From Porphyridium purpureum (lineage: Eukaryota): a DNA stretch of 64,000 nt. Shown in pieces: positions 1 to 64,000 of the stretch. The notes under the pieces were generated by a model. That model searched no databases, was not told the origin of the DNA, and saw nothing but the letters and a program-made list of their open reading frames with translations. Position 1 is the stretch's first letter, and every line of letters starts with the position of its first letter. Made by a program: the position numbers and the translations under genes. Location of the stretch: NCBI GenBank assembly GCA_008690995.1, contig VRMN01000003.1:620001-684000 (forward strand), read 5' to 3'.

Positions 1-1
1 C

Positions 2-1234
2 GTCTTGTATCGTGATGGCGTCGAAGTCAAACGCATCCTCTCCGTCTTCGCCGTATGTATACCCGGATTCCATTTGCCCATCGACGCTGTATCGAAGTTC
101 GTGGTACTTTTCCGTCACGTCCAAGAGTCGCAGAACGCGGTCATCGCGCTTTTGCGCAGCTGAGTTGATAATGAGTCGTTTGCTTGTCGAGGTTGCGTTG
201 GAATCCTGCCGAGAAACCACCGGCGGAAACATGCCCGGCTGCGTCCCTGGAACCAGCTGGTTCATCGGAACCTGCGTAATCGGATGCAGGGTTGTCTGGA
301 AGCGTTCTTGCAAGGCTGTGAGCTCGTCTTCAGCTTGAATGGCGCGTTGCTCAGCAAGGTTCCGCTCCTTGCGCAGCACATGAATTTCCATCTCAAAATC
401 TGCGTTCTGCATTTTGGATGTGATCAATTGCTGCTCTAAGTCCTCTAAATTCCAGACTGAGTTTGCCCTTCCGACCAAAGATAGATCTAGAGCCTTCCCT
501 TCACTCCCCGTGTGATTTTCAAGAAGTCGCCGAAAGTCCTTGTTTTCTGCAATGGCCTGCTGTAGTTGTAAAGAATCCCGCTCGCGTTGCTTCTTCAGCG
601 CAGTGATCTCTTGCAACAGAACTTCGTTTTCCTGTGCAGCCTTTGCTAGCGTCTTGCCATTTGAGCGCTTCATACGTAGGAGCTCCCCGCGGAGCATCTC
701 GACCTCCTCTTCTAGTGATTTAAGATCGTATGATTGTTGCTCCAGCTGATACGCAAGATTTCGATTTTCGCGAAAGAGCTCCGTCGCGGAGGTTCCAGTG
801 CTTTTCTCGTTCATGATCCCATCCCCAGGACCAGGAACGCGCGGTGACACAGCAATACCACGCTTTATCGGCTGCTTTGTTCCGACGCTGCTTGCGGAGT
901 TTGGCGTAGAATCTACTTTATCGTCTCGAGCCCGACCGCTTGCTTCCCTATCGTCTGCAGCTTGCGCTCCTGGTTCAGGCGGAGCCACGGCAAGAATGCT
1001 GCTAGCTTGGTCTTCTTTTGGGGACAAGGAAGATTCAGCGTCATCATGCCCTGCATGTGCCTCTTGGGCACTTACAGCGCCAGAAGCGTCAAGTCGGTTA
1101 CCTTCGTTTTGAGCGTCTTCGCTCTGCCTCGTTTGGGACGCCGTCCCAATTTGAAATGCTCCTGAGGACGACACCAGAGGCGCTTGCTGTGACGAGTCCT
1201 CAACCTGATCCCGCTCGTCTGCTCTAGTCGCCAT
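2..1234 (-). CDS. Coiled-coil protein of unknown function (3' end runs off the window)
   Basis: ATG at 1234 (MATRADERDQ...) opens a minus frame I read without stops to the window edge. Low-complexity N-terminus, then heptad-rich segments (ELFRENRNLAYQLEQQSYDLKSLEEEVEMLRGEL). Absent from the ORF track because it has no stop codon. Confidence 0.7.
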   Translation of the reverse strand, partial: MATRADERDQVEDSSQQAPLVSSSGAFQIGTASQTRQSEDAQNEGNRLDASGAVSAQEAHAGHDDAESSLSPKEDQASSILAVAPPEPGAQAADDREASGRARDDKVDSTPNSASSVGTKQPIKRGIAVSPRVPGPGDGIMNEKSTGTSATELFRENRNLAYQLEQQSYDLKSLEEEVEMLRGELLRMKRSNGKTLAKAAQENEVLLQEITALKKQRERDSLQLQQAIAENKDFRRLLENHTGSEGKALDLSLVGRANSVWNLEDLEQQLITSKMQNADFEMEIHVLRKERNLAEQRAIQAEDELTALQERFQTTLHPITQVPMNQLVPGTQPGMFPPVVSRQDSNATSTSKRLIINSAAQKRDDRVLRLLDVTEKYHELRYSVDGQMESGYTYGEDGEDAFDFDAITIQD

Positions 1235-1604
1235 GTTTTCCGCGCTCGGGCCTGGCTTGCCTGAGACAAGCGAAGCCTGCAGCGCGCTCCGAAACGGCGG
1301 TGCGGAGGGACGGCAGGAGCGCGACACTCTGACGCACTTGAGCGCCCACCTTCTGACCAAGCGCGCGGGTTGGCCCCCGCCCCTCCCCCGTTTCTTCCCT
1401 CAGCCCGGACCTATGTCGCCGAAGTTGCCTGTAACGGCAAAAAAGCCTTGCCTCCGTGCCGTGTGAGGGCTGACGCTCCGCAGCACTGGCGCGTCCAACA
1501 AAGCGCGACGTCGACTGTACTGCGCGTCGGCAGCGCGCACTGTACCGCAAGCGCCAGTGGAGGCGCGAGAGGGGAAGACGCTGCGCGCCGCGACACCTTG
1601 AGCC

Positions 1605-3680
1605 ATGGAGCGGAGCGCGGGAACCCGCTGCGGCTCGGTGACTCTGTCGCGGCGGGGCTGGCCAGTGCTCATATGTGTGGCCTCGTGCGCATTGGCGCTG
1701 GCCATTCACGCGTTGCCCGCCGAACAGTCGACGCAGCGCCACGCGCAGCAAGACCCTTTTGCGCATCACGCATGGCAGGATGATGCAGAGCAGGAGCTCA
1801 TGCAAAACGCAAAAAGCGCCCTCAACTCATTCAGTCTGGTTTTCGTGGATCATAGCGTTGCCGGCGTCAAGGGCAAAGATCTTCCGTCGGAGCCCGCGCG
1901 CGGCTCCAGAATGGTCCATCTCATTGAGAACGGAGTGCCGAGAACGGCTTTCCTGGAAACGTGCATGGTGAGCGGATCATATTCCACCTCGCATGACGCC
2001 AGGATGTCATGCGCGTATGTGGATGAGTACACCACGCAAGTAGATTTGATTGCGTTGTTCAATCCGAGCCTGTATTCAATGCCAAAGCCTGACATCAAGG
2101 TCGTGAGTCTGCAAAAGCACGCGGGCAACTCATCCGCAAAGGCTCGATCAGAAGTGGATGATGTCAAGATAGGAATTAAGTACTTTTCGGCCAACCACGA
2201 CGCCGGCACCTCCATGTTCTCGATCGTGTTTGACTGTGGAATCCAGAGAGGCAATAATAGCGAACAGCTAGCAACTCTCACGTTCTCGTTTGACGATGAG
2301 GTGCATGTGTCGATATCAATACTGAAAAAATGTGCAACGTCTTTTCAGATGATGCATCCTGATCTGTTGGTTTCTTTGGAATCCAATGCTATGACGAACG
2401 CGAAACCAAACACCAGAGTTGAGCTCACGCCGGGAAGTGACATTCTGTTCGAGCTTCTGACAGACGAGGTTGTGATTCCAGAAGACAAGGGCGTCGTGAT
2501 TAATCTTCTTGTATCCCTGAAGTTCCCAGGCACCATACATAAGATCGGGTCGATTGTCTGGAACAGAGCTCCTCCAGGCTTTGAAGTTTCCATTGTGGCC
2601 ATGAATTCATTGGAGTTTATCAGGCGAGGACTTTATTCCAAATTCCCATTGCTTGCGACATGTTCCTCAGAGAAGCTGGAAGGTGTGGGCTCGTCGCGAG
2701 CATTTGAAGTGTCATTTGATATGACGCCATTTCGCCCTCTGCGAATCCGCTGGAATATGACGTGCGCCGCACGCTTGCAGGAGCCAAAAAGGGCGTCTGT
2801 TGCAGAAATGCGCGCACAGGCAAGCGCAATGCTAAGCGCAAACGCTGCGAAAGCGGCTGTCCTAAATGCAAGCTCAGAAAACAGCGTTGGTCGCAGGAAT
2901 GACAGCCCTGACCCTCGGATCATGCGTGACGATCTTGCTGGAGACAAGCAGCGAGAGTTGACCAAGCGCGAAAACTTCAGTGCGCTCATCAACGTCTGCG
3001 TCTTTAATGTGGTGCATCCTGAAATTGTGCAGGCAGGGAAGGTGCAGAAAGAATATAACATCACTCGAGCTAATTTTCAACTTTTTGCGCTGCGGGATCC
3101 ACGTGCACTTGCACTGCCGATCAAATGGCTTGACCCACGTGTATCCATCTTTGAGGCCAGCGTGTGGGCGGGGTTGCGAAGGACCATTAATTACTCTGGC
3201 GTTTATATCTCATCATCTGCACCAGATATTGTAATGGGTGCTCTGGTGCTTCCTTCAATGTTTAGCTATTTCTACATGTCGGAGTCGGGTGGTTCGATTG
3301 TCGATATGCGCAAGTTACGGGTCATGTGTGTTTGCTTGGACGCGGGTAGTGCGTACGTAATGGTGTCAGTGGTTCTAGAGGACGGCTCTCTGATTGAGTT
3401 TGGGTTTGCAAAGGAGTGCGACAGTCCCCAGATGCATCAACGCTCCGGTCAGCTGACGGCTGTGTCTTTGATGAACTGGATCCTATTTTGCATGATGGCT
3501 GCATCGGCTGGCACTCTTGCATTTTTTGTCAAACGTCAGTCCCTGTCGTTCAACATGCAACCTTCCGGCACACGGTACAGTGAATCTCGCTTCTCCCGCG
3601 GACCCCGAGTCGGAACTACCGGAGCCAGACCGGTGGAGCGTGCTGGTCAATTTGATACGTCGTGTCTCAAAGACGGTTAG
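1605..3680 (+). CDS. Putative type I membrane/secreted protein of unknown function
   Basis: 691-aa ORF; N-terminal hydrophobic signal (VLICVASCALALAIHA), beta-rich ectodomain with paired Cys, C-terminal TM (WILFCMMAASAGTLAFFV) followed by KRQ. Confidence 0.75.
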   Translation: MERSAGTRCGSVTLSRRGWPVLICVASCALALAIHALPAEQSTQRHAQQDPFAHHAWQDDAEQELMQNAKSALNSFSLVFVDHSVAGVKGKDLPSEPARGSRMVHLIENGVPRTAFLETCMVSGSYSTSHDARMSCAYVDEYTTQVDLIALFNPSLYSMPKPDIKVVSLQKHAGNSSAKARSEVDDVKIGIKYFSANHDAGTSMFSIVFDCGIQRGNNSEQLATLTFSFDDEVHVSISILKKCATSFQMMHPDLLVSLESNAMTNAKPNTRVELTPGSDILFELLTDEVVIPEDKGVVINLLVSLKFPGTIHKIGSIVWNRAPPGFEVSIVAMNSLEFIRRGLYSKFPLLATCSSEKLEGVGSSRAFEVSFDMTPFRPLRIRWNMTCAARLQEPKRASVAEMRAQASAMLSANAAKAAVLNASSENSVGRRNDSPDPRIMRDDLAGDKQRELTKRENFSALINVCVFNVVHPEIVQAGKVQKEYNITRANFQLFALRDPRALALPIKWLDPRVSIFEASVWAGLRRTINYSGVYISSSAPDIVMGALVLPSMFSYFYMSESGGSIVDMRKLRVMCVCLDAGSAYVMVSVVLEDGSLIEFGFAKECDSPQMHQRSGQLTAVSLMNWILFCMMAASAGTLAFFVKRQSLSFNMQPSGTRYSESRFSRGPRVGTTGARPVERAGQFDTSCLKDG

Positions 3681-3796
3681 TTGAAAGCTTGCGTCGATCA
3701 TAAACATACATATTCTTTTTCCTTCTGCTTTGGATATGCGTTCTTCTTCTACTTTGTTCCGTTCTTCAAGGCACCGTGATTTACTTTGGCTTCATA

Positions 3797-5020
3797 TCAT
3801 CCTCGCCACGTGAGGGTGTGACCGGTCGGAGGCGGGACCGGCTGGAGGCGGTGCATAATAAGAGCGAGCTTGTCGTCGTACGTCAACTTACCGTTGAGGT
3901 CGACAAAATGGGCGGCGAGCAAGTCAAAGCGCCGCGTGACAAGCCACGCAAAAAGCTCAAACTCATGTGTATCGCTGAACATGGTAGCCTGATTTTTAGC
4001 GTATTCGTCCGTCGTGCGCTCGTACTCTTTGTTCATTTCCGTCCAGTGCATAGATGGGTGAAGGTGGTGGACCACATGGTAATCCTCGTTCAGGACCGGA
4101 TACTGGCCATTCAATACCGTCAGTGAGCTAATGTACTCATTGTTTGGGTCGTTGGGATCCACGAACGCGTGCCACACATAATTCATCGCAGAGAGGTACA
4201 CCATGGTTTCAAAATGTGGCAAGAAATAGTACCCGAGTCCAAACCGCCAGTCTAAAGCCACAAGCCCCAATCCGAGGCAGTAGTACCAAGCCATGCCCAC
4301 GCCAACTTGCACGGCGTTCGCGGTGTCTCTTCTCCTTAGGAAATGAGCCACACAGCTAATCCCTGTCCAATACAGTACAAACTCCCCGAGGTAGTAGACA
4401 AAGTTCACTGGATCGGATCGATCAAAAGGGAGCGTCGTCGTTACATCATCGTACTGGTTATCAAAGCGGTGGTGCAGCTTGACATGATTCACGCGGTATG
4501 ATTCAGGTACGTGGCCGTAGAAGAACCCGACGTACCATTCCAGGATCCGATTGAGAAAGCGCACTTTAAATAGGCCGCGCCGAAAGTGGCCCTCCTTATG
4601 AATCAGGGTGGCTGCATGTGCGAAGAACCGAAAATATGGACCCATTCGCAGCACGTGAAACAAAAGCATCAACCCGTACGACCATACACCCTTGAGTACC
4701 GCGTACTGAATGTACACGCACGCTGCCGATATGATCGTTGGATAAATGATCAGGGGTAGAATGATTGGCAGCAGCAGCGCGTCCTGCTCGTTAACTAACA
4801 AGCGACTCGCCCACGAACGAGACAGTCTCTCGATCTCCGTCCAAAGTCGCTTGCCTGGCAGCGAACGCCAGCCCATCTTCCACAGCACGTCCCAGACCAT
4901 CGAGCAACCAATCGACACACCCATCCAAGGCGTCACTGTGAGTACGACCAGAGCAATGCACATATATGCCGCGCGCTGCCATGGTGGCAGCAGGCATGAA
5001 CTCAGCATGTTTTCTTGCAT
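3797..5020 (-). CDS. Membrane-bound fatty acid desaturase/hydroxylase family protein
   Basis: Three histidine boxes HKEGH, HVKLHH, YHVVHH with hydrophobic segments between. First ATG at 5020; the ORF track starts at an upstream non-ATG codon. Confidence 0.85.
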   Translation of the reverse strand: MQENMLSSCLLPPWQRAAYMCIALVVLTVTPWMGVSIGCSMVWDVLWKMGWRSLPGKRLWTEIERLSRSWASRLLVNEQDALLLPIILPLIIYPTIISAACVYIQYAVLKGVWSYGLMLLFHVLRMGPYFRFFAHAATLIHKEGHFRRGLFKVRFLNRILEWYVGFFYGHVPESYRVNHVKLHHRFDNQYDDVTTTLPFDRSDPVNFVYYLGEFVLYWTGISCVAHFLRRRDTANAVQVGVGMAWYYCLGLGLVALDWRFGLGYYFLPHFETMVYLSAMNYVWHAFVDPNDPNNEYISSLTVLNGQYPVLNEDYHVVHHLHPSMHWTEMNKEYERTTDEYAKNQATMFSDTHEFELFAWLVTRRFDLLAAHFVDLNGKLTYDDKLALIMHRLQPVPPPTGHTLTWRG

Positions 5021-5509
5021 GACCTTTGCACGACGCGCGAAGTAGCCGGGGTCAAAACGTTCTTCGCCGCGCCGTGATTGCTGTCCGCCTATGCAATCCA
5101 GCAACCCCGTGAAAAGAGTGTAGGCTAGCCGATAGGTTTGTCCGTTGCGGGCAAACTGAACCGACGAATGCTTTGGAGGTACAGCGCTGGTCTGCTGTGC
5201 GCGTCGTCCTGCTTGGACGCTATTTGGACACAAGTTCTATCAAAGCATTCTGATTTACCATAAACAGCATCTCAGTTGCACGCTCCTTAACGGTTGAAAA
5301 CCGGTAACCCGCTTGCCACCTTGCACCTGTGCGTGCGAGGACACGGGTTATTTCAGAGTACTCTGATTAAACTTCAAACAATGTCGAAAAAATAACGACC
5401 TTCATTTAGAACGTCAACTAAGGTACAGTGTACGACTGTACATCATTTCGACTTCAACGCTGTGTTGGGTTGAGTTCATTCATACGTGCTCGCGCCGTTC
5501 CGCGCCGGT

Positions 5510-6715
5510 TTAAGCCACGCTCGACAGTTTCAGCCCTGCTTCATTCAGAATCTTCGCGAGCTCGCCATCTGCATACATGCGCTTCATATTCTCTGCCGTT
5601 CCCAGGTGCCGCTTTTGGATGAAGACGTTCGGCACCGTCGACTGCTTGGTCAGACGTTCGAGGGCGGCAATCAGATCTGGTGAATCCTCCACTTTGTACT
5701 CTGTGTAGGGAACCGCGAGCTTCGTAAAAATCTGGCGCACCTCTTCACAGAATGGACAACCGCTCTTCGAGAACATCACTATAGAAGACGACGCAATCTT
5801 GTCACGCAGGTCATTATCCGCCCTCTCCAACGCCACTGCATCCTGGCTGATATTGCCCTTGTGCAGGCCACACTCTTTCTGGGTTGCCTCTTCCCACCAC
5901 CAGCGCCCTTCGCGTTCATGCTGATTGGGCAATACTGGCTTCGTGCACGGCTCACAGCCAATCGAGGTGAAGCCACGCAGGTGGAGCGGGTTGTAGGGGA
6001 TCTCTACGATGCGAATCATTGACCAAACGTCCGCAGAAGATGTGTTTGCAAGTGGGTTAAACTTGATCAGGTCCGAGTCGTTCGCTCCTCGGAACGCGGG
6101 ATCCACCTGGCACATGGGTACCTCCGTGCGAGTGCCGGGCGACTGGTCCTTTCGCTGGCCCGTGATCCACGCCTTGAGCGTGCCCAGTTTTTTGCGAAGC
6201 GGACGCACTTTGCGAACGCGGCAGCATTCTTGATGACCGTCCTCGTAAAACGAGAAGAGGCCCTTTTCGTTCACGAGCGCCTCAACCTCACCAGCATCCC
6301 CGTAGCAGTACTCGATCCTGATACCATAATGCTTCTCCACCTCCGCGTAATACCGCAATGTCTCTGCATGTAGCCGGCCGGTCTCGAGGGCAAACACACG
6401 GAAGGGCCGGCCGGTGCGCTGAGCGTATTCGATGAGCACCACGTCCTCCGCCCCCGAAAACGCAATTGCCGCATCCTTGCCAAAGCTCTCCAACGCCTTG
6501 TCCATGACCTCGACGGGGTCAGCGCGCTCCTTGGACCATTTCGCACCCAAAGTGTTCCAATCCTCGGACATGCGCAGAAGCTGAGCCACGGAGGCGCGCC
6601 GAGCGCGGCGCGGAGCCCCGGAGAGCCGCGAACGCGAGCCAATTCTGCTGCAAAGCGCAGTGCGGCGGCTGTAAGCCGGCGCGGTCTCAGCTCCCCCATA
6701 CACGATAAAAGCCAT
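5510..6715 (-). CDS. APR: Adenosine 5'-phosphosulfate reductase (4Fe-4S type) with C-terminal glutaredoxin domain, plastid-targeted
   Basis: [41 protein letters not shown] motifs; C-terminal CPFC...TVPNVF; N-terminal MAF- Arg/Ser-rich transit peptide. Confidence 0.93.
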
Positions 6716-6992
6716 TGTCACGGTTCCGAAAAGTACAGAATTCGCCCTCCCAGCCCCCGTGCGTGCGACCCGCAGCTACAGGAGAAATGCCCTTCAGGTC
6801 GACGTCGCGCCGAGGCCACAACGCCGACCGATCTGGGCCCGTGGCCGCAGAACTGTACCTATATGGTACAGTTTGGTCGGACAGCGGTCTGGGCCAAACT
6901 GGACGCTGCTGCGGCTTCGTGCGCAGTGGCTCGGGCCACTGTTCGAACGAGTGGCGCGGGTGGTGGCGGCGTCGGAACGCACGGCAGGCGCG

Positions 6993-9497
6993 ATGGCTGG
7001 CGTTCAGCGTGTAGATGTGCTTCGGACGGGCTTGGAGACGGACGTGCTGGAAGTGATGCCCCTGGGCGCCGGCTGCGAGGTCGGGCGCTCGTGTTGCATC
7101 GTCAAGTTCAAGGGCAAAACGGTCTTGTTTGACTGCGGAGTGCATCCGGCCTACTCTGGCTTGGCCTCGCTGCCGTTTTTCGACGCCATTGAGCCCGATC
7201 AGATTGACCTTGCGCTCATCACTCACTTTCACCTCGACCATTGCGCGGGATTACCATACTTGCTCGAGCGGACAAACTTTAACCCCAAGGCGCGCATTTT
7301 CATGACACATCCAACGAAGGCTATTTACAAGGCGCTTCTCTCCGACTTTGTGCGTGTTTCGCACTCTGGTGGGTCCACAAACGCAAATGCGGCGCTTTAC
7401 AATGAGCAAGATATTGACAGAACCATGGATCGTATAGAAACCGTGGACTATCATCAAGAAATGAATATTGCTGGCATTCGCTTCTGGGCTTATAACGCCG
7501 GCCACGTGCTAGGAGCTGCTATGTTCTTGATTGAAATAGCTGGTGTTCGTGTCTTGTACACCGGCGATTTCAGTCGTCTCGAGGACCGGCACTTGAAGGA
7601 AGCTGAGCTTCCACCTTTCGAAACAGACGTGCTGATTGTAGAGTCCACGTACGGCACTCAAGTGCACGAACCGCGCAAAATTCGGGAGTCTCGCTTCACT
7701 CAAAAAGTCGCCCAGATTGTGCGTCGAGGTGGTAGATGCTTGCTGCCAGTCTTTGCCCTCGGTCGCGCACAAGAACTTCTTCTTATTCTTGACGAATTTT
7801 GGGAAGCGCATCCGGACTTGCAGCATGTCCCAATCTACTATGCCTCCGCCCTCGCAAAGCGCTGCATGAGTGTCTATCTGACGTACATTAACATGATGAA
7901 CGACTCTGTGCGAAAGAGGTACGACGTTTCGAATCCTTTTGCATTCAAATTTGTGTCGAATCTCAAGTCTATTGAGCACTTCAGTGACACAGGACCTTGT
8001 GTGGTCATGGCATCACCCGGTATGTTGCAGAGCGGGCTTTCACGGCAGTTGTGCGAGCGATGGTGTACCGATAAGCGCAACGGCATTCTCTTGTGCGGCT
8101 ATGCCGTGGACGGAACTCTGGCAAAGCACATCATGACGGAACCGGCTTCAATCACGAGACAGGACGGCAAAGAGGTTCCTTTGCGTTGTTCTGTGGATTA
8201 TATCACTTTCTCGGCGCATTCAGACTTCATTCAAACGAAGGGCTTTATAGAAGCCTTGCGACCTAGTAATATCATTCTTGTCCACGGCCAGGTTGATGAG
8301 ATGGGTCGCTTACGGGCTGCCTTAGAAGCAGAGTTCAACAAGCAGGCGAGTGTGACTGCTTTGAAAAACGCAGAGGCATTTATTTCTGCTCCACTATCTT
8401 TGAACGCCGGTGGAGATGTCGCGCAGGTACCAATGACGAGCACTGCTGATCCCCTGGCAACAGGCGAAAAGCCCCAGTCGGATCCATTGACTACGATTGC
8501 CATGAGTGCCGTGGATGGCGCCTTGGGGGGATTGGTTTATATTGTTCCCGCAGGGGCGAAGGATCCTTTGCTTTCATCTGGGCATCCAGCCGACCACCCA
8601 TTGCGAGATATCAGAATCTTTTGCCCGAAGAACACTGAGACCGTGCCGCTAGAGTTTCGTGGTGAAAAAGTGGGCAAGGCTATCAGCGTTCTGCCCAAGC
8701 GCAAGCTTGAAACCGGAATGAGTGTGTCAGGGATGATGATTCGGCAGGACTTTCATCACACTCTTCTGAAGCCAAGTGATTTGCATAGGTACACAAACAT
8801 TAAGGTGTCTAGAATTGGTCAGAGGCAGGTTGTTCCTCTGACCGGCACCTGGGAGGCACTCAAACTTCACTTATGTTCATTGTTTGAAACAGTGGAGGAA
8901 CTCGATGGCAACGACGGATGCCGACCCGGTCTCTTGCTTGCAAATAGGAACATTATTCTGACATGCGTGCCGGAAAAAAGCCAGTCGGCAGTGGAAACTT
9001 CTCAAGGCCCGTCTACTTCTGCCTTTGGTCCTCAGGCGCACGTCATCATCGAGTGGCGGGCAAATTATGCGACTGATATGATCGTGGAAAGTGTTGCGTC
9101 GATGTGTGTCAATGGGTCACTGCAGAATGATAAAATTCATCGCGCTGTTGGGATCGACAAAGTTCCAGTGCTACGGACGAGCGAGAAGAATGACTCGCGC
9201 CAAGTTCTGCCGTCAAATGCGCTCGGCATTACAGACGCGGACCTGAACCAGGCGCTCGAGATTACGCGAAAAATGTTGGCCCAGGTGTTTGGTCCGCTCC
9301 TTGTCAATGAGGACCACGACAAGAAAAGTAAGCTTGTTGTCGATTTTTTCGACGTCGAAATTGACCACGACTCCGGCATGGTAGCATGCGAAGATCCGAA
9401 AGTACGGGACCGTGTCTGGATGGCGCTGCGTCGAATTCATTCTGTTGTGTACCCCATCCCGGACTACTATTGTGATTGTTGTGACTGCGGTGAGTGA
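6993..9497 (+). CDS. CPSF3: Cleavage and polyadenylation specificity factor 73 kDa subunit (Ysh1), metallo-beta-lactamase/beta-CASP endonuclease
   Basis: PLGAGCEVGRSC, THFHLDHC, AGHVLGAAMF, YTGDFSR, ESTYG, ASPGMLQSGLSR, FSAHSD. First in-frame ATG at 6993. Confidence 0.95.
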   Translation: MAGVQRVDVLRTGLETDVLEVMPLGAGCEVGRSCCIVKFKGKTVLFDCGVHPAYSGLASLPFFDAIEPDQIDLALITHFHLDHCAGLPYLLERTNFNPKARIFMTHPTKAIYKALLSDFVRVSHSGGSTNANAALYNEQDIDRTMDRIETVDYHQEMNIAGIRFWAYNAGHVLGAAMFLIEIAGVRVLYTGDFSRLEDRHLKEAELPPFETDVLIVESTYGTQVHEPRKIRESRFTQKVAQIVRRGGRCLLPVFALGRAQELLLILDEFWEAHPDLQHVPIYYASALAKRCMSVYLTYINMMNDSVRKRYDVSNPFAFKFVSNLKSIEHFSDTGPCVVMASPGMLQSGLSRQLCERWCTDKRNGILLCGYAVDGTLAKHIMTEPASITRQDGKEVPLRCSVDYITFSAHSDFIQTKGFIEALRPSNIILVHGQVDEMGRLRAALEAEFNKQASVTALKNAEAFISAPLSLNAGGDVAQVPMTSTADPLATGEKPQSDPLTTIAMSAVDGALGGLVYIVPAGAKDPLLSSGHPADHPLRDIRIFCPKNTETVPLEFRGEKVGKAISVLPKRKLETGMSVSGMMIRQDFHHTLLKPSDLHRYTNIKVSRIGQRQVVPLTGTWEALKLHLCSLFETVEELDGNDGCRPGLLLANRNIILTCVPEKSQSAVETSQGPSTSAFGPQAHVIIEWRANYATDMIVESVASMCVNGSLQNDKIHRAVGIDKVPVLRTSEKNDSRQVLPSNALGITDADLNQALEITRKMLAQVFGPLLVNEDHDKKSKLVVDFFDVEIDHDSGMVACEDPKVRDRVWMALRRIHSVVYPIPDYYCDCCDCGE

Positions 9498-9688
9498 CGG
9501 GAGTCTTCAAGTTCATCCACGTAAACCGAGCATGCACTGGTGAAAATAGTGGTCTACAGGTCAAGCGGGTTCGCTTCAAGTCTTCGGACCCCAGGACCAC
9601 GAGTTATAGAAGTACACCTGAGAGCGTTTACGTTGAGAATGTACTAATAGCGTGCGTTGTGAGCGCCTTCCCCATCTGGGACTAGAGA

Positions 9689-12154
9689 TCAGAAAACGTC
9701 TCCTTTTGAATCGATGGCAATCGGCGGTGCACCCCCGGGCCGTTTTTCAAAAGCAAGCTCTCGTCCAGCGCGCCACGTACCACCTTCTAGGATTTTGGCC
9801 ATCGGCATCACTCTTTCCGTCTTGCCTAGGCGATCCCAGATTTCGATAGCAATCTTGTCGAGCAAGGATACTGTGATAGCTCTCCACTCCACAATAACAG
9901 GATCATCCACAGCAAAAGTCTTCCCAAATACTTCAGCTTCATTCTTTGGAACAAGAAGCTTCGTATCGAGCAGCAAACCACCATTCCTGTATTCCGCCAA
10001 GCCGGTGAGGAGCCACTGATCGACGAAAGTGACGCCTAGCCTCTCCAGAGGTTCAATAAGCGAGTACGTGAGCCACTGGGCAAGCTTGTGAAAAGGAACC
10101 ATGTCCGCATACCCCGGCGCCGAGGATTTATTGAGGCGTACAAGACCATCATGCACGTATGCATCACCCACTCCCAGACCTGAATGATCTGGGAAGACTG
10201 AAGAAAGTCCGTCCATCACTGCCTGCCACAACACCCGAATCGAAACTCGCTGCGAGCTTGAATACGAATGTTTCAAAATGTAATCGACGATATTTCCTGG
10301 TCGAAAAACTCCTGTCGGGGATCCAAAGAACTGAGGCGAATTTTCCAATGCGAGTGCCAGCCTTTGGAGCATTTCATAACGCCCTTCTATGCCCACCAGC
10401 GGATTTCCTTCATTCACCTGAAAACCCAGGCTCAAATCGGAAAGGTGTAGTGAACGTAACCCCATCGAATCCACACGCATCTCACTTTCGCAGGACGAAA
10501 AAGAACCATTTCTGAAAAGATCAAGAGATGCTATGGCCAAACCTTCGCTTCGCGAGAACGTTCGCTCTCCCCATGAATGGTCCGTGTACTTCCAGCCCAA
10601 CCCAGCGCCAGCATCCAGCAAAACAGACACAGTGCACAGGTCCACGTAACGGCGAGTTCTTTCGAGGGCATCGACATTAAATCGTTTCCAACGGGCACTC
10701 AATTCACCGACGCGGTCGATATCTCCAGACTCAAAGTGTCGGAAGCGTGAGTGGCGCGGAATTTGCAAATCTGGATAGTGCCGTTTCATGCAATTCAACA
10801 CTGTACTCACAGTTGTGTCCATCTTTGAACGGTCAATTTCAAACCGGGCAAGCTCATGGTTCTCGGAGGCCAAATCGTGAAGGATCTTGCACCGCTTCCG
10901 TATGGTCTCCAATTTAAACACCTCTCGGCGTTCAGCATTCTCATCAGTCTTGCGGGGCTGGAAGCCCTGGTAACCTGACGAAATCTTCGCGCTGATTTCA
11001 ACGTACGCATCTGCAGGGACCATTTCTTCAGGCAACGACTCACGATTGACCACATGAATACGGCCGCACTCGGTGATTGCTTGGTATTTGTCCTTTGACA
11101 TTGAAAGCAGATAGTCAATTTTCTGGATGCCTAGCCAGTGGTATACATCTGGCATAAGCTCCTGCGCTCGCGCGTCCACCACACCGGCAATCTTTTGCGT
11201 CATTTCAAAGTATGTCTCCGGTCGGTCGCCACCCTCTTGGTAGCGGCGAAGGTTGTAGACTCGGAATTTGGTGACTTCTCCCAGAGCTCGGCCCTCTTTC
11301 GCAAAGTAGGCAATGACGCCGAAACCGTTCTTCTGCGCGGTCTCAACACCATGTTTGATTGCGTGGACAAGATACGGTCGGCAAGAACAAATGGAGGTCT
11401 GAAAGGCGTCAGATCCAGTGCACTGATCATGAGGCCTCGAAGATACGGGACGAGTATTGTCATGGATTGCCGAGAAATCCCCAAAGCAGTAAACTGTGGT
11501 CCCACCCATTTGCGGCAAAAAAACATCATTCGCAGAGTCGAGTACGCCAGGGATCTGGGTCCAGTCAAAAAGAGCTTGCCGCAGTTTCCTTTCGTCCGCC
11601 TGAACTTTTGCTGCAATGGAAGGTATGTGCCAAACTGGATCGATTGCCACCTTAACGCAGTGGATCATGTTGTTTTGATCCACAATGTTTCCATCGGACA
11701 AGAGTTCACCTCGCAGCTCTGGGATATCCATGGATGCCAGCGTGGCCGAGATCGTAGGCCGTATCGCCTCCATCCCGTAAGGATCGAAGCTCGAAATTTT
11801 ACGCCAATTCACGCGAGTACGGGGATCATCCAAATGCGCTTTCAAGGGAGGCACGAGCCATTCTTTCAGATGCGGCTGCGGCTCCCCACGCAGAGACCCA
11901 AGATGCTTACCACCTTTCCTGGATTCAGCAACTGCGTGATAAACCGCATGCGAGCCTCCGTACATGCCGGCGACACCCTCCATTCTTTGCAGTCGGTCGT
12001 GTAACCCCACCCAATCCACGTTCGTCGCATCGCCAGTCTGGCTGGCCGCGGCCAGGGTCGATCTCAGTCTCGCGTGCGGTCGGAATAGCGACGACGGCCC
12101 ACGATGCGCACGCGAGGATGGCAGAGCATGGCGAATGAAAGTCAAATGTGACAT
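9689..12154 (-). CDS. Fusion of GTP cyclohydrolase II-like URC1/Urg1 domain and DUF1688 URC4/Urg3 domain
   Basis: N-half: GGSHAVYHAVA, AIDPVWHIP, RPHDQCTGSDAF..SICSCRPYL, KEGRALGEVTKFRVYN, LMPDVYHWLGI. C-half: PRHSRFRHF, VSVLLDAGAG.GWKY, SRSEGLAIAS, VPFHKLAQWLTYSL, LTGLAEYRNGGL, ILEGGTWRAGR, SKGDVF. First ATG at 12154. Confidence 0.85.
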   Translation of the reverse strand: MSHLTFIRHALPSSRAHRGPSSLFRPHARLRSTLAAASQTGDATNVDWVGLHDRLQRMEGVAGMYGGSHAVYHAVAESRKGGKHLGSLRGEPQPHLKEWLVPPLKAHLDDPRTRVNWRKISSFDPYGMEAIRPTISATLASMDIPELRGELLSDGNIVDQNNMIHCVKVAIDPVWHIPSIAAKVQADERKLRQALFDWTQIPGVLDSANDVFLPQMGGTTVYCFGDFSAIHDNTRPVSSRPHDQCTGSDAFQTSICSCRPYLVHAIKHGVETAQKNGFGVIAYFAKEGRALGEVTKFRVYNLRRYQEGGDRPETYFEMTQKIAGVVDARAQELMPDVYHWLGIQKIDYLLSMSKDKYQAITECGRIHVVNRESLPEEMVPADAYVEISAKISSGYQGFQPRKTDENAERREVFKLETIRKRCKILHDLASENHELARFEIDRSKMDTTVSTVLNCMKRHYPDLQIPRHSRFRHFESGDIDRVGELSARWKRFNVDALERTRRYVDLCTVSVLLDAGAGLGWKYTDHSWGERTFSRSEGLAIASLDLFRNGSFSSCESEMRVDSMGLRSLHLSDLSLGFQVNEGNPLVGIEGRYEMLQRLALALENSPQFFGSPTGVFRPGNIVDYILKHSYSSSQRVSIRVLWQAVMDGLSSVFPDHSGLGVGDAYVHDGLVRLNKSSAPGYADMVPFHKLAQWLTYSLIEPLERLGVTFVDQWLLTGLAEYRNGGLLLDTKLLVPKNEAEVFGKTFAVDDPVIVEWRAITVSLLDKIAIEIWDRLGKTERVMPMAKILEGGTWRAGRELAFEKRPGGAPPIAIDSKGDVF

Positions 12155-12388
12155 CGAGGCTGAGCGCACGGGATGGTTCCTCTTGCGCGCTGACTTGATC
12201 ACGCAAGTACAGACAGGGCGCAGGGCCGCGTTTATGCGAAGTACTGATTTGCAAATTAAGGGCCTAGAGAGGTGCGCGAGATTACTTACACTGTACACAA
12301 ACAACCAATTTAAGTCTACAAATGAGCGCGGCAATTCGGGGCCATTGCCGCAAGACATCAAAGAACTGGCCGATACGGCTCGGCCGTC

Positions 12389-15300
12389 CTAGTCGCTTGA
12401 TTCATCCAACCTCAAAAGGGCACGGCGGCACGTCTCGTACGTGTAAAAACTCACCATCGATACAGGGAACGCCTTCAGAAAATTAGGTATCCAGCCCCGA
12501 TATAGACGGCGCACGCCGTACTCCTTCAGAAGTTCTCGCATTGTAGCACGCATAGAAAGAGGGGCGCGGGCTCCCTTCGAATCGGACATCACAGCAGCTC
12601 TGGCCTCCCAGCCCGCAGCAGCTGACAGCGATTCTGAGGCTGCGGCAGTGCCCCGCAAACCTGCGTTTTGCTGCTGCAAGTACTGATACAAGTGCTGAAC
12701 CTGCATGCATCGCCTGCAAGTGTCCAACGGGTAAGATGCCGCTTGAGCAACAAGAGATGAAACAACTCCGCAGCTTATAGCAAATCCGGGTGTCGGGTGT
12801 CCAGAACCATCGTTCAGCTTGGGCAGCATTGGACGCAACGCTTCGTATGTCGCAAACGACAAACCCACGTACGGGAAGACACCAAGCATTGAGGCAACAA
12901 GGCCATGGTAAAGAGAGCCTGGGCCAAACGCACGACGTGCACCTTTTAGCCCGTCCAAAACACCTCGATGCGGATGGAAGGCGTTCGTTTGGACACTCAA
13001 CCTCGCATGTATTACGTCAATTGGATACGTGATTAGTGTAGCAGCCATGCCGGCGGTTCCAGCCAGGACAATTGACTCCGCCATGGTAGGTCCGCTATTT
13101 CGTAAGGATTGTGCGGACGATGAAACACTGCTCTTCATCAAACCCGTGGATTTGAACACAGAGCTGCCCAGTTCGTACACTAATCGAAATTGATCAACCA
13201 GCAAAAGCTGCAAAAGAGCGGTGGGAATAATCCTCAAAATATTGGCACCATTACCGCGAAAGCCACCGGCAAGAAAAGATCCACGGTCATTTTGAATCAT
13301 CCATCGAAATGTCTGAAAAAGAGTCACGCCTCGAGCGGCTGCTCCTGTTTGCATCAGAATTTTTGCCCGTTCTAGAGGAGCCACGACGCAGCGGGAGACG
13401 ACACCCGCAATGACGACACAAATCAGATGAGATATCTTGCTTCCTGACGAGCGCGAGTCAATTTGTGCAAGTGCTGTCCGGCCGGGCTTTACCCGTGCAA
13501 AGTAATCAGAATTTCGTGTCTGCGCGCCGAGCAACGGATCTCCAACATCATGTAGTCCAGTTCCATGCTCGTAGTCATTTTGCGCTGGGGCTTCGAAGTC
13601 GTGAAGCATGTGCTTCATTAGAAAACGAATATCTTCCACGAAACGTGGCGGTAAAATGTCTTTCGACAGCTGACAGAATTCCTTGTACTGAATGACACGT
13701 TGCCCATCCTTGCCAAAAGCACGCTCACGGAGTTTTCGTGACTTTTGATCCGTATCATTCAATAATTCTTGTGCATGCTCATCTATCTCAGCGTAGTCAT
13801 TGAGTAACGACTGAAACTCTTCAAAGTCGACAAACCCAGAGTTGTTGCGGTCCATCAGCCGAAATGCAAATTGTAGCTCGGCATTTGGTTGGTTCAGCAA
13901 AATGTCAAAACGAACAAACTCCCAGAAGTCAAGCAACAAGTCGTCAACTTCCTCGTCAAGAAAATCATGGCGGTTCCCGGTCACTAGCATTAAGAGCAAG
14001 GCCTCGATTCGACGTTTCTTCGGATTCGGAATATCTAGGCTCTCAATATTCGCGAAGCGAAGGAAGTCACGCCCTGTCATCATCTTCAATTCCGCAGAAT
14101 CGCTACCTGGAACACGATTAGGTCGTGAAACGGACGCATACTGATTAAACACAGCCTTCAAATACTGAGTACCACCACCTAGACACAGCTGATGGAAACT
14201 TTCCGTGTTGATGGCCCAACACTCCACATCGGTGCGGGCACGTACGGTTGCAGCTCGTGGTACATCATACATAAGACTAAGTTCGCCGAAGGATGCTCCT
14301 GGTCCCAAGGTTGTCACAAGATTCTCTGTTAGCGCAGAGTCACGATTGGGAGCAATTTCAGTTTTGCGTTTCCGCTGGGAATTTTTCTTCGGGTCCGACT
14401 TCTCGTTGATCAGCTTGGGGTGCGAGACCAACCTCTCTACTTCACCACTTTTGATGATGAAGAAGTTCTCTCCCCGGTCACCCTGCGAAAAGATAACGTC
14501 TCCGGCGCGAAAGGTGACTGGGAAGAAAGCATCAACTTCACGTGGTCCGATCCTATCCATATTTCGAAAAAGAAAATGGTTTTTGATGAGCTCCCGAAGC
14601 TCTCGGCGATCAAGTCGTGCGTAGACTTTGCCGGCGTCACTGCCCGCATCACGAAGCTTCTCGAAAGTTGGTCGATCCACGGTCCACAAGAGGCTCGGCT
14701 CGACGGCACGAACTGTTCCCGTGCGCGGCACGTTGAAGGAGAAAGCAGTCATTCCACAGGACGTGCCTGGGCCTAACGTAGTTACAAGTGTCGGCTGACC
14801 GCGCTCTCCACCTTGTGCATAGCTTTTGTCGATGAATCGCTCCAGGCGCCCGCTTTCCACGATAAAGAAGGAGTCTCCGTAATCACCCTGATGGAAAACC
14901 ACATCACCAGGATTCAGAATAACCGCGCGAAAGCTTTTGATCAAATGGGCGCGCTTGTACTCGTCCGTGATGCTCGACGAAATAGGGGTTCGCTTCAAGA
15001 CCTCCCGAATTGTGTGGCGCGACTCACGGCTTGGCGAATCCCCGGCCTTGACACCGTTCAACTCTGATATCTTTGCATGCCGAACTTTGATGGGCTCCTT
15101 ATTACGGCGTGGCCACAGCCACTGACTAATATCCTCCTCACTGTCTTTTTTCTCCCGTTTGTTGGACGCCACGCTGCCTGCCTCTCCAGCTTTACGAAAG
15201 TGGAAGCTTTGGTCCTTGATGAATATTTCTTCCGAAAGACGCGCTCCGCGGAGCAAATGAACTCCCGGAGGATTCGTTTGCTCACTTGAAAAGTCCTTGG

Positions 15301-16075
15301 GGTTGTACCCAGCAGCGGGCGGGTAAGTTTCGAGCAGTCCTAAACGCTGATACGCAGCTGCTACAAGTTCTGAGCAAAACACCTTGGACAGATCGTCGAC
15401 AGCCTCGAAAACATCTGCGTGGGCCCGCTTAATTTCCTCTTCCAGGCGGATCTGAATAACAGCCACTGCGCCCGCCACTCGCTTGCGCTCCGATTCCAGA
15501 GAACGCCTCTGGAACAAAGTCAGAGCCGCCTCCTCTAGTTCGCGGTTAATCTCTCGCAATTGAGCCTTTTTCTCTAACAGCAGAGCATGCATGCGTTCGC
15601 GCTCCTGCTTCCCTAAGGGGTCAATCACGCTTTTGATCATCGTGCCGGCCGCAGACTCGTATGGGGTACCCAGCATTTCATTGGCAAAATCAAACAAGGC
15701 TCTCCGATCTCGATCGGAGCGCACGATGTTCAGACGACGAACTGCCACTTCATTGGACTTTGAGCGTGCCACACGCTCGGCTAGGCTGCGCAGTTTGACA
15801 CCACCGAAATCCGCTTCCAGAAAGAGGAGTTCACCAGTGTCCGGGTGCTTGACAACCATACCCACGTGATCCCAGCGAGAATTAGACACCATCTTGGCGG
15901 CGGCGCACACAAGCATTGCATAAATTTTCATTTTCCGGCACGAGCGGTTGAAGAGCACGACATCACCCGAGTCTAACCCAGCGGGTAGCTGCGCCGCGCC
16001 GATAGGCACTGGGATTGCTGTATTGGATCCATCGCTTTCGGAAGGGGAGCGCTGGTGACCTTCAGCAGCAGACAT
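12389..16075 (-). CDS. Multidomain protein: permuted NlpC/P60 (YiiX-like) + 2 cNMP-binding + EF-hand domain + mitochondrial carrier (SLC25)
   Basis: GDVVLF...WDHVGMV and FCSELVAAAY; GDVVFHQGDYGDSFFIVESG..PRTGTV; GDVIFSQGDRGENFFIIKSG..FGELSLMYDVPRAATV; EF loop DRNNSGFVDFEEF; three Px[D/E]xx[K/R]-type carrier motifs (PLERAK, PIDVIH, PLDTCR). One uninterrupted ORF. Confidence 0.88.
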   Translation of the reverse strand: MSAAEGHQRSPSESDGSNTAIPVPIGAAQLPAGLDSGDVVLFNRSCRKMKIYAMLVCAAAKMVSNSRWDHVGMVVKHPDTGELLFLEADFGGVKLRSLAERVARSKSNEVAVRRLNIVRSDRDRRALFDFANEMLGTPYESAAGTMIKSVIDPLGKQERERMHALLLEKKAQLREINRELEEAALTLFQRRSLESERKRVAGAVAVIQIRLEEEIKRAHADVFEAVDDLSKVFCSELVAAAYQRLGLLETYPPAAGYNPKDFSSEQTNPPGVHLLRGARLSEEIFIKDQSFHFRKAGEAGSVASNKREKKDSEEDISQWLWPRRNKEPIKVRHAKISELNGVKAGDSPSRESRHTIREVLKRTPISSSITDEYKRAHLIKSFRAVILNPGDVVFHQGDYGDSFFIVESGRLERFIDKSYAQGGERGQPTLVTTLGPGTSCGMTAFSFNVPRTGTVRAVEPSLLWTVDRPTFEKLRDAGSDAGKVYARLDRRELRELIKNHFLFRNMDRIGPREVDAFFPVTFRAGDVIFSQGDRGENFFIIKSGEVERLVSHPKLINEKSDPKKNSQRKRKTEIAPNRDSALTENLVTTLGPGASFGELSLMYDVPRAATVRARTDVECWAINTESFHQLCLGGGTQYLKAVFNQYASVSRPNRVPGSDSAELKMMTGRDFLRFANIESLDIPNPKKRRIEALLLMLVTGNRHDFLDEEVDDLLLDFWEFVRFDILLNQPNAELQFAFRLMDRNNSGFVDFEEFQSLLNDYAEIDEHAQELLNDTDQKSRKLRERAFGKDGQRVIQYKEFCQLSKDILPPRFVEDIRFLMKHMLHDFEAPAQNDYEHGTGLHDVGDPLLGAQTRNSDYFARVKPGRTALAQIDSRSSGSKISHLICVVIAGVVSRCVVAPLERAKILMQTGAAARGVTLFQTFRWMIQNDRGSFLAGGFRGNGANILRIIPTALLQLLLVDQFRLVYELGSSVFKSTGLMKSSVSSSAQSLRNSGPTMAESIVLAGTAGMAATLITYPIDVIHARLSVQTNAFHPHRGVLDGLKGARRAFGPGSLYHGLVASMLGVFPYVGLSFATYEALRPMLPKLNDGSGHPTPGFAISCGVVSSLVAQAASYPLDTCRRCMQVQHLYQYLQQQNAGLRGTAAASESLSAAAGWEARAAVMSDSKGARAPLSMRATMRELLKEYGVRRLYRGWIPNFLKAFPVSMVSFYTYETCRRALLRLDESSD

Positions 16076-16446
16076 TGCCACCCGATAGCGCCGCGCGACA
16101 GCGTCTCGCCCTCACTCTTACTCGTAGACCTTCGAAAGGTCGAATTCAGCGATTCCAATGATCCAGTCTCGCGCGAGTGAGTACAGTACCAAAATTCAGA
16201 ACTGAACCTTCTATCCTCGTCATCATGTGTCCGTTCCGCCGAATGTGCCCCGGCAAGGACAGTCAAGGTTGCGGACGAAGCCAGCTCTAGTTTCCGCGGA
16301 AACAACAGCCAAGCAACACCCGAATCCTCAACGGGTGCGGTCGCCTTGGCCCGCTGTGTATCTTGCAGTATCTGATTACTTCTGTACGTCCCATCTGCCC
16401 GTCGCCAGCGCGCAAGCCATCTCAGCTTTCGGTTAGAGACCAAGAG

Positions 16447-16872
16447 ATGGCGCACCAAGTCAAAATAGTTGTGCGCGGGACTGTGCAGGGCGTATTCTTT
16501 CGCGATGAAACAGTGAACAAGGTGGCAGAGATTAATGGTGGTCAGAACAAAGTCGTGGGGTGTGTGCGCAACATGGCAGACGGCTCCGTGTATATTTGCG
16601 CCCTGAGCGAGGACAAGAGCGCGCTGGAGGAACTCTCGGCATGGGCTCACCATGGCCCGGAACGCGCAAAGGTGAAGAAGATTGAGGAGGAATGGACTTT
16701 TGTAAGGGACACGTCCAAGTACTCGGACTTCACGAAGCTGAGAGGCTTGTACGCGGATCGTGCACAGAAGCATTTGTATAGTGCTCTTGCAGAGGATGGC
16801 ACCGAAGGTCCAGAGCAGCTCACGCCCGACAGCGGTGTCGAGACAATCAACTCGCCGGCTGTTGAAGGGTAG
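16447..16872 (+). CDS. Acylphosphatase
   Basis: VRGTVQGVFFR phosphate loop and GCVRNMADGSV motif, WAHHGPERAKV; ATG at 16447. Confidence 0.9.
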   Translation: MAHQVKIVVRGTVQGVFFRDETVNKVAEINGGQNKVVGCVRNMADGSVYICALSEDKSALEELSAWAHHGPERAKVKKIEEEWTFVRDTSKYSDFTKLRGLYADRAQKHLYSALAEDGTEGPEQLTPDSGVETINSPAVEG

Positions 16873-17045
16873 GCTTTGACCTGGTCAAGCGAAGGTTTAT
16901 CATCATTTACTTGTCTTCCTTTTTCTCCATAGAAGCGCTACGATTGAACGTGACCGCATTCGGAAAACGGCCGCTCCTTTCAATCTTTCAACGTATACCT
17001 TCTCAATACATATGTACTCCACATTGATCAATGGTTGACAAAGAT

Positions 17046-18995
17046 TTAAAGACTCAGGATTGATGTGTCTTGTGCAATGTGCTTTCCTGTCCGGGCAGCA
17101 CGCTTCTCCATGAGAAACTTGTCGCGCTGACGACTCGCTTCGCGAGCCAATAACTCCTCACGCTCCAATTCCCTGAATCGATCACGAGTTTGGCACGTCT
17201 CACACGTACACGCTTTTTCATGATCGCTGGCAGCCTCCTCCACACACGTCGACAAGTCCTTCAAACTCTTCAAGCGGCCGTGCGAAAGAAATTCATCACG
17301 AAGACGCATCATTTCCGATCGTTCCATTTCTTCAATCTCCATCTTCCGAAAAAGGCTCACCAGCTTTTCGGTTTCAGGAGTGGCGCCGTACGCCGCCGAC
17401 GTCGTGACTGCTTCCGACTCGACAGCTTTCTCGTCCGACACTGCTTCAATATTTTGGGACGAATGGGGCTGCTCTTTCCTGACAGTTTCAAGCACCCTCT
17501 GCAAAAAGGATGGTGTCGTGCGCTCGCAATCGTCTCCACAAGGCGTTTCTTCCGTGTTTTCATGTTCCTCATCAAAAGTCGCCGTGAGCTCCAAGTTTTC
17601 CGATGGTTCTCCGGTACTTCCAGCTGCAGGTGCGTTCGCATAGTAATTACCTGACGCAGCCTCGTCCAGCATTTCCTGGGCCTGTCTTGGTGCGGATCCG
17701 GAGGCTTTCTCCCATGTTTCAGCTTCAGCTTCGAAAGCAGCTATCGTCTCTTCCTTTGCATTTGAAGGGTGGACTGCATTGTCGACTTGCTCACCATTCT
17801 CAGAGTCTTCATCAATATTCCCTGGCAATAACGCCAAACCAAATAATTCAGCTGCACGCTCAACCTGCGGCAATACTTTCGATGAATTTCCGGTGTTTTC
17901 GCGGGATAACACTAGCGGGTCGGATGACTCTGTGATGGCCCTAGGCGACTGCGGCAGGACCGGAAGAACTTGTTGAGGTTCGGGAGAAAACAATCCTTCT
18001 CCATTTGGTTCGGGCTTCTCAGCAACAACATCCGCCTCCTCTGAAACCGGCTCAGCTTTCTGCTCTACTTCACCAGACTCTTCCTCTTTCGGTTCAAGCT
18101 CGGCGGTCTCGTCAAAAGGAAGAGAGACTTGCTTCGCGTCATTAACAATGTCCACCAGCGCGTTTTCGGGCGTTCCTAGTTCAACGCTCCTTTCCGCAGT
18201 CATTTCCTCAATTGCACTTGTCGATATTTTCGGCTCAGACACTTTTCCCGGAACAGCAGCAGAAGCTCCCGAGTCCAGGCAAGCATTAGTATTCGCATTT
18301 CCCAACCCTTCTGCGGTCTGTCTCTCGGGAGCTGCCGGCGCTAGAAGAGTTTTCCAATCGCGCAGGATCATGGAAGTGTGCTTAAAATCCTCACTACTGT
18401 TTCTCTTCCTTTCGCACGGTACGTCGCCGAGGTCCCTCGGAGACTTGGCCTCTGGTGTGATCGCCTCGAGTTCGCCCTTGGCTACAACAGGGGACACGTT
18501 ATCGTACAAATCAACCGGCGTTGCGCCCTTCGACAGTGTAGATTTGGCATGCACAATGTCACCCTGAAACGCAGATGCACCTAAGAGGTCTGACGGTTCG
18601 ATCTCATGCTCTTTGGAGATACTCAGCGGCGAGCGCTCAGCGTCTTCCAGGTGCACCGTATCAGAAAACATGGCTTTGGCGGCGTCCATTGCAGTTTCAA
18701 CGACAGACTCCTCCCCCGGTTCAATCCTCCCTGACAAAGACCCTCGCCCATGATTGACTTTTTGCGTTGTGTCATCGCTTGAGGCAAACTTGCTGTTCCC
18801 ACCCTTGCGCCTGCCCAGGAAAGGAACCAAGTTCCGAACTCTCTTGCCCGAGTTCTCGCGGGTCACGGCGCTGTGGAGCGCGTGGTCCTGATCAGCCGCT
18901 GAAGGCGGAGGAAGCTCATCCCCATGTGTCTCTTCGACCCTGCCAGTGCTGCTGGTGCGCTGGCCGAGAAAGAGCGTCTTGATCCTCTGCATCAT
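17046..18995 (-). CDS. Acidic, largely disordered hypothetical protein
   Basis: 649-aa ATG-started ORF rich in E/S/A/P; short C-terminal helical segment with CTCETC. Confidence 0.7.
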   Translation of the reverse strand: MMQRIKTLFLGQRTSSTGRVEETHGDELPPPSAADQDHALHSAVTRENSGKRVRNLVPFLGRRKGGNSKFASSDDTTQKVNHGRGSLSGRIEPGEESVVETAMDAAKAMFSDTVHLEDAERSPLSISKEHEIEPSDLLGASAFQGDIVHAKSTLSKGATPVDLYDNVSPVVAKGELEAITPEAKSPRDLGDVPCERKRNSSEDFKHTSMILRDWKTLLAPAAPERQTAEGLGNANTNACLDSGASAAVPGKVSEPKISTSAIEEMTAERSVELGTPENALVDIVNDAKQVSLPFDETAELEPKEEESGEVEQKAEPVSEEADVVAEKPEPNGEGLFSPEPQQVLPVLPQSPRAITESSDPLVLSRENTGNSSKVLPQVERAAELFGLALLPGNIDEDSENGEQVDNAVHPSNAKEETIAAFEAEAETWEKASGSAPRQAQEMLDEAASGNYYANAPAAGSTGEPSENLELTATFDEEHENTEETPCGDDCERTTPSFLQRVLETVRKEQPHSSQNIEAVSDEKAVESEAVTTSAAYGATPETEKLVSLFRKMEIEEMERSEMMRLRDEFLSHGRLKSLKDLSTCVEEAASDHEKACTCETCQTRDRFRELEREELLAREASRQRDKFLMEKRAARTGKHIAQDTSILSL

Positions 18996-20462
18996 GCTGT
19001 TTCAAGCTGGCCGATGTACACGAGTTCCCGCTTTCCCAACCGAGACTCTTTCCTCCCCTTGCGCACCCTTCTGCCTTCGACGTGTCAAAGTCGCCTCTCG
19101 CCTGGTGGTAGCGTTCGCCAAGTACTTATATGCACCTTTGGTGCCCACACCTTCGCGGTGCAGTGTAATAACGCAGTGATTCGAGCACAGCGTGGTCGTT
19201 GTGTAGATTTGGCATTGTGGCAACGCCACGGGGCGCGTCACGGTTTCGGGCACGCAAGCCATCACTTGTTAAAAATAGACCATGTCCGGAAACAGCTCAT
19301 AAGGAGTGCCAACTTTTGGACGACCAACCGAAAGGGCACTCTATTTTTAGGTACGACTCGATCTATTTTTGGATTTCACGGATGACATCGGCATAGGTAT
19401 GCGCCTCAACAAATGATGACAAACAAATTACGCGCGAACGGCCGGGACCAGACACAGCGGCGGCTTGGCGTTCACACGGTGCAAGCGTCTACAATTCGAC
19501 CTGCCACGTTTCTTTGATTGAAAACACTATCTTCGAGCACAGAACTGTTGCCTTGGAATTTCTACCCTTCGCTTCGAAACCGGATAAACAAAACGGGACC
19601 GCTAAGCCGATAAAGAAGATGAAACCGCCAAAGTCTCCCACCAATGAACCGACCACAAACGGAGCAAACGTATGAAAATCATGCTGCGATGCGCCCCGGA
19701 AGATGTCTTCCGCTAGCGTACCAGGGAATCAACGGGCAGGAACTGATCCGATCATGCGCGCCGCGCCTGTATGATGAGTAGCAGCCCTTGCCTTCAGTTT
19801 TCCATTCTCTTTCCCGCTCTCTTGCTCTTTCACACGGAATGGATACTGGACAACGGCGAGATGGCGTGACCGAACAACTTTTATTCGCCGTCTGGGACTA
19901 GCTCGATGTAAGGGTTCATCATAACCTTAGCAAGCTTTGTGGGGAAACGCTGGGACAAAAGGAACAGCAGGAGAAAAAAAGGTCAGAAGGGAACGGAGGA
20001 CCGAATATTCAGCTTATGGGAGACTACGAAAGCGAGTGGGTCGGTTTTAACAAGTGACGGTGGAGGTGCGGTACAAAATCACCCTAGCTGCCGTGTAAAG
20101 GACACTTCAGACCGAGATCCGCTCACACTACACGCTAGTGAGCCTCTGCCGTACATCCAATTCAAGCCTTAAAACGAACGCCCCAATCCAACCAACCAAT
20201 CCCTCCTTTCGTTCTCCTTTTTCTCTACATTTTCGTGTACCTCTGCCGTGATTTGGTCCTCAACGGCCCACACAATACCTTTCTCTCGCAGCTAAGCCGC
20301 ACAGAGAAGCTAGACCACGGACCCACTGACGTCGCCGGTGTCGTTCATCTCTATGTGGTCTTCAAAACTTTTCTATCACTCAACTAAAGACCCTCTTCTC
20401 TACTCTCTTATACCCGCTCGCCGTCGACCGGCGCGCTCCGATCGATATCTATCTGTATGAAG

Positions 20463-20496
20463 CCCTCGACATAACCTTCCATGGTTATGTTGAGGG
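20463..20496. repeat. Inverted repeat/hairpin (14-bp arms, 1 mismatch, 6-nt loop)
   Basis: ccctcgacataacc-ttccat-ggttatgttgaggg; a second hairpin tatccgcc-agccc-ggcggata lies at 20531-20551. Confidence 0.8.
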
Positions 20497-20568
20497 TCAT
20501 CTCCGTACAGTGAAGACCGTACCCGGTTATTATCCGCCAGCCCGGCGGATACCTACTCTTCGCTGGAT

Positions 20569-20686
20569 CCTTGCTGTGGCCTTGCTGTGACCTTGCTGTA
20601 GGTTTGCTGTAGGCTTGCTATAGGCTTGCTATAGGCTTGCTGTAGCCTTGCTGTAGCCTTGCTGTAGCCTTGCTGTAACCTTGCTG
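20569..20686. repeat. 11-bp minisatellite, ~10.7 copies (consensus CCTTGCTGTAG)
   Basis: Read directly: ccttgctgtgg ccttgctgtga ccttgctgtag gtttgctgtag gcttgctatag ... ccttgctgtaa ccttgctg. Confidence 0.95.
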
Positions 20687-21074
20687 GTGCACTGTCATTT
20701 TTCTCACAGTGTTACCCGGAAAGCTGGTGAACACGGGGCGGCAGTTTATGTAAAGACGTGGAGACCCGCGAGCAGGCTCGGGGGCAGAGAGGAAGAAGAG
20801 AGGAGCGAAGGGGAGAGAAGAAGGAGAGGAAAAGGAAATGGAAAAGGAGGTTGATAACATCGGTCAATTATTAAATGAATCATTGACACTCTATTCCCCC
20901 GTCAGGCTATCCCACGGGGCGGAAGGTTAATTCTTTTTCCATACACCCTTAGCCTTTTATTTTTGTTCTAGTGCTACTTTCCCGCCGCCGCTCGCTGCGT
21001 ATTTATACGCTGATCAAGAAATTGAGGGTTCGGGTAACCCTCAAAGTAACTGGGTACAGTTCAAACTGTACCTG

Positions 21075-22543
21075 GTCAATTATTCACACTAAAGTGCGAC
21101 CAGAATGGATAGGACCCCCCACAATTTTATACTCAATTTCAGAGTTTTATATTAAAAATAAAGTGTTTTAGTATGAAAAGGACAAGAAACGGAAGAAGGG
21201 CACGGAAAAAGGACAAAAAAGATGGTCAAATAGGATAGGACCCCCAACTTTGTGCGTGCAATTGCGCAGCAAGGCGCAGGCGAAATCGACTCGGATTGCC
21301 TCCCACCTATGCACGCTGACGTTGCGCACATCTCCACATTCGATTTTCCACTGACAAATGCAGTATGTTGAAGCTAGCCAGCTCAACAGCGCCTTGCGCA
21401 GCAAAAACAGCACTCTTTAGCCGATCCACGGTCGCGTACTGCCTTTGGTCCCCAATAATCTTGCGGTCTGTATTCCTCAGACGTTTGCAACCATGCTGAA
21501 GTCTGAAAAGTACTCAAACCACTCCATAATGTGGACATGGCTGCTTCGAAAGTGCTGCCTTCTTGGTCAGCAGTTTGCCGCTTCGTATTTTCTTTCACCC
21601 ATATGAAGCCATGGTTCTCTAAATCGCGGCGTTTCTGAAGCTTCTCTTTGCCCTGCAACATGCGCACGTACCTATCTGCACTCACTCTGCCTTCACCAAT
21701 GTGCAAACACAAACGTTTACAGCTCAAATTTTGCCCCAGATCATGATGCTTCCCCCGCAGTATAATTAGACCAGCACGAATGAGTATCGTCCACCTCATT
21801 TGACCATGCGGCGTGAAAGACATCTGAGCACATCGAAATCGAACCTTTTCCCGTCAGAAGAAACAATCTTCTTTCACTTTTCACGAAACGACGTTTGAGC
21901 TCTGGCACAATCAAGTCTTGCTAGCTTTCGGTCGAGTGTCAAAAGACAGATTATTCACCACACGATGGAAGGTATGTTGCTGGTGCATTGCGCTCCGGAC
22001 TGTGGTCCATGATGCAATAGTTTTTCCTTCGCAGGAGCAGATCCTCGGCTACCGGTCACGCCTTTTGAAAAGCTCGCTCAAACTTTCACTATTCGTGATC
22101 CTTTCGACAACGGCCGGCGTGAGCTTCGACGGGTTGGTGGAAGTGTACTTGAGACTGTAGGCATCAGTACCTGCTGAGAAGCGGCGAATTGCGCTACCGG
22201 AGCGGTTTATCTTACGCGATATTCCCTGCAGAGCGTCGCATGCTGCCTTGAAGGCCAAAATGGCTCTTTTTCCGCGCTCTGAGAGTCCGCATTTGCGTCG
22301 CATGGTACCTGGGCGATGGTGTCGCAGATGAGCGCACACGAAGATCAAAATTCGTGCCGCCTGTCCACGCGCAGCCTTGGATTGTCGCTGATATTGTTCC
22401 CGGTCCTATCCTTTTTGTGCGCGCTTTTCACTGTACCACCAGTGGAGAACACCGCCTTACATAGTAAAACGATCGAATTTATTATAAAGTCCAGAAAAAC
22501 TTGGGGGGGTCCTATCCTATTTGTCCGCACTTTAATAATTGAC
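21075..22543 (-). mobile_element. Decayed Tc1/Tc3-like (Tc1/mariner) DNA transposon with imperfect terminal inverted repeats
   Basis: Left aaagtgcgaccagaatggataggacccccc (21091-21120) versus right ggggggtcctatcctatttgtccgcacttt (22504-22533). Internal copy of the motif at ~21224-21250. Broken transposase from ATG 22303: MRRKCGLSERGKRAILAFK..ISRKINRS (HTH), KIVSSDGKRF, SIMIWG, ENHGFIWVK. Confidence 0.7.
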
Positions 22544-22744
22544 GGCCAGCCCTAGTTACTTCATACTCTTACAAGATCCCCGGCGACAGCGGTCCTAAAT
22601 ACCCCACTATACCCTAGACGAACCGTTTGACCTTTTATGAACCTCAGGAAAGAGTGGCCCTGTTTAAACTAGGATATTCTCGATACAATGCCGAGTACAG
22701 GGGAATGTGGTGCCTGGAGGGCTGCGGGGAAGGGAGTTACTCCC

Positions 22745-23069
22745 AAGAAGAATGTGGAGCTTTCAGACTGGCCGGCGTACTTGCCAAATCTATCACCATC
22801 CAAACCTTGACAGGGATATAAGCGCGCAAGGTGTACGAGAATGCGAGAAAGTATCAGACGGTGCCAGAGCTCAAACATGTCAACGCACAAACCAGGGAGA
22901 CTTTGGACCACTTTATCCTACATAATGTATATATGCGTCTGTGTGCTAAAGGGCAAACTCGACCGTGCAAACATTCAAGACCCATGCTCGAAAGGACACC
23001 CGCGATTAATTCCGATCCTGTCAGTCTGAGAAATGGCCATACATAAGCCGTGTCCTATCCATTTTGACC
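22745..23069 (+). mobile_element. 3' fragment of a second Tc1/Tc3-like transposon
   Basis: Frameshifted KNVELSDWPAYLPNLSP..ARKVYENARKYQTVPELK..LRNGHT* resembles the WPxxSPDLNPIE region and C-terminus. Followed by the TIR-type motif gtcctatccattttgacc (23052-23069). Confidence 0.65.
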
Positions 23070-24299
23070 TCCGACCACGTCTCGTTTTCACGAGACATCT
23101 ATCGTTTTTAGAGTAGGATAAATCATTTTTCTGGCAAGACTAAAATATGGTACCCATTCCCTTTCCCTTTTGGTCGCGCCATTTCACTTGAAAATAGTTT
23201 CGTTCTTGTCCGTACTCACTGTGACTTTCGCACATGTATCCAGCCTTTGAAAACGAAGAAACTGCAATTTCGGGCAGAGAAAATCCGTGTCGGAAATGTC
23301 AGAATGCATGGCAGCCTGAAACTTTACAAAGGATGATTGCTCTGTTTCCCGTGAGCAAAAAGTACAGTACTTAGTAGTTTCAATCCAGACATGTTTACCT
23401 GAGCGTATTCTCTGGGAGTGCTTGCTTGACAAGAGACCATTTGAAAGCGCGAGTACATGAGAACATCATCTTGTCAGAGTCGTTCCTGGAGCCTAAGCCG
23501 TTGAACATTGATGTTTGATCTCCTCATGGTGAAACGTGTGTCTGTGACAGCTGGCCGAAAGAGGAAATCTCTTGCGCTGCCCTCTCGAACGTATAAGGTG
23601 TGTAGAGGTGAAGGAAGAGAGACAAAAGAAGCAAGACCGAAACGGAGTCTCTTTGGATGTACTGATATGGTTGCCGTCCAAGCAACGACAAAGCACTGCA
23701 CTGCACAAAGAATATTAACAGGGTAAAGTCACTTGCAACCGAATAATCGACATTTGGGAACATCAGAAGGAAAAGGAAGAGACGAAATCATCAGAGATTG
23801 GGCAATTCGTTTTCAGGAGTTACTTTTGAACTCAAATTGTCGGGAGTTGGGAGGCACCGCGCAGAATTATCATTTATGTCGAGTGACAATTATTGTGAAA
23901 CCTTTAGCGCTTCAAGAATCAATTAGAGGTTGAATTTCTCTCTGTCGCACTCCAACATGTTAATCCTATTTAAAAATACTTGGCTAGCGAATGACAAATT
24001 TGGAAACGTTCCTTCAAAATGTCATCTAACAAACATTATTGACATCAGAAAGCTTTATGAAACGCATTTTAAAATCTTGCGAAACGAGTATATACATTCA
24101 AAAGACTGGCCGTGCAAAGATTTGCTTACTTCAAAGGAACATTTAGTCTGACGCTTCTTGGATAGATGCCTTTCGCGGCTCCAAGCGCAAAGCCAGTTCC
24201 TACACGTAATTTCTTGCAGGGTGACTTGTGGCACGAATTGATACTCAAATTTTGATCAGGATACTTTAATCTAATGTTTGTTGACTTTCAAAAAAGTGT

Positions 24300-24980
24300 A
24301 GTGTCACATCATTTAAATTTTGGTGCATAGAAAATTTACGCCATCGCACACAGCATAAACACATTATAGTATTTGAGATGATATCTCTGAACCCAAGCAG
24401 TTACAATTCTGGACGGTTTACCAGGATTACATCTTTTCCTGTTACCTCATTGGCATTGCCATCCGGGAACATGGTCGAAAAAGCCATGCCGAGTATTTGA
24501 TGTTGATGACTTACGACATTGTTAATGAGGCCTCCTGAATTGAATGCGGTCCAGCATTCACTTTAAATCGTAACAAAATAAGTAAGATTCGAATATACCA
24601 GCTTCAGTCTTTCGAAAGTCTCCATATCAACAGAAGTTTTGCCCTTTATCAGTTCAACAACCGCGAAATGAATTTATGCACTACTTAAATTTTCAATCAG
24701 GCTAACATCATGCCATACGTCTCCCCCTACAAGAAGTCTAAATTGAGACCTCGAATTAATGCGCCAAAAGATACAATGATAGGGGCATCGTTTGCAAATG
24801 ATCTGGTGAACACTACACTGAGTTGAGATTGATGGATGATGGACAGTGTGATTTGAACAACAGAAAATAAGATAGGAGTGGTGGACTTCGAAGTGTATGG
24901 CAGCTTCCTGTGCAGCAAGAGAAGACATACGCTACGACAAGCGACACACGCCTGCATAGACTCTTCACCAACGTAGTCAA
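24300..24980 (-). mobile_element. Possible heavily decayed Helitron Rep-helicase N-terminal fragment
   Basis: Interrupted minus-strand peptides GMAFSTMFPDGNA and HLKYYN..RKFSMHQ resemble Helitron AFPTLFPxG and RFAxH motifs; upstream DFL..MLA*LK resembles DF.V...AL.WLK. Many stops; visual resemblance only. Confidence 0.3.
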
Positions 24981-26439
24981 GCCCCGTCGCAATCCTCACG
25001 AGTGTGCTGCATCAAAAGTCTCTCATGTACAATATCCAAGAGCATGCACCGTTCGGAATTAGATGTTTTGGCTTTGCAGTGAAGCTTCATCAGGCAACCT
25101 TGACCGAAACAAAAGTGTCAGTATTAAAGTTATTCTGATGTACATGTTCTGCAGTAGACTTGGTGAGCTCGCCCAGCATAAACAATATAAGGTCCAATCT
25201 TTCTGACTGACAAGAATTACCCTAATCGTGTGAAAATTGTTTTATTATGAGGTAGAGAGCAACGAAGAGTATTTTCTCGGCATAGATTTATCTGATTTGA
25301 AAGAATGATATATTCATTCACTTTTCAAAGTGACCCAGCCTAAGGTACAGTTCAATGTTCGAATTCGATCACAAAAGAGTAATGATTTATTGTACGGAAT
25401 GCCGGAACACGTTCAAATATTGTATCTTTTTCATCGCAAATATTGTCAGGCAATCCTTACACCTGATGCTTCACATGGATAAAAAATGCCTTCGAGGATT
25501 TGGTAGCACAGTACAATGAAACTATCTTGGAACCAGTCTGTTTACTGAACATGGTCATGGCAAGAACCATATAGTAATTCCCCTAGATTAATCAGAATAT
25601 AAGTGACATGCAACGATGTTTGTATCTAATGATGGTTTGGAAAAACAATGGTTCAATGAATGCGAACCTGTGATCATCTTCCAAACGGGAAGTAATTTCC
25701 AAGATAAAAATCAAAAGACCAGTCGTTTTTTCTCATTTCTTAATTTTTTGGTCGATTGACTACTGTGGTCCCAAACATTCTGACATTATGTCTTGGTCAT
25801 TTGTTGCAGTGCATCCTAAATCACGCATTACTCAGAAGATATTAAAGTGTGAAGTTTTACAATCCTGATGAATAAAATGCACGTTGAGCAAGCCAATCGA
25901 CCACACTGCCTCCGAAACCATGCGAATATCTGACAAGGAAAGAACAAGAAATTTCATAAATACTCTAACGCGCCATATCTTGTTCAAAGGTTTTTCTAAA
26001 TACGAATGACGACAATTATGGTGAGATCATTTACAGCCAGGAACTTGTCGAGCTGCCAGCATTTGTTTTCGCTACCTTTCAGAACAATAGAAAACAATGC
26101 AGTACCCCTTCATGATAGTTGAATGTCTGGAATTGCGCACGGGATAAAACCCAGCCTCTCGGAAAAAGCAGCCATAAACGTTCAAAATGAATTTGCGGCA
26201 AAAACGTACGAACTTTCTTATTCTTTCTTCTATCTTGTTCCCAAGGTATAAGAACCGGTCCGCAGAACTGATGACTTGAAACGAAAATCGCCAAACCCAG
26301 GGTACCGGGAAACCTAGGCTCCGAAGCAAATGGAAGGGCAAAAGGAACAGTTGTATTATAGTGGTCAGACATGAAAGAGAAAAGGAAACGTATTTTTTAA
26401 AATTACGATAGCAAGTGGACTGGTCTTGGCAAGTAAAAG

Positions 26440-26960
26440 GTAGTGAAAGCTACGTAAAAGCACGGTCGCCCTTTCATGAACACGCCAAATGGATTTCTCC
26501 TTGCATACTACGCTAGCGTTCTTCTCGCAAATTGAATCCAAGGCCTTTCACGATCGGTCAAATCCGTTCACGATCAAACTTTCTTTCCAACCTTTTCGCC
26601 GTTACGTCTTCTTCCAACTTGACCAGAAAATTGCCAAGAATCAGCCTGGCCCACGCCATTTTGCGCCCTTTGTCGTTTCTTTGTCTAGCAAGCACGAGAG
26701 AACAAAGTCTTCGAAATGACAGTTCTCCACCACTGATTTCCTTTGTTTCGCCGCACAGTCCGTAACCACAGCCTACCATGCGTCTGAAACGCTGGGATGG
26801 CGCGACGAGAAGGAATCCACATAATTACGTGGCGACTGATTTTGGGACTCCATACGAAGCCACCAAAAGCCGAACAAAACATGAAAGTCAAGCATCGCTC
26901 AGGTGAGATCTCATGAAGATTCTTGACCGAATGGTCACCACGGGGTTTTCTAACGTTTCT
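26440..26960 (-). mobile_element. Possible Tc1-like transposase remnant
   Basis: RKMAWAR...LERKFDRERI*...FNLREER loosely parallels the Tc3-type RLxWAR...SDEKKFNLDG...DLRKE; strongly degenerate. Confidence 0.3.
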
Positions 26961-27149
26961 CAATTTAAAGCATACGATGTCTCTCGGTGTAGGATCATGA
27001 CATTGCACGCTAATCAGTCCGTCCGCAATTGTACGCTTTTCGGAACAATGCGCAGGGATGTGAGCGCAGGGAAGTGAGCGCAGGCAAGCAATCATATCGC
27101 AATATATTGCGATATTGAATCACGAGAAAGAAACAGTTGAACGGGGAAG

Positions 27150-27855
27150 CAGCAAAATACATGGGGCGAGCAGGGAAGACGAGCTACGGAACGTAAAAGT
27201 GAAAAGAGAGAAAAACCGTTCATACACCCAGTTACTTGGTGTGGTGGCCGCGGGCGCCCAGTAAAGCTTGATAACGAAGAGGCCTCGTCTCCAAAGCGAA
27301 ACTCCGTACTAAGGGAGTGTCCCACCATGTCATTTCTTTTAACCCCTGTATTTGATTTAAAAGAACTTTCTAATGGTACTGTATGGCACGGTGCAATGCG
27401 CACAACCCTCATAATAAATCAGGAGTTGGTGAGTTCAGGCTCTTAGATTACCATATAAGTCTCACCGCCAGACGGCAGCGTGTGTGAGTTGAAGAAAAAA
27501 AGGAAGCTATATGGTTGCGTCTATTTATGGTGTGGCTTCGGGGCAAGGGGAACCCGGGAGTAAGCATGTGGCTTGGCATTTTGTTGGTGTCTGCTGTGGA
27601 AGAAAGTCTACTTACAGACTGCCGCCAGCGAGTGCGTCAAGGCCTATCAATGGCTAAATTGCTCATACCACGAGCACATTGGCGTTGAGATGTGGGCCGC
27701 GTTCGAATTGGCGAGCTTTTTAGGATACAGCAGGCAACATGACGCCCCAAGTGTTCTTAAGTGGGTTTCAGTCCAATGACCTTGCCGGCCGTGGAAACTC
27801 TGTGACGCCGAGTGCGTTGAGCCATACTTTTGTCGAATTAGCCGTGTGGGCTGGA
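27150..27855 (+). mobile_element. Possible Tc1-like transposase remnant interrupted by the copia nest (may continue at 37813-~37910)
   Basis: GRPVKLD (27252), SNGTVW, GCVYLWCGFGARGT, QHDAPS, VELAVW occur in the expected Tc1 order, with stops and frameshifts. Confidence 0.4.
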
Positions 27856-27860
27856 GCATT

Positions 27861-28185
27861 TATTAAAAGGTCTGATGTATCGGGGAGTCTTTGTGACTTG
27901 TCACTAACGCAGTTGCGTGTCCCCTTCGTCGCCCTTGCAACTAACCTTACCTTCGTCATCCGGGGACTCCGAGCCTCGGCCATCGCTAAGCTCTTCATAT
28001 AGGCAATCGTAGTGCTTTCACTAGTGAGATTGCCAACTGTACCTCCAGGGCAAAAACCCTTATTTACTATAAGTTGGAGAAATACAGAAAGTTGGAGAAA
28101 TACAGAAAGTTGGAGCTGAAACATTCCCCATGGTATTACTACTTTACCTGGGGAGGGAATCTACCGAAACCCTGGATTCATAACA
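27861..28185 (-). repeat. 3' LTR of outer copia copy
   Basis: Reverse complement of the 325-bp TGTTATGAAT...CTTTTAATA LTR. Confidence 0.97.
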
Positions 28186-28224
28186 CTCCCACGCAGCGAC
28201 AACTTTTCGTCATGCCTTCCACCT

Positions 28225-31101
28225 CTATCTCGAATTTTCAAGACAAGCAACACCCAATAAGGTTTTGCATTTCAAAAACATTTCTCGAGGAACCACTTTG
28301 GTTAGGAAATCTGCTGCCTGATCTGATGTGCGAATGTAAATAGCCTTGACTATTCCCCGTTGCTGACATTCGCGAGCATAGTGCTTTCTCACGTCAATGT
28401 GCTTCGACCTTTCGTGCACAATCGGGTTCTCACTCAGTTTCAGTGCAGCATCATTGTCACAAAACATTGGAATCGATTTCGACTTGAATCCTAGGAATTC
28501 CATGAGATATTGAAACCACTGGGCTTCTTTACATGCATCCGAGAGAGCCATGTACTCTGCTTCGGTTGTGGACAGCGCCACAGTTGGTTGTAGCCTGGAT
28601 TTCCAGGAGACAACTGATCCATTGATCGTGAAAGCATATCCGGTGGTTGACCTTCGCGTTCGAAGATCACTAGCATAGTCTGAATCAACGTAACCAATTA
28701 GGTCGGAGTTGCCATTTGAGCTAAATTGGAGACCATAATTTATGGTTCCTTTAAGATATCGCAGCACTCCCTTTGCCGCATTCCAATGGGATTCATTGGC
28801 ATTTGCCATTGATCGTGCAAGCACTCCCACGGCGAAGGAAATATCCGGACGCGTGCAAGTGCACAAATACATTAGTGCTCCCACGAGTTCCATGTAAGGC
28901 ATCTTGCATGGTTCTGCAGTAGCAGTATACCACTTCGTATCCTTTTCCATGGGAAGCTTCCTTGGATTCGCCGATTCCATTCCGAACCTTTCCAGGATGG
29001 TTTGGACATACAAGCTTTGATTAAGTCTGATAATGCCATTCCTTTGATCATAATCAAGAGTGTAGCCGGCAAATTTTTGCTTGACCACTTGCCCAAGATC
29101 CCTGACTTCAAACTTGCCTTGCAAATGCAGAAGCACTTCATTTGAAGTAACTTCGTCTTCACCTATGAAGACCAAGTCATCGACGTAAATCATGATATAC
29201 GGACCATTTGGACCCTTAGAAAACAGACAAGGATCTGCCGTACTTTCGGAAAAATTGATTTCTTTAAGTGCTTGCACAAGAACTTGATTCCAAGCTCGAG
29301 ATGCCTGCTTCAATCCATAGATTGCTTTACGCAGTTTCAGGACTTTTCCTCCTTCATGTACGAATCCAGGAGGCTGTTCCATGAAAATTTCTTCATGAAG
29401 TTCTCCATTGAGAAACGCAGTCACCACATCGAAAAGTCGAATTTTCAACTTTCTTGCAGCTGCTACTGCCAGGACCGTTCGAATAGTGTTGTGTCGCACA
29501 ACAGGGCTGAACACTTCGTCGTAGTCCAAACCAGGTTTCTGAGTGAAACCTTTTGCGACAAGTCGACACTTGAACCGATCAATTTGTCCGTTGACATTAT
29601 ATTTGATCTTAAAAACCCATTTGCATCTGACAGGAATTCGGTCCTGTGGACGATCGACGAGCTCCCACGTGCAGTTGCCAGTGAGAGATTCCAATTCTCT
29701 ATTCAGAGCTTCCAGCCATTGCTCAGAGAAGTCACCCTTTAGTGCTTCTTCGACTGACCGAGGTTCAGAAACGGTGGAAATTATTCCAACGAATTGATTT
29801 GCGACATATCCACTGTCTTGACTTTCGTCATCCTCAGTATTCCCAAAGTTTCCATTTGGAGCTTTTTGGAACCCTAAATCTTTCGAATTATTCTGAACTT
29901 TTTCCAGAAACGTTTCTCCGATTTCATTTGAAATAGAATATTCCTGACTGCGATCATCCATTTGTCGAGTGGAATCTGTTTCAAAATTTTTTGACGCGAT
30001 TTGAGACTTTTCATCAAACGACTTCGAGAAATCTTTTGGAAACAACTCTTCGACAATTTTATCGAAGTTGGAAAAATATTCCGAATCGTGGATTTCATGT
30101 TCATGAACATCTATTCCAACGACAGACTCATCGAAAGTGACATTTCGACTTTCAACGACCGTGCCATCCGATAGAAGAATGCGATAAACGGAATGGACAT
30201 TTCCATAACCGACCAAGCATCCAATTGCAGATCTTGTTTCTAGTTTTCCTCGCAATTGCTTAGGAATATGAACAAACGCTCTCGATCCGTAGATTCTGAG
30301 ATTGCTGAGATCTGGCCTTTGCCTGAATGCAATTTCTATCGGCGTTTTCCCGCGATTATTTGAAATGCGATTTCGCAAATAATTCGCAGTCAACAAAGCA
30401 TTACTCCAATTTTCCAAAGGTAGATTACTATCAAACAATAAGCTTCGAACCTTTTCGAGTAATGTCCGATTCATGCGTTCAGCCATACCATTAAGTTCTG
30501 GCGTGTAAGCAGAGGTATTTTCCCAAGTAATTCCAGAGTCTTGGAGATGCCTTTGCACATAAAGGCTTGCGAATTCGCCACCTTTGTCGGACCGAACTCT
30601 TTTTGCCTTTGCACCAAGAGTCGTTTCGAGATATTTAAGTGTGCGCAGTAACATTTCACCCGCTTCACTTTTTCGCTCGAGCAAGTGGACGACACTCAAA
30701 CTTGAGCATTCGTCGACGACAACTAGAAAATATCGATGGTCGTCAAAACTCGAAGGAGTGAGTGGTCCGCATACATCAGTATGAAGGACTTCTCCCGGAA
30801 CCGCCGAAATGGAATTCAATTTCCGCTTCTTAAAGGGAGTTCGTGTTCCCTTTGCCTTTTGGCAAATCACACAATGGTATTCATCCGGAACTTTTAAGTC
30901 CGCGGGAATTCCCTGTACACAATTTTGCGTATTTTTCAGACCAGCAAGTCCAGGATGACCAAGTCGACGGTGAAATAGCTCAAACTTATTTGAAGCTGTG
31001 ATTGCATTTATTCTAGCGGCGGATAGTTTGATCATTAAATCACCATCCCCAACCGCTAGGACGGGCCCATCTGACCCAAAATGCAAAACAGATGAACTAT
31101 C
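28225..31101 (-). pseudogene. Detached integrase-RT-RNase H portion of the outer copia pol
   Basis: Translation identical to the C-terminal ~950 aa of the inner polyprotein; separated from its gag by the inner element. Confidence 0.93.
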
Positions 31102-31426
31102 TGTTATGAATCCAGGGTTTCGGTAGATTCCCTCCCCAGGTAAAGTAGTAATACCATGGGGAATGTTTCAGCTCCAACTTTCTGTATTTCTCCAACTTTC
31201 TGTATTTCTCCAACTTATAGTAAATAAGGGTTTTTGCCCTGGAGGTACAGTTGGCAATCTCACTAGTGAAAGCACTACGATTGCCTATATGAAGAGCTTA
31301 GCGATGGCCGAGGCTCGGAGTCCCCGGATGACGAAGGTAAGGTTAGTTGCAAGGGCGACGAAGGGGACACGCAACTGCGTTAGTGACAAGTCACAAAGAC
31401 TCCCCGATACATCAGACCTTTTAATA
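31102..31426 (+). repeat. 5' LTR of inner copia copy
   Basis: 325 bp, TG...TA; contains an 18-bp tandem repeat (ctccaactttctgtattt, ~2.4 copies). Confidence 0.97.
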
Positions 31427-31440
31427 GGTTATGAGCCCAG
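31427..31440 (+). promoter_or_regulatory. Primer binding site complementary to the anticodon arm of initiator tRNA-Met (half-tRNA priming, Ty5/copia hemivirus type)
   Basis: GGTTATGAGCCCAG directly after the LTR; its reverse complement CTGGGCTCATAACC is the iMet anticodon stem-loop. Confidence 0.88.
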
Positions 31441-34400
31441 ACGCGATGGCGTTTACGTTTGATGCGTCGAAGCTGTCCGCGCTTGCGAACGGCGTGGAAA
31501 AGTTCAATGGCGAGAATTACGACATTTGGGCACGCCGCACGAAGCTCGCGTTGCGTGTGGTGAAGCTGTGGCCCGTCGTTGCGGGGATGGTCGTTCGCCC
31601 ATCGTCGTCGTCGCGTGCAACTACCGGGATGACGGCAGAAGAGTGGGACGATGCGGACCTGGCGGGACAGTTCTTTCTGTCCGGGGTCTTGGAGAACAGG
31701 TACGACCGTCTCGTCCGCGATAAGTCGTCGGCGGACGGTTGGTCCGCGGTGGCGAATTATGCGCACGATCAACTGTCGGCGCAGAAGTTCGCGTTTCGCA
31801 TGGCGCTGGAGCGCATTGTCCAGAACAAGAACGAGGCAATGGCCGAGTACTTGGATCGCGGAATCGGTCTGTGGGACAAGCTTGTCTCGATCGGTGAGCA
31901 AGTTCCCGAGGACCATGTCGTGCGTTATCTGGTGATCGGGCTCCGCAAAGAGTTTCAGGGGTCGAAGGACTACCTGCTGCATTCGGCGCCCACGGTCTCC
32001 GCAGCTCGGCTGCAACTGCTCCAGCTGGAGGCCGGAAAAGCGCTCGAGCGCACGTTGGCAGATGAGCCCCCGCCCATCGCAATGGCGGTGTCCCAGCGTC
32101 CGCAGCAACAGCAGCGTGATCGCTCAGCGGGTGTCGTGAAGACGGCACTCGTCAAGGAGAACCTGAAGTGTGGCTACTGCCACAAGGTTGGGCACGAGAC
32201 GAAGCGTTGCTTTAAGCGCAAGAATGACTTGCGCGACAAGGCTGCTGGTGCGAGTGGCGCAGCAGACCCGGAGGCAGTGAAACGCGGCATCGGAAAGCCG
32301 AATGCGCGGGTGAATGTGGTTCAGGTAAAAACCAAGGTGACGAAACCACCGGCTCCGGCGGCAAAGGCAGCCATTGAGCCAGGTTGGATGTCGTGGGAGG
32401 CCTACGCGAATAGCGTTGCGGGAAGGGGCGTGGTGCCAAAAGGCCCTTCTCTGGATATCCGCATGATTAGCCCCCCAGCGACCCCTGCACCAATCAATAA
32501 AGCCACCACTTCCATCTATGCCATCTGTGTCTCTGTTGTGCCCCACAAGCACAAGTCGCACAAATGGATGTTCGATTCTGGATCGGACAGACATATCACT
32601 TGGGATAGGTCTATTCTAATGAATGAAAGACCTTCTGATGAATCACTTGTTACTGTTGCCAACGGGGAACATGTTGAAGTTTCATTGATGGGTGATGTCA
32701 TGCTCAAAACAATTATTCAAGACAAGTTTAATGACTTGCGTCTTGAAAATGTTTTGTTGATCGAAAGCACACCCATAAATCTCCTTTCGACAAAGGTCGC
32801 AGCGAGAAAGGGCTGTGTCTTCAAACACGATGATAGTTCATCTGTTTTGCATTTTGGGTCAGATGGGCCCGTCCTAGCGGTTGGGGATGGTGATTTAATG
32901 ATCAAACTATCCGCCGCTAGAATAAATGCAATCACAGCTTCAAATAAGTTTGAGCTATTTCACCGTCGACTTGGTCATCCTGGACTTGCTGGTCTGAAAA
33001 ATACGCAAAATTGTGTACAGGGAATTCCCGCGGACTTAAAAGTTCCGGATGAATACCATTGTGTGATTTGCCAAAAGGCAAAGGGAACACGAACTCCCTT
33101 TAAGAAGCGGAAATTGAATTCCATTTCGGCGGTTCCGGGAGAAGTCCTTCATACTGATGTATGCGGACCACTCACTCCTTCGAGTTTTGACGACCATCGA
33201 TATTTTCTAGTTGTCGTCGACGAATGCTCAAGTTTGAGTGTCGTCCACTTGCTCGAGCGAAAAAGTGAAGCGGGTGAAATGTTACTGCGCACACTTAAAT
33301 ATCTCGAAACGACTCTTGGTGCAAAGGCAAAAAGAGTTCGGTCCGACAAAGGTGGCGAATTCGCAAGCCTTTATGTGCAAAGGCATCTCCAAGACTCTGG
33401 AATTACTTGGGAAAATACCTCTGCTTACACGCCAGAACTTAATGGTATGGCTGAACGCATGAATCGGACATTACTCGAAAAGGTTCGAAGCTTATTGTTT
33501 GATAGTAATCTACCTTTGGAAAATTGGAGTAATGCTTTGTTGACTGCGAATTATTTGCGAAATCGCATTTCAAATAATCGCGGGAAAACGCCGATAGAAA
33601 TTGCATTCAGGCAAAGGCCAGATCTCAGCAATCTCAGAATCTACGGATCGAGAGCGTTTGTTCATATTCCTAAGCAATTGCGAGGAAAACTAGAAACAAG
33701 ATCTGCAATTGGATGCTTGGTCGGTTATGGAAATGTCCATTCCGTTTATCGCATTCTTCTATCGGATGGCACGGTCGTTGAAAGTCGAAATGTCACTTTC
33801 GATGAGTCTGTCGTTGGAATAGATGTTCATGAACATGAAATCCACGATTCGGAATATTTTTCCAACTTCGATAAAATTGTCGAAGAGTTGTTTCCAAAAG
33901 ATTTCTCGAAGTCGTTTGATGAAAAGTCTCAAATCGCGTCAAAAAATTTTGAAACAGATTCCACTCGACAAATGGATGATCGCAGTCAGGAATATTCTAT
34001 TTCAAATGAAATCGGAGAAACGTTTCTGGAAAAAGTTCAGAATAATTCGAAAGATTTAGGGTTCCAAAAAGCTCCAAATGGAAACTTTGGGAATACTGAG
34101 GATGACGAAAGTCAAGACAGTGGATATGTCGCAAATCAATTCGTTGGAATAATTTCCACCGTTTCTGAACCTCGGTCAGTCGAAGAAGCACTAAAGGGTG
34201 ACTTCTCTGAGCAATGGCTGGAAGCTCTGAATAGAGAATTGGAATCTCTCACTGGCAACTGCACGTGGGAGCTCGTCGATCGTCCACAGGACCGAATTCC
34301 TGTCAGATGCAAATGGGTTTTTAAGATCAAATATAATGTCAACGGACAAATTGATCGGTTCAAGTGTCGACTTGTCGCAAAAGGTTTCACTCAGAAACCT

Positions 34401-35708
34401 GGTTTGGACTACGACGAAGTGTTCAGCCCTGTTGTGCGACACAACACTATTCGAACGGTCCTGGCAGTAGCAGCTGCAAGAAAGTTGAAAATTCGACTTT
34501 TCGATGTGGTGACTGCGTTTCTCAATGGAGAACTTCATGAAGAAATTTTCATGGAACAGCCTCCTGGATTCGTACATGAAGGAGGAAAAGTCCTGAAACT
34601 GCGTAAAGCAATCTATGGATTGAAGCAGGCATCTCGAGCTTGGAATCAAGTTCTTGTGCAAGCACTTAAAGAAATCAATTTTTCCGAAAGTACGGCAGAT
34701 CCTTGTCTGTTTTCTAAGGGTCCAAATGGTCCGTATATCATGATTTACGTCGATGACTTGGTCTTCATAGGTGAAGACGAAGTTACTTCAAATGAAGTGC
34801 TTCTGCATTTGCAAGGCAAGTTTGAAGTCAGGGATCTTGGGCAAGTGGTCAAGCAAAAATTTGCCGGCTACACTCTTGATTATGATCAAAGGAATGGCAT
34901 TATCAGACTTAATCAAAGCTTGTATGTCCAAACCATCCTGGAAAGGTTCGGAATGGAATCGGCGAATCCAAGGAAGCTTCCCATGGAAAAGGATACGAAG
35001 TGGTATACTGCTACTGCAGAACCATGCAAGATGCCTTACATGGAACTCGTGGGAGCACTAATGTATTTGTGCACTTGCACGCGTCCGGATATTTCCTTCG
35101 CCGTGGGAGTGCTTGCACGATCAATGGCAAATGCCAATGAATCCCATTGGAATGCGGCAAAGGGAGTGCTGCGATATCTTAAAGGAACCATAAATTATGG
35201 TCTCCAATTTAGCTCAAATGGCAACTCCGACCTAATTGGTTACGTTGATTCAGACTATGCTAGTGATCTTCGAACGCGAAGGTCAACCACCGGATATGCT
35301 TTCACGATCAATGGATCAGTTGTCTCCTGGAAATCCAGGCTACAACCAACTGTGGCGCTGTCCACAACCGAAGCAGAGTACATGGCTCTCTCGGATGCAT
35401 GTAAAGAAGCCCAGTGGTTTCAATATCTCATGGAATTCCTAGGATTCAAGTCGAAATCGATTCCAATGTTTTGTGACAATGATGCTGCACTGAAACTGAG
35501 TGAGAACCCGATTGTGCACGAAAGGTCGAAGCACATTGACGTGAGAAAGCACTATGCTCGCGAATGTCAGCAACGGGGAATAGTCAAGGCTATTTACATT
35601 CGCACATCAGATCAGGCAGCAGATTTCCTAACCAAAGTGGTTCCTCGAGAAATGTTTTTGAAATGCAAAACCTTATTGGGTGTTGCTTGTCTTGAAAATT
35701 CGAGATAG
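31431..35708 (+). CDS. Copia gag-pol polyprotein (Gag, zinc knuckle, protease, integrase, RT, RNase H)
   Basis: CGYCHKVGHETKRC knuckle; WMFDSGS protease; HRRLGH..CVIC; HTDVCGP/RSDKGGEF/NGMAERMNRT DDE; YGLKQASRAW, YVDD; DSDYA..RRSTTG, DQAADFLTK. Start is at 31431 or 31446. Confidence 0.97.
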   Translation: MSPDAMAFTFDASKLSALANGVEKFNGENYDIWARRTKLALRVVKLWPVVAGMVVRPSSSSRATTGMTAEEWDDADLAGQFFLSGVLENRYDRLVRDKSSADGWSAVANYAHDQLSAQKFAFRMALERIVQNKNEAMAEYLDRGIGLWDKLVSIGEQVPEDHVVRYLVIGLRKEFQGSKDYLLHSAPTVSAARLQLLQLEAGKALERTLADEPPPIAMAVSQRPQQQQRDRSAGVVKTALVKENLKCGYCHKVGHETKRCFKRKNDLRDKAAGASGAADPEAVKRGIGKPNARVNVVQVKTKVTKPPAPAAKAAIEPGWMSWEAYANSVAGRGVVPKGPSLDIRMISPPATPAPINKATTSIYAICVSVVPHKHKSHKWMFDSGSDRHITWDRSILMNERPSDESLVTVANGEHVEVSLMGDVMLKTIIQDKFNDLRLENVLLIESTPINLLSTKVAARKGCVFKHDDSSSVLHFGSDGPVLAVGDGDLMIKLSAARINAITASNKFELFHRRLGHPGLAGLKNTQNCVQGIPADLKVPDEYHCVICQKAKGTRTPFKKRKLNSISAVPGEVLHTDVCGPLTPSSFDDHRYFLVVVDECSSLSVVHLLERKSEAGEMLLRTLKYLETTLGAKAKRVRSDKGGEFASLYVQRHLQDSGITWENTSAYTPELNGMAERMNRTLLEKVRSLLFDSNLPLENWSNALLTANYLRNRISNNRGKTPIEIAFRQRPDLSNLRIYGSRAFVHIPKQLRGKLETRSAIGCLVGYGNVHSVYRILLSDGTVVESRNVTFDESVVGIDVHEHEIHDSEYFSNFDKIVEELFPKDFSKSFDEKSQIASKNFETDSTRQMDDRSQEYSISNEIGETFLEKVQNNSKDLGFQKAPNGNFGNTEDDESQDSGYVANQFVGIISTVSEPRSVEEALKGDFSEQWLEALNRELESLTGNCTWELVDRPQDRIPVRCKWVFKIKYNVNGQIDRFKCRLVAKGFTQKPGLDYDEVFSPVVRHNTIRTVLAVAAARKLKIRLFDVVTAFLNGELHEEIFMEQPPGFVHEGGKVLKLRKAIYGLKQASRAWNQVLVQALKEINFSESTADPCLFSKGPNGPYIMIYVDDLVFIGEDEVTSNEVLLHLQGKFEVRDLGQVVKQKFAGYTLDYDQRNGIIRLNQSLYVQTILERFGMESANPRKLPMEKDTKWYTATAEPCKMPYMELVGALMYLCTCTRPDISFAVGVLARSMANANESHWNAAKGVLRYLKGTINYGLQFSSNGNSDLIGYVDSDYASDLRTRRSTTGYAFTINGSVVSWKSRLQPTVALSTTEAEYMALSDACKEAQWFQYLMEFLGFKSKSIPMFCDNDAALKLSENPIVHERSKHIDVRKHYARECQQRGIVKAIYIRTSDQAADFLTKVVPREMFLKCKTLLGVACLENSR

Positions 35709-35747
35709 AGGTGGAAGGCATGACGAAAAGTTGTCGCTGCGTGGGAG

Positions 35748-36072
35748 TGTTATGAATCCAGGGTTTCGGTAGATTCCCTCCCCAGGTAAAGTAGTAATAC
35801 CATGGGGAATGTTTCAGCTCCAACTTTCTGTATTTCTCCAACTTTCTGTATTTCTCCAACTTATAGTAAATAAGGGTTTTTGCCCTGGAGGTACAGTTGG
35901 CAATCTCACTAGTGAAAGCACTACGATTGCCTATATGAAGAGCTTAGCGATGGCCGAGGCTCGGAGTCCCCGGATGACGAAGGTAAGGTTAGTTGCAAGG
36001 GCGACGAAGGGGACACGCAACTGCGTTAGTGACAAGTCACAAAGACTCCCCGATACATCAGACCTTTTAATA
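35748..36072 (+). repeat. 3' LTR of inner copia copy
   Basis: Matches 31102-31426; preceded by the short purine-rich tract GTGGGAG. Confidence 0.97.
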
Positions 36073-37478
36073 CTATCATCGTGTTTGAAGACACAGCCCT
36101 TTCTCGCTGCGACCTTTGTCGAAAGGAGATTTATGGGTGTGCTTTCGATCAACAAAACATTTTCAAGACGCAAGTCATTAAACTTGTCTTGAATAATTGT
36201 TTTGAGCATGACATCACCCATCAATGAAACTTCAACATGTTCCCCGTTGGCAACAGTAACAAGTGATTCATCAGAAGGTCTTTCATTCATTAGAATAGAC
36301 CTATCCCAAGTGATATGTCTGTCCGATCCAGAATCGAACATCCATTTGTGCGACTTGTGCTTGTGGGGCACAACAGAGACACAGATGGCATAGATGGAAG
36401 TGGTGGCTTTATTGATTGGTGCAGGGGTCGCTGGGGGGCTAATCATGCGGATATCCAGAGAAGGGCCTTTTGGCACCACGCCCCTTCCCGCAACGCTATT
36501 CGCGTAGGCCTCCCACGACATCCAACCTGGCTCAATGGCTGCCTTTGCCGCCGGAGCCGGTGGTTTCGTCACCTTGGTTTTTACCTGAACCACATTCACC
36601 CGCGCATTCGGCTTTCCGATGCCGCGTTTCACTGCCTCCGGGTCTGCTGCGCCACTCGCACCAGCAGCCTTGTCGCGCAAGTCATTCTTGCGCTTAAAGC
36701 AACGCTTCGTCTCGTGCCCAACCTTGTGGCAGTAGCCACACTTCAGGTTCTCCTTGACGAGTGCCGTCTTCACGACACCCGCTGAGCGATCACGCTGCTG
36801 TTGCTGCGGACGCTGGGACACCGCCATTGCGATGGGCGGGGGCTCATCTGCCAACGTGCGCTCGAGCGCTTTTCCGGCCTCCAGCTGGAGCAGTTGCAGC
36901 CGAGCTGCGGAGACCGTGGGCGCCGAATGCAGCAGGTAGTCCTTCGACCCCTGAAACTCTTTGCGGAGCCCGATCACCAGATAACGCACGACATGGTCCT
37001 CGGGAACTTGCTCACCGATCGAGACAAGCTTGTCCCACAGACCGATTCCGCGATCCAAGTACTCGGCCATTGCCTCGTTCTTGTTCTGGACAATGCGCTC
37101 CAGCGCCATGCGAAACGCGAACTTCTGCGCCGACAGTTGATCGTGCGCATAATTCGCCACCGCGGACCAACCGTCCGCCGACGACTTATCGCGGACGAGA
37201 CGGTCGTACCTGTTCTCCAAGACCCCGGACAGAAAGAACTGTCCCGCCAGGTCCGCATCGTCCCACTCTTCTGCCGTCATCCCGGTAGTTGCACGCGACG
37301 ACGACGATGGGCGAACGACCATCCCCGCAACGACGGGCCACAGCTTCACCACACGCAACGCGAGCTTCGTGCGGCGTGCCCAAATGTCGTAATTCTCGCC
37401 ATTGAACTTTTCCACGCCGTTCGCAAGCGCGGACAGCTTCGACGCATCAAACGTAAACGCCATCGCGTCTAGGCTCAT
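35931..37478 (-). pseudogene. Truncated gag-protease of outer copy, reading into the antisense inner LTR (515 aa open frame)
   Basis: Matches the inner polyprotein up to ...CVFKHDDS except residue 3 (L vs P); then 46 aa from the antisense LTR to a stop at 35931. Confidence 0.9.
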
Positions 37479-37482
37479 AACC

Positions 37483-37807
37483 TATTAAAAGGTCTGATGT
37501 ATCGGGGAGTCTTTGTGACTTGTCACTAACGCAGTTGCGTGTCCCCTTCGTCGCCCTTGCAACTAACCTTACCTTCGTCATCCGGGGACTCCGAGCCTCG
37601 GCCATCGCTAAGCTCTTCATATAGGCAATCGTAGTGCTTTCACTAGTGAGATTGCCAACTGTACCTCCAGGGCAAAAACCCTTATTTACTATAAGTTGGA
37701 GAAATACAGAAAGTTGGAGAAATACAGAAAGTTGGAGCTGAAACATTCCCCATGGTATTACTACTTTACCTGGGGAGGGAATCTACCGAAACCCTGGATT
37801 CATAACA
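37483..37807 (-). repeat. 5' LTR of outer copia copy
   Basis: Matches the other three LTRs as read; PBS GGTTATGAGCCTAG follows on the minus strand (37469-37482). Confidence 0.97.
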
Positions 37808-39744
37808 GCATTGTCCAGCTCAGAGGTGACATTGAAGCCGTGCGCCTCGAGGTTACGCCGAACGGAAGCATAGCTTTCGGTAAGCGGCGTACTAGTACTT
37901 TGCCGTGTTCATATTACCATCGACAAAGAGGTTTGTACACCATCATTGGGCCGCGCGACGAGTCATCGGGACATTTATGCAAGCTGTCAATTCCAGAAGG
38001 CATGCACGTGGCATACAACAGGCTTTGCCTGTCGCGAGCGACCTGATGCAGGTCTCAGTACAGCGAGTACGCAGAGGTACAGTCCCTAAGTGTACTGAAA
38101 GTACAGCTGTGGGTGTACCCTGTGGTACAGCTGAGTTATGTTGAGGGCCGCGGGATTGGGTTATTCCGAGGGCTGAACCCGCCGGGCAAGCCGTTGCGGC
38201 GCCGGAAGGCGGGTATAAAACAGAGCGAGCGGCAGCCGAACGAAGAAAAAAGGCTAGGAAGAAGAGAGTAGGGAGAGGAGGAGAGAAGAAGAAGTAAAGA
38301 AAAGAAGCTCCGTTTGTGATATGCCCGGCGTGACAGTCAACCCAGCGTTGCGAAGAGCCGAAAGTGCCGTTGCGTGTCCAAAGGTCTGTGCCTGAGAGAC
38401 AGACAACTTGGTTGAATGCAGCCTTCGGCTAGACAACCAAGGCATTAGTAAACGCCAGAGGCCTCCAGATATTGTTAAAACAAAGGGCAGGCTTCCACAA
38501 CATTTACTGGTGGCGAAGGAATTCACCTCATGTTTGAAGCGTCCAGCACCAAGGCCTGGTCGAGCACTCCAATCGTAGCTCGTGTACAGTCTCTCGAAAC
38601 GTCGTCGTAAAAACAGAGTCGGCGCACATATTGCGTCGTTCCGCATTTTCACGTGGAAGCGGCTTCGGACCTGGCTTACAGCGCAGGCTGGGGGCTCTTC
38701 TGGCGCCGAATGTCGGCTCATTGTCCGGGTTTACTGCCGCGAGCATTCCAGGCAAGGCAATAGAGCCTTCGCAAGGACTTGCGCCGAGAGCTGCTGGCCA
38801 GCAAGGGCGTCGCTGTGCTTGCTTTCGTAGTTGGACACTCCCGTGGCCGCTGCTCGGACGTTTTGCGCTCAGTTTCGCGTCGAAGACACTTCACACACGC
38901 GCGGTAGGACAAAATGTCAGATGAATATCTTTTGATCAAAACTCTTGTTGCTCGAAACGGTTTACGAAAAAGCCGCTTTTCGGTTTAGAACGCGCGGGCT
39001 TGCCACTTCGGAACTCGTGCGGGGGAACGGTTCGCAGGCACGGATGAGTCTGCATCAGGTCCCTACCCATTCTATCGGACCGTTTTGCGTTTAAACTAGA
39101 ACAACCTTGAGCCGAAAGCAATTCCGCTGTTTTGTTGAGCGCACCACTTTTCCTCTTTCTCCTCACAATTTGCTGTGGTCTCAAGGTGTAGCGAGTCGGT
39201 CATATATCCTACCTGTGGACTTGTTATGGTGATGGTTAATGTCAACAATATTGCTGAGACGATGGGCTTCACATTGTCGGGTCAAGCACTTATTACCACA
39301 CATGTGAGGACGCACTGCGAATGTACCTTGCCTCAACATCTCGTGCGACGATATGTTTGGGAAGAATGTCGTATCTTTGCATCTTGAGTACTCGGAGACA
39401 GTTCGAACACTTTTGGTACCTTCTAATGGGCTGAAGGAGAGCGCCATGCGCACGGAAGCTTTCCAAATTCGTCATTCTCGATCTTTTTTAACCATGAACA
39501 GAATAGTGAATGAATTAGCACATGAATCGGTCTAGTTTACCATGAAGTTTAAGAAATTCTGGCGATCTTGCAGGCGTTGTGAACGTCTTGACTAGGACGG
39601 TACTGACCCTCCGATTCGAACTTATTTTTCCCGCTTCAGGAGAGCGCACCAAAGAACCCCCTGTTGAGGCCAGATTGGCTGCTTCTCTCAGGCGGTGAAT
39701 CTGGCAATCCGCCATCCAAGCACGAATAGGCCTCAAGACTGCTT

Positions 39745-39745
<1 letters not shown>

Positions 39746-39776
<31 letters not shown>
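39746..39776. repeat. (GA)15 microsatellite
   Basis: Read directly. Confidence 0.97.
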
Positions 39777-39780
<4 letters not shown>

Positions 39781-40459
39781 CCCAGTCCGGTTTAGTGCGC
39801 TAGGAAGGATTTCAAAGCTAAGCTAGTACCGCAGTGGAATGGTATAATCTTTGCACGATTGCACTCGATCACGCTGAGCCTTCATTTTCGTCGCTCATAT
39901 CGGGTTGCGGAAATCCTGGAGGTTTCAGCGCGCGGGAAGCCGGTCTGGCAACGGGCGTATCGGTGACTTGGTGTGGAGCTTCCTTGTAGAGGACCTCTGA
40001 CACAGTAGCTCAAATCTACACGTGTGAAACTGACGTAAACATACTCCCTTTTATAGATACGGAATTAATTTCCTCTTACTTTCTAAGCACTACCGTGCTG
40101 CTCCTGCACGAGGCTTGGGCGCGCTATTTATGCACTCGGTGAGTTTGTCCGAGTAGACTTCGGCTGCTCTGAATGCTTGCCCGAAAGGTGAGTTGTGGCG
40201 ACGCTGCAAACAGAGAGCGAACAAAACCAGAGACAGACAAAAGGGTCGCAAGGCAGGGTACAGCCACTGAAGGCGAAACAGATGATATTGACGGTTTTCG
40301 TACTTGCTGTGCAAAAGATAGGCTTTTGATTTCTTGAAGTAAACCGGCCGTGCGAAATGTGAAATATTTCGTGAGCGGAAATTGCAGGGTAGAAGAAAAA
40401 GAAATAGTATTTTAATGCTAAAACTTCCAACAAGACGAAAACATCTCTCCCAAGGCGGC

Positions 40460-43400
40460 TCAGACGTCGACGTCCGTGTCGTAGGAGAGGATCGGCCGCA
40501 GCCATTTCTCTGCCACATTCATACTCATGCCTTTTCGTTCTGCATACGATGCAGCTTGGTCGTGATTGATTTTACCGACCGCAAAGTACTGAGCTTGGGA
40601 GTGAGCAAAAATGAGACCTGACACAGATGCAGCAGGCATCATGGCGTAGCTCTCACTCAGCTCAATTCCCAGCTCGTTCGCTTGCATCAGATCCCACATT
40701 ACCTGCTTTTCCGTATGGTCAGGTTGAGACGGATATCCCGGTGCCGGTCGGATACCATCGTATTTGATCTTCAAAAGGTCGTCGATTTCAAGCGTTTCCT
40801 CTGGCGCATACCCCCAGTACGTCTTTCGACACTCTAGGTGGATCACCTCGGCAAAGGCTTCCGCGAGTCGATCTGCAATAGCTTCGACCATGATAATCTT
40901 GAAGTCGTCGAGCTCCTCCTTATACTTGCGAATCAAGTTTTCTGTTCCTAAGCCGGCTGTTACAGCAAACATGCCAACATAATCTGCGATGCCGGAGTCC
41001 TTCGGGGCGATGAAATCAGCAAGCGCAAGGTATCGAGCGTTTTCATCCTCTTTCTCAACCTGTTGACGAATTGTGTGCAACACAGTGGTACGCGTACCGT
41101 CTGAACGGGCCTCATCGTTGGCGTACACTTCAATGTCGTCTCCTACTGAATTTGCAGGATACAAGGCAAGCACGCCATTGCAAGTGATTGAGTCGTCGGC
41201 GATGAATTCCTTCAACATGATCTGAGCATCATCAAAGAGCTTTCGGGCCTCCTCACCGACATTGGCATCATTGAAAATTTTCGGGTAACCTCGATTAGGA
41301 TACTTGCCTCGAAGCTGCCACGTCTGGAAGAAAGGATTCCAGTCGATAAAAGGAATCAGATTTTCAATCGGGTAATCTTCCAGTTTCGTGATGCCAAGCA
41401 CGCGCGGTTTCGGCGCCGGTGGGCACTTCACGAAGTCGATGCGCAAGGCCTTCTTTCTCGCCTCGTCAATCGACAAGCTTTTGCGCTCCTCCAGGCCAGC
41501 ATAATGCTCCTCGCGCAAATCCTCGTATTCTTCTGCCACGTCTGCCTTATAATCATCGCGTGCCGACTTGTCCAAAAGGCTTGACACCACGGCAACTGCC
41601 CTTGAGGCGTCTAGCACATGAATCGAAGCGCCACTGTAACGCGGTGCAATCTTGACAGCCGTGTGCATTTTTGATGTTGTCGCTCCTCCGATCAAAAGCG
41701 GAATCTTGAAATCCTTCTTCTGCATCTTTGCAGCCACGTCAACCATTTCATCAAGAGATGGTGTGATCAAACCGGAAAGTCCGAGCACATCGGCCCGGTG
41801 CTCGATGCAGGCATCCAAAATTTTTTCCGCAGGGCACATCACGCCCAGATCAATAACATTGTAATTATTGCATCCCAATACTACAGCAACAATATTCTTG
41901 CCAATGTCATGCACATCTCCTTTCACAGTCGCAATCACCATTGTCCCGTTGTACATGCTTTCTGCAGACGAAGCTTCGCCACGAGCAAGGGCTTCTTTCA
42001 TTCGCTGCTCCTTCTCGGCCTCCATGTATGGAATTAACACGCTGACCGCCTTCTTCATGACTCTTGCACTCTTAATGACCTGCGGTAGGAACATCTTTCC
42101 GGCTCCAAAAAGATCCCCAACGGTATTCATTCCGTCCATCAGCGGACCTTCTATGACACTTAGCGGCTTCGGGTACAACAGACGCGCCTCCTCGGCGTCA
42201 TCCATGACATACTGGTCAATACCTTTGACAAGTGCGTGGTGAAGACGCTCCTGAACCGTTCCCGTCCGCCATCTGTTCTTCTCTTCGTCACTTTGCTTTC
42301 GATCACCTTCCTTTCCCATCGTAAGCGAGTGGGCCAGCAGTTTCTCTGTCGCCTCATTATTGCGATAAAGCAGGACATCCTCTATAAGCTCGCGCAAGTA
42401 TGGATCTACATCGGTGTACACAGGAATCAATCCCGCATTCACAATACCCATATCCATCTTGTTCTTGATGCCATGGTACAAAAACGCCGAGTGCATTGCC
42501 TCACGAAGCACGTTATTACCGCGAAATGAGAAAGAGACATTGCTCACTCCTCCTGAAATATGGCAGTGAGGTAAAGTCTCTCGGATAATCTTGCAGGCTT
42601 CTATGAAGTTCAAAGCGTATCGATTGTGCTCCTCAATCCCTGTGGCGACGGTTAGAATATTGGGATCGAAAATGATGTCAGTGGCGGGGAAGCCAACTCG
42701 ATCGACAAGAATTCGGTAAGCGCGCGTACAAATCCTCACCTTATCTTCAGTGGTGGCAGCTTGTCCTTCCTCATCAAAGGCCATCACAACAACCGCAGCG
42801 CCATACCGCTTAATAGTTGTGGCAACCTCGATAAATTTCTCCTCACCTTCTTTCAAGCTGATGGAATTGACAACACACTTTCCCTGTGTTGTCTGCAAAC
42901 CGTCCTCCACGACAGAGAGCTTTGAGGAATCGATCACAAAGGGAACTCGCGCTGCGTCCGGTTCTGTAGCCAACAGATTGCAGAATCGCCGCATGATCAC
43001 ATTTGCATCCAAAAGGCCCTCGTCAAAATTCAAGTCAATGAGCTGTGCGCCATTCTCCACCTGCTTAATTGCAATTTCAAGCATCTTGTCGTAATTGCCA
43101 GCAACGACGTGCTTCTTGAATGCTGCAGAGCCAGCAACGTTGCACCGCTCACCAATGTTCACAAAATTGACAAACTTTGGATCCAGAATAAACGGCTCAA
43201 GTCCACTCAGTCGAAGTAAAGGCTCCAGATGAGGCGGCTTGTGCACGGGCTTCTCGTGAAGGACGTCATGAATCGCCTTGATGTGGGCAGGAGTTGTCCC
43301 ACAACAGCCTCCCACAATGTTCACCAAGCGCTCGGTCCCAAAAGGCTCCAAAGCGTTCGCCGTATCTTCCGGCGTCTCGTCATATCCACCCATCGCATTG

Positions 43401-44269
43401 GGCAAGCCTGCATTCGGGTAGCAAATAATAAACGCATCCGAACACTTGCCCAGTCGCTCGATATACTGCTGCATATCCTTAGCTCCCAATGCGCAATTAA
43501 GGCCAACTGCAAATGGTTTGGCGTGTGAAATCGAGATCCAAAACGCCTCAGTTGTCTGGCCCGAAAGAGTACGACCGCTGTTATCAACAATTGTGCCTGA
43601 GACAAAAATAGGCTTCCTTTCGTATTCAACATTCTCGGCATAAAATTTGTCGATCGCGAACAGCGCCGCCTTTGCGTTCAGCGTGTCGAAGACGGTCTCA
43701 ACTAACAGCACATCAACCTTCCCGTCCAAGAGCCCACGTACCTGCTTCTCGTACGCGTCGACCACCTCATTGAAAGTGATGTTTCGAAAGGCGGGGTTCT
43801 CCACCGAGGGGGAAACCGACAGCGTGCGATTCGTTGGGCCGATCGATCCACAAACGTAACGAGGTTTCTCGGGGCTCAGCGCAGTATATTTGTCGGCGGC
43901 CCTTCGGGCACATTCAGCGCCACACTTGTTGATGAGATACACATCTTCTGGATCCTTTTCCAGTGCGTAGTCTGCCTGGGCAATCCAAGTCCCTGAAAAT
44001 GTGTTCGTTTCCAAGAAGTCTGCTCCAGCTTCAAGGTAGCTTTCGTGGATCGCCTGAATAATATCCGGACGCGTGACAGACAAGATGTCGTTATTTCCTT
44101 TGAGATCATGTGTGTGATTCTTGTACCGATCACCTCGGAAGTCCTCCTCCGTCAATTTATAACCCTGAATCATCGTTCCCATTCCACCGTCGATGAACAT
44201 GATCTTTTCCTGCATCCGCTTCCGCAGATCTTTGAAGATCTGGGGCTCCCCGGACTGTGGAAGCGACAT
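40460..44269 (-). CDS. METH: Cobalamin-dependent methionine synthase
   Basis: [38 protein letters not shown]12 motif, [20 protein letters not shown] activation domain; 1269 aa. Confidence 0.98.
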
Positions 44270-45128
44270 GGCAAAAGCGTACGGGCTCCCCGCCTCCCTT
44301 CAATTCCTCCCCAACGAGTCTCTCACGAGCCTCGTCTACGTAGTTCTCGGAACCGACGAACCAAACTGACGATGGATTCCTCGGAGCACGCGTGGCAAGC
44401 GTACGACTATATGTGAGTCGCACGGCTCCTGGGACGGAGGAAGGTAAGCCTATGCAGCCCCTTTCCACTGCAAGAGTTTCCAATGGCTGGAGGGACCAGC
44501 ACCTCGCGCGACGCCCGTCTCGTAATCTCTGCCGCTGGGATGAGCACCGCTGAGACAGCGTGCTCGTGCGCCCCGCGTGTGTTACGCAAGCCGCGGCCTC
44601 ACACGTCCTGGGCGCGGGCGCGGGCGGCGCAACGTCGCGATGAAACACGGACAATCCGGAAAACACGACTCTGAAACTGAAAACGCTCGGCTCTGCAGTT
44701 CGCGCCCGCTGGAATCGACCTTCTCGCACCTGCGCTACGTTGTCCACGGACATGCACCCCGATCGCGGGACCTTAACACGGCCGCCCGTCCGCCCCAGAA
44801 TCACTGTGGAACCAGGTACTCTTAGAGGTACACCTGCAAGTGAAAATGTACAGCAGTTTCGACTCGAGCCGCGCGGACTGTGCGAACTTCGTGCTTGCCA
44901 GTTGAATGGCGTGCGAGTGGGCCGGGGAGGAACGCCCGGTCGTCCCTGCACGCAAGACAGGGAGTGGTTATGATTGGTTTCATACCCCACAGGATCTGGT
45001 GAGGCTGGCAGTGCATCGCCAGGCAAGCGACTGCGCAGGAGCGCGAGAACTGCACGTTGGGGAACCTGAGCAGCGGCCCCGCATCGGGTCAGTCATCTGG
45101 CGAACGTGCCTCGGCTCCATGCGGTGAC

Positions 45129-46586
45129 ATGGTGGGCTCGCATGATTTCTGCACGGACTGTCGCTCCAGTGACGTGCAGCTCAACGTCGTTGCTCGCGTA
45201 GTACAGTGTCGCGCGTGCCATTTCATACTCGAAGAACGACTGCCGTTGCCATGTGAAGTGCACGCCCTCACCCATATTGAGGAGTTGCATTGTGCCATCA
45301 CGCCAGACTTTGTCGCCCAGCACCTTGTTCACGCTGAAATTCGCGACGATCCTTACTTTACGCGAGGCTTTATCACAGCTTTCCGAAACCTCATTCCTGT
45401 TCGAGAGCCCCTGGTATGCGCCGCGGCCCGCTCGATTTCCGGGGATCTTGCAGAAATGGAGCGCATCTTAGGAGACGCCGTGTACGCTTGTTATGTGGGT
45501 TATAATGGCCGTGCTCTCCGCCCGATGGCGCCGCAGCAGCGCTCCGCAAAGGTGGGAAAGAGTGATGGAGGAAATATTGGCGGTCCCGGCGCATCTTCTT
45601 CTGCGTTGGCTAGTGAAACGCGTTATCGGATCGTTAATTACTTTTTGATTCTGGAGGTATGTGTTCTGATTGGCATTCCGCGCCGGATCGTAGAGCTGGC
45701 AAATTTCATTTTTCGCCGGGTTGTGGCACGCATTTCACTGCGGAATCGGTCTGTTGAAACCCTTGCCATTGCATCTCTTGTATGTGCAGTTGAGCGCCAG
45801 CGCCACCGAAAAGACGTTTTGGTTTCCACAGTGTCAGAGGAGCATGCAGATGTCATTCTTCCGCACTACACTGATATCGCTCGTCTTTCCGGTGAAGACC
45901 CCAAAGCTGTACTGAAGTATTTGCGCTTTGTGAATGATACTCTGACGGTGTCGAAACCGCGTCAGGTTATTGCGAGTCCGGTCGTTGTGCAAACTCTTTG
46001 TTCGCAGCTTGAATTGGAAGATCCGGTCAGAGACTTGTGCAATGAAATTCTTATTCGCGTCGCCCAGCTTGAGTACGGATCGCGTCGAAATCGCACAAGC
46101 CTTATTGCCGGCGCCCTTTTAATGGCCATTTCGATTGAATCGACAACCAGGAAAACTCAGGCCGAGGTGGCGCGCGCGACGAAGACCTCTGAAGTGACGT
46201 TGCGGAAAGTTGTCAAGGAACTTGTGGAGCGTCTCAGAGAAATCATCCCTCCCCAACAGGTCGCAAAAGCAGAAAGAAAATTCCGAGTCAGGGCGAGTCC
46301 AGAAACTGGAGCAACGAACGATGAAGATGGGCGTGCTCAGGCGTCGATCAGCACAGACACAGATTCTCTTGTAGAACACTTGAGAGTATTTTCGTCCGTT
46401 GCAGCAGCCTCGATTTTCGCTACTGGCCCGGACGTGCGGGCGGCGCGGAACGCAAATCCGGGAGGGCGGTCACCAAGGCAACCCAAAGGCCTTTGGTCGA
46501 TACCCTGTGCGCCTCGTCCGCCTTCTTTGGAAAACAAGTCTTACGATTCACACCAGGACTTGCCTTGGGAAAGCTGGACCAACTGA
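45129..46586 (+). CDS. pBRP: Plant/algal TFIIB-related protein pBRP
   Basis: Zn ribbon CTDC..CRAC; DDPYFTRGFITAF, SISGDLAEMERIL, LRNRSVETLA, RKTQAEV..SEVTLRKV match motifs I recall for pBRP rather than TFIIB or BRF1. First ATG at 45129. Confidence 0.82.
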   Translation: MVGSHDFCTDCRSSDVQLNVVARVVQCRACHFILEERLPLPCEVHALTHIEELHCAITPDFVAQHLVHAEIRDDPYFTRGFITAFRNLIPVREPLVCAAARSISGDLAEMERILGDAVYACYVGYNGRALRPMAPQQRSAKVGKSDGGNIGGPGASSSALASETRYRIVNYFLILEVCVLIGIPRRIVELANFIFRRVVARISLRNRSVETLAIASLVCAVERQRHRKDVLVSTVSEEHADVILPHYTDIARLSGEDPKAVLKYLRFVNDTLTVSKPRQVIASPVVVQTLCSQLELEDPVRDLCNEILIRVAQLEYGSRRNRTSLIAGALLMAISIESTTRKTQAEVARATKTSEVTLRKVVKELVERLREIIPPQQVAKAERKFRVRASPETGATNDEDGRAQASISTDTDSLVEHLRVFSSVAAASIFATGPDVRAARNANPGGRSPRQPKGLWSIPCAPRPPSLENKSYDSHQDLPWESWTN

Positions 46587-47147
46587 GAAGGACATGCAGA
46601 TCTGGCGTTGCATCGGAAATCGTGCCAGTGTCTCCTCGTACTAGACGTGACGACGGGGTGGACGTAGGAGAGCAAGTCGTTGCAAACTGTTAGTTGTGAA
46701 ATGTAAGTGTCCTGTCGCTGGTGGCGTTGACCCAGCGTTCACGCGCGTGGTGGGTCATAGATTCTCCTGAATTTCTGTTCGCGCAGCAGTTCCGCGACGT
46801 GAGCCGCCTGGTTTCCTCGGTGCGCACCGTGCTTACATTCTGTGTACAGTGAAAATAAAGCTGCGGAGAACATGTCTTGTACCAGCTTGACAGCGAGAAC
46901 ATACTGCTGGCGGTGGCGTGCGTCATTTTCTTCCCGAGCTGGAGCATTGCACGGGCGTCTACCTTCTTGTGACTGTCTATTTGTTTGCCGGCTCACCCGT
47001 CGTTTCCCGTGGAACAGTGTGCCTGCCCTGGGTGCTCTGCAAGAACGGTGTTCCGCACTTGTCCAACTGTGTATAGAAAGCTGGCGACCGGAAACTAAGT
47101 GGACGCGCGAGACGCTCTCTTCTCTGCGACACGCTCCTCTCTTTGGA

Positions 47148-47693
47148 ATGGAAGGCGCAGACGACCGCTGCTGTGGCCTGGGACGATGGAACCTGGCGCC
47201 TCTGAGCAAATGGGGGAACGTTTGCCTCGGCCTATACTTTGCGGTCGTGGGAGTGTTCTCTATTATAAGCATCTTCACCCTTCTGTCGGGCGCGCTGGCG
47301 AGCCCGATTGGATTCGTACTTTTCCTCTGGATCGCTGTATTCGGAGTCTTCTTGGTTTTCGGCGAGCTTGACTTTCCAGAGGCATTCATTCGATACTTCT
47401 TTTTCCTCCGCGGCGCTTACCTCCGAGCAGGCTTCATCTTGTTTGTTTGCACGCTTGCGCTTACTGCTGGATTTACGGGCTCAATCAGCAGCGTGACGAA
47501 TGTCCTGCTGTTGATTGGCGGGTTTGCTGCTCTCTTCTTCGGAATTCTGTGCTTCTGCTACGGGGCTGACCACAACGAAGAATCTGACGGCGGGTTCGAA
47601 TCTTCCGGCAATGTTGGATCTAAGGTGTCTGGGGCCTCTGGGGCCTCTGGCAAGCAGTCCGCTTCCGTACGAAATCCTGTCATGGCAATCTGA
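47148..47693 (+). CDS. COPI-associated/TVP15-like small membrane protein
   Basis: Four hydrophobic helices; FGVFLVFGEL...RYFFFLRGAYLRAGFILFV pattern; ATG at 47148. Confidence 0.7.
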   Translation: MEGADDRCCGLGRWNLAPLSKWGNVCLGLYFAVVGVFSIISIFTLLSGALASPIGFVLFLWIAVFGVFLVFGELDFPEAFIRYFFFLRGAYLRAGFILFVCTLALTAGFTGSISSVTNVLLLIGGFAALFFGILCFCYGADHNEESDGGFESSGNVGSKVSGASGASGKQSASVRNPVMAI

Positions 47694-47999
47694 TGAGTAG
47701 AGAAGGTTTAACCCTTGTAAGATCGTACAATAAACCCGGGGAAATACCCGCAGTTTGTTGAATCAGGATCCGTCCACGTCACGGGGGCTCACAGGGAATT
47801 TGGCGGGCGCGGAGAAACAAAATCATTAACAGGTTTTGAGAGATCCGCCGCATAAAGCCTCTAGTTCAACAGACCAACATCGTAAAGCATTTTACTCGAC
47901 CAGGTCGTCCCTAGGCGCCAAAGACCTCACGCAAGACTTCACACAAGATGACCGCCCATCAAGCTACTCATGCGGAAAAGGATGCCGTTGCAATCCAAG

Positions 48000-50102
48000 T
48001 TACAAACAGCTTCCGTTAGTGCGACCAAAATCTGAGCCAAAGTACCAGACACGCGAGAAGGTCATTAGCATGATAATGGAATCACACAAACTCACAGTAA
48101 TTATGAGAACCGCAAATCCAAGCTTGAACGGGTGCAAGCCATAGTCCCACATGTTCGCGAGCAGCGAACCAAACACATCAGGATAAAATCTCTTGACATA
48201 CCACACATACACCGCGAAGAAAATGAACATCAGAACAGCCACAATACCGGAAAAGCCCAGTGACCATGCGTAATCAGTCCATGTGAAAGAGCGATTGTCG
48301 AAAAAGTTCAAAGCAACATTCGAACTGTCGTTGAACGGGAATGCATCCGTATTCAACCCAACCAGGAAAATCCAACTGATGAAAATATAGGCGGCATACG
48401 CAGAGAGCGAACCCCAAAACACGAAAAAGTCAAAGAAGCTTTTCGCCCGCCGGTAGTCTGGATGGGCATTTGTGGTGCCTCGTCCGTTGAAGTCCATGTC
48501 CACCTCCACGGGGAATGCAGAGTAGTCAATCACTGGCGCACACATCAGTAATGGCTTCAGAATTTTCTTGATCCAGTTCCTAAATCGAAACCACAAGTTG
48601 CTCTGGTGGAAGAAAGCCACGAACATATGCGACAGCGGTCCGGAGAAGAGTGCAAGGTACGTTCCCCAGGCCTCGCTGTAATTATCGTCGTCGTTGTCGA
48701 TATTTGGAGTTGAAAATGCAATAAACGCGGCTGACATACTGTAAACTGAAAGTCCAGAAAGCGCAAAGTTCATGTCCACGCTGAATCGCATAGCCTGATG
48801 CTGAATCACTTTCCGGAACGCAACGCTGAACATGCTGAAGATGAATGCAATCAAGGTCTTAATGTTGTCGTCTGCTGCTTTGGACGCAATCATGTATGCA
48901 GCGAAAACCATGAACATCAACATGCGCGTGAAGCTTATTTTCAACCACTGATTGTAATCCGCGTTTTCATCGTCCGTGAGCTGATACTTGCGGCCTTCTC
49001 CACGAGGATTCAACAAAGCGAGAGTCTTACGCAATGTCAGCCCCGCATCCTTGTACTCCCGAACCTCATCTCTGTCATGCATGGAATGATAGAATGGTCG
49101 CTTCAAGTACTTGTACCAAGACAGCACAATGCAGTAAGATATCGAGCGAGATACCAGAGCTTGGCAGGTAAATGTTCCGACCGTAGCGGAGATGGCGGCC
49201 CATATGCCACACTGCACACAGTAGACCGTCAGCAGCATCGGGAAGTAGAAAAAGAAATTGCGCCATGGAAGCGTTCGATCCAACGCTGCGAACATGAGTG
49301 TTACATCCGCAAATGCCCATACTACCTCATTAATGGGATTCGTCACGAAGACCCAGACAGCAAACTCTCGGAATCCGCACTCAAGAAAATCACCAAGCGG
49401 AATGACACCGAAGAAAATGAGACAATAAATGGACGGGAGAGCAATAGAGATAACCGATAGGAAAAAAATGAAGCCAAACACTGAGGAGCGCTGAAGGAAC
49501 CAGCGAACAACGTGTCCGAGCCCAAGGACATGAGGGATCGTCTGCAAATTGACATGCCGTTTGAGGGCATCAGGAAGGTCGATATGCTCTCGATCGAAAA
49601 GAGGATGGTAGCTGCGTTCTAGACCTACTGGGGGAAGCTTCCAATGAAACTTGTCGGCCAAAGTGGGCAAGAAAGCCTCCGGCAACTCCAGCGTGTCTTG
49701 ATCTGCACCGAGAATCATCCAACTCCACCACCACAACCCGCAGCCATAATATTCAAATGGGTCCTCCTTGCCGTTCTCCTTGTATTTTCTCCACTTCTCC
49801 GGATACTTCACCTTCGAGCCACGTTGAGGTGTTTTCCAAAAGGGCAATCGTTCGAATTCGTCAACCTCAACACCGACCAAGTCTTCTATGATTTGCGCGT
49901 CGACGCCCATCCGCTGGAAGTAATTTTGAAACTGGGCTTCAGTTGTTGGATCAGATGCAAGCAAAGAAGGATGCTTGGAAGTGACTTTTGGCTTCGCCTC
50001 CTCCTTGCCATTGCTCGACGAGTCTTCGGCTGCGGAGACCGCGTGGTCCATGTTGCCCGAGGTCGACGGCGCCGTCGTCTCGAGGCCACCGGCGTCCTCC
50101 AT
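48000..50102 (-). CDS. Polytopic membrane protein of unknown function
   Basis: 700-aa ATG ORF; soluble N-terminal ~200 aa, then roughly 10 or more hydrophobic segments. Confidence 0.8.
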   Translation of the reverse strand: MEDAGGLETTAPSTSGNMDHAVSAAEDSSSNGKEEAKPKVTSKHPSLLASDPTTEAQFQNYFQRMGVDAQIIEDLVGVEVDEFERLPFWKTPQRGSKVKYPEKWRKYKENGKEDPFEYYGCGLWWWSWMILGADQDTLELPEAFLPTLADKFHWKLPPVGLERSYHPLFDREHIDLPDALKRHVNLQTIPHVLGLGHVVRWFLQRSSVFGFIFFLSVISIALPSIYCLIFFGVIPLGDFLECGFREFAVWVFVTNPINEVVWAFADVTLMFAALDRTLPWRNFFFYFPMLLTVYCVQCGIWAAISATVGTFTCQALVSRSISYCIVLSWYKYLKRPFYHSMHDRDEVREYKDAGLTLRKTLALLNPRGEGRKYQLTDDENADYNQWLKISFTRMLMFMVFAAYMIASKAADDNIKTLIAFIFSMFSVAFRKVIQHQAMRFSVDMNFALSGLSVYSMSAAFIAFSTPNIDNDDDNYSEAWGTYLALFSGPLSHMFVAFFHQSNLWFRFRNWIKKILKPLLMCAPVIDYSAFPVEVDMDFNGRGTTNAHPDYRRAKSFFDFFVFWGSLSAYAAYIFISWIFLVGLNTDAFPFNDSSNVALNFFDNRSFTWTDYAWSLGFSGIVAVLMFIFFAVYVWYVKRFYPDVFGSLLANMWDYGLHPFKLGFAVLIITVSLCDSIIMLMTFSRVWYFGSDFGRTNGSCL

Positions 50103-50210
50103 AGCACGCGTCGTGAAGGCAATTCAAGACGATCTCCTCTTTGCGCCCAATTTGAAATCAAGGTCCACGTGAGATGCTTGAAGTCACAATAACCCACCCC
50201 GCCCAGGATA

Positions 50211-50247
50211 CACGCACGCACGCACGCACACACGCACGCACGCACGC
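50211..50247. repeat. (CACG)n tetranucleotide repeat
   Basis: cacgcacgcacgcacgcacacacgcacgcacgcacgc, in the divergent intergenic region. Confidence 0.9.
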
Positions 50248-50519
50248 GGCTCCACAACTTTCGTTGCACGGGCGCTCGGCCGTTCGAAAGGAACTGCTCT
50301 GCCCCGCTCCTCTAATACACAATTTTTTGTACGCCATACACTTCTCCTTTGCGGGATACTTCCTGTAGTAATTCGCGCCAGCACGTCGCGAGTCTGCTCA
50401 CGGTGGCCAACGAACAGATGTTGAGCATGCATCTCCGGTGAGAGTTTCTCTCCTCCGTAAATTTATAAAAACACTTCAAAGGTGTAGAAATTTACTAGAA
50501 CCAAAATTCGAGCAAAGGT

Positions 50520-51569
50520 ATGGGCGATCTGCGAGCGACGAGCGTTGTGATGGATTGCGAGAGAAATACAATTTGTCCGCGGCGCAGCCGTGACCTAGCC
50601 GGGCGGTGGCCCAAGCGCGACCGCGAAGCGCACCCGACTTGTGCGAGTCAACGCACACAAAGGCCCAGGCTTGAACCGCGGAATTCTGTACTTCCAACTC
50701 GTGTTAATGGACCGGAGCATCCTGTGTCTCACCGGTCCTTGGACCAAGCCGGATCGAAAGCGGTCTGTGCTTTGTTCTTTCCTTCGCTTCAGTCTCAGGT
50801 CTCGGCCACCGAGCTTCGTGAGCTGCTCTCAAAGCACGGAGTCCCCCACATCAAGAGTCTGCGTTATATATTCTGTTTCAGGACACCAGCCGGTGTTTGG
50901 TCAGCTTGGGTCATTTCGAACGAAGTGAGGTATGCGCAGGATATCGTACATTTCGTACAGGAAGCCCATGTGCTTCGAGAGGATGGCATTTTGCATCGCC
51001 CTTCCATCGAGCCGTTGTCCTTGTTCTTAGAGAGCTCCACGTGTTCGGCCATTTATGGCTTTGAGAAGAAGCATTCAATGGTGCGCACCAAAGGTGGCCT
51101 TTGCAACACACTGATATTCAAAAACATTCCTCGCGGGATTTCTTTGGATGAATGGAGTGCGCATTTTCCGTCGGCATCTCGAATACGGAGTGGAACTGGT
51201 ATGATTTGGGTTTCGTATTTGGATGCCGAGGCCTGTGTGCAAGAGTTTTACGACATTCTGATCTCGAAGCGTGAAGTGCATTCACTTTCGGGTCAGCGCG
51301 TTTTCTTGGACGGCTTTTTGCACGATGACACAACTGACGGCGCGGGTTCAAGGAAAGAAGGCGTGGGCCCGACAAAAGCTGCTTCGAACACCCTGCGACA
51401 TTCTTTAGTAGCAAGTGCTTCACTGTCAGGTCTTTGCCTGTCTGATGGAGATAGTGTGCGCTATCATGAACCAGACGTGTGGGCGGATCTAAGACTCCGA
51501 GCTTCGCTGTCATGGGAGTCGTGCTCTCGACCAGGAGCCCTCAGAATTCTGCGTGAGAATCTCGCATAA
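50520..51569 (+). CDS. Hypothetical protein with two divergent RRM-like domains
   Basis: ALFFPSLQSQVSATELRELL and NTLIFKNIPRGISLDEWSAHF...GMIWVSYLDAEAC resemble RNP2/RNP1. Confidence 0.55.
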   Translation: MGDLRATSVVMDCERNTICPRRSRDLAGRWPKRDREAHPTCASQRTQRPRLEPRNSVLPTRVNGPEHPVSHRSLDQAGSKAVCALFFPSLQSQVSATELRELLSKHGVPHIKSLRYIFCFRTPAGVWSAWVISNEVRYAQDIVHFVQEAHVLREDGILHRPSIEPLSLFLESSTCSAIYGFEKKHSMVRTKGGLCNTLIFKNIPRGISLDEWSAHFPSASRIRSGTGMIWVSYLDAEACVQEFYDILISKREVHSLSGQRVFLDGFLHDDTTDGAGSRKEGVGPTKAASNTLRHSLVASASLSGLCLSDGDSVRYHEPDVWADLRLRASLSWESCSRPGALRILRENLA

Positions 51570-51804
51570 TGGTGCACATCACTGAGAACAGCAGACGAGG
51601 AGATACTGAAGTAGAGTATCCTGACCAAATTGGAGATTCTCACAGGTGACAAAGTTCCAGCCTGTTTATGTTGTTGTCGCATCTGAAGCTTGTCGTGCGC
51701 TACTGTTACTTCGGCTCGGGAGAATGTCGTCGTCCGCACGTTGAGCTTCAGAAACAGACACAGTCTCTCAAATTCGCATCTCTGTGACGATAGAAGGAAT
51801 TAAT

Positions 51805-54093
51805 TTATTCTGCAGACAAGGCTCGAACATTTGCGTGGTCGTTCTCGTCGTCATCCTCGTCCTCCTCCTCCTCGTCCTCCTCCTCCTCGTCCTCTTCATC
51901 CGCTTCAGCGAGCCACTCAACAAATGGCGAACATGCTTTGAAAGCTTCTCGCAGAGCGCCAGGAATATTCCCATCAGCCCAGTCGAGAATCGCGTCCTCC
52001 GGAACAATCTCATGATCATACAGCAACTTTAAAATCGTTGGAGCAGCTTTGAGATAGGCGGCGTTTGCGCTCTCGGATAAGAAGCAAAGCACAGCCATTA
52101 ACACCTCACTTTGCTCTGTTTCCCGGGGAGCAAACCTTACGACCAGCGCAGACCAGCCCTGAAGAAGACGATTCAGCTCTTCAAGAAAGGAGCGGCCCGA
52201 CCTCGCCTCCCTCAGAATTGCCGCAAAAATCTCACGGGCACAGTCCGCAAAAGAGCGGTCGTAGACCAGTTTTAGCGAGTTAACCTCGAGCACCGAATTC
52301 TCAATGTCATGACCTTCACGGATCGCCCTAGTCACTGTATCCAAAATCTCCGATGCAAAGGTATTGGCAGATGACATCACAACGCCATTTCCCTCTGTAT
52401 CGGCGAGGTTCGGGAAGCTTTGCAAATCAACGCCACTTTCAACCTCTTCATCAGAATATTCCTCTAAATCTTCAGGTTCCAAAATGTTGCGAAGCAAACA
52501 CCTATCCGACTGCTTGGCGACCATTTCTGGCGAAACCCACTTCGCGAATTGGGTACACGCCAGAATCGAGTCTCTGACGTCATCTGGCGCAAGAGCGCAT
52601 ACCTTCTCACGCGCTGTAACTTCTTGGCCTCTACTATCCACCTTCTGCGAGTCGGCGCTTAAACTTTCATTGACGTCGACGTCGGACAACAAGGTGCTAC
52701 CCAAATCCTCCACTTCGCGCTTCTTTTCAAGCATGTCTTCGCGAACAAGAAATGAACCGGGCGCAATCACAGCGCCAGGTTCCAGTACGATACCGCTACC
52801 GAGCACGCTACCCTTTCCTATCTTACAACCCTTTGATATCACGCAGTTCTTACACACAACGGCGCACTCGATCCATGCATCATCTTCGACCGTGACACCA
52901 TCCATGAGAATGCTGCTGCGAATCTCGACGCGACAACCTACAACGACTCCTTTTCCAAGCGCAGACTTGCTCACGTATGAGTGAGCCCGCACCTCAACAT
53001 CCGCTCCCAGAACAGTATCAGCCACCAAACGACTGGAAGGATCCACCTTCACACTGCCCTCCTTATACACGCTGTTTCGATGCCGAATACACCGCTGACC
53101 AGGAATCAGCTCAAGCTCGGGAACCAGCGGATACAGCCAGCGCTGCATAAAGTCATTCTGAGCACTGAGCGCTGAACCAAAGTCTGTGACTACGGTACCA
53201 CTGCCAGGCGCATGAGCAGATGTAAAGTGAGCGTAGATTCGGTTCCCAAGAACTTCTCCGTCGCCGCTATCCAGCTTCCCGCGCACATAGTCACGAATTT
53301 CGTCAAAGTCAAAGTTCTCGCGAAACTCAACCATGATCTCTGGGCCACAGATGTCGACGCCGATATCCACAGCGTCCGCGATCGCACAAAGACGCTCTCT
53401 GCTTTTTCCGAATGTACTTGCGAGCTCAATTTTTATGGAATCTGCTCGCTCACCGTCATCGTATTTCAAGAGCTGAAAGTCGTCGGGATCAAAAACAATG
53501 CAAAGCGGTCTGGTCGCGCCATCACGGCGCACACCCCTACGAAAGGCGGTCGTTAGAAGCCAGTTTTTGTCGCTTGCGCGCCGCGCGCGATGTTCACGGA
53601 GAAGGGTTGAGAGGTCCAGACTAAAAACTGCCCCTAAAGAGACGAGCACAAAATCCTGACGGGGCCGGAGGTCATCACGCGTCTCAAGCTCACGGAGCGC
53701 GTCACCTTCCGAGTGCCAGTCGCTTCCTTCAAAAATTGTGATTGTCATGCCTCGCATGGAAAAGCTTCGATTCGGCTTTTCGTCCTGAACTGCCGATGCA
53801 ACGTTGGACAGAGCACTTTGAACAGCCGTACTGTCATCACGCACGACGAGCAGAATGCATTCTTGAACACCGCCACGCAAGAGGGTTTCAAGTTGAAAGA
53901 AAAGGATCGGTACGTTGGCAACCGGAAGCAGGGCTGCTGGCTGACCTGTGAGCGTGCTGTACGCGTCGGCACCCGGCGTCATCTGGCTGACGACAACCAC
54001 GGCCCGAAGCGGCTCGTCCTCACTTTGGTGGCCGATGCTCGGCGGTCCGCCAGAAGCCTTGGATCCGCTGGGACGGCGCTCACCTTTGGCCAT
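51805..54093 (-). CDS. eIF2B5: Translation initiation factor eIF2B epsilon subunit
   Basis: PLRAVVV, LLPVANVP, GDALREL, FRENFDF, hexapeptide beta-helix, W2 domain (LEVNSLK, LYDHEIVPEDAILDW, FVEWLAEADEE). First ATG at 54093. Confidence 0.92.
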   Translation of the reverse strand: MAKGERRPSGSKASGGPPSIGHQSEDEPLRAVVVVSQMTPGADAYSTLTGQPAALLPVANVPILFFQLETLLRGGVQECILLVVRDDSTAVQSALSNVASAVQDEKPNRSFSMRGMTITIFEGSDWHSEGDALRELETRDDLRPRQDFVLVSLGAVFSLDLSTLLREHRARRASDKNWLLTTAFRRGVRRDGATRPLCIVFDPDDFQLLKYDDGERADSIKIELASTFGKSRERLCAIADAVDIGVDICGPEIMVEFRENFDFDEIRDYVRGKLDSGDGEVLGNRIYAHFTSAHAPGSGTVVTDFGSALSAQNDFMQRWLYPLVPELELIPGQRCIRHRNSVYKEGSVKVDPSSRLVADTVLGADVEVRAHSYVSKSALGKGVVVGCRVEIRSSILMDGVTVEDDAWIECAVVCKNCVISKGCKIGKGSVLGSGIVLEPGAVIAPGSFLVREDMLEKKREVEDLGSTLLSDVDVNESLSADSQKVDSRGQEVTAREKVCALAPDDVRDSILACTQFAKWVSPEMVAKQSDRCLLRNILEPEDLEEYSDEEVESGVDLQSFPNLADTEGNGVVMSSANTFASEILDTVTRAIREGHDIENSVLEVNSLKLVYDRSFADCAREIFAAILREARSGRSFLEELNRLLQGWSALVVRFAPRETEQSEVLMAVLCFLSESANAAYLKAAPTILKLLYDHEIVPEDAILDWADGNIPGALREAFKACSPFVEWLAEADEEDEEEEDEEEEDEDDDENDHANVRALSAE

Positions 54094-54818
54094 CGCGGCT
54101 GAGAAGCTCTCGCTCCAGGATACTGTCACAGCCCCAGCAAGTTGGCGATGCGCCGAAATCGGCAACCTGGGAATGTGTGTGAGATCCCCTCCAACGCGCC
54201 TTCGGTTCCGCCCGACGCGGAAATGCGGCCTGAACACGGAGACGTGCGTCGAACATGGGTACAGTGCAGCTGTACGGTTGTCTAGATGTGGCGAGGCGCC
54301 TGCCTACAAAAAGCTGCCGACTGGTTTGGCAGCGCTGGCGCACCTTCGGGCTACGAACAGACAAACGAGCCGAGCGGCGGTTGATCGGTTGCCTGCAGGG
54401 AGCGCGATTGCGAGGGAACGGAAGGGGTAAGGTCTGCGACTCTGGGGTGGGAGTCCGCTCATTTTTCTTCGGCGTGGCTGCGCGAGCACGAGAGGAGCGT
54501 CTTTATTTTGGGTGGCTACAGGTTTCCAGGGCGGATTGCGCCCTCCAGACCGGAATTGCTGAGTCGTACGCTTGCGACCTCTATCGCTGGAGACCCTGGC
54601 TTAGAGCATCGCTTGCTTCCTTTCGCCCTTGTCGCTCCTTGAAATTTCTGCCTGGGTTTGACGTTCTCGCCGTGAACATCGTGGAACGTGCATGTAGCTG
54701 AGCGGGACACGGCTACTGTTTCTCCACAGCGCGGAATACACTGCATTCAGCGCGTTTCGATTGACCAAGCCCTGATCATAGGCCATCCCTGAAAGGTATT
54801 CGCAGAGGGCAATTCCTA

Positions 54819-55328
54819 ATGTCGTCCCAAACGGCGCAGTCGGCATTGCTTTTGCTCAAGCAACTTAAAGAGCTGAATAAGGACCCGCATTCGGGGTTTT
54901 CTGCGGGCCTCGTTGATGATTCGAATCCATTTGAGTGGCAGCTTATCCTGACGGGTCCGCCAGATACTTTATACGATGGTGGTCTTTTCAAGGCGCGCAT
55001 GACATTTCCACATGAATTCCCATTCATGCCGCCCACCATGAGATTCTCTTCAGAAATGTGGCACCCGAATATTTACCCGGATGGTCGGGTGTGTATTTCG
55101 ATTTTGCACCCTCCTGGTGATGATCCAAATCACTACGAGAGTGCGATGGAGCGCTGGAACCCTGTGCACACCGTGGAGTCGATTTTAATAAGTGTGATCT
55201 CTATGCTTGCTTCGCCGAACGACGAGTCTGCAGCGAATTTAGATGCGGCAAAGCAGTGGCGCGAGGATCCAGAGGCGTTCAAGAAGAAGGTCAAGCAGAC
55301 TGTTCGCAAGGCACAAGAAGAAATTTGA
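54819..55328 (+). CDS. UBC7: Ubiquitin-conjugating enzyme E2, UBE2G1/UBC7 family
   Basis: GFSAGLVDD, WHPNIYPDGRVCISILHPPGDDP (active Cys, acidic loop), ERWNPVHTVESIL. Confidence 0.93.
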   Translation: MSSQTAQSALLLLKQLKELNKDPHSGFSAGLVDDSNPFEWQLILTGPPDTLYDGGLFKARMTFPHEFPFMPPTMRFSSEMWHPNIYPDGRVCISILHPPGDDPNHYESAMERWNPVHTVESILISVISMLASPNDESAANLDAAKQWREDPEAFKKKVKQTVRKAQEEI

Positions 55329-55864
55329 GCAATCCTGGGCAATCGTTTCGGACCTCTGGAAGGTAGGTGAGTTCCCAGTAAAATTGCACAGGGTGGTACA
55401 ACACGGCGCCGAGCGTAAGCGGCGCCGGTGAAGCTGGCTTCCCACGGGTCAGCCACCAGAGACGAGCTGCGTGCGGGGCCAGGTCGGATGGCCATGGAGT
55501 ACAGTATGTACTGTACTTAGACTTTTTTTAACCTACCCGAAACGTAAATAATGCATTGTTGGGCTTGCGGCGGCCGCTCTCTCGCATCTGTACCAGAACG
55601 GCACAGAAAAATGAGCGCGGCAACGCCGCGTTGACGGGCGTGCCGCAGAGAAGGCGACCTTGACGAGAGCCGCGACCAGGATTTGTGCAAGCGATCGCGT
55701 TTCGGCCACAGCAGTCGTCGCCTCGCATATGTTTCCGGATACCCGTACCCTTTTGCGTCTCTGAAACATCAAGAAGTCCGTGGCGAGGATCCTGAACGCC
55801 GTTGTGTAGCCGGTTCCTGCGACACGTTGTTTGGGCGCGATTGTTCTGGGTACATATCCATACC

Positions 55865-56893
55865 ATGGCGACCTCTGCAAAACTACCGCGCGCGCCGCGC
55901 ATCACCCAGATTGAATTGGACGCCCTTGCGGTGATGAAGATTATCAAGCACTGCCAGGAAACATATCCATTGACGGTCGCTGGACAGTTACTCGGCATGG
56001 AAATGGGTACCGCACTGCAGATCACAAACTGCTATTCCTTCCCGCAGAGCTCGCTGTCAAGCTCTGGGGATGACCTGGACAATGTCGAAGTCGACCAGTC
56101 TTTGTTCCAGATGGAGATGATGAAGTGTGTGCGCGAGGTGAACATCGATCACCAGGTGGTCGGTTGGTATCAGAGCTCCGGAAGTCAGATGGGTTCCTTC
56201 CTCACCTCGCAGTGGATTGATACGCAGGTATCGTACCAGACAAACTTGGATAACTGTGTGAGTCTGATTTACGATCCTATTCGAACCGTCGACGGAACCC
56301 TGTTCTTACGAGCGTATCGCCTCACCGATGCATTCCTGAAACTGCACGCTGAGGGAAACTTCTCGTCCTATGCATTTGCACGGCATAAGCTCACTGCAGG
56401 TGGAATTTTGGATGAGATTCCTGTGAAGATTCGGAATGCTTCATTGATTAACGCCCTTATTACGTCTTTGGAGCTGTCGCCAGAAGTGAAAGGCGAACAT
56501 GACGTAGCGATCGACAGGCTGCGGGAACCGAACAAGCCTGTAGTCGAGCAGACCCTTGATTACATTATCAATGACATGGACGAGCTGACAAGAGATCAGA
56601 GCAAGTACACTTTTTTCCTGCGAAATTTTTCGCGCAGCGCGGCGCCGCAGATGGATGCGTTCCGACGCAAGCAGGCGGAAGCAGAGGCTCGAAACATCAG
56701 TTCAGAATTTGCATTTGACGATCCGGCTCTTTACCACGCGTTGCTCTCGGAGCCTTCGAGAATGGACACAAAGTTGATTTTGCGAGATCTGCAGTCATAC
56801 ATGGAGAGCGTGAACAGTCTCAGTCGCTCAAGCTTGCTACGAAGGAGTGCGGTGCATGCCATTCAAACTAATGCGGAAGAGACAGATCTGTAG
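55865..56893 (+). CDS. eIF3h: Translation initiation factor eIF3 subunit H
   Basis: LAVMKIIKHC, GQLLG, ITNCYSFP, MMKCVREVNIDHQVVGWYQS, LIYDP, LRAYRLT, EIPVKIRN. Confidence 0.92.
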   Translation: MATSAKLPRAPRITQIELDALAVMKIIKHCQETYPLTVAGQLLGMEMGTALQITNCYSFPQSSLSSSGDDLDNVEVDQSLFQMEMMKCVREVNIDHQVVGWYQSSGSQMGSFLTSQWIDTQVSYQTNLDNCVSLIYDPIRTVDGTLFLRAYRLTDAFLKLHAEGNFSSYAFARHKLTAGGILDEIPVKIRNASLINALITSLELSPEVKGEHDVAIDRLREPNKPVVEQTLDYIINDMDELTRDQSKYTFFLRNFSRSAAPQMDAFRRKQAEAEARNISSEFAFDDPALYHALLSEPSRMDTKLILRDLQSYMESVNSLSRSSLLRRSAVHAIQTNAEETDL

Positions 56894-57225
56894 ATTGGTG
56901 GCTTCATTTTCTGCTCGGCGTGCAGTTAATCATTGTTTTAGCGTTAATTTTCGAAGGTGCCCCTGCACATCGCGTTTGGCGAGACTTTATTCGGCGTAAG
57001 AAGAATCACCAAAGTAAAAAGTGGCTGAAGCTGACGCCTTCTGTCGAATTACTCCGCAAATCATGAAAAGAATGTCCGCGCTACTAGGTCCGCCGAATTG
57101 GTTTCTCAGAACAGGTTAACAGAGCAACCGGCGAATGCCAGCACGAAAAGCGCGTTGGATCGAGGAACATTTCGGACAGATCTGCGTCATTTGCGTCGAA
57201 GTCGACAAACGAAGGTGTAGTAGGG

Positions 57226-58851
57226 ATGGATGGCTCACTCGAACGCATGGCATGCCTCCTATGGGATGATGCTCTTCCAGATTATTCGCCGGAAGGCCTC
57301 TTGCAGCAATGTGAAACGTATATGCCGGAGCTGCGCGCAGCGCTTTCCCTCGACCAGGTCGAGTGGGCCCTCGTTATAGGAATGGGATTGGTTCTGAAGT
57401 CATCGCGCGAGAGTCTTGTGCCTCTATTGGGGATCTTTATCGAGATATATGAACGCTCGGAGAAAGCGCTGACTGAGGGAGGATGTCCAAAGATTATTTC
57501 TCCGGCAATTGAGGGGCATATTTTGTCCCTCGCCGCACCAGCATGTCTATTGCGACTTGCGATACTTCACCTTCAGAACCAGCAGCGAGAAGCGCCACTC
57601 GAGTTGGAACACCGCCTTGAACAAATGCGTAGCAGTGATGATCTATCCACGACCATGGCGCGCATGTGGGGCGAAAGTACATCCACGAGGCCAAGGGCTG
57701 CTCGTGAAGCATTGAATTCGAAGTCCTACTTTCGAGGCCTGTCACTGCTTGACTGGCTTGAACGCATGGCTCTTCGTTGTGAGAGTGGAGATACTTTACT
57801 CTTGTGTGAGGTTCTCGAAAGCTGCATGTACATGTCCCCATGGGACGCCTTGCAACCGGGAACGATACAGTCTGCCCTCAGTATAGCTTTGGATCGGGCT
57901 CGCAGTCCATGTCATCTCATTCGCTCATGTGGACTACGCATGTGCCTACAAATATTCAATCGGCGAAGTTCGGGAGGCGAAGAGTCGCACCGACTCACTA
58001 CGCTTGTCGAACAGATGGACGCATTGGCGATTGTGAGTTGCGATGGACTTGCCTTTCGACAAGAGCTGAACGTGTTTGAGCTCTCATTTTCGACCATGAT
58101 CTATGCTTTATCCGTCCGTAGGGGTCTAATCGACCCAACTGATCCAGAAAAACAGAAGCAAGCGGCTCGTAAGCGCAGTTGCATATCAAAGTCGCTCAGA
58201 GCTCTTCACTTTCTCCTTGAAGTCGAAGCTAGCGTGCAGAACAACTCCAGTGCAGAACTTGCTGAATGCTTGCAATGCCTTCATGACTGCATGCTACCGC
58301 TCGCTGCGGAGACAGGGCCCGGAATGATTGAGCATTCCGAAGAGCTTATATCTCTGTTTTGTGGCTTTTGTGAACGGAGCGTGAATGCATTTTGTACGAC
58401 TAGATCCAAGCGGTTCCTCGAACAATGTCTGACGTTGTGGCAAGCAATCTCGGAGAGCATTTGGCCGTTTCTCGAGACAGGTGCTCGAAACTCTCCCTTT
58501 CTCACCATGCTAGTCTCTTGCTGGCTCTCTTTCCCTCTTCGCATGTCAAATTGTTCTGATTCCAGCGTCCATGAAACTGGAGTCTTTGTGGCGCGCTCCT
58601 TATTACTTCGCACCATGTCTTTCGGTGCAGGTTCGCGGAATGAAACCCGACTTCTTTTGGACCTAGCAAAACAAGAGATTGCGGGTATCAGAGACAGCTC
58701 AGCGAGAAACGACGAACCAATTCGTGCCGTGTTGCGCATTCTCGACGGGTGCGTACTTGCGGACGAGATTTCCATCGGCAATTCTTTGGATAGAGCGACT
58801 GAACCGGTCTACGAAGATTTGATTAAGATTGGGGAGTATCTAAAATCTTGA
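57226..58851 (+). CDS. Leu-rich alpha-helical (ARM/HEAT-like) protein, possibly Tti2-like
   Basis: 541-aa ATG ORF; IRSCGLRMCLQI and ISESIWPFL loosely resemble Tti2 motifs. CDS likely, family uncertain. Confidence 0.55.
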   Translation: MDGSLERMACLLWDDALPDYSPEGLLQQCETYMPELRAALSLDQVEWALVIGMGLVLKSSRESLVPLLGIFIEIYERSEKALTEGGCPKIISPAIEGHILSLAAPACLLRLAILHLQNQQREAPLELEHRLEQMRSSDDLSTTMARMWGESTSTRPRAAREALNSKSYFRGLSLLDWLERMALRCESGDTLLLCEVLESCMYMSPWDALQPGTIQSALSIALDRARSPCHLIRSCGLRMCLQIFNRRSSGGEESHRLTTLVEQMDALAIVSCDGLAFRQELNVFELSFSTMIYALSVRRGLIDPTDPEKQKQAARKRSCISKSLRALHFLLEVEASVQNNSSAELAECLQCLHDCMLPLAAETGPGMIEHSEELISLFCGFCERSVNAFCTTRSKRFLEQCLTLWQAISESIWPFLETGARNSPFLTMLVSCWLSFPLRMSNCSDSSVHETGVFVARSLLLRTMSFGAGSRNETRLLLDLAKQEIAGIRDSSARNDEPIRAVLRILDGCVLADEISIGNSLDRATEPVYEDLIKIGEYLKS

Positions 58852-58998
58852 ATATGGAATACCGTGATTCTATTGTTGAGCTATTGTGTCGAATCAAACC
58901 TGAGCGTAGCAGTTTCGCGAGCCCAGCGTACAAGGACAAATCAAGGCTAACAGAAACCATTCTAATATCCCAGAACCTTCTTGATGGCACCGACCCGA

Positions 58999-59667
58999 CT
59001 AGTCACTCGCTGGCGTCTTTCCTTCGCCACGCGTGCGGGGACCAGGCGCACTCCTGAAGTTCGATGCGGTGTCGACTGGGCGGGCACGGCCGTCCTTCAG
59101 TGTTGGTTTGTAATAAGACCCGGCGGCCGGATTTGGATCTGGCATCCAGCCGCTGAGCAGTCCCTCTGGAGCTTCTACCTTCACATGTTCAGTGATGTTG
59201 GGTGCCTTGCCGTCCATTTCATCGTCATGCTTTGCAAAACCGACAATCAAGTTCTTGCTCAGTTTAAAAGAGGGACGTAGCTCCTTTGCATGCAACAAAA
59301 TGGTGCGCTTGTGAATTGCAATGGCAGCATCATATTGATTGTTCTCTGCAACCAGCGCACCTGTCTTTACCCATTCGTCAGATCCTGCGTCTTTGACATA
59401 CACCACAATCTCGACCGTCTCCTCGAGTTCGACTAGACTCAAATAGGTATTCAGCAATGTCTTTTGGCTCTTCTTTCCGTCTGTTGTGCCTTTTGTTTTC
59501 GGCTTGCCAAATCCACTCATACAGATTATGCTGGTTCTGGCGGTGGGCTGGTTGCGCGCATCCCGGGCGCGCATCCTGCACAAAGACGCGCGGGCATGCG
59601 CGACATTCGAGCGCCCACTCGGGTAGACCGCTCCTGATGCGCACAGAAAGCCGATGATAAAACCCAT
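58999..59667 (-). CDS. Putative plastid-targeted protein, HHL1-like
   Basis: MGF- transit peptide ending ..IICM|SGFGK; VYVKDAGSDEWVKTGAL...LRPSFK...LIVGF resembles the HHL1-like domain. Confidence 0.6.
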   Translation of the reverse strand: MGFIIGFLCASGAVYPSGRSNVAHARASLCRMRARDARNQPTARTSIICMSGFGKPKTKGTTDGKKSQKTLLNTYLSLVELEETVEIVVYVKDAGSDEWVKTGALVAENNQYDAAIAIHKRTILLHAKELRPSFKLSKNLIVGFAKHDDEMDGKAPNITEHVKVEAPEGLLSGWMPDPNPAAGSYYKPTLKDGRARPVDTASNFRSAPGPRTRGEGKTPASD

Positions 59668-59927
59668 CGCGTCAGATGCTCCTTGTCCTGCGACCCTCCC
59701 TTTACTCGCTGGCAACTAGTGACTGAGCCTGCAAACGTCTCTTGCATGATCCAGACGGCCGAGTTGCTGATTTTCGGCCACTTCAGCGCAGAGTGGCGCG
59801 CACCTGGCGCGACCACTGTACGCGAGCAAGTTGCCGCGGTTCGTAACGCTGTACCTGTGCGTCGTGTGCACGTATCTGCGGCCGGGCACGCGGAGCTGCA
59901 AGAGTGTGCGCGGCTGCCGCATTCGAC

Positions 59928-60530
59928 ATGGCGCGGCGCGGACAAGTGACTCTGGGCGGCGTCCTGGACAGGGGTCGCCAGTTTTCGCGCGACCGCCATG
60001 TTCACAAGCTGCGGAAACTGGACAAGTCGCGTCGTGAACGAGCCATTCGGAGCAAGGAATTGCTCCGCCTGAAGGCGTTGCTCCGCAAGGACAGCTCGTC
60101 CGCTGCCACCACAGATAATCTCGTGCGTGGAGATAAGTCGGTGAGGTCGTCTACTCCTGGACAGGATGGTGATGTTCCTGACAGCTCGACTCGGCAAGCG
60201 CACGAGAGTGGACGTGCTGAAATGCAAAGTGCAGATGTGAGGCGAGCGGCGGCTGAAATAAATGCACTGGAAACAGGCGAACAGCCCAGAAGTGGAAGAG
60301 TGACGATGCGGCGTGCCATCCAAATTGGTGAGCGCGCAAGGAAAGACCGCGAGAAAGAATACCTTGCTCGTAGGCACGCCGCAGAGGAACGCGTGAAGGA
60401 ACGCTTAAAGAAAGAGAAGGAGCGTAAGACAGAAGGCAAAGCCATGAGAAGGCGAACCGAGAAAGGCCAACCGGTCATGGAAGCTCGCATTTCAAAGATC
60501 CTGACCAAACTGCAGAATGAGAAACGCTGA
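59928..60530 (+). CDS. Fyv7/TAP26-like rRNA-processing protein
   Basis: Basic coiled coil ending MRRRTEKGQPVMEARISKILTKLQ; ATG at 59928. Confidence 0.75.
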   Translation: MARRGQVTLGGVLDRGRQFSRDRHVHKLRKLDKSRRERAIRSKELLRLKALLRKDSSSAATTDNLVRGDKSVRSSTPGQDGDVPDSSTRQAHESGRAEMQSADVRRAAAEINALETGEQPRSGRVTMRRAIQIGERARKDREKEYLARRHAAEERVKERLKKEKERKTEGKAMRRRTEKGQPVMEARISKILTKLQNEKR

Positions 60531-60766
60531 TATGCGCTTGAGCTCACGTGGCAGAGTCAGAACGAGAGCCATGTCACGCACTTGAACATCGTACATGACG
60601 AACAGGCTCAAATTAGCTGCTTGAATGCGAGATCTGAGAAGACAGATGGCAAGAAAATAAATGCAAAACGAAAAACAAAGAAAAACAAACAAAAAAAAAA
60701 CAACATCAGAATCCGTTTAATCCGAACTGAAAAGTGGAAAGTAGAGAAAAGTGTTCGTGCCCTCCT

Positions 60767-61798
60767 TTAGCGATATTCCTCTTGCGCAACATGATCTCGT
60801 TCCAGCTCGAATTCGCGCTCGACTTGTTCGTTCCCTCCAGAACGATTTCCTCTTTTGGGTTTAGAACGTTTAGAGGGTGGAGAAGCACCACGCCCGGTTC
60901 CCACTCGTGCGCGTTTCGAAGCGCGCCGATCCAAGACCTTCTTCCACTCAGACTCAGCCTGCATCTTCACCAACGCGGCATCATCGTCATGGAGGTCGTC
61001 ATCAAAGTCGAACGAATTTTCAGCGCGTGCATGAGGTACATCTTCAATGTCGAGGAATGAACCAGAAGCCTCCAGTTCCTCGTCTGTGGAGAATCCCGCC
61101 TCGTAGTCACTCGTACTGTCTGACCTCCCACTCTCACTGCTCGATTCGGCCGCCGCAAATTCGTCCTCCTCTGCCCATTCCTCTTCATTCTCAGCATCAA
61201 AATCTTGGTCGATGCCTTCCGCCTCCTCATCCAGGGCTTTCTCATACTGCTCCTGGGGAAAGTTGTAAATATCGCCGTACGTACCACTCTGCAGTCTCAT
61301 CAAAAGCTCTTTTTCGATGGCCTTCTCGATCCTTGCCGCTGTCTGGGCCTTCTTCTCCCGCCGGGTGTCCATCTTCTCCTGATTCTTCTTGATCGGAACG
61401 AGCTGCTTTTTTGCTTTCAGCTGTATCCGCCTCGCGCGAATCAAGTACTGCGTTATCTTTGTGAGACGCTGTTTCGCCTTGTGGACTAGAAATTGCGGCC
61501 AATGCATAAGCCGCTTGTCGATTTGCTTCAGCGCATGCGCGTAGTTCGGACTCAACTTGATTTTTTCCCACATGAACTTGGGCAGATGGGCGCGTTCGAT
61601 GGTTTTTGTGTACAAGTAGCAAATACCCTCCTTCTCGATAATGGTTGCATAGCGCGAATTGGCCAGCGGGCATGACAACCTATCACACAAACCTGTCACA
61701 TTGTATTCGTTCCGACAAAAAGCTTGCGTCTTCGTTTTCGTCTTGAACGCGCAGAAGTGATTGTTTATGGTCTGCCAGATGACCTCGTCGCGCTGCAT
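60767..61798 (-). CDS. MAK16: 60S ribosome biogenesis protein MAK16
   Basis: [65 protein letters not shown], acidic tail. Confidence 0.96.
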
Positions 61799-62052
61799 TG
61801 TGTTTGAAAGTCCTGCGTGTGCCCTGCCGGGCTCGCTGCCTTTTCTTTACCTGCGGTCGCTTTGACGTGAAGGTATCACGCGCACAAAGCCTTCTGTAGC
61901 ATGGGAACGTCCGCGCCCGCTTATCATCTGCACGCGGCCGATCCCGACTGAACTTACGCACTCAGGGGTTTAGCGTCGCCGACGAAACAGGTACAGTCCA
62001 GTCATTTTAAAAAACGGGTTTAATATAAAAAAACGGGAGAGACGCAGGCAAC

Positions 62053-63024
62053 TTAGACGTAAGCCTTGACGGCGTCACGTTCCTTGAGGAGAATGTCTTG
62101 AGCCTTCTCCATCATGCTCGCAGAATAAGCCGTCACAGGAATGCCGTACACGCGTTCCGGGGCCCATCCACTGTTCACAGTCGGCTGCGAAAAGAAAATA
62201 CCGGTTTCGATCCCGTATGCACCATGATCCGAATAAACTCCGAGCGACAACCATTGCGAGGCGCCAGTGCCCTGTACGAACGAAGACAACGTCGTGGCGG
62301 TTGCGTCTGCCATGACGTCCGCCTTGCTCTTCAACAGTGTCGGTGCGACTTTTTCAACCTTGCTTGCAACATCCTCTACCCATGTTTTCGACTTCAGCGT
62401 GGAGCCCGCCCACTTGCCTTTCACACGTGCATGAGAAATATCCGCGAAAGCTGCCGCGCCAGTACCGCCCCAAATAATGACACGGTCTACATCCGCGGTG
62501 GTGGCCTTGGCGGCTGATGCAAGTTCCGATGCTGCCATCATTTGTTCGCCCATCGAAACGGCATAGAATCTGCTCGAGTGCATGTCCGGAGCGCTCCTCG
62601 AGAGAACCAGGGCCATTGTGTTCGCATTCGGTCCCACGGTGAAAACATTGGTGTTATTTACCAGGTCGTGCGTGCGCGCGAGGGCCTTGCCCAAAGCAGC
62701 AAAGGTCTTTGCTTCGGCGCCCAGCTCTGGCGTGCCCTGAACCGCGACTACAAAGTTTGCGCCCTCGACGGCATCTTCCACCGAGTCGACCACGCTAAAT
62801 CCCTTCACGAGCGGGCCCGAGAGCTTCTTGCTCGGCTCCCCGAATACCTTGATCACGATATCTTGATCCTTACCAAGGACGGATCCGGAAGCCAGCTTGC
62901 TTGTGAAGGAACTACCAAGCGCCGCGCACCCGACCAAAGTAACAGTAATCGGCGGCATACGAATCGGTGGGGGGGCTGCGGGAGCACCCGAGGCGAGTCC
63001 CCGCACAAAACTTCGGATCATCAT
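62053..63024 (-). CDS. Malate dehydrogenase-like protein lacking catalytic residues, probably mitochondrial
   Basis: ASGSVLGKDQ, VGPNANTMAL, VIIWG, WLSLGVYSD..YGI..GIFFSQP, LLKERD follow the MDH type-2 layout; N-terminal MMIRSFVRGLAS presequence. Confidence 0.8.
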   Translation of the reverse strand: MMIRSFVRGLASGAPAAPPPIRMPPITVTLVGCAALGSSFTSKLASGSVLGKDQDIVIKVFGEPSKKLSGPLVKGFSVVDSVEDAVEGANFVVAVQGTPELGAEAKTFAALGKALARTHDLVNNTNVFTVGPNANTMALVLSRSAPDMHSSRFYAVSMGEQMMAASELASAAKATTADVDRVIIWGGTGAAAFADISHARVKGKWAGSTLKSKTWVEDVASKVEKVAPTLLKSKADVMADATATTLSSFVQGTGASQWLSLGVYSDHGAYGIETGIFFSQPTVNSGWAPERVYGIPVTAYSASMMEKAQDILLKERDAVKAYV

Positions 63025-63321
63025 GGTGTGTCGGCGTAATGTGTAGCAGGATTCCGCTTTGAATCACCCTCCCGCAACCAAATCTCCCGAACGCTACTCG
63101 TCGTTTGACACAGCCGATTCGCCTGGTCCTTCCCACCCCGCAGGCCAGGTGTCGCAGACAAAAAAGAGGCCGCTGCGCGGAATGGTCCAACGTAGAAGAA
63201 ACCACCATTTATTGTTCAGGTGTACAACAGTACTGTACCTCGGAGAACGTCGCCAGCCACAAAGTGCAAGCTGTCAACAGTGGGAGAGCGTCATGGCCCC
63301 GACGACCCCGCCGGCCCTGGC

Positions 63322-64000
63322 CTACAGCGTCACGACCGGGCGCCCATGCGCCAGCTCACTTGCAGTAGTATGATCCGGTGCGTGCGGCGCACCGGATATT
63401 TCGGCTGTACCGCCATCCTGTTGCGCGCACAAGTCAAACTCCCCGAGAGCAGTGTCACAGCTCTGAGAAACCTCCTCTGTGGGAGGCTTACTGTTCAAAT
63501 ATGTACGAAGATCGTCCACGCTTTGACTCCGAATGTACTTGTCTGCGATTTTCCGATCAATTTTCGCGATGCGGGTCTGTGCATACCAGTCCATCCACTT
63601 TTTCTTGAAACCAGCCAGTCGCAGGAGAAAAAGAAGCAAGGATATGCTGATGAATCCCGCTGTCACCAGAAAGAGCCCGCTCAACTGATTAAATTCCATT
63701 CTGTCACTTGAATCATCCAGACTGCATATCGAGACGCTCGACCCCAAAATTCGGTTCCTTGAAGCCTCCACCACATTCTCACTCCGAGCAACTAGAATAG
63801 CAGAGTCCAGGTCCCTCCGAAATGGCGCATCTTTCCGAAGCGCAATGCCGTAGTTTTGAAGTGCAAATAGAGACCCTCGAGCTGCCAGCTCCGTGCACTC
63901 AGATGTAATGTAAAGGTCTGCAATCGGCGAGTCCATTATTGTTGCTCGGACCGTCCCATCCAAAACAAGGTCGAAGCACTCCTGAATCGAGAAGCACGGC
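63322..64000 (-). CDS. Ionotropic glutamate receptor-like protein, C-terminal part (5' truncated by window)
   Basis: S2 lobe (ATIMDSP, NYGIALRKDAPFRRDLDSAIL), Cys, then MEFNQLSGLFLVTAGFISISLLLF (M4 helix). Confidence 0.75.
   Translation of the reverse strand, partial: PCFSIQECFDLVLDGTVRATIMDSPIADLYITSECTELAARGSLFALQNYGIALRKDAPFRRDLDSAILVARSENVVEASRNRILGSSVSICSLDDSSDRMEFNQLSGLFLVTAGFISISLLLFLLRLAGFKKKWMDWYAQTRIAKIDRKIADKYIRSQSVDDLRTYLNSKPPTEEVSQSCDTALGEFDLCAQQDGGTAEISGAPHAPDHTTASELAHGRPVVTL

Follow-up and report, generated by a model that had tools for sequence, protein, structure and literature searches.

The window, a 64,000-nucleotide stretch of the Porphyridium purpureum genome (contig VRMN01000003.1, positions 620,001 to 684,000), contains a single-exon gene (12389..16075, minus strand, as are all features described below) for a protein of 1,228 amino acids in which a YaeF/YiiX-type (C92) enzyme domain with a coiled coil, two cNMP-binding domains (CNB-A and CNB-B), an EF lobe and an SLC25 carrier follow one another. 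The protein is a member of an old, uncharacterised SLC25 family. Its architecture and conserved residues point, with a probability that we place slightly short of even, to a cAMP- and Ca2+-gated exchanger of adenine nucleotides carrying an added lipid-acyl thiol enzyme. A broader proposal, to which we give somewhat less credence, is that an ancient SLC25 subfamily responds to cAMP directly at the mitochondrial membrane, with no kinase in between: adenine-nucleotide exchange would be gated by cAMP and Ca2+ via a portable CNB-CNB-MICU-lobe cassette, one branch would have added a lipid-acyl enzyme, and the subfamily would survive in red algae, early streptophytes, stramenopiles, Rhizaria, Discoba and unicellular animal relatives. 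To our knowledge, the known regulated SLC25 carriers answer Ca2+ through EF-hands only. If the proposal is true, cAMP would act on the adenine-nucleotide pool of the organelle without a kinase, through a cNMP site on the carrier itself, and the route from cAMP to the mitochondrial metabolism of protists becomes directly testable.

The gene and its transcript

Translation of 12389-16075 confirmed the uninterrupted 1,228-aa reading frame reported by the first-pass annotation (zero internal stops). In Pfam, the ORF matched Peptidase_C92 (4.6e-10), cNMP_binding (6e-38), EF-hand_1 (1.8e-8) and Mito_carr (1.4e-48, in three stretches). All four domain types exceeded their own curated cut-offs, and the positions first proposed for them agree with those found here (C92 15212-15988, CNB-A 14642-15043, CNB-B 14177-14617, EF 13598-14170, carrier 12416-13438). 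RNA covered 30/30 bins of the ORF in each of three raw-read runs, all from one study, and no splice joint was present in the gene in these runs; a gap-free RNA contig from a second study (12326-16082) spans the ORF. The gene is one unspliced transcript, as the single reading frame had been taken to imply. Its 3' untranslated end lies at approximately 12240..12388, judged from contig ends at 12326, 12263 and 12239 and from read depth, which is down to 0 by 12110-12150 in both raw runs examined for it.

The NCBI record for this locus is a 1,989-aa 'uracil catabolism protein 4'. Two NCBI models fuse the gene with a downstream Urc1/Urc4-like gene through joints that differ between them; KAA8495512.1 assumes an intron at 12038..12454 that is absent from RNA, and one of the two models deletes the last carrier helix. 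We rejected the fusion on the lack of any RNA joint, the zero depth at 12110-12150, RNA contigs that are split in three studies, and homologues that stop after the carrier. The models joining the ORF to the next gene are artefacts, and the P. purpureum record carries a wrong name owing to this false fusion. The same two models are what speaks for regarding the architecture itself as an annotation or assembly artefact, made of separate genes or forming a piece of the 1,989-aa protein. Against this stand the disagreement of the models on the joint and the jointless RNA with its depth gap; for the sampled conditions this reading is refuted, and we assign it virtually no probability.

The enzyme, cNMP-binding and EF domains

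The permuted papain-like C92 domain (residues 30-288, 15212..15988) was assigned by Pfam, by a model with pLDDT 90 and by fold matches. His precedes Cys in its papain-like core, with His70 in DHVG and Cys234 in FCSEL. The catalytic residues His70 (15866-15868), Glu87 (15815-15817), Tyr139 (15659-15661) and Cys234 (15374-15376) are invariant in 46/46 sequences of the close-homologue alignment, to which all counts out of 46 refer. The claim of a permuted NlpC/P60 site whose His and Cys are split by a coiled coil thus held: the site is intact and, in DSSP of the model, a two-helix coiled-coil hairpin (residues 151-228, 15392..15625) separates the half with the His from the half with the Cys. This insert is retained in distant family members, and its own fold matches (Z 9-10) are generic. 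The predicted C92 model matched 3kw0 (Z 16.1) and 2if6 (Z 15.8) at an rmsd of 2.7 A; sequence searches against the PDB were weak (YiiX, E 0.31), with GroEL matches arising from the coiled coil. These two structures, B. cereus BcPPNE and E. coli YiiX respectively, share the fold and the His/Glu/Tyr/Cys order, and the tetrad is the one defined for them (PMC3142127); the algal domain differs in its 78-residue hairpin, two extra conserved Cys and the fusion to sensors and carrier. According to the same paper, a fatty acid is bound in the YiiX structure, and the nearest C92 structures have a hydrophobic S1 pocket for which acyl-amides were proposed as substrates. We infer that the domain is a cysteine enzyme that would transfer lipid acyl groups or cleave them off. 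YiiX enzymes, for which few substrates have been established, gain a eukaryotic representative in a defined membrane setting.

Both domains read as cNMP sensors in the first-pass annotation score as such, but only CNB-B is canonical. CNB-A (14642..15043; Pfam, alignment and fold matches) has a degenerate phosphate cassette, with Glu in 0/46 and Arg451 in 46/46 close homologues; the Glu is kept in some enzyme-less members. CNB-B (14177..14617) has, by alignment to PKA RI-alpha and in the model, a canonical cAMP-type FGEL..PRAAT cassette at 14246-14290, in which FGEL is invariant, E598 and R607 are found in 46/46, and the residue after Arg607 is Ala (26), Ser (11) or Gly (9), never Thr. Judged by these residues, CNB-B is the only one of the two that seems able to work as a sensor. 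In the Euglena member, the cassette Glu is missing from both CNB domains. The best sequence match of the tandem is PKA RI-alpha (E 3.5e-28), whose C-helix aligns to residues ~635-646, the start of the MICU/aralar-type lobe; the last CNB-B helix continues into the EF lobe. The PKA regulatory subunit shares the tandem CNB fold, whereas the algal protein gave no Pfam match to an RIIa docking domain (RIIa at E 0.1) or a kinase domain and lacks the CNB-A Glu. In a Foldseek search with the whole model, the matches listed were all cNMP proteins. The CNB domain of SLC9C1 occurs among the structural matches; SLC9C1 is a cNMP-regulated transporter and a precedent for transporter control by cAMP, although its transporter fold is unrelated to the SLC25 carrier.

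The EF-hands had been called aralar-type, and the lobe is indeed homologous to the first lobe of aralar; its best match among solved structures, however, is MICU, and it consists of one lobe with one canonical loop. This four-EF lobe (13598..14170), assigned by profile and PDB sequence matches, has its sole canonical loop at residues 742-753 (13817-13852). The canonical pattern occurs in 34/46 close homologues, 28 of them with Glu12; oomycete members have lost it. The lobe profile scored 56-103 bits against four AGC-type proteins and 7-26 bits, partially, against eight APC-type proteins; the EF region is only ~190 residues long and matches AGC residues up to about 170-226. Among solved structures, the best match was Dictyostelium MICU (PDB 9K6M, E 2.4e-9; 9.7e-19 with the Chromosphaera lobe), and citrin 4p5w also matched (E 2.7e-6); the best 50 of the fold search contained no EF-lobe match. 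Aralar/citrin (SLC25A12/13, AGC) likewise places a homologous first EF lobe ahead of an SLC25 carrier, but aralar has eight EF-hands, and the canonical loop of the algal lobe presumably lies one position beyond the Ca2+ site of aralar. In sequence, this loop aligns with MICU EF1, giving the EFa-EFb-EF1-EF2 N-lobe pattern; MICU (PMC12095637) shares the N-lobe with a canonical EF1, while the algal protein is without the C-lobe, the red-algal form has a degenerate EFb, and the carrier is fused after the first lobe. The three red-algal genomes covered in bioRxiv 2020.03.24.006015 were reported to be without the uniporter complex, and the MICU-type lobe is a candidate Ca2+ input in such algae. An amphipathic helix follows the lobe (residues 811-828, 13592..13645; hydrophobic moment 0.55, 97th percentile among windows of the same protein) and is a candidate gating helix.

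The carrier and its relatives

The carrier (12416..13438) was assigned by Pfam, fold, tree and motifs. The three repeats claimed for it were borne out by the Mito_carr match and a six-helix fold, the predicted model matching UCP1 (Z 28.5 over 277 residues) and the ADP/ATP carrier (Z 23.7). Px[DE]xx[KR] motifs lie on helices 1, 3 and 5 (PLERAK, PIDVIH and PLDTCR); position 1023 of the third-helix motif is His in P. purpureum (4/46) and Arg in 42/46. Transport residues are nearly invariant: Lys905 and Arg948 occur in 46/46, and Arg895, Gly1065, Asp1118, Arg1121 and Lys1201 in 45/46. Papus, Chlorokybus and Mesostigma have lost the helix-1 Arg. Neither a cleavable presequence nor a PTS1 was evident at the protein termini, as is usual for carriers (PMC12343136).

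The carrier profile scored 266-275 bits against ADNT1-labelled proteins, 139-225 against APC and 127-132 against AGC. The motifs SR..VAP.ER.K, G[VI].PY.G and RR.MQ are common to ADNT1, and the ADNT1-like signature is present: contact point 2 reads G-[IVLM], Arg/Lys residues occupy the phosphate contacts, and RR.MQ is the third motif. G-[IVLM] marks adenine binding (PMC12343136). Aralar/AGC membership was rejected on contact point 2, which is G-V (GVFPY) and not R-D as in 3/3 AGC references (RDIPF/RDVPF), and on the low AGC scores. APC/SCaMC membership was rejected on the EF score of 7-26 bits and the lack of APESA.K and PL...RT..Q motifs. By these motifs and scores, the carrier is ADNT1-like, with adenine nucleotides as its predicted cargo, and not aralar or APC. 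ADNT1 (Arabidopsis At4g01100) and McfB-like carriers have the highest carrier similarity among named subfamilies; ADNT1-labelled proteins are ~330-360 aa long without sensors, whereas the algal protein adds an 880-aa arm and its carriers form their own branch. In the trees, fused and enzyme-less carriers grouped at 93/91 and were sister to, not nested in, the ADNT1/McfB-like group (91/84; reference labels are automatic), with APC in a separate clade (96/93); support was below the starred level. We take YPR011c and SLC25A43 to belong to the ADNT1/McfB-like group. A topology in which AGC is the neighbour of the fused clade survived the AU test (p-AU 0.217), which we read as an unresolved root. 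Fused carriers sit on longer branches than enzyme-less ones. The two trees omit 15 and 34 of 70 rows, respectively, these being redundant, partial or long-branched; the protein P0104 fell with APC in one and was ungrouped in the other.

The domain combination is not due to chance, because 45 full-length homologues of the P. purpureum protein were found at 41-51% identity. The conserved design recurs across distant single-celled eukaryotes: the full architecture is present in red algae, Mesostigma/Chlorokybus, oomycetes and Discoba, and an enzyme-less form in ichthyosporeans (Chromosphaera), Corallochytrium and Plasmodiophora. The Chromosphaera protein of this shorter form has 744 aa. Two proteins (P0114 and P0126) have the enzyme and carrier without sensors. 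Our homologue searches did not return the architecture from animals, fungi or land plants. As to whether the system was undescribed, no functional study of the cNMP and carrier combination was found in the literature searched (coverage partial), but the combination had been listed once, in 2009: Table S1 of Morris et al. (PMC2705460) gives Phytophthora Ps132772/Pr79657 a row, with cNMP and carrier, in a list of 273 proteins put forward as oomycete novelties. That entry notes no C92 or EF domain, and the pair was not found in the main text. The listing as an oomycete novelty is overturned because the range spans supergroups.

Proposed gating and alternative readings

In the gated exchanger that we favour, the core unit would be CNB-CNB-EF-carrier, with the enzyme as an added module. 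The N-terminus of all SLC25 carriers faces the cytosol, and the 880-residue arm would lie on that side. cAMP would bind CNB-B, with CNB-A structural or a weak binder; the last CNB-B helix would double as the initial helix of the EF lobe, so that cAMP binding would shift the lobe, which, with Ca2+ at one site, would displace the amphipathic helix that precedes transmembrane helix 1 and open the carrier. An analogy is the lobe-driven opening by an amphipathic helix in ATP-Mg/Pi carriers (APC/SCaMC, SLC25A23-25), which also place a Ca2+-type regulatory domain and such a helix before an adenine-nucleotide carrier; their EF domain, however, is calmodulin-like, and they have no cNMP input. The cargo would be AMP, ADP or ATP, and the enzyme, at this same membrane, would act on the acyl groups of lipids. 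Joint gating by cyclic nucleotides and Ca2+, proposed from the outset, is what we infer from the architecture. Counting against the favoured reading as a whole are the modest tree support and the surviving AGC topology, the canonical EF pattern in only 34/46 and its loss in oomycetes, the Euglena cassettes, the longer branches of the fused carriers, His1023 and the sensor-less P0114 and P0126. The full-length P. purpureum model (pTM 0.49) does not fix inter-domain packing, and a complex prediction of C92-hairpin (26-290) with CNB-CNB-EF (345-826), run without an alignment, scored 0.00, which is evidence neither way.

Of the alternatives, the least improbable, though still unlikely, puts the enzyme first: cAMP and Ca2+ would control a YiiX-type acyl hydrolase or transferase, and the carrier would mainly anchor it or transport little. 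The C92 halves are the best-conserved parts (mean top-residue frequency 0.78 versus 0.62-0.70 in carrier repeats), sensor-less enzyme-carrier forms exist, and fused carriers evolve faster, three of them without the helix-1 Arg. On the other hand, at least three named lineages have a sensor-carrier unit that lacks the enzyme; of 30 members whose C92 domain is complete, 5 are missing either the Cys or both His and Cys; and the carrier gate and contact residues are conserved. Self-processing by C92, freeing the carrier or sensor arm, had also been suggested; the intact Cys/His site, a 50-residue low-confidence linker ahead of the carrier in the model, and the difficulty of importing an 880-residue arm agree with it. 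The suggestion went unsupported and is very improbable: the linker has no invariant residue, catalytically dead and enzyme-less members retain the rest of the design, and the S1 pocket and proposed substrates of the nearest structures (PMC3142127) point elsewhere.

Two further readings concern the cargo. Transport of CoA, PAP/PAPS or some similar cofactor that contains adenine, as a supply for the tethered acyl enzyme, is a doubtful possibility. ADNT1, CoA and PAPS carriers are neighbours within the SLC25 family, fungal sequences in the sister group presumably resemble yeast YPR011c, an APS/PAPS carrier, and enzyme-carrier-only forms fit such a supply; JGI labels relatives SLC25A23/24/25/41 or A42. 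Motifs and scores are nonetheless nearest to ADNT1-labelled proteins, in a comparison whose reference set includes no good CoA carrier, its only COAC2-labelled sequence having aligned badly. Considerably less probable again, and barely above self-processing, is transport of cAMP itself (or its product AMP) by a carrier that senses its own cargo, which would provide a cAMP route across the inner membrane. An adenine-type site and a cAMP-type sensor do coexist in one chain, and ADNT1, an AMP-for-ATP exchanger, favours AMP (PMC7408384); yet no sequence feature indicates a cyclic substrate, and the contact residues equal those of linear-nucleotide carriers.

A single transcript and a wide family

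As the first-pass annotation had read it, translation of 12389-16075 (-) yields one stop-free ORF of 1,228 aa, and in Pfam Peptidase_C92, cNMP_binding, EF-hand and three Mito_carr repeats each score over their curated cut-offs, which confirms all four domain types. Residues 1-1,207 are identical to a 1,989-aa P. purpureum record named 'Uracil catabolism protein 4', in which a 417-base intron fuses the ORF to the next gene and the last carrier helix is thereby lost; a second record also fuses the two genes, but at another position. We reject the fusion as a gene-model error: the joints of the two records differ, no joint was found in three stranded raw-read RNA runs from one study (9300-17000), depth at finer scale is 0 at 12110-12150 in 2/2 raw runs, and the contigs of two further studies are interrupted between the two genes. 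All 30 bins between 9300 and 17000 are covered in the expected orientation by the three runs, and a gap-free RNA contig from another study (12326-16082) carries the ORF on one transcript. Of the 19 read variants listed in the ORF (at least 19 in all, with 26 further variant rows), 13 are synonymous. The gene is real, expressed and old; that its architecture is an artefact is extremely improbable.

A first search gave 56 matches, of which 45 full-length proteins were aligned with the query (46 sequences); the fused record, three partial proteins and seven distant or unrelated matches were excluded. The named close homologues are red algal (Rhodosorus, Galdieria, Gracilariopsis, Chondrus). The range was widened by searching 1.84 billion representatives with a profile, by our own domain profiles, and by Pfam on 24 chosen proteins. 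The design of C92 (a permuted NlpC/P60 domain), cNMP-binding domains (CNB) and carrier was also found in Cyanidium, Chlorokybus, Mesostigma, Lagenidium, Phytophthora, Achlya and Papus, and in a 5'-truncated Euglena member; it thus recurs across distant eukaryotes. Enzyme-less CNB-CNB-EF-carrier proteins occur in Chromosphaera, Plasmodiophora and, as we take it from the Clim gene prefix of the record, Corallochytrium. Carriers with C92 and no sensors (Chrysoparadoxa and one further record) may be incomplete gene models. Two ESM Atlas clusters match, with 66 and 59 eukaryotic members, oomycetes and diatoms being commonest; the second (score 0.83) is a lead only. Among the matches listed, none under an animal, fungal or land-plant name has the cNMP-plus-carrier architecture.

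The protein is an uncharacterised form of regulated SLC25 carrier that has a cNMP input and an enzyme module. We found no functional study of the C92-CNB-EF-carrier protein in the literature; most subscription papers and other papers' supplements lay outside the search, and an earlier mention is possible. A Phytophthora cNMP-plus-carrier protein was already entered in the supplement of Morris et al. (PMC2705460).

Three homologues depart from the common design. In P0104, a Logan cluster of 3, the CNB-CNB-EF-lobe cassette (85 bits) is joined to a carrier that has APC (ATP-Mg/Pi carrier) motifs and groups with APC; the cassette may be portable and this its second host, or the assembly may be chimeric. 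P0165, a 352-aa Rhodosorus transcript, is a short carrier grouping with the enzyme-less CNB clade; it could be a paralogue in its own right or an incomplete transcript. The metagenomic P0056, the sole non-carrier C92 match among the 56, joins C92 to a PX domain, which points to membranes.

Sensors, EF lobe and enzyme domain

Two cNMP sensors had been proposed. Both CNB domains score and the second (CNB-B) has a canonical cassette, but the first keeps the Arg and lacks the Glu in 46/46. In PKA and PKG, Ala, Ser or Gly rather than Thr after the cassette Arg favours cAMP; in CNB-B this residue is Ala, Ser or Gly, never Thr, in the 46 sequences, and the sequence favours cAMP as its ligand. Thr, a cGMP-type feature, follows the CNB-B Arg in Chromosphaera and in the homologue P0233.

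The Ca2+ domain had been called aralar-type, which is partly right. The lobe's family profile scores AGC-type (aralar/citrin) proteins at 56-103 bits (n=4) versus 7-26 bits for APC-type (n=8), whereas the best solved match is Dictyostelium MICU (9K6M), and it is EF1 of MICU that lines up with the canonical loop (742-753). The N-lobe of that protein is described as EFa-EFb-EF1-EF2 (PMC12095637), and MICU and aralar are reported as related (bioRxiv 2020.03.24.006015). In red algae a variable insert stands in place of EFb, which is intact in many enzyme-less members; the canonical pattern fits loop 742-753 in 34/46 and is lost in oomycetes. In the alignment with PKA, the C-helix of the CNB falls on residues ~635-646, where the EF lobe starts; CNB-B and the lobe therefore share a helix, which would be the structural basis of sensor-lobe coupling.

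The C92 model (272 residues, pLDDT 90) has two clear fold matches among 48,161 chains, BcPPNE (Z 16.1) and YiiX (Z 15.8), at an rmsd of 2.7 Å. His70, Glu87, Tyr139 and Cys234 are invariant (46/46), so the proposed permuted NlpC/P60 site with its His and Cys holds. The same four residue types define the YiiX/BcPPNE family, and YiiX holds a fatty acid, with acyl-amide cleavage proposed (PMC3142127). In a wider set of 30 members with complete C92, two truncated members being left out, His and Cys are kept in 25 and not in 5. The P. purpureum enzyme is thus likely active, and its activity is dispensable for some members. Cys46 (38/46, the others gaps) and Cys57 (45/46), at residues 46-57 (window 15905-15940 (-)), are retained even where the catalytic Cys is lost, with an extra CxxC in three such members; they could form a disulfide or metal site.

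Carrier affinities and possible gating

Fold comparison pairs the carrier model with UCP1 (Z 28.5) and with the ADP/ATP carrier (Z 23.7), and gate and contact residues are retained in 42-46/46. Queried with carriers of C92-CNB members (fused carriers), scores ranked enzyme-less relatives above those labelled ADNT1 (adenine-nucleotide carrier), then APC and, far below, AGC; in BLAST an enzyme-less relative ranked top in 6/7, the Phytophthora query placing ADNT1 first and the Galdieria query a fungal sequence above ADNT1. Fused carriers form a group (SH-aLRT 97 in a 55-row tree; 91/86 for 12/13 in a 36-row tree). The 36-row tree joins them to enzyme-less members (93/91) and both to an ADNT1/McfB-like group (91/84), with APC separate (96/93). 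A tree test did not reject a topology that places AGC next to the fused carriers; the root position is therefore not fixed by the trees. ADNT1 exchanges AMP for ATP (PMC7408384), and SLC25A43-type carriers move ATP (PMC12343136). The protein failed membership of both APC and aralar carriers, and it may work like these regulated carriers by analogy. In a sub-branch of five homologues (P0233, P0095, P0091, P0232, P0235) the first carrier motif reads PLIR.K, with Ile where its acidic residue would stand, an unusual matrix gate.

The data establish the architecture, the transcript, the conservation and the range; the ligand, the substrate, the gating, the activity of the enzyme and the compartment we infer. 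The most likely reading, held tentatively, is a carrier that exchanges adenine nucleotides, is gated when cAMP binds CNB-B and is tuned by Ca2+, with an attached lipid-acyl thiol enzyme. Binding of cAMP at CNB-B would act through the shared helix on the EF lobe and, via amphipathic helix 811-828, on carrier gating, with Ca2+ tuning the response; the pTM of the full-length model (0.49) is too low to fix domain contacts. An enzyme-first reading is rather doubtful. That the carrier supplies CoA or PAP(S) to the C92 enzyme seems unlikely. We give little credence to transport of cAMP by the carrier, and marginally less to self-processing by C92.

Neighbouring loci

Downstream of the carrier gene, 9689-12154 (-) encodes a GTP-cyclohydrolase-II-like and DUF1688 fusion (Pfam), presumably Urc1/Urc4-like, a name taken partly from the NCBI record. 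The RNA contigs of this gene stop at 12181-12229, which makes ATG 12154 (821 aa), rather than 12358, its likely start. At 9497-9900 the 3' ends of the CPSF73-like (+) and Urc-like (-) transcripts overlap, and reads of both orientations occur at 9557-10070. A glutaredoxin is fused to an APS-reductase-like domain at 5510-6715 (-). Three head-to-tail, near-identical retrotransposon ORFs (one full, two partial), which by their motifs we take to be copia-type, lie at 28225-37478 (-), from either tandem insertion or assembly duplication. The acidic 649-aa ORF at 17046-18995 (-) had no Pfam match. Divergent from the carrier gene is a highly expressed acylphosphatase gene, at 16291-16872 (+).
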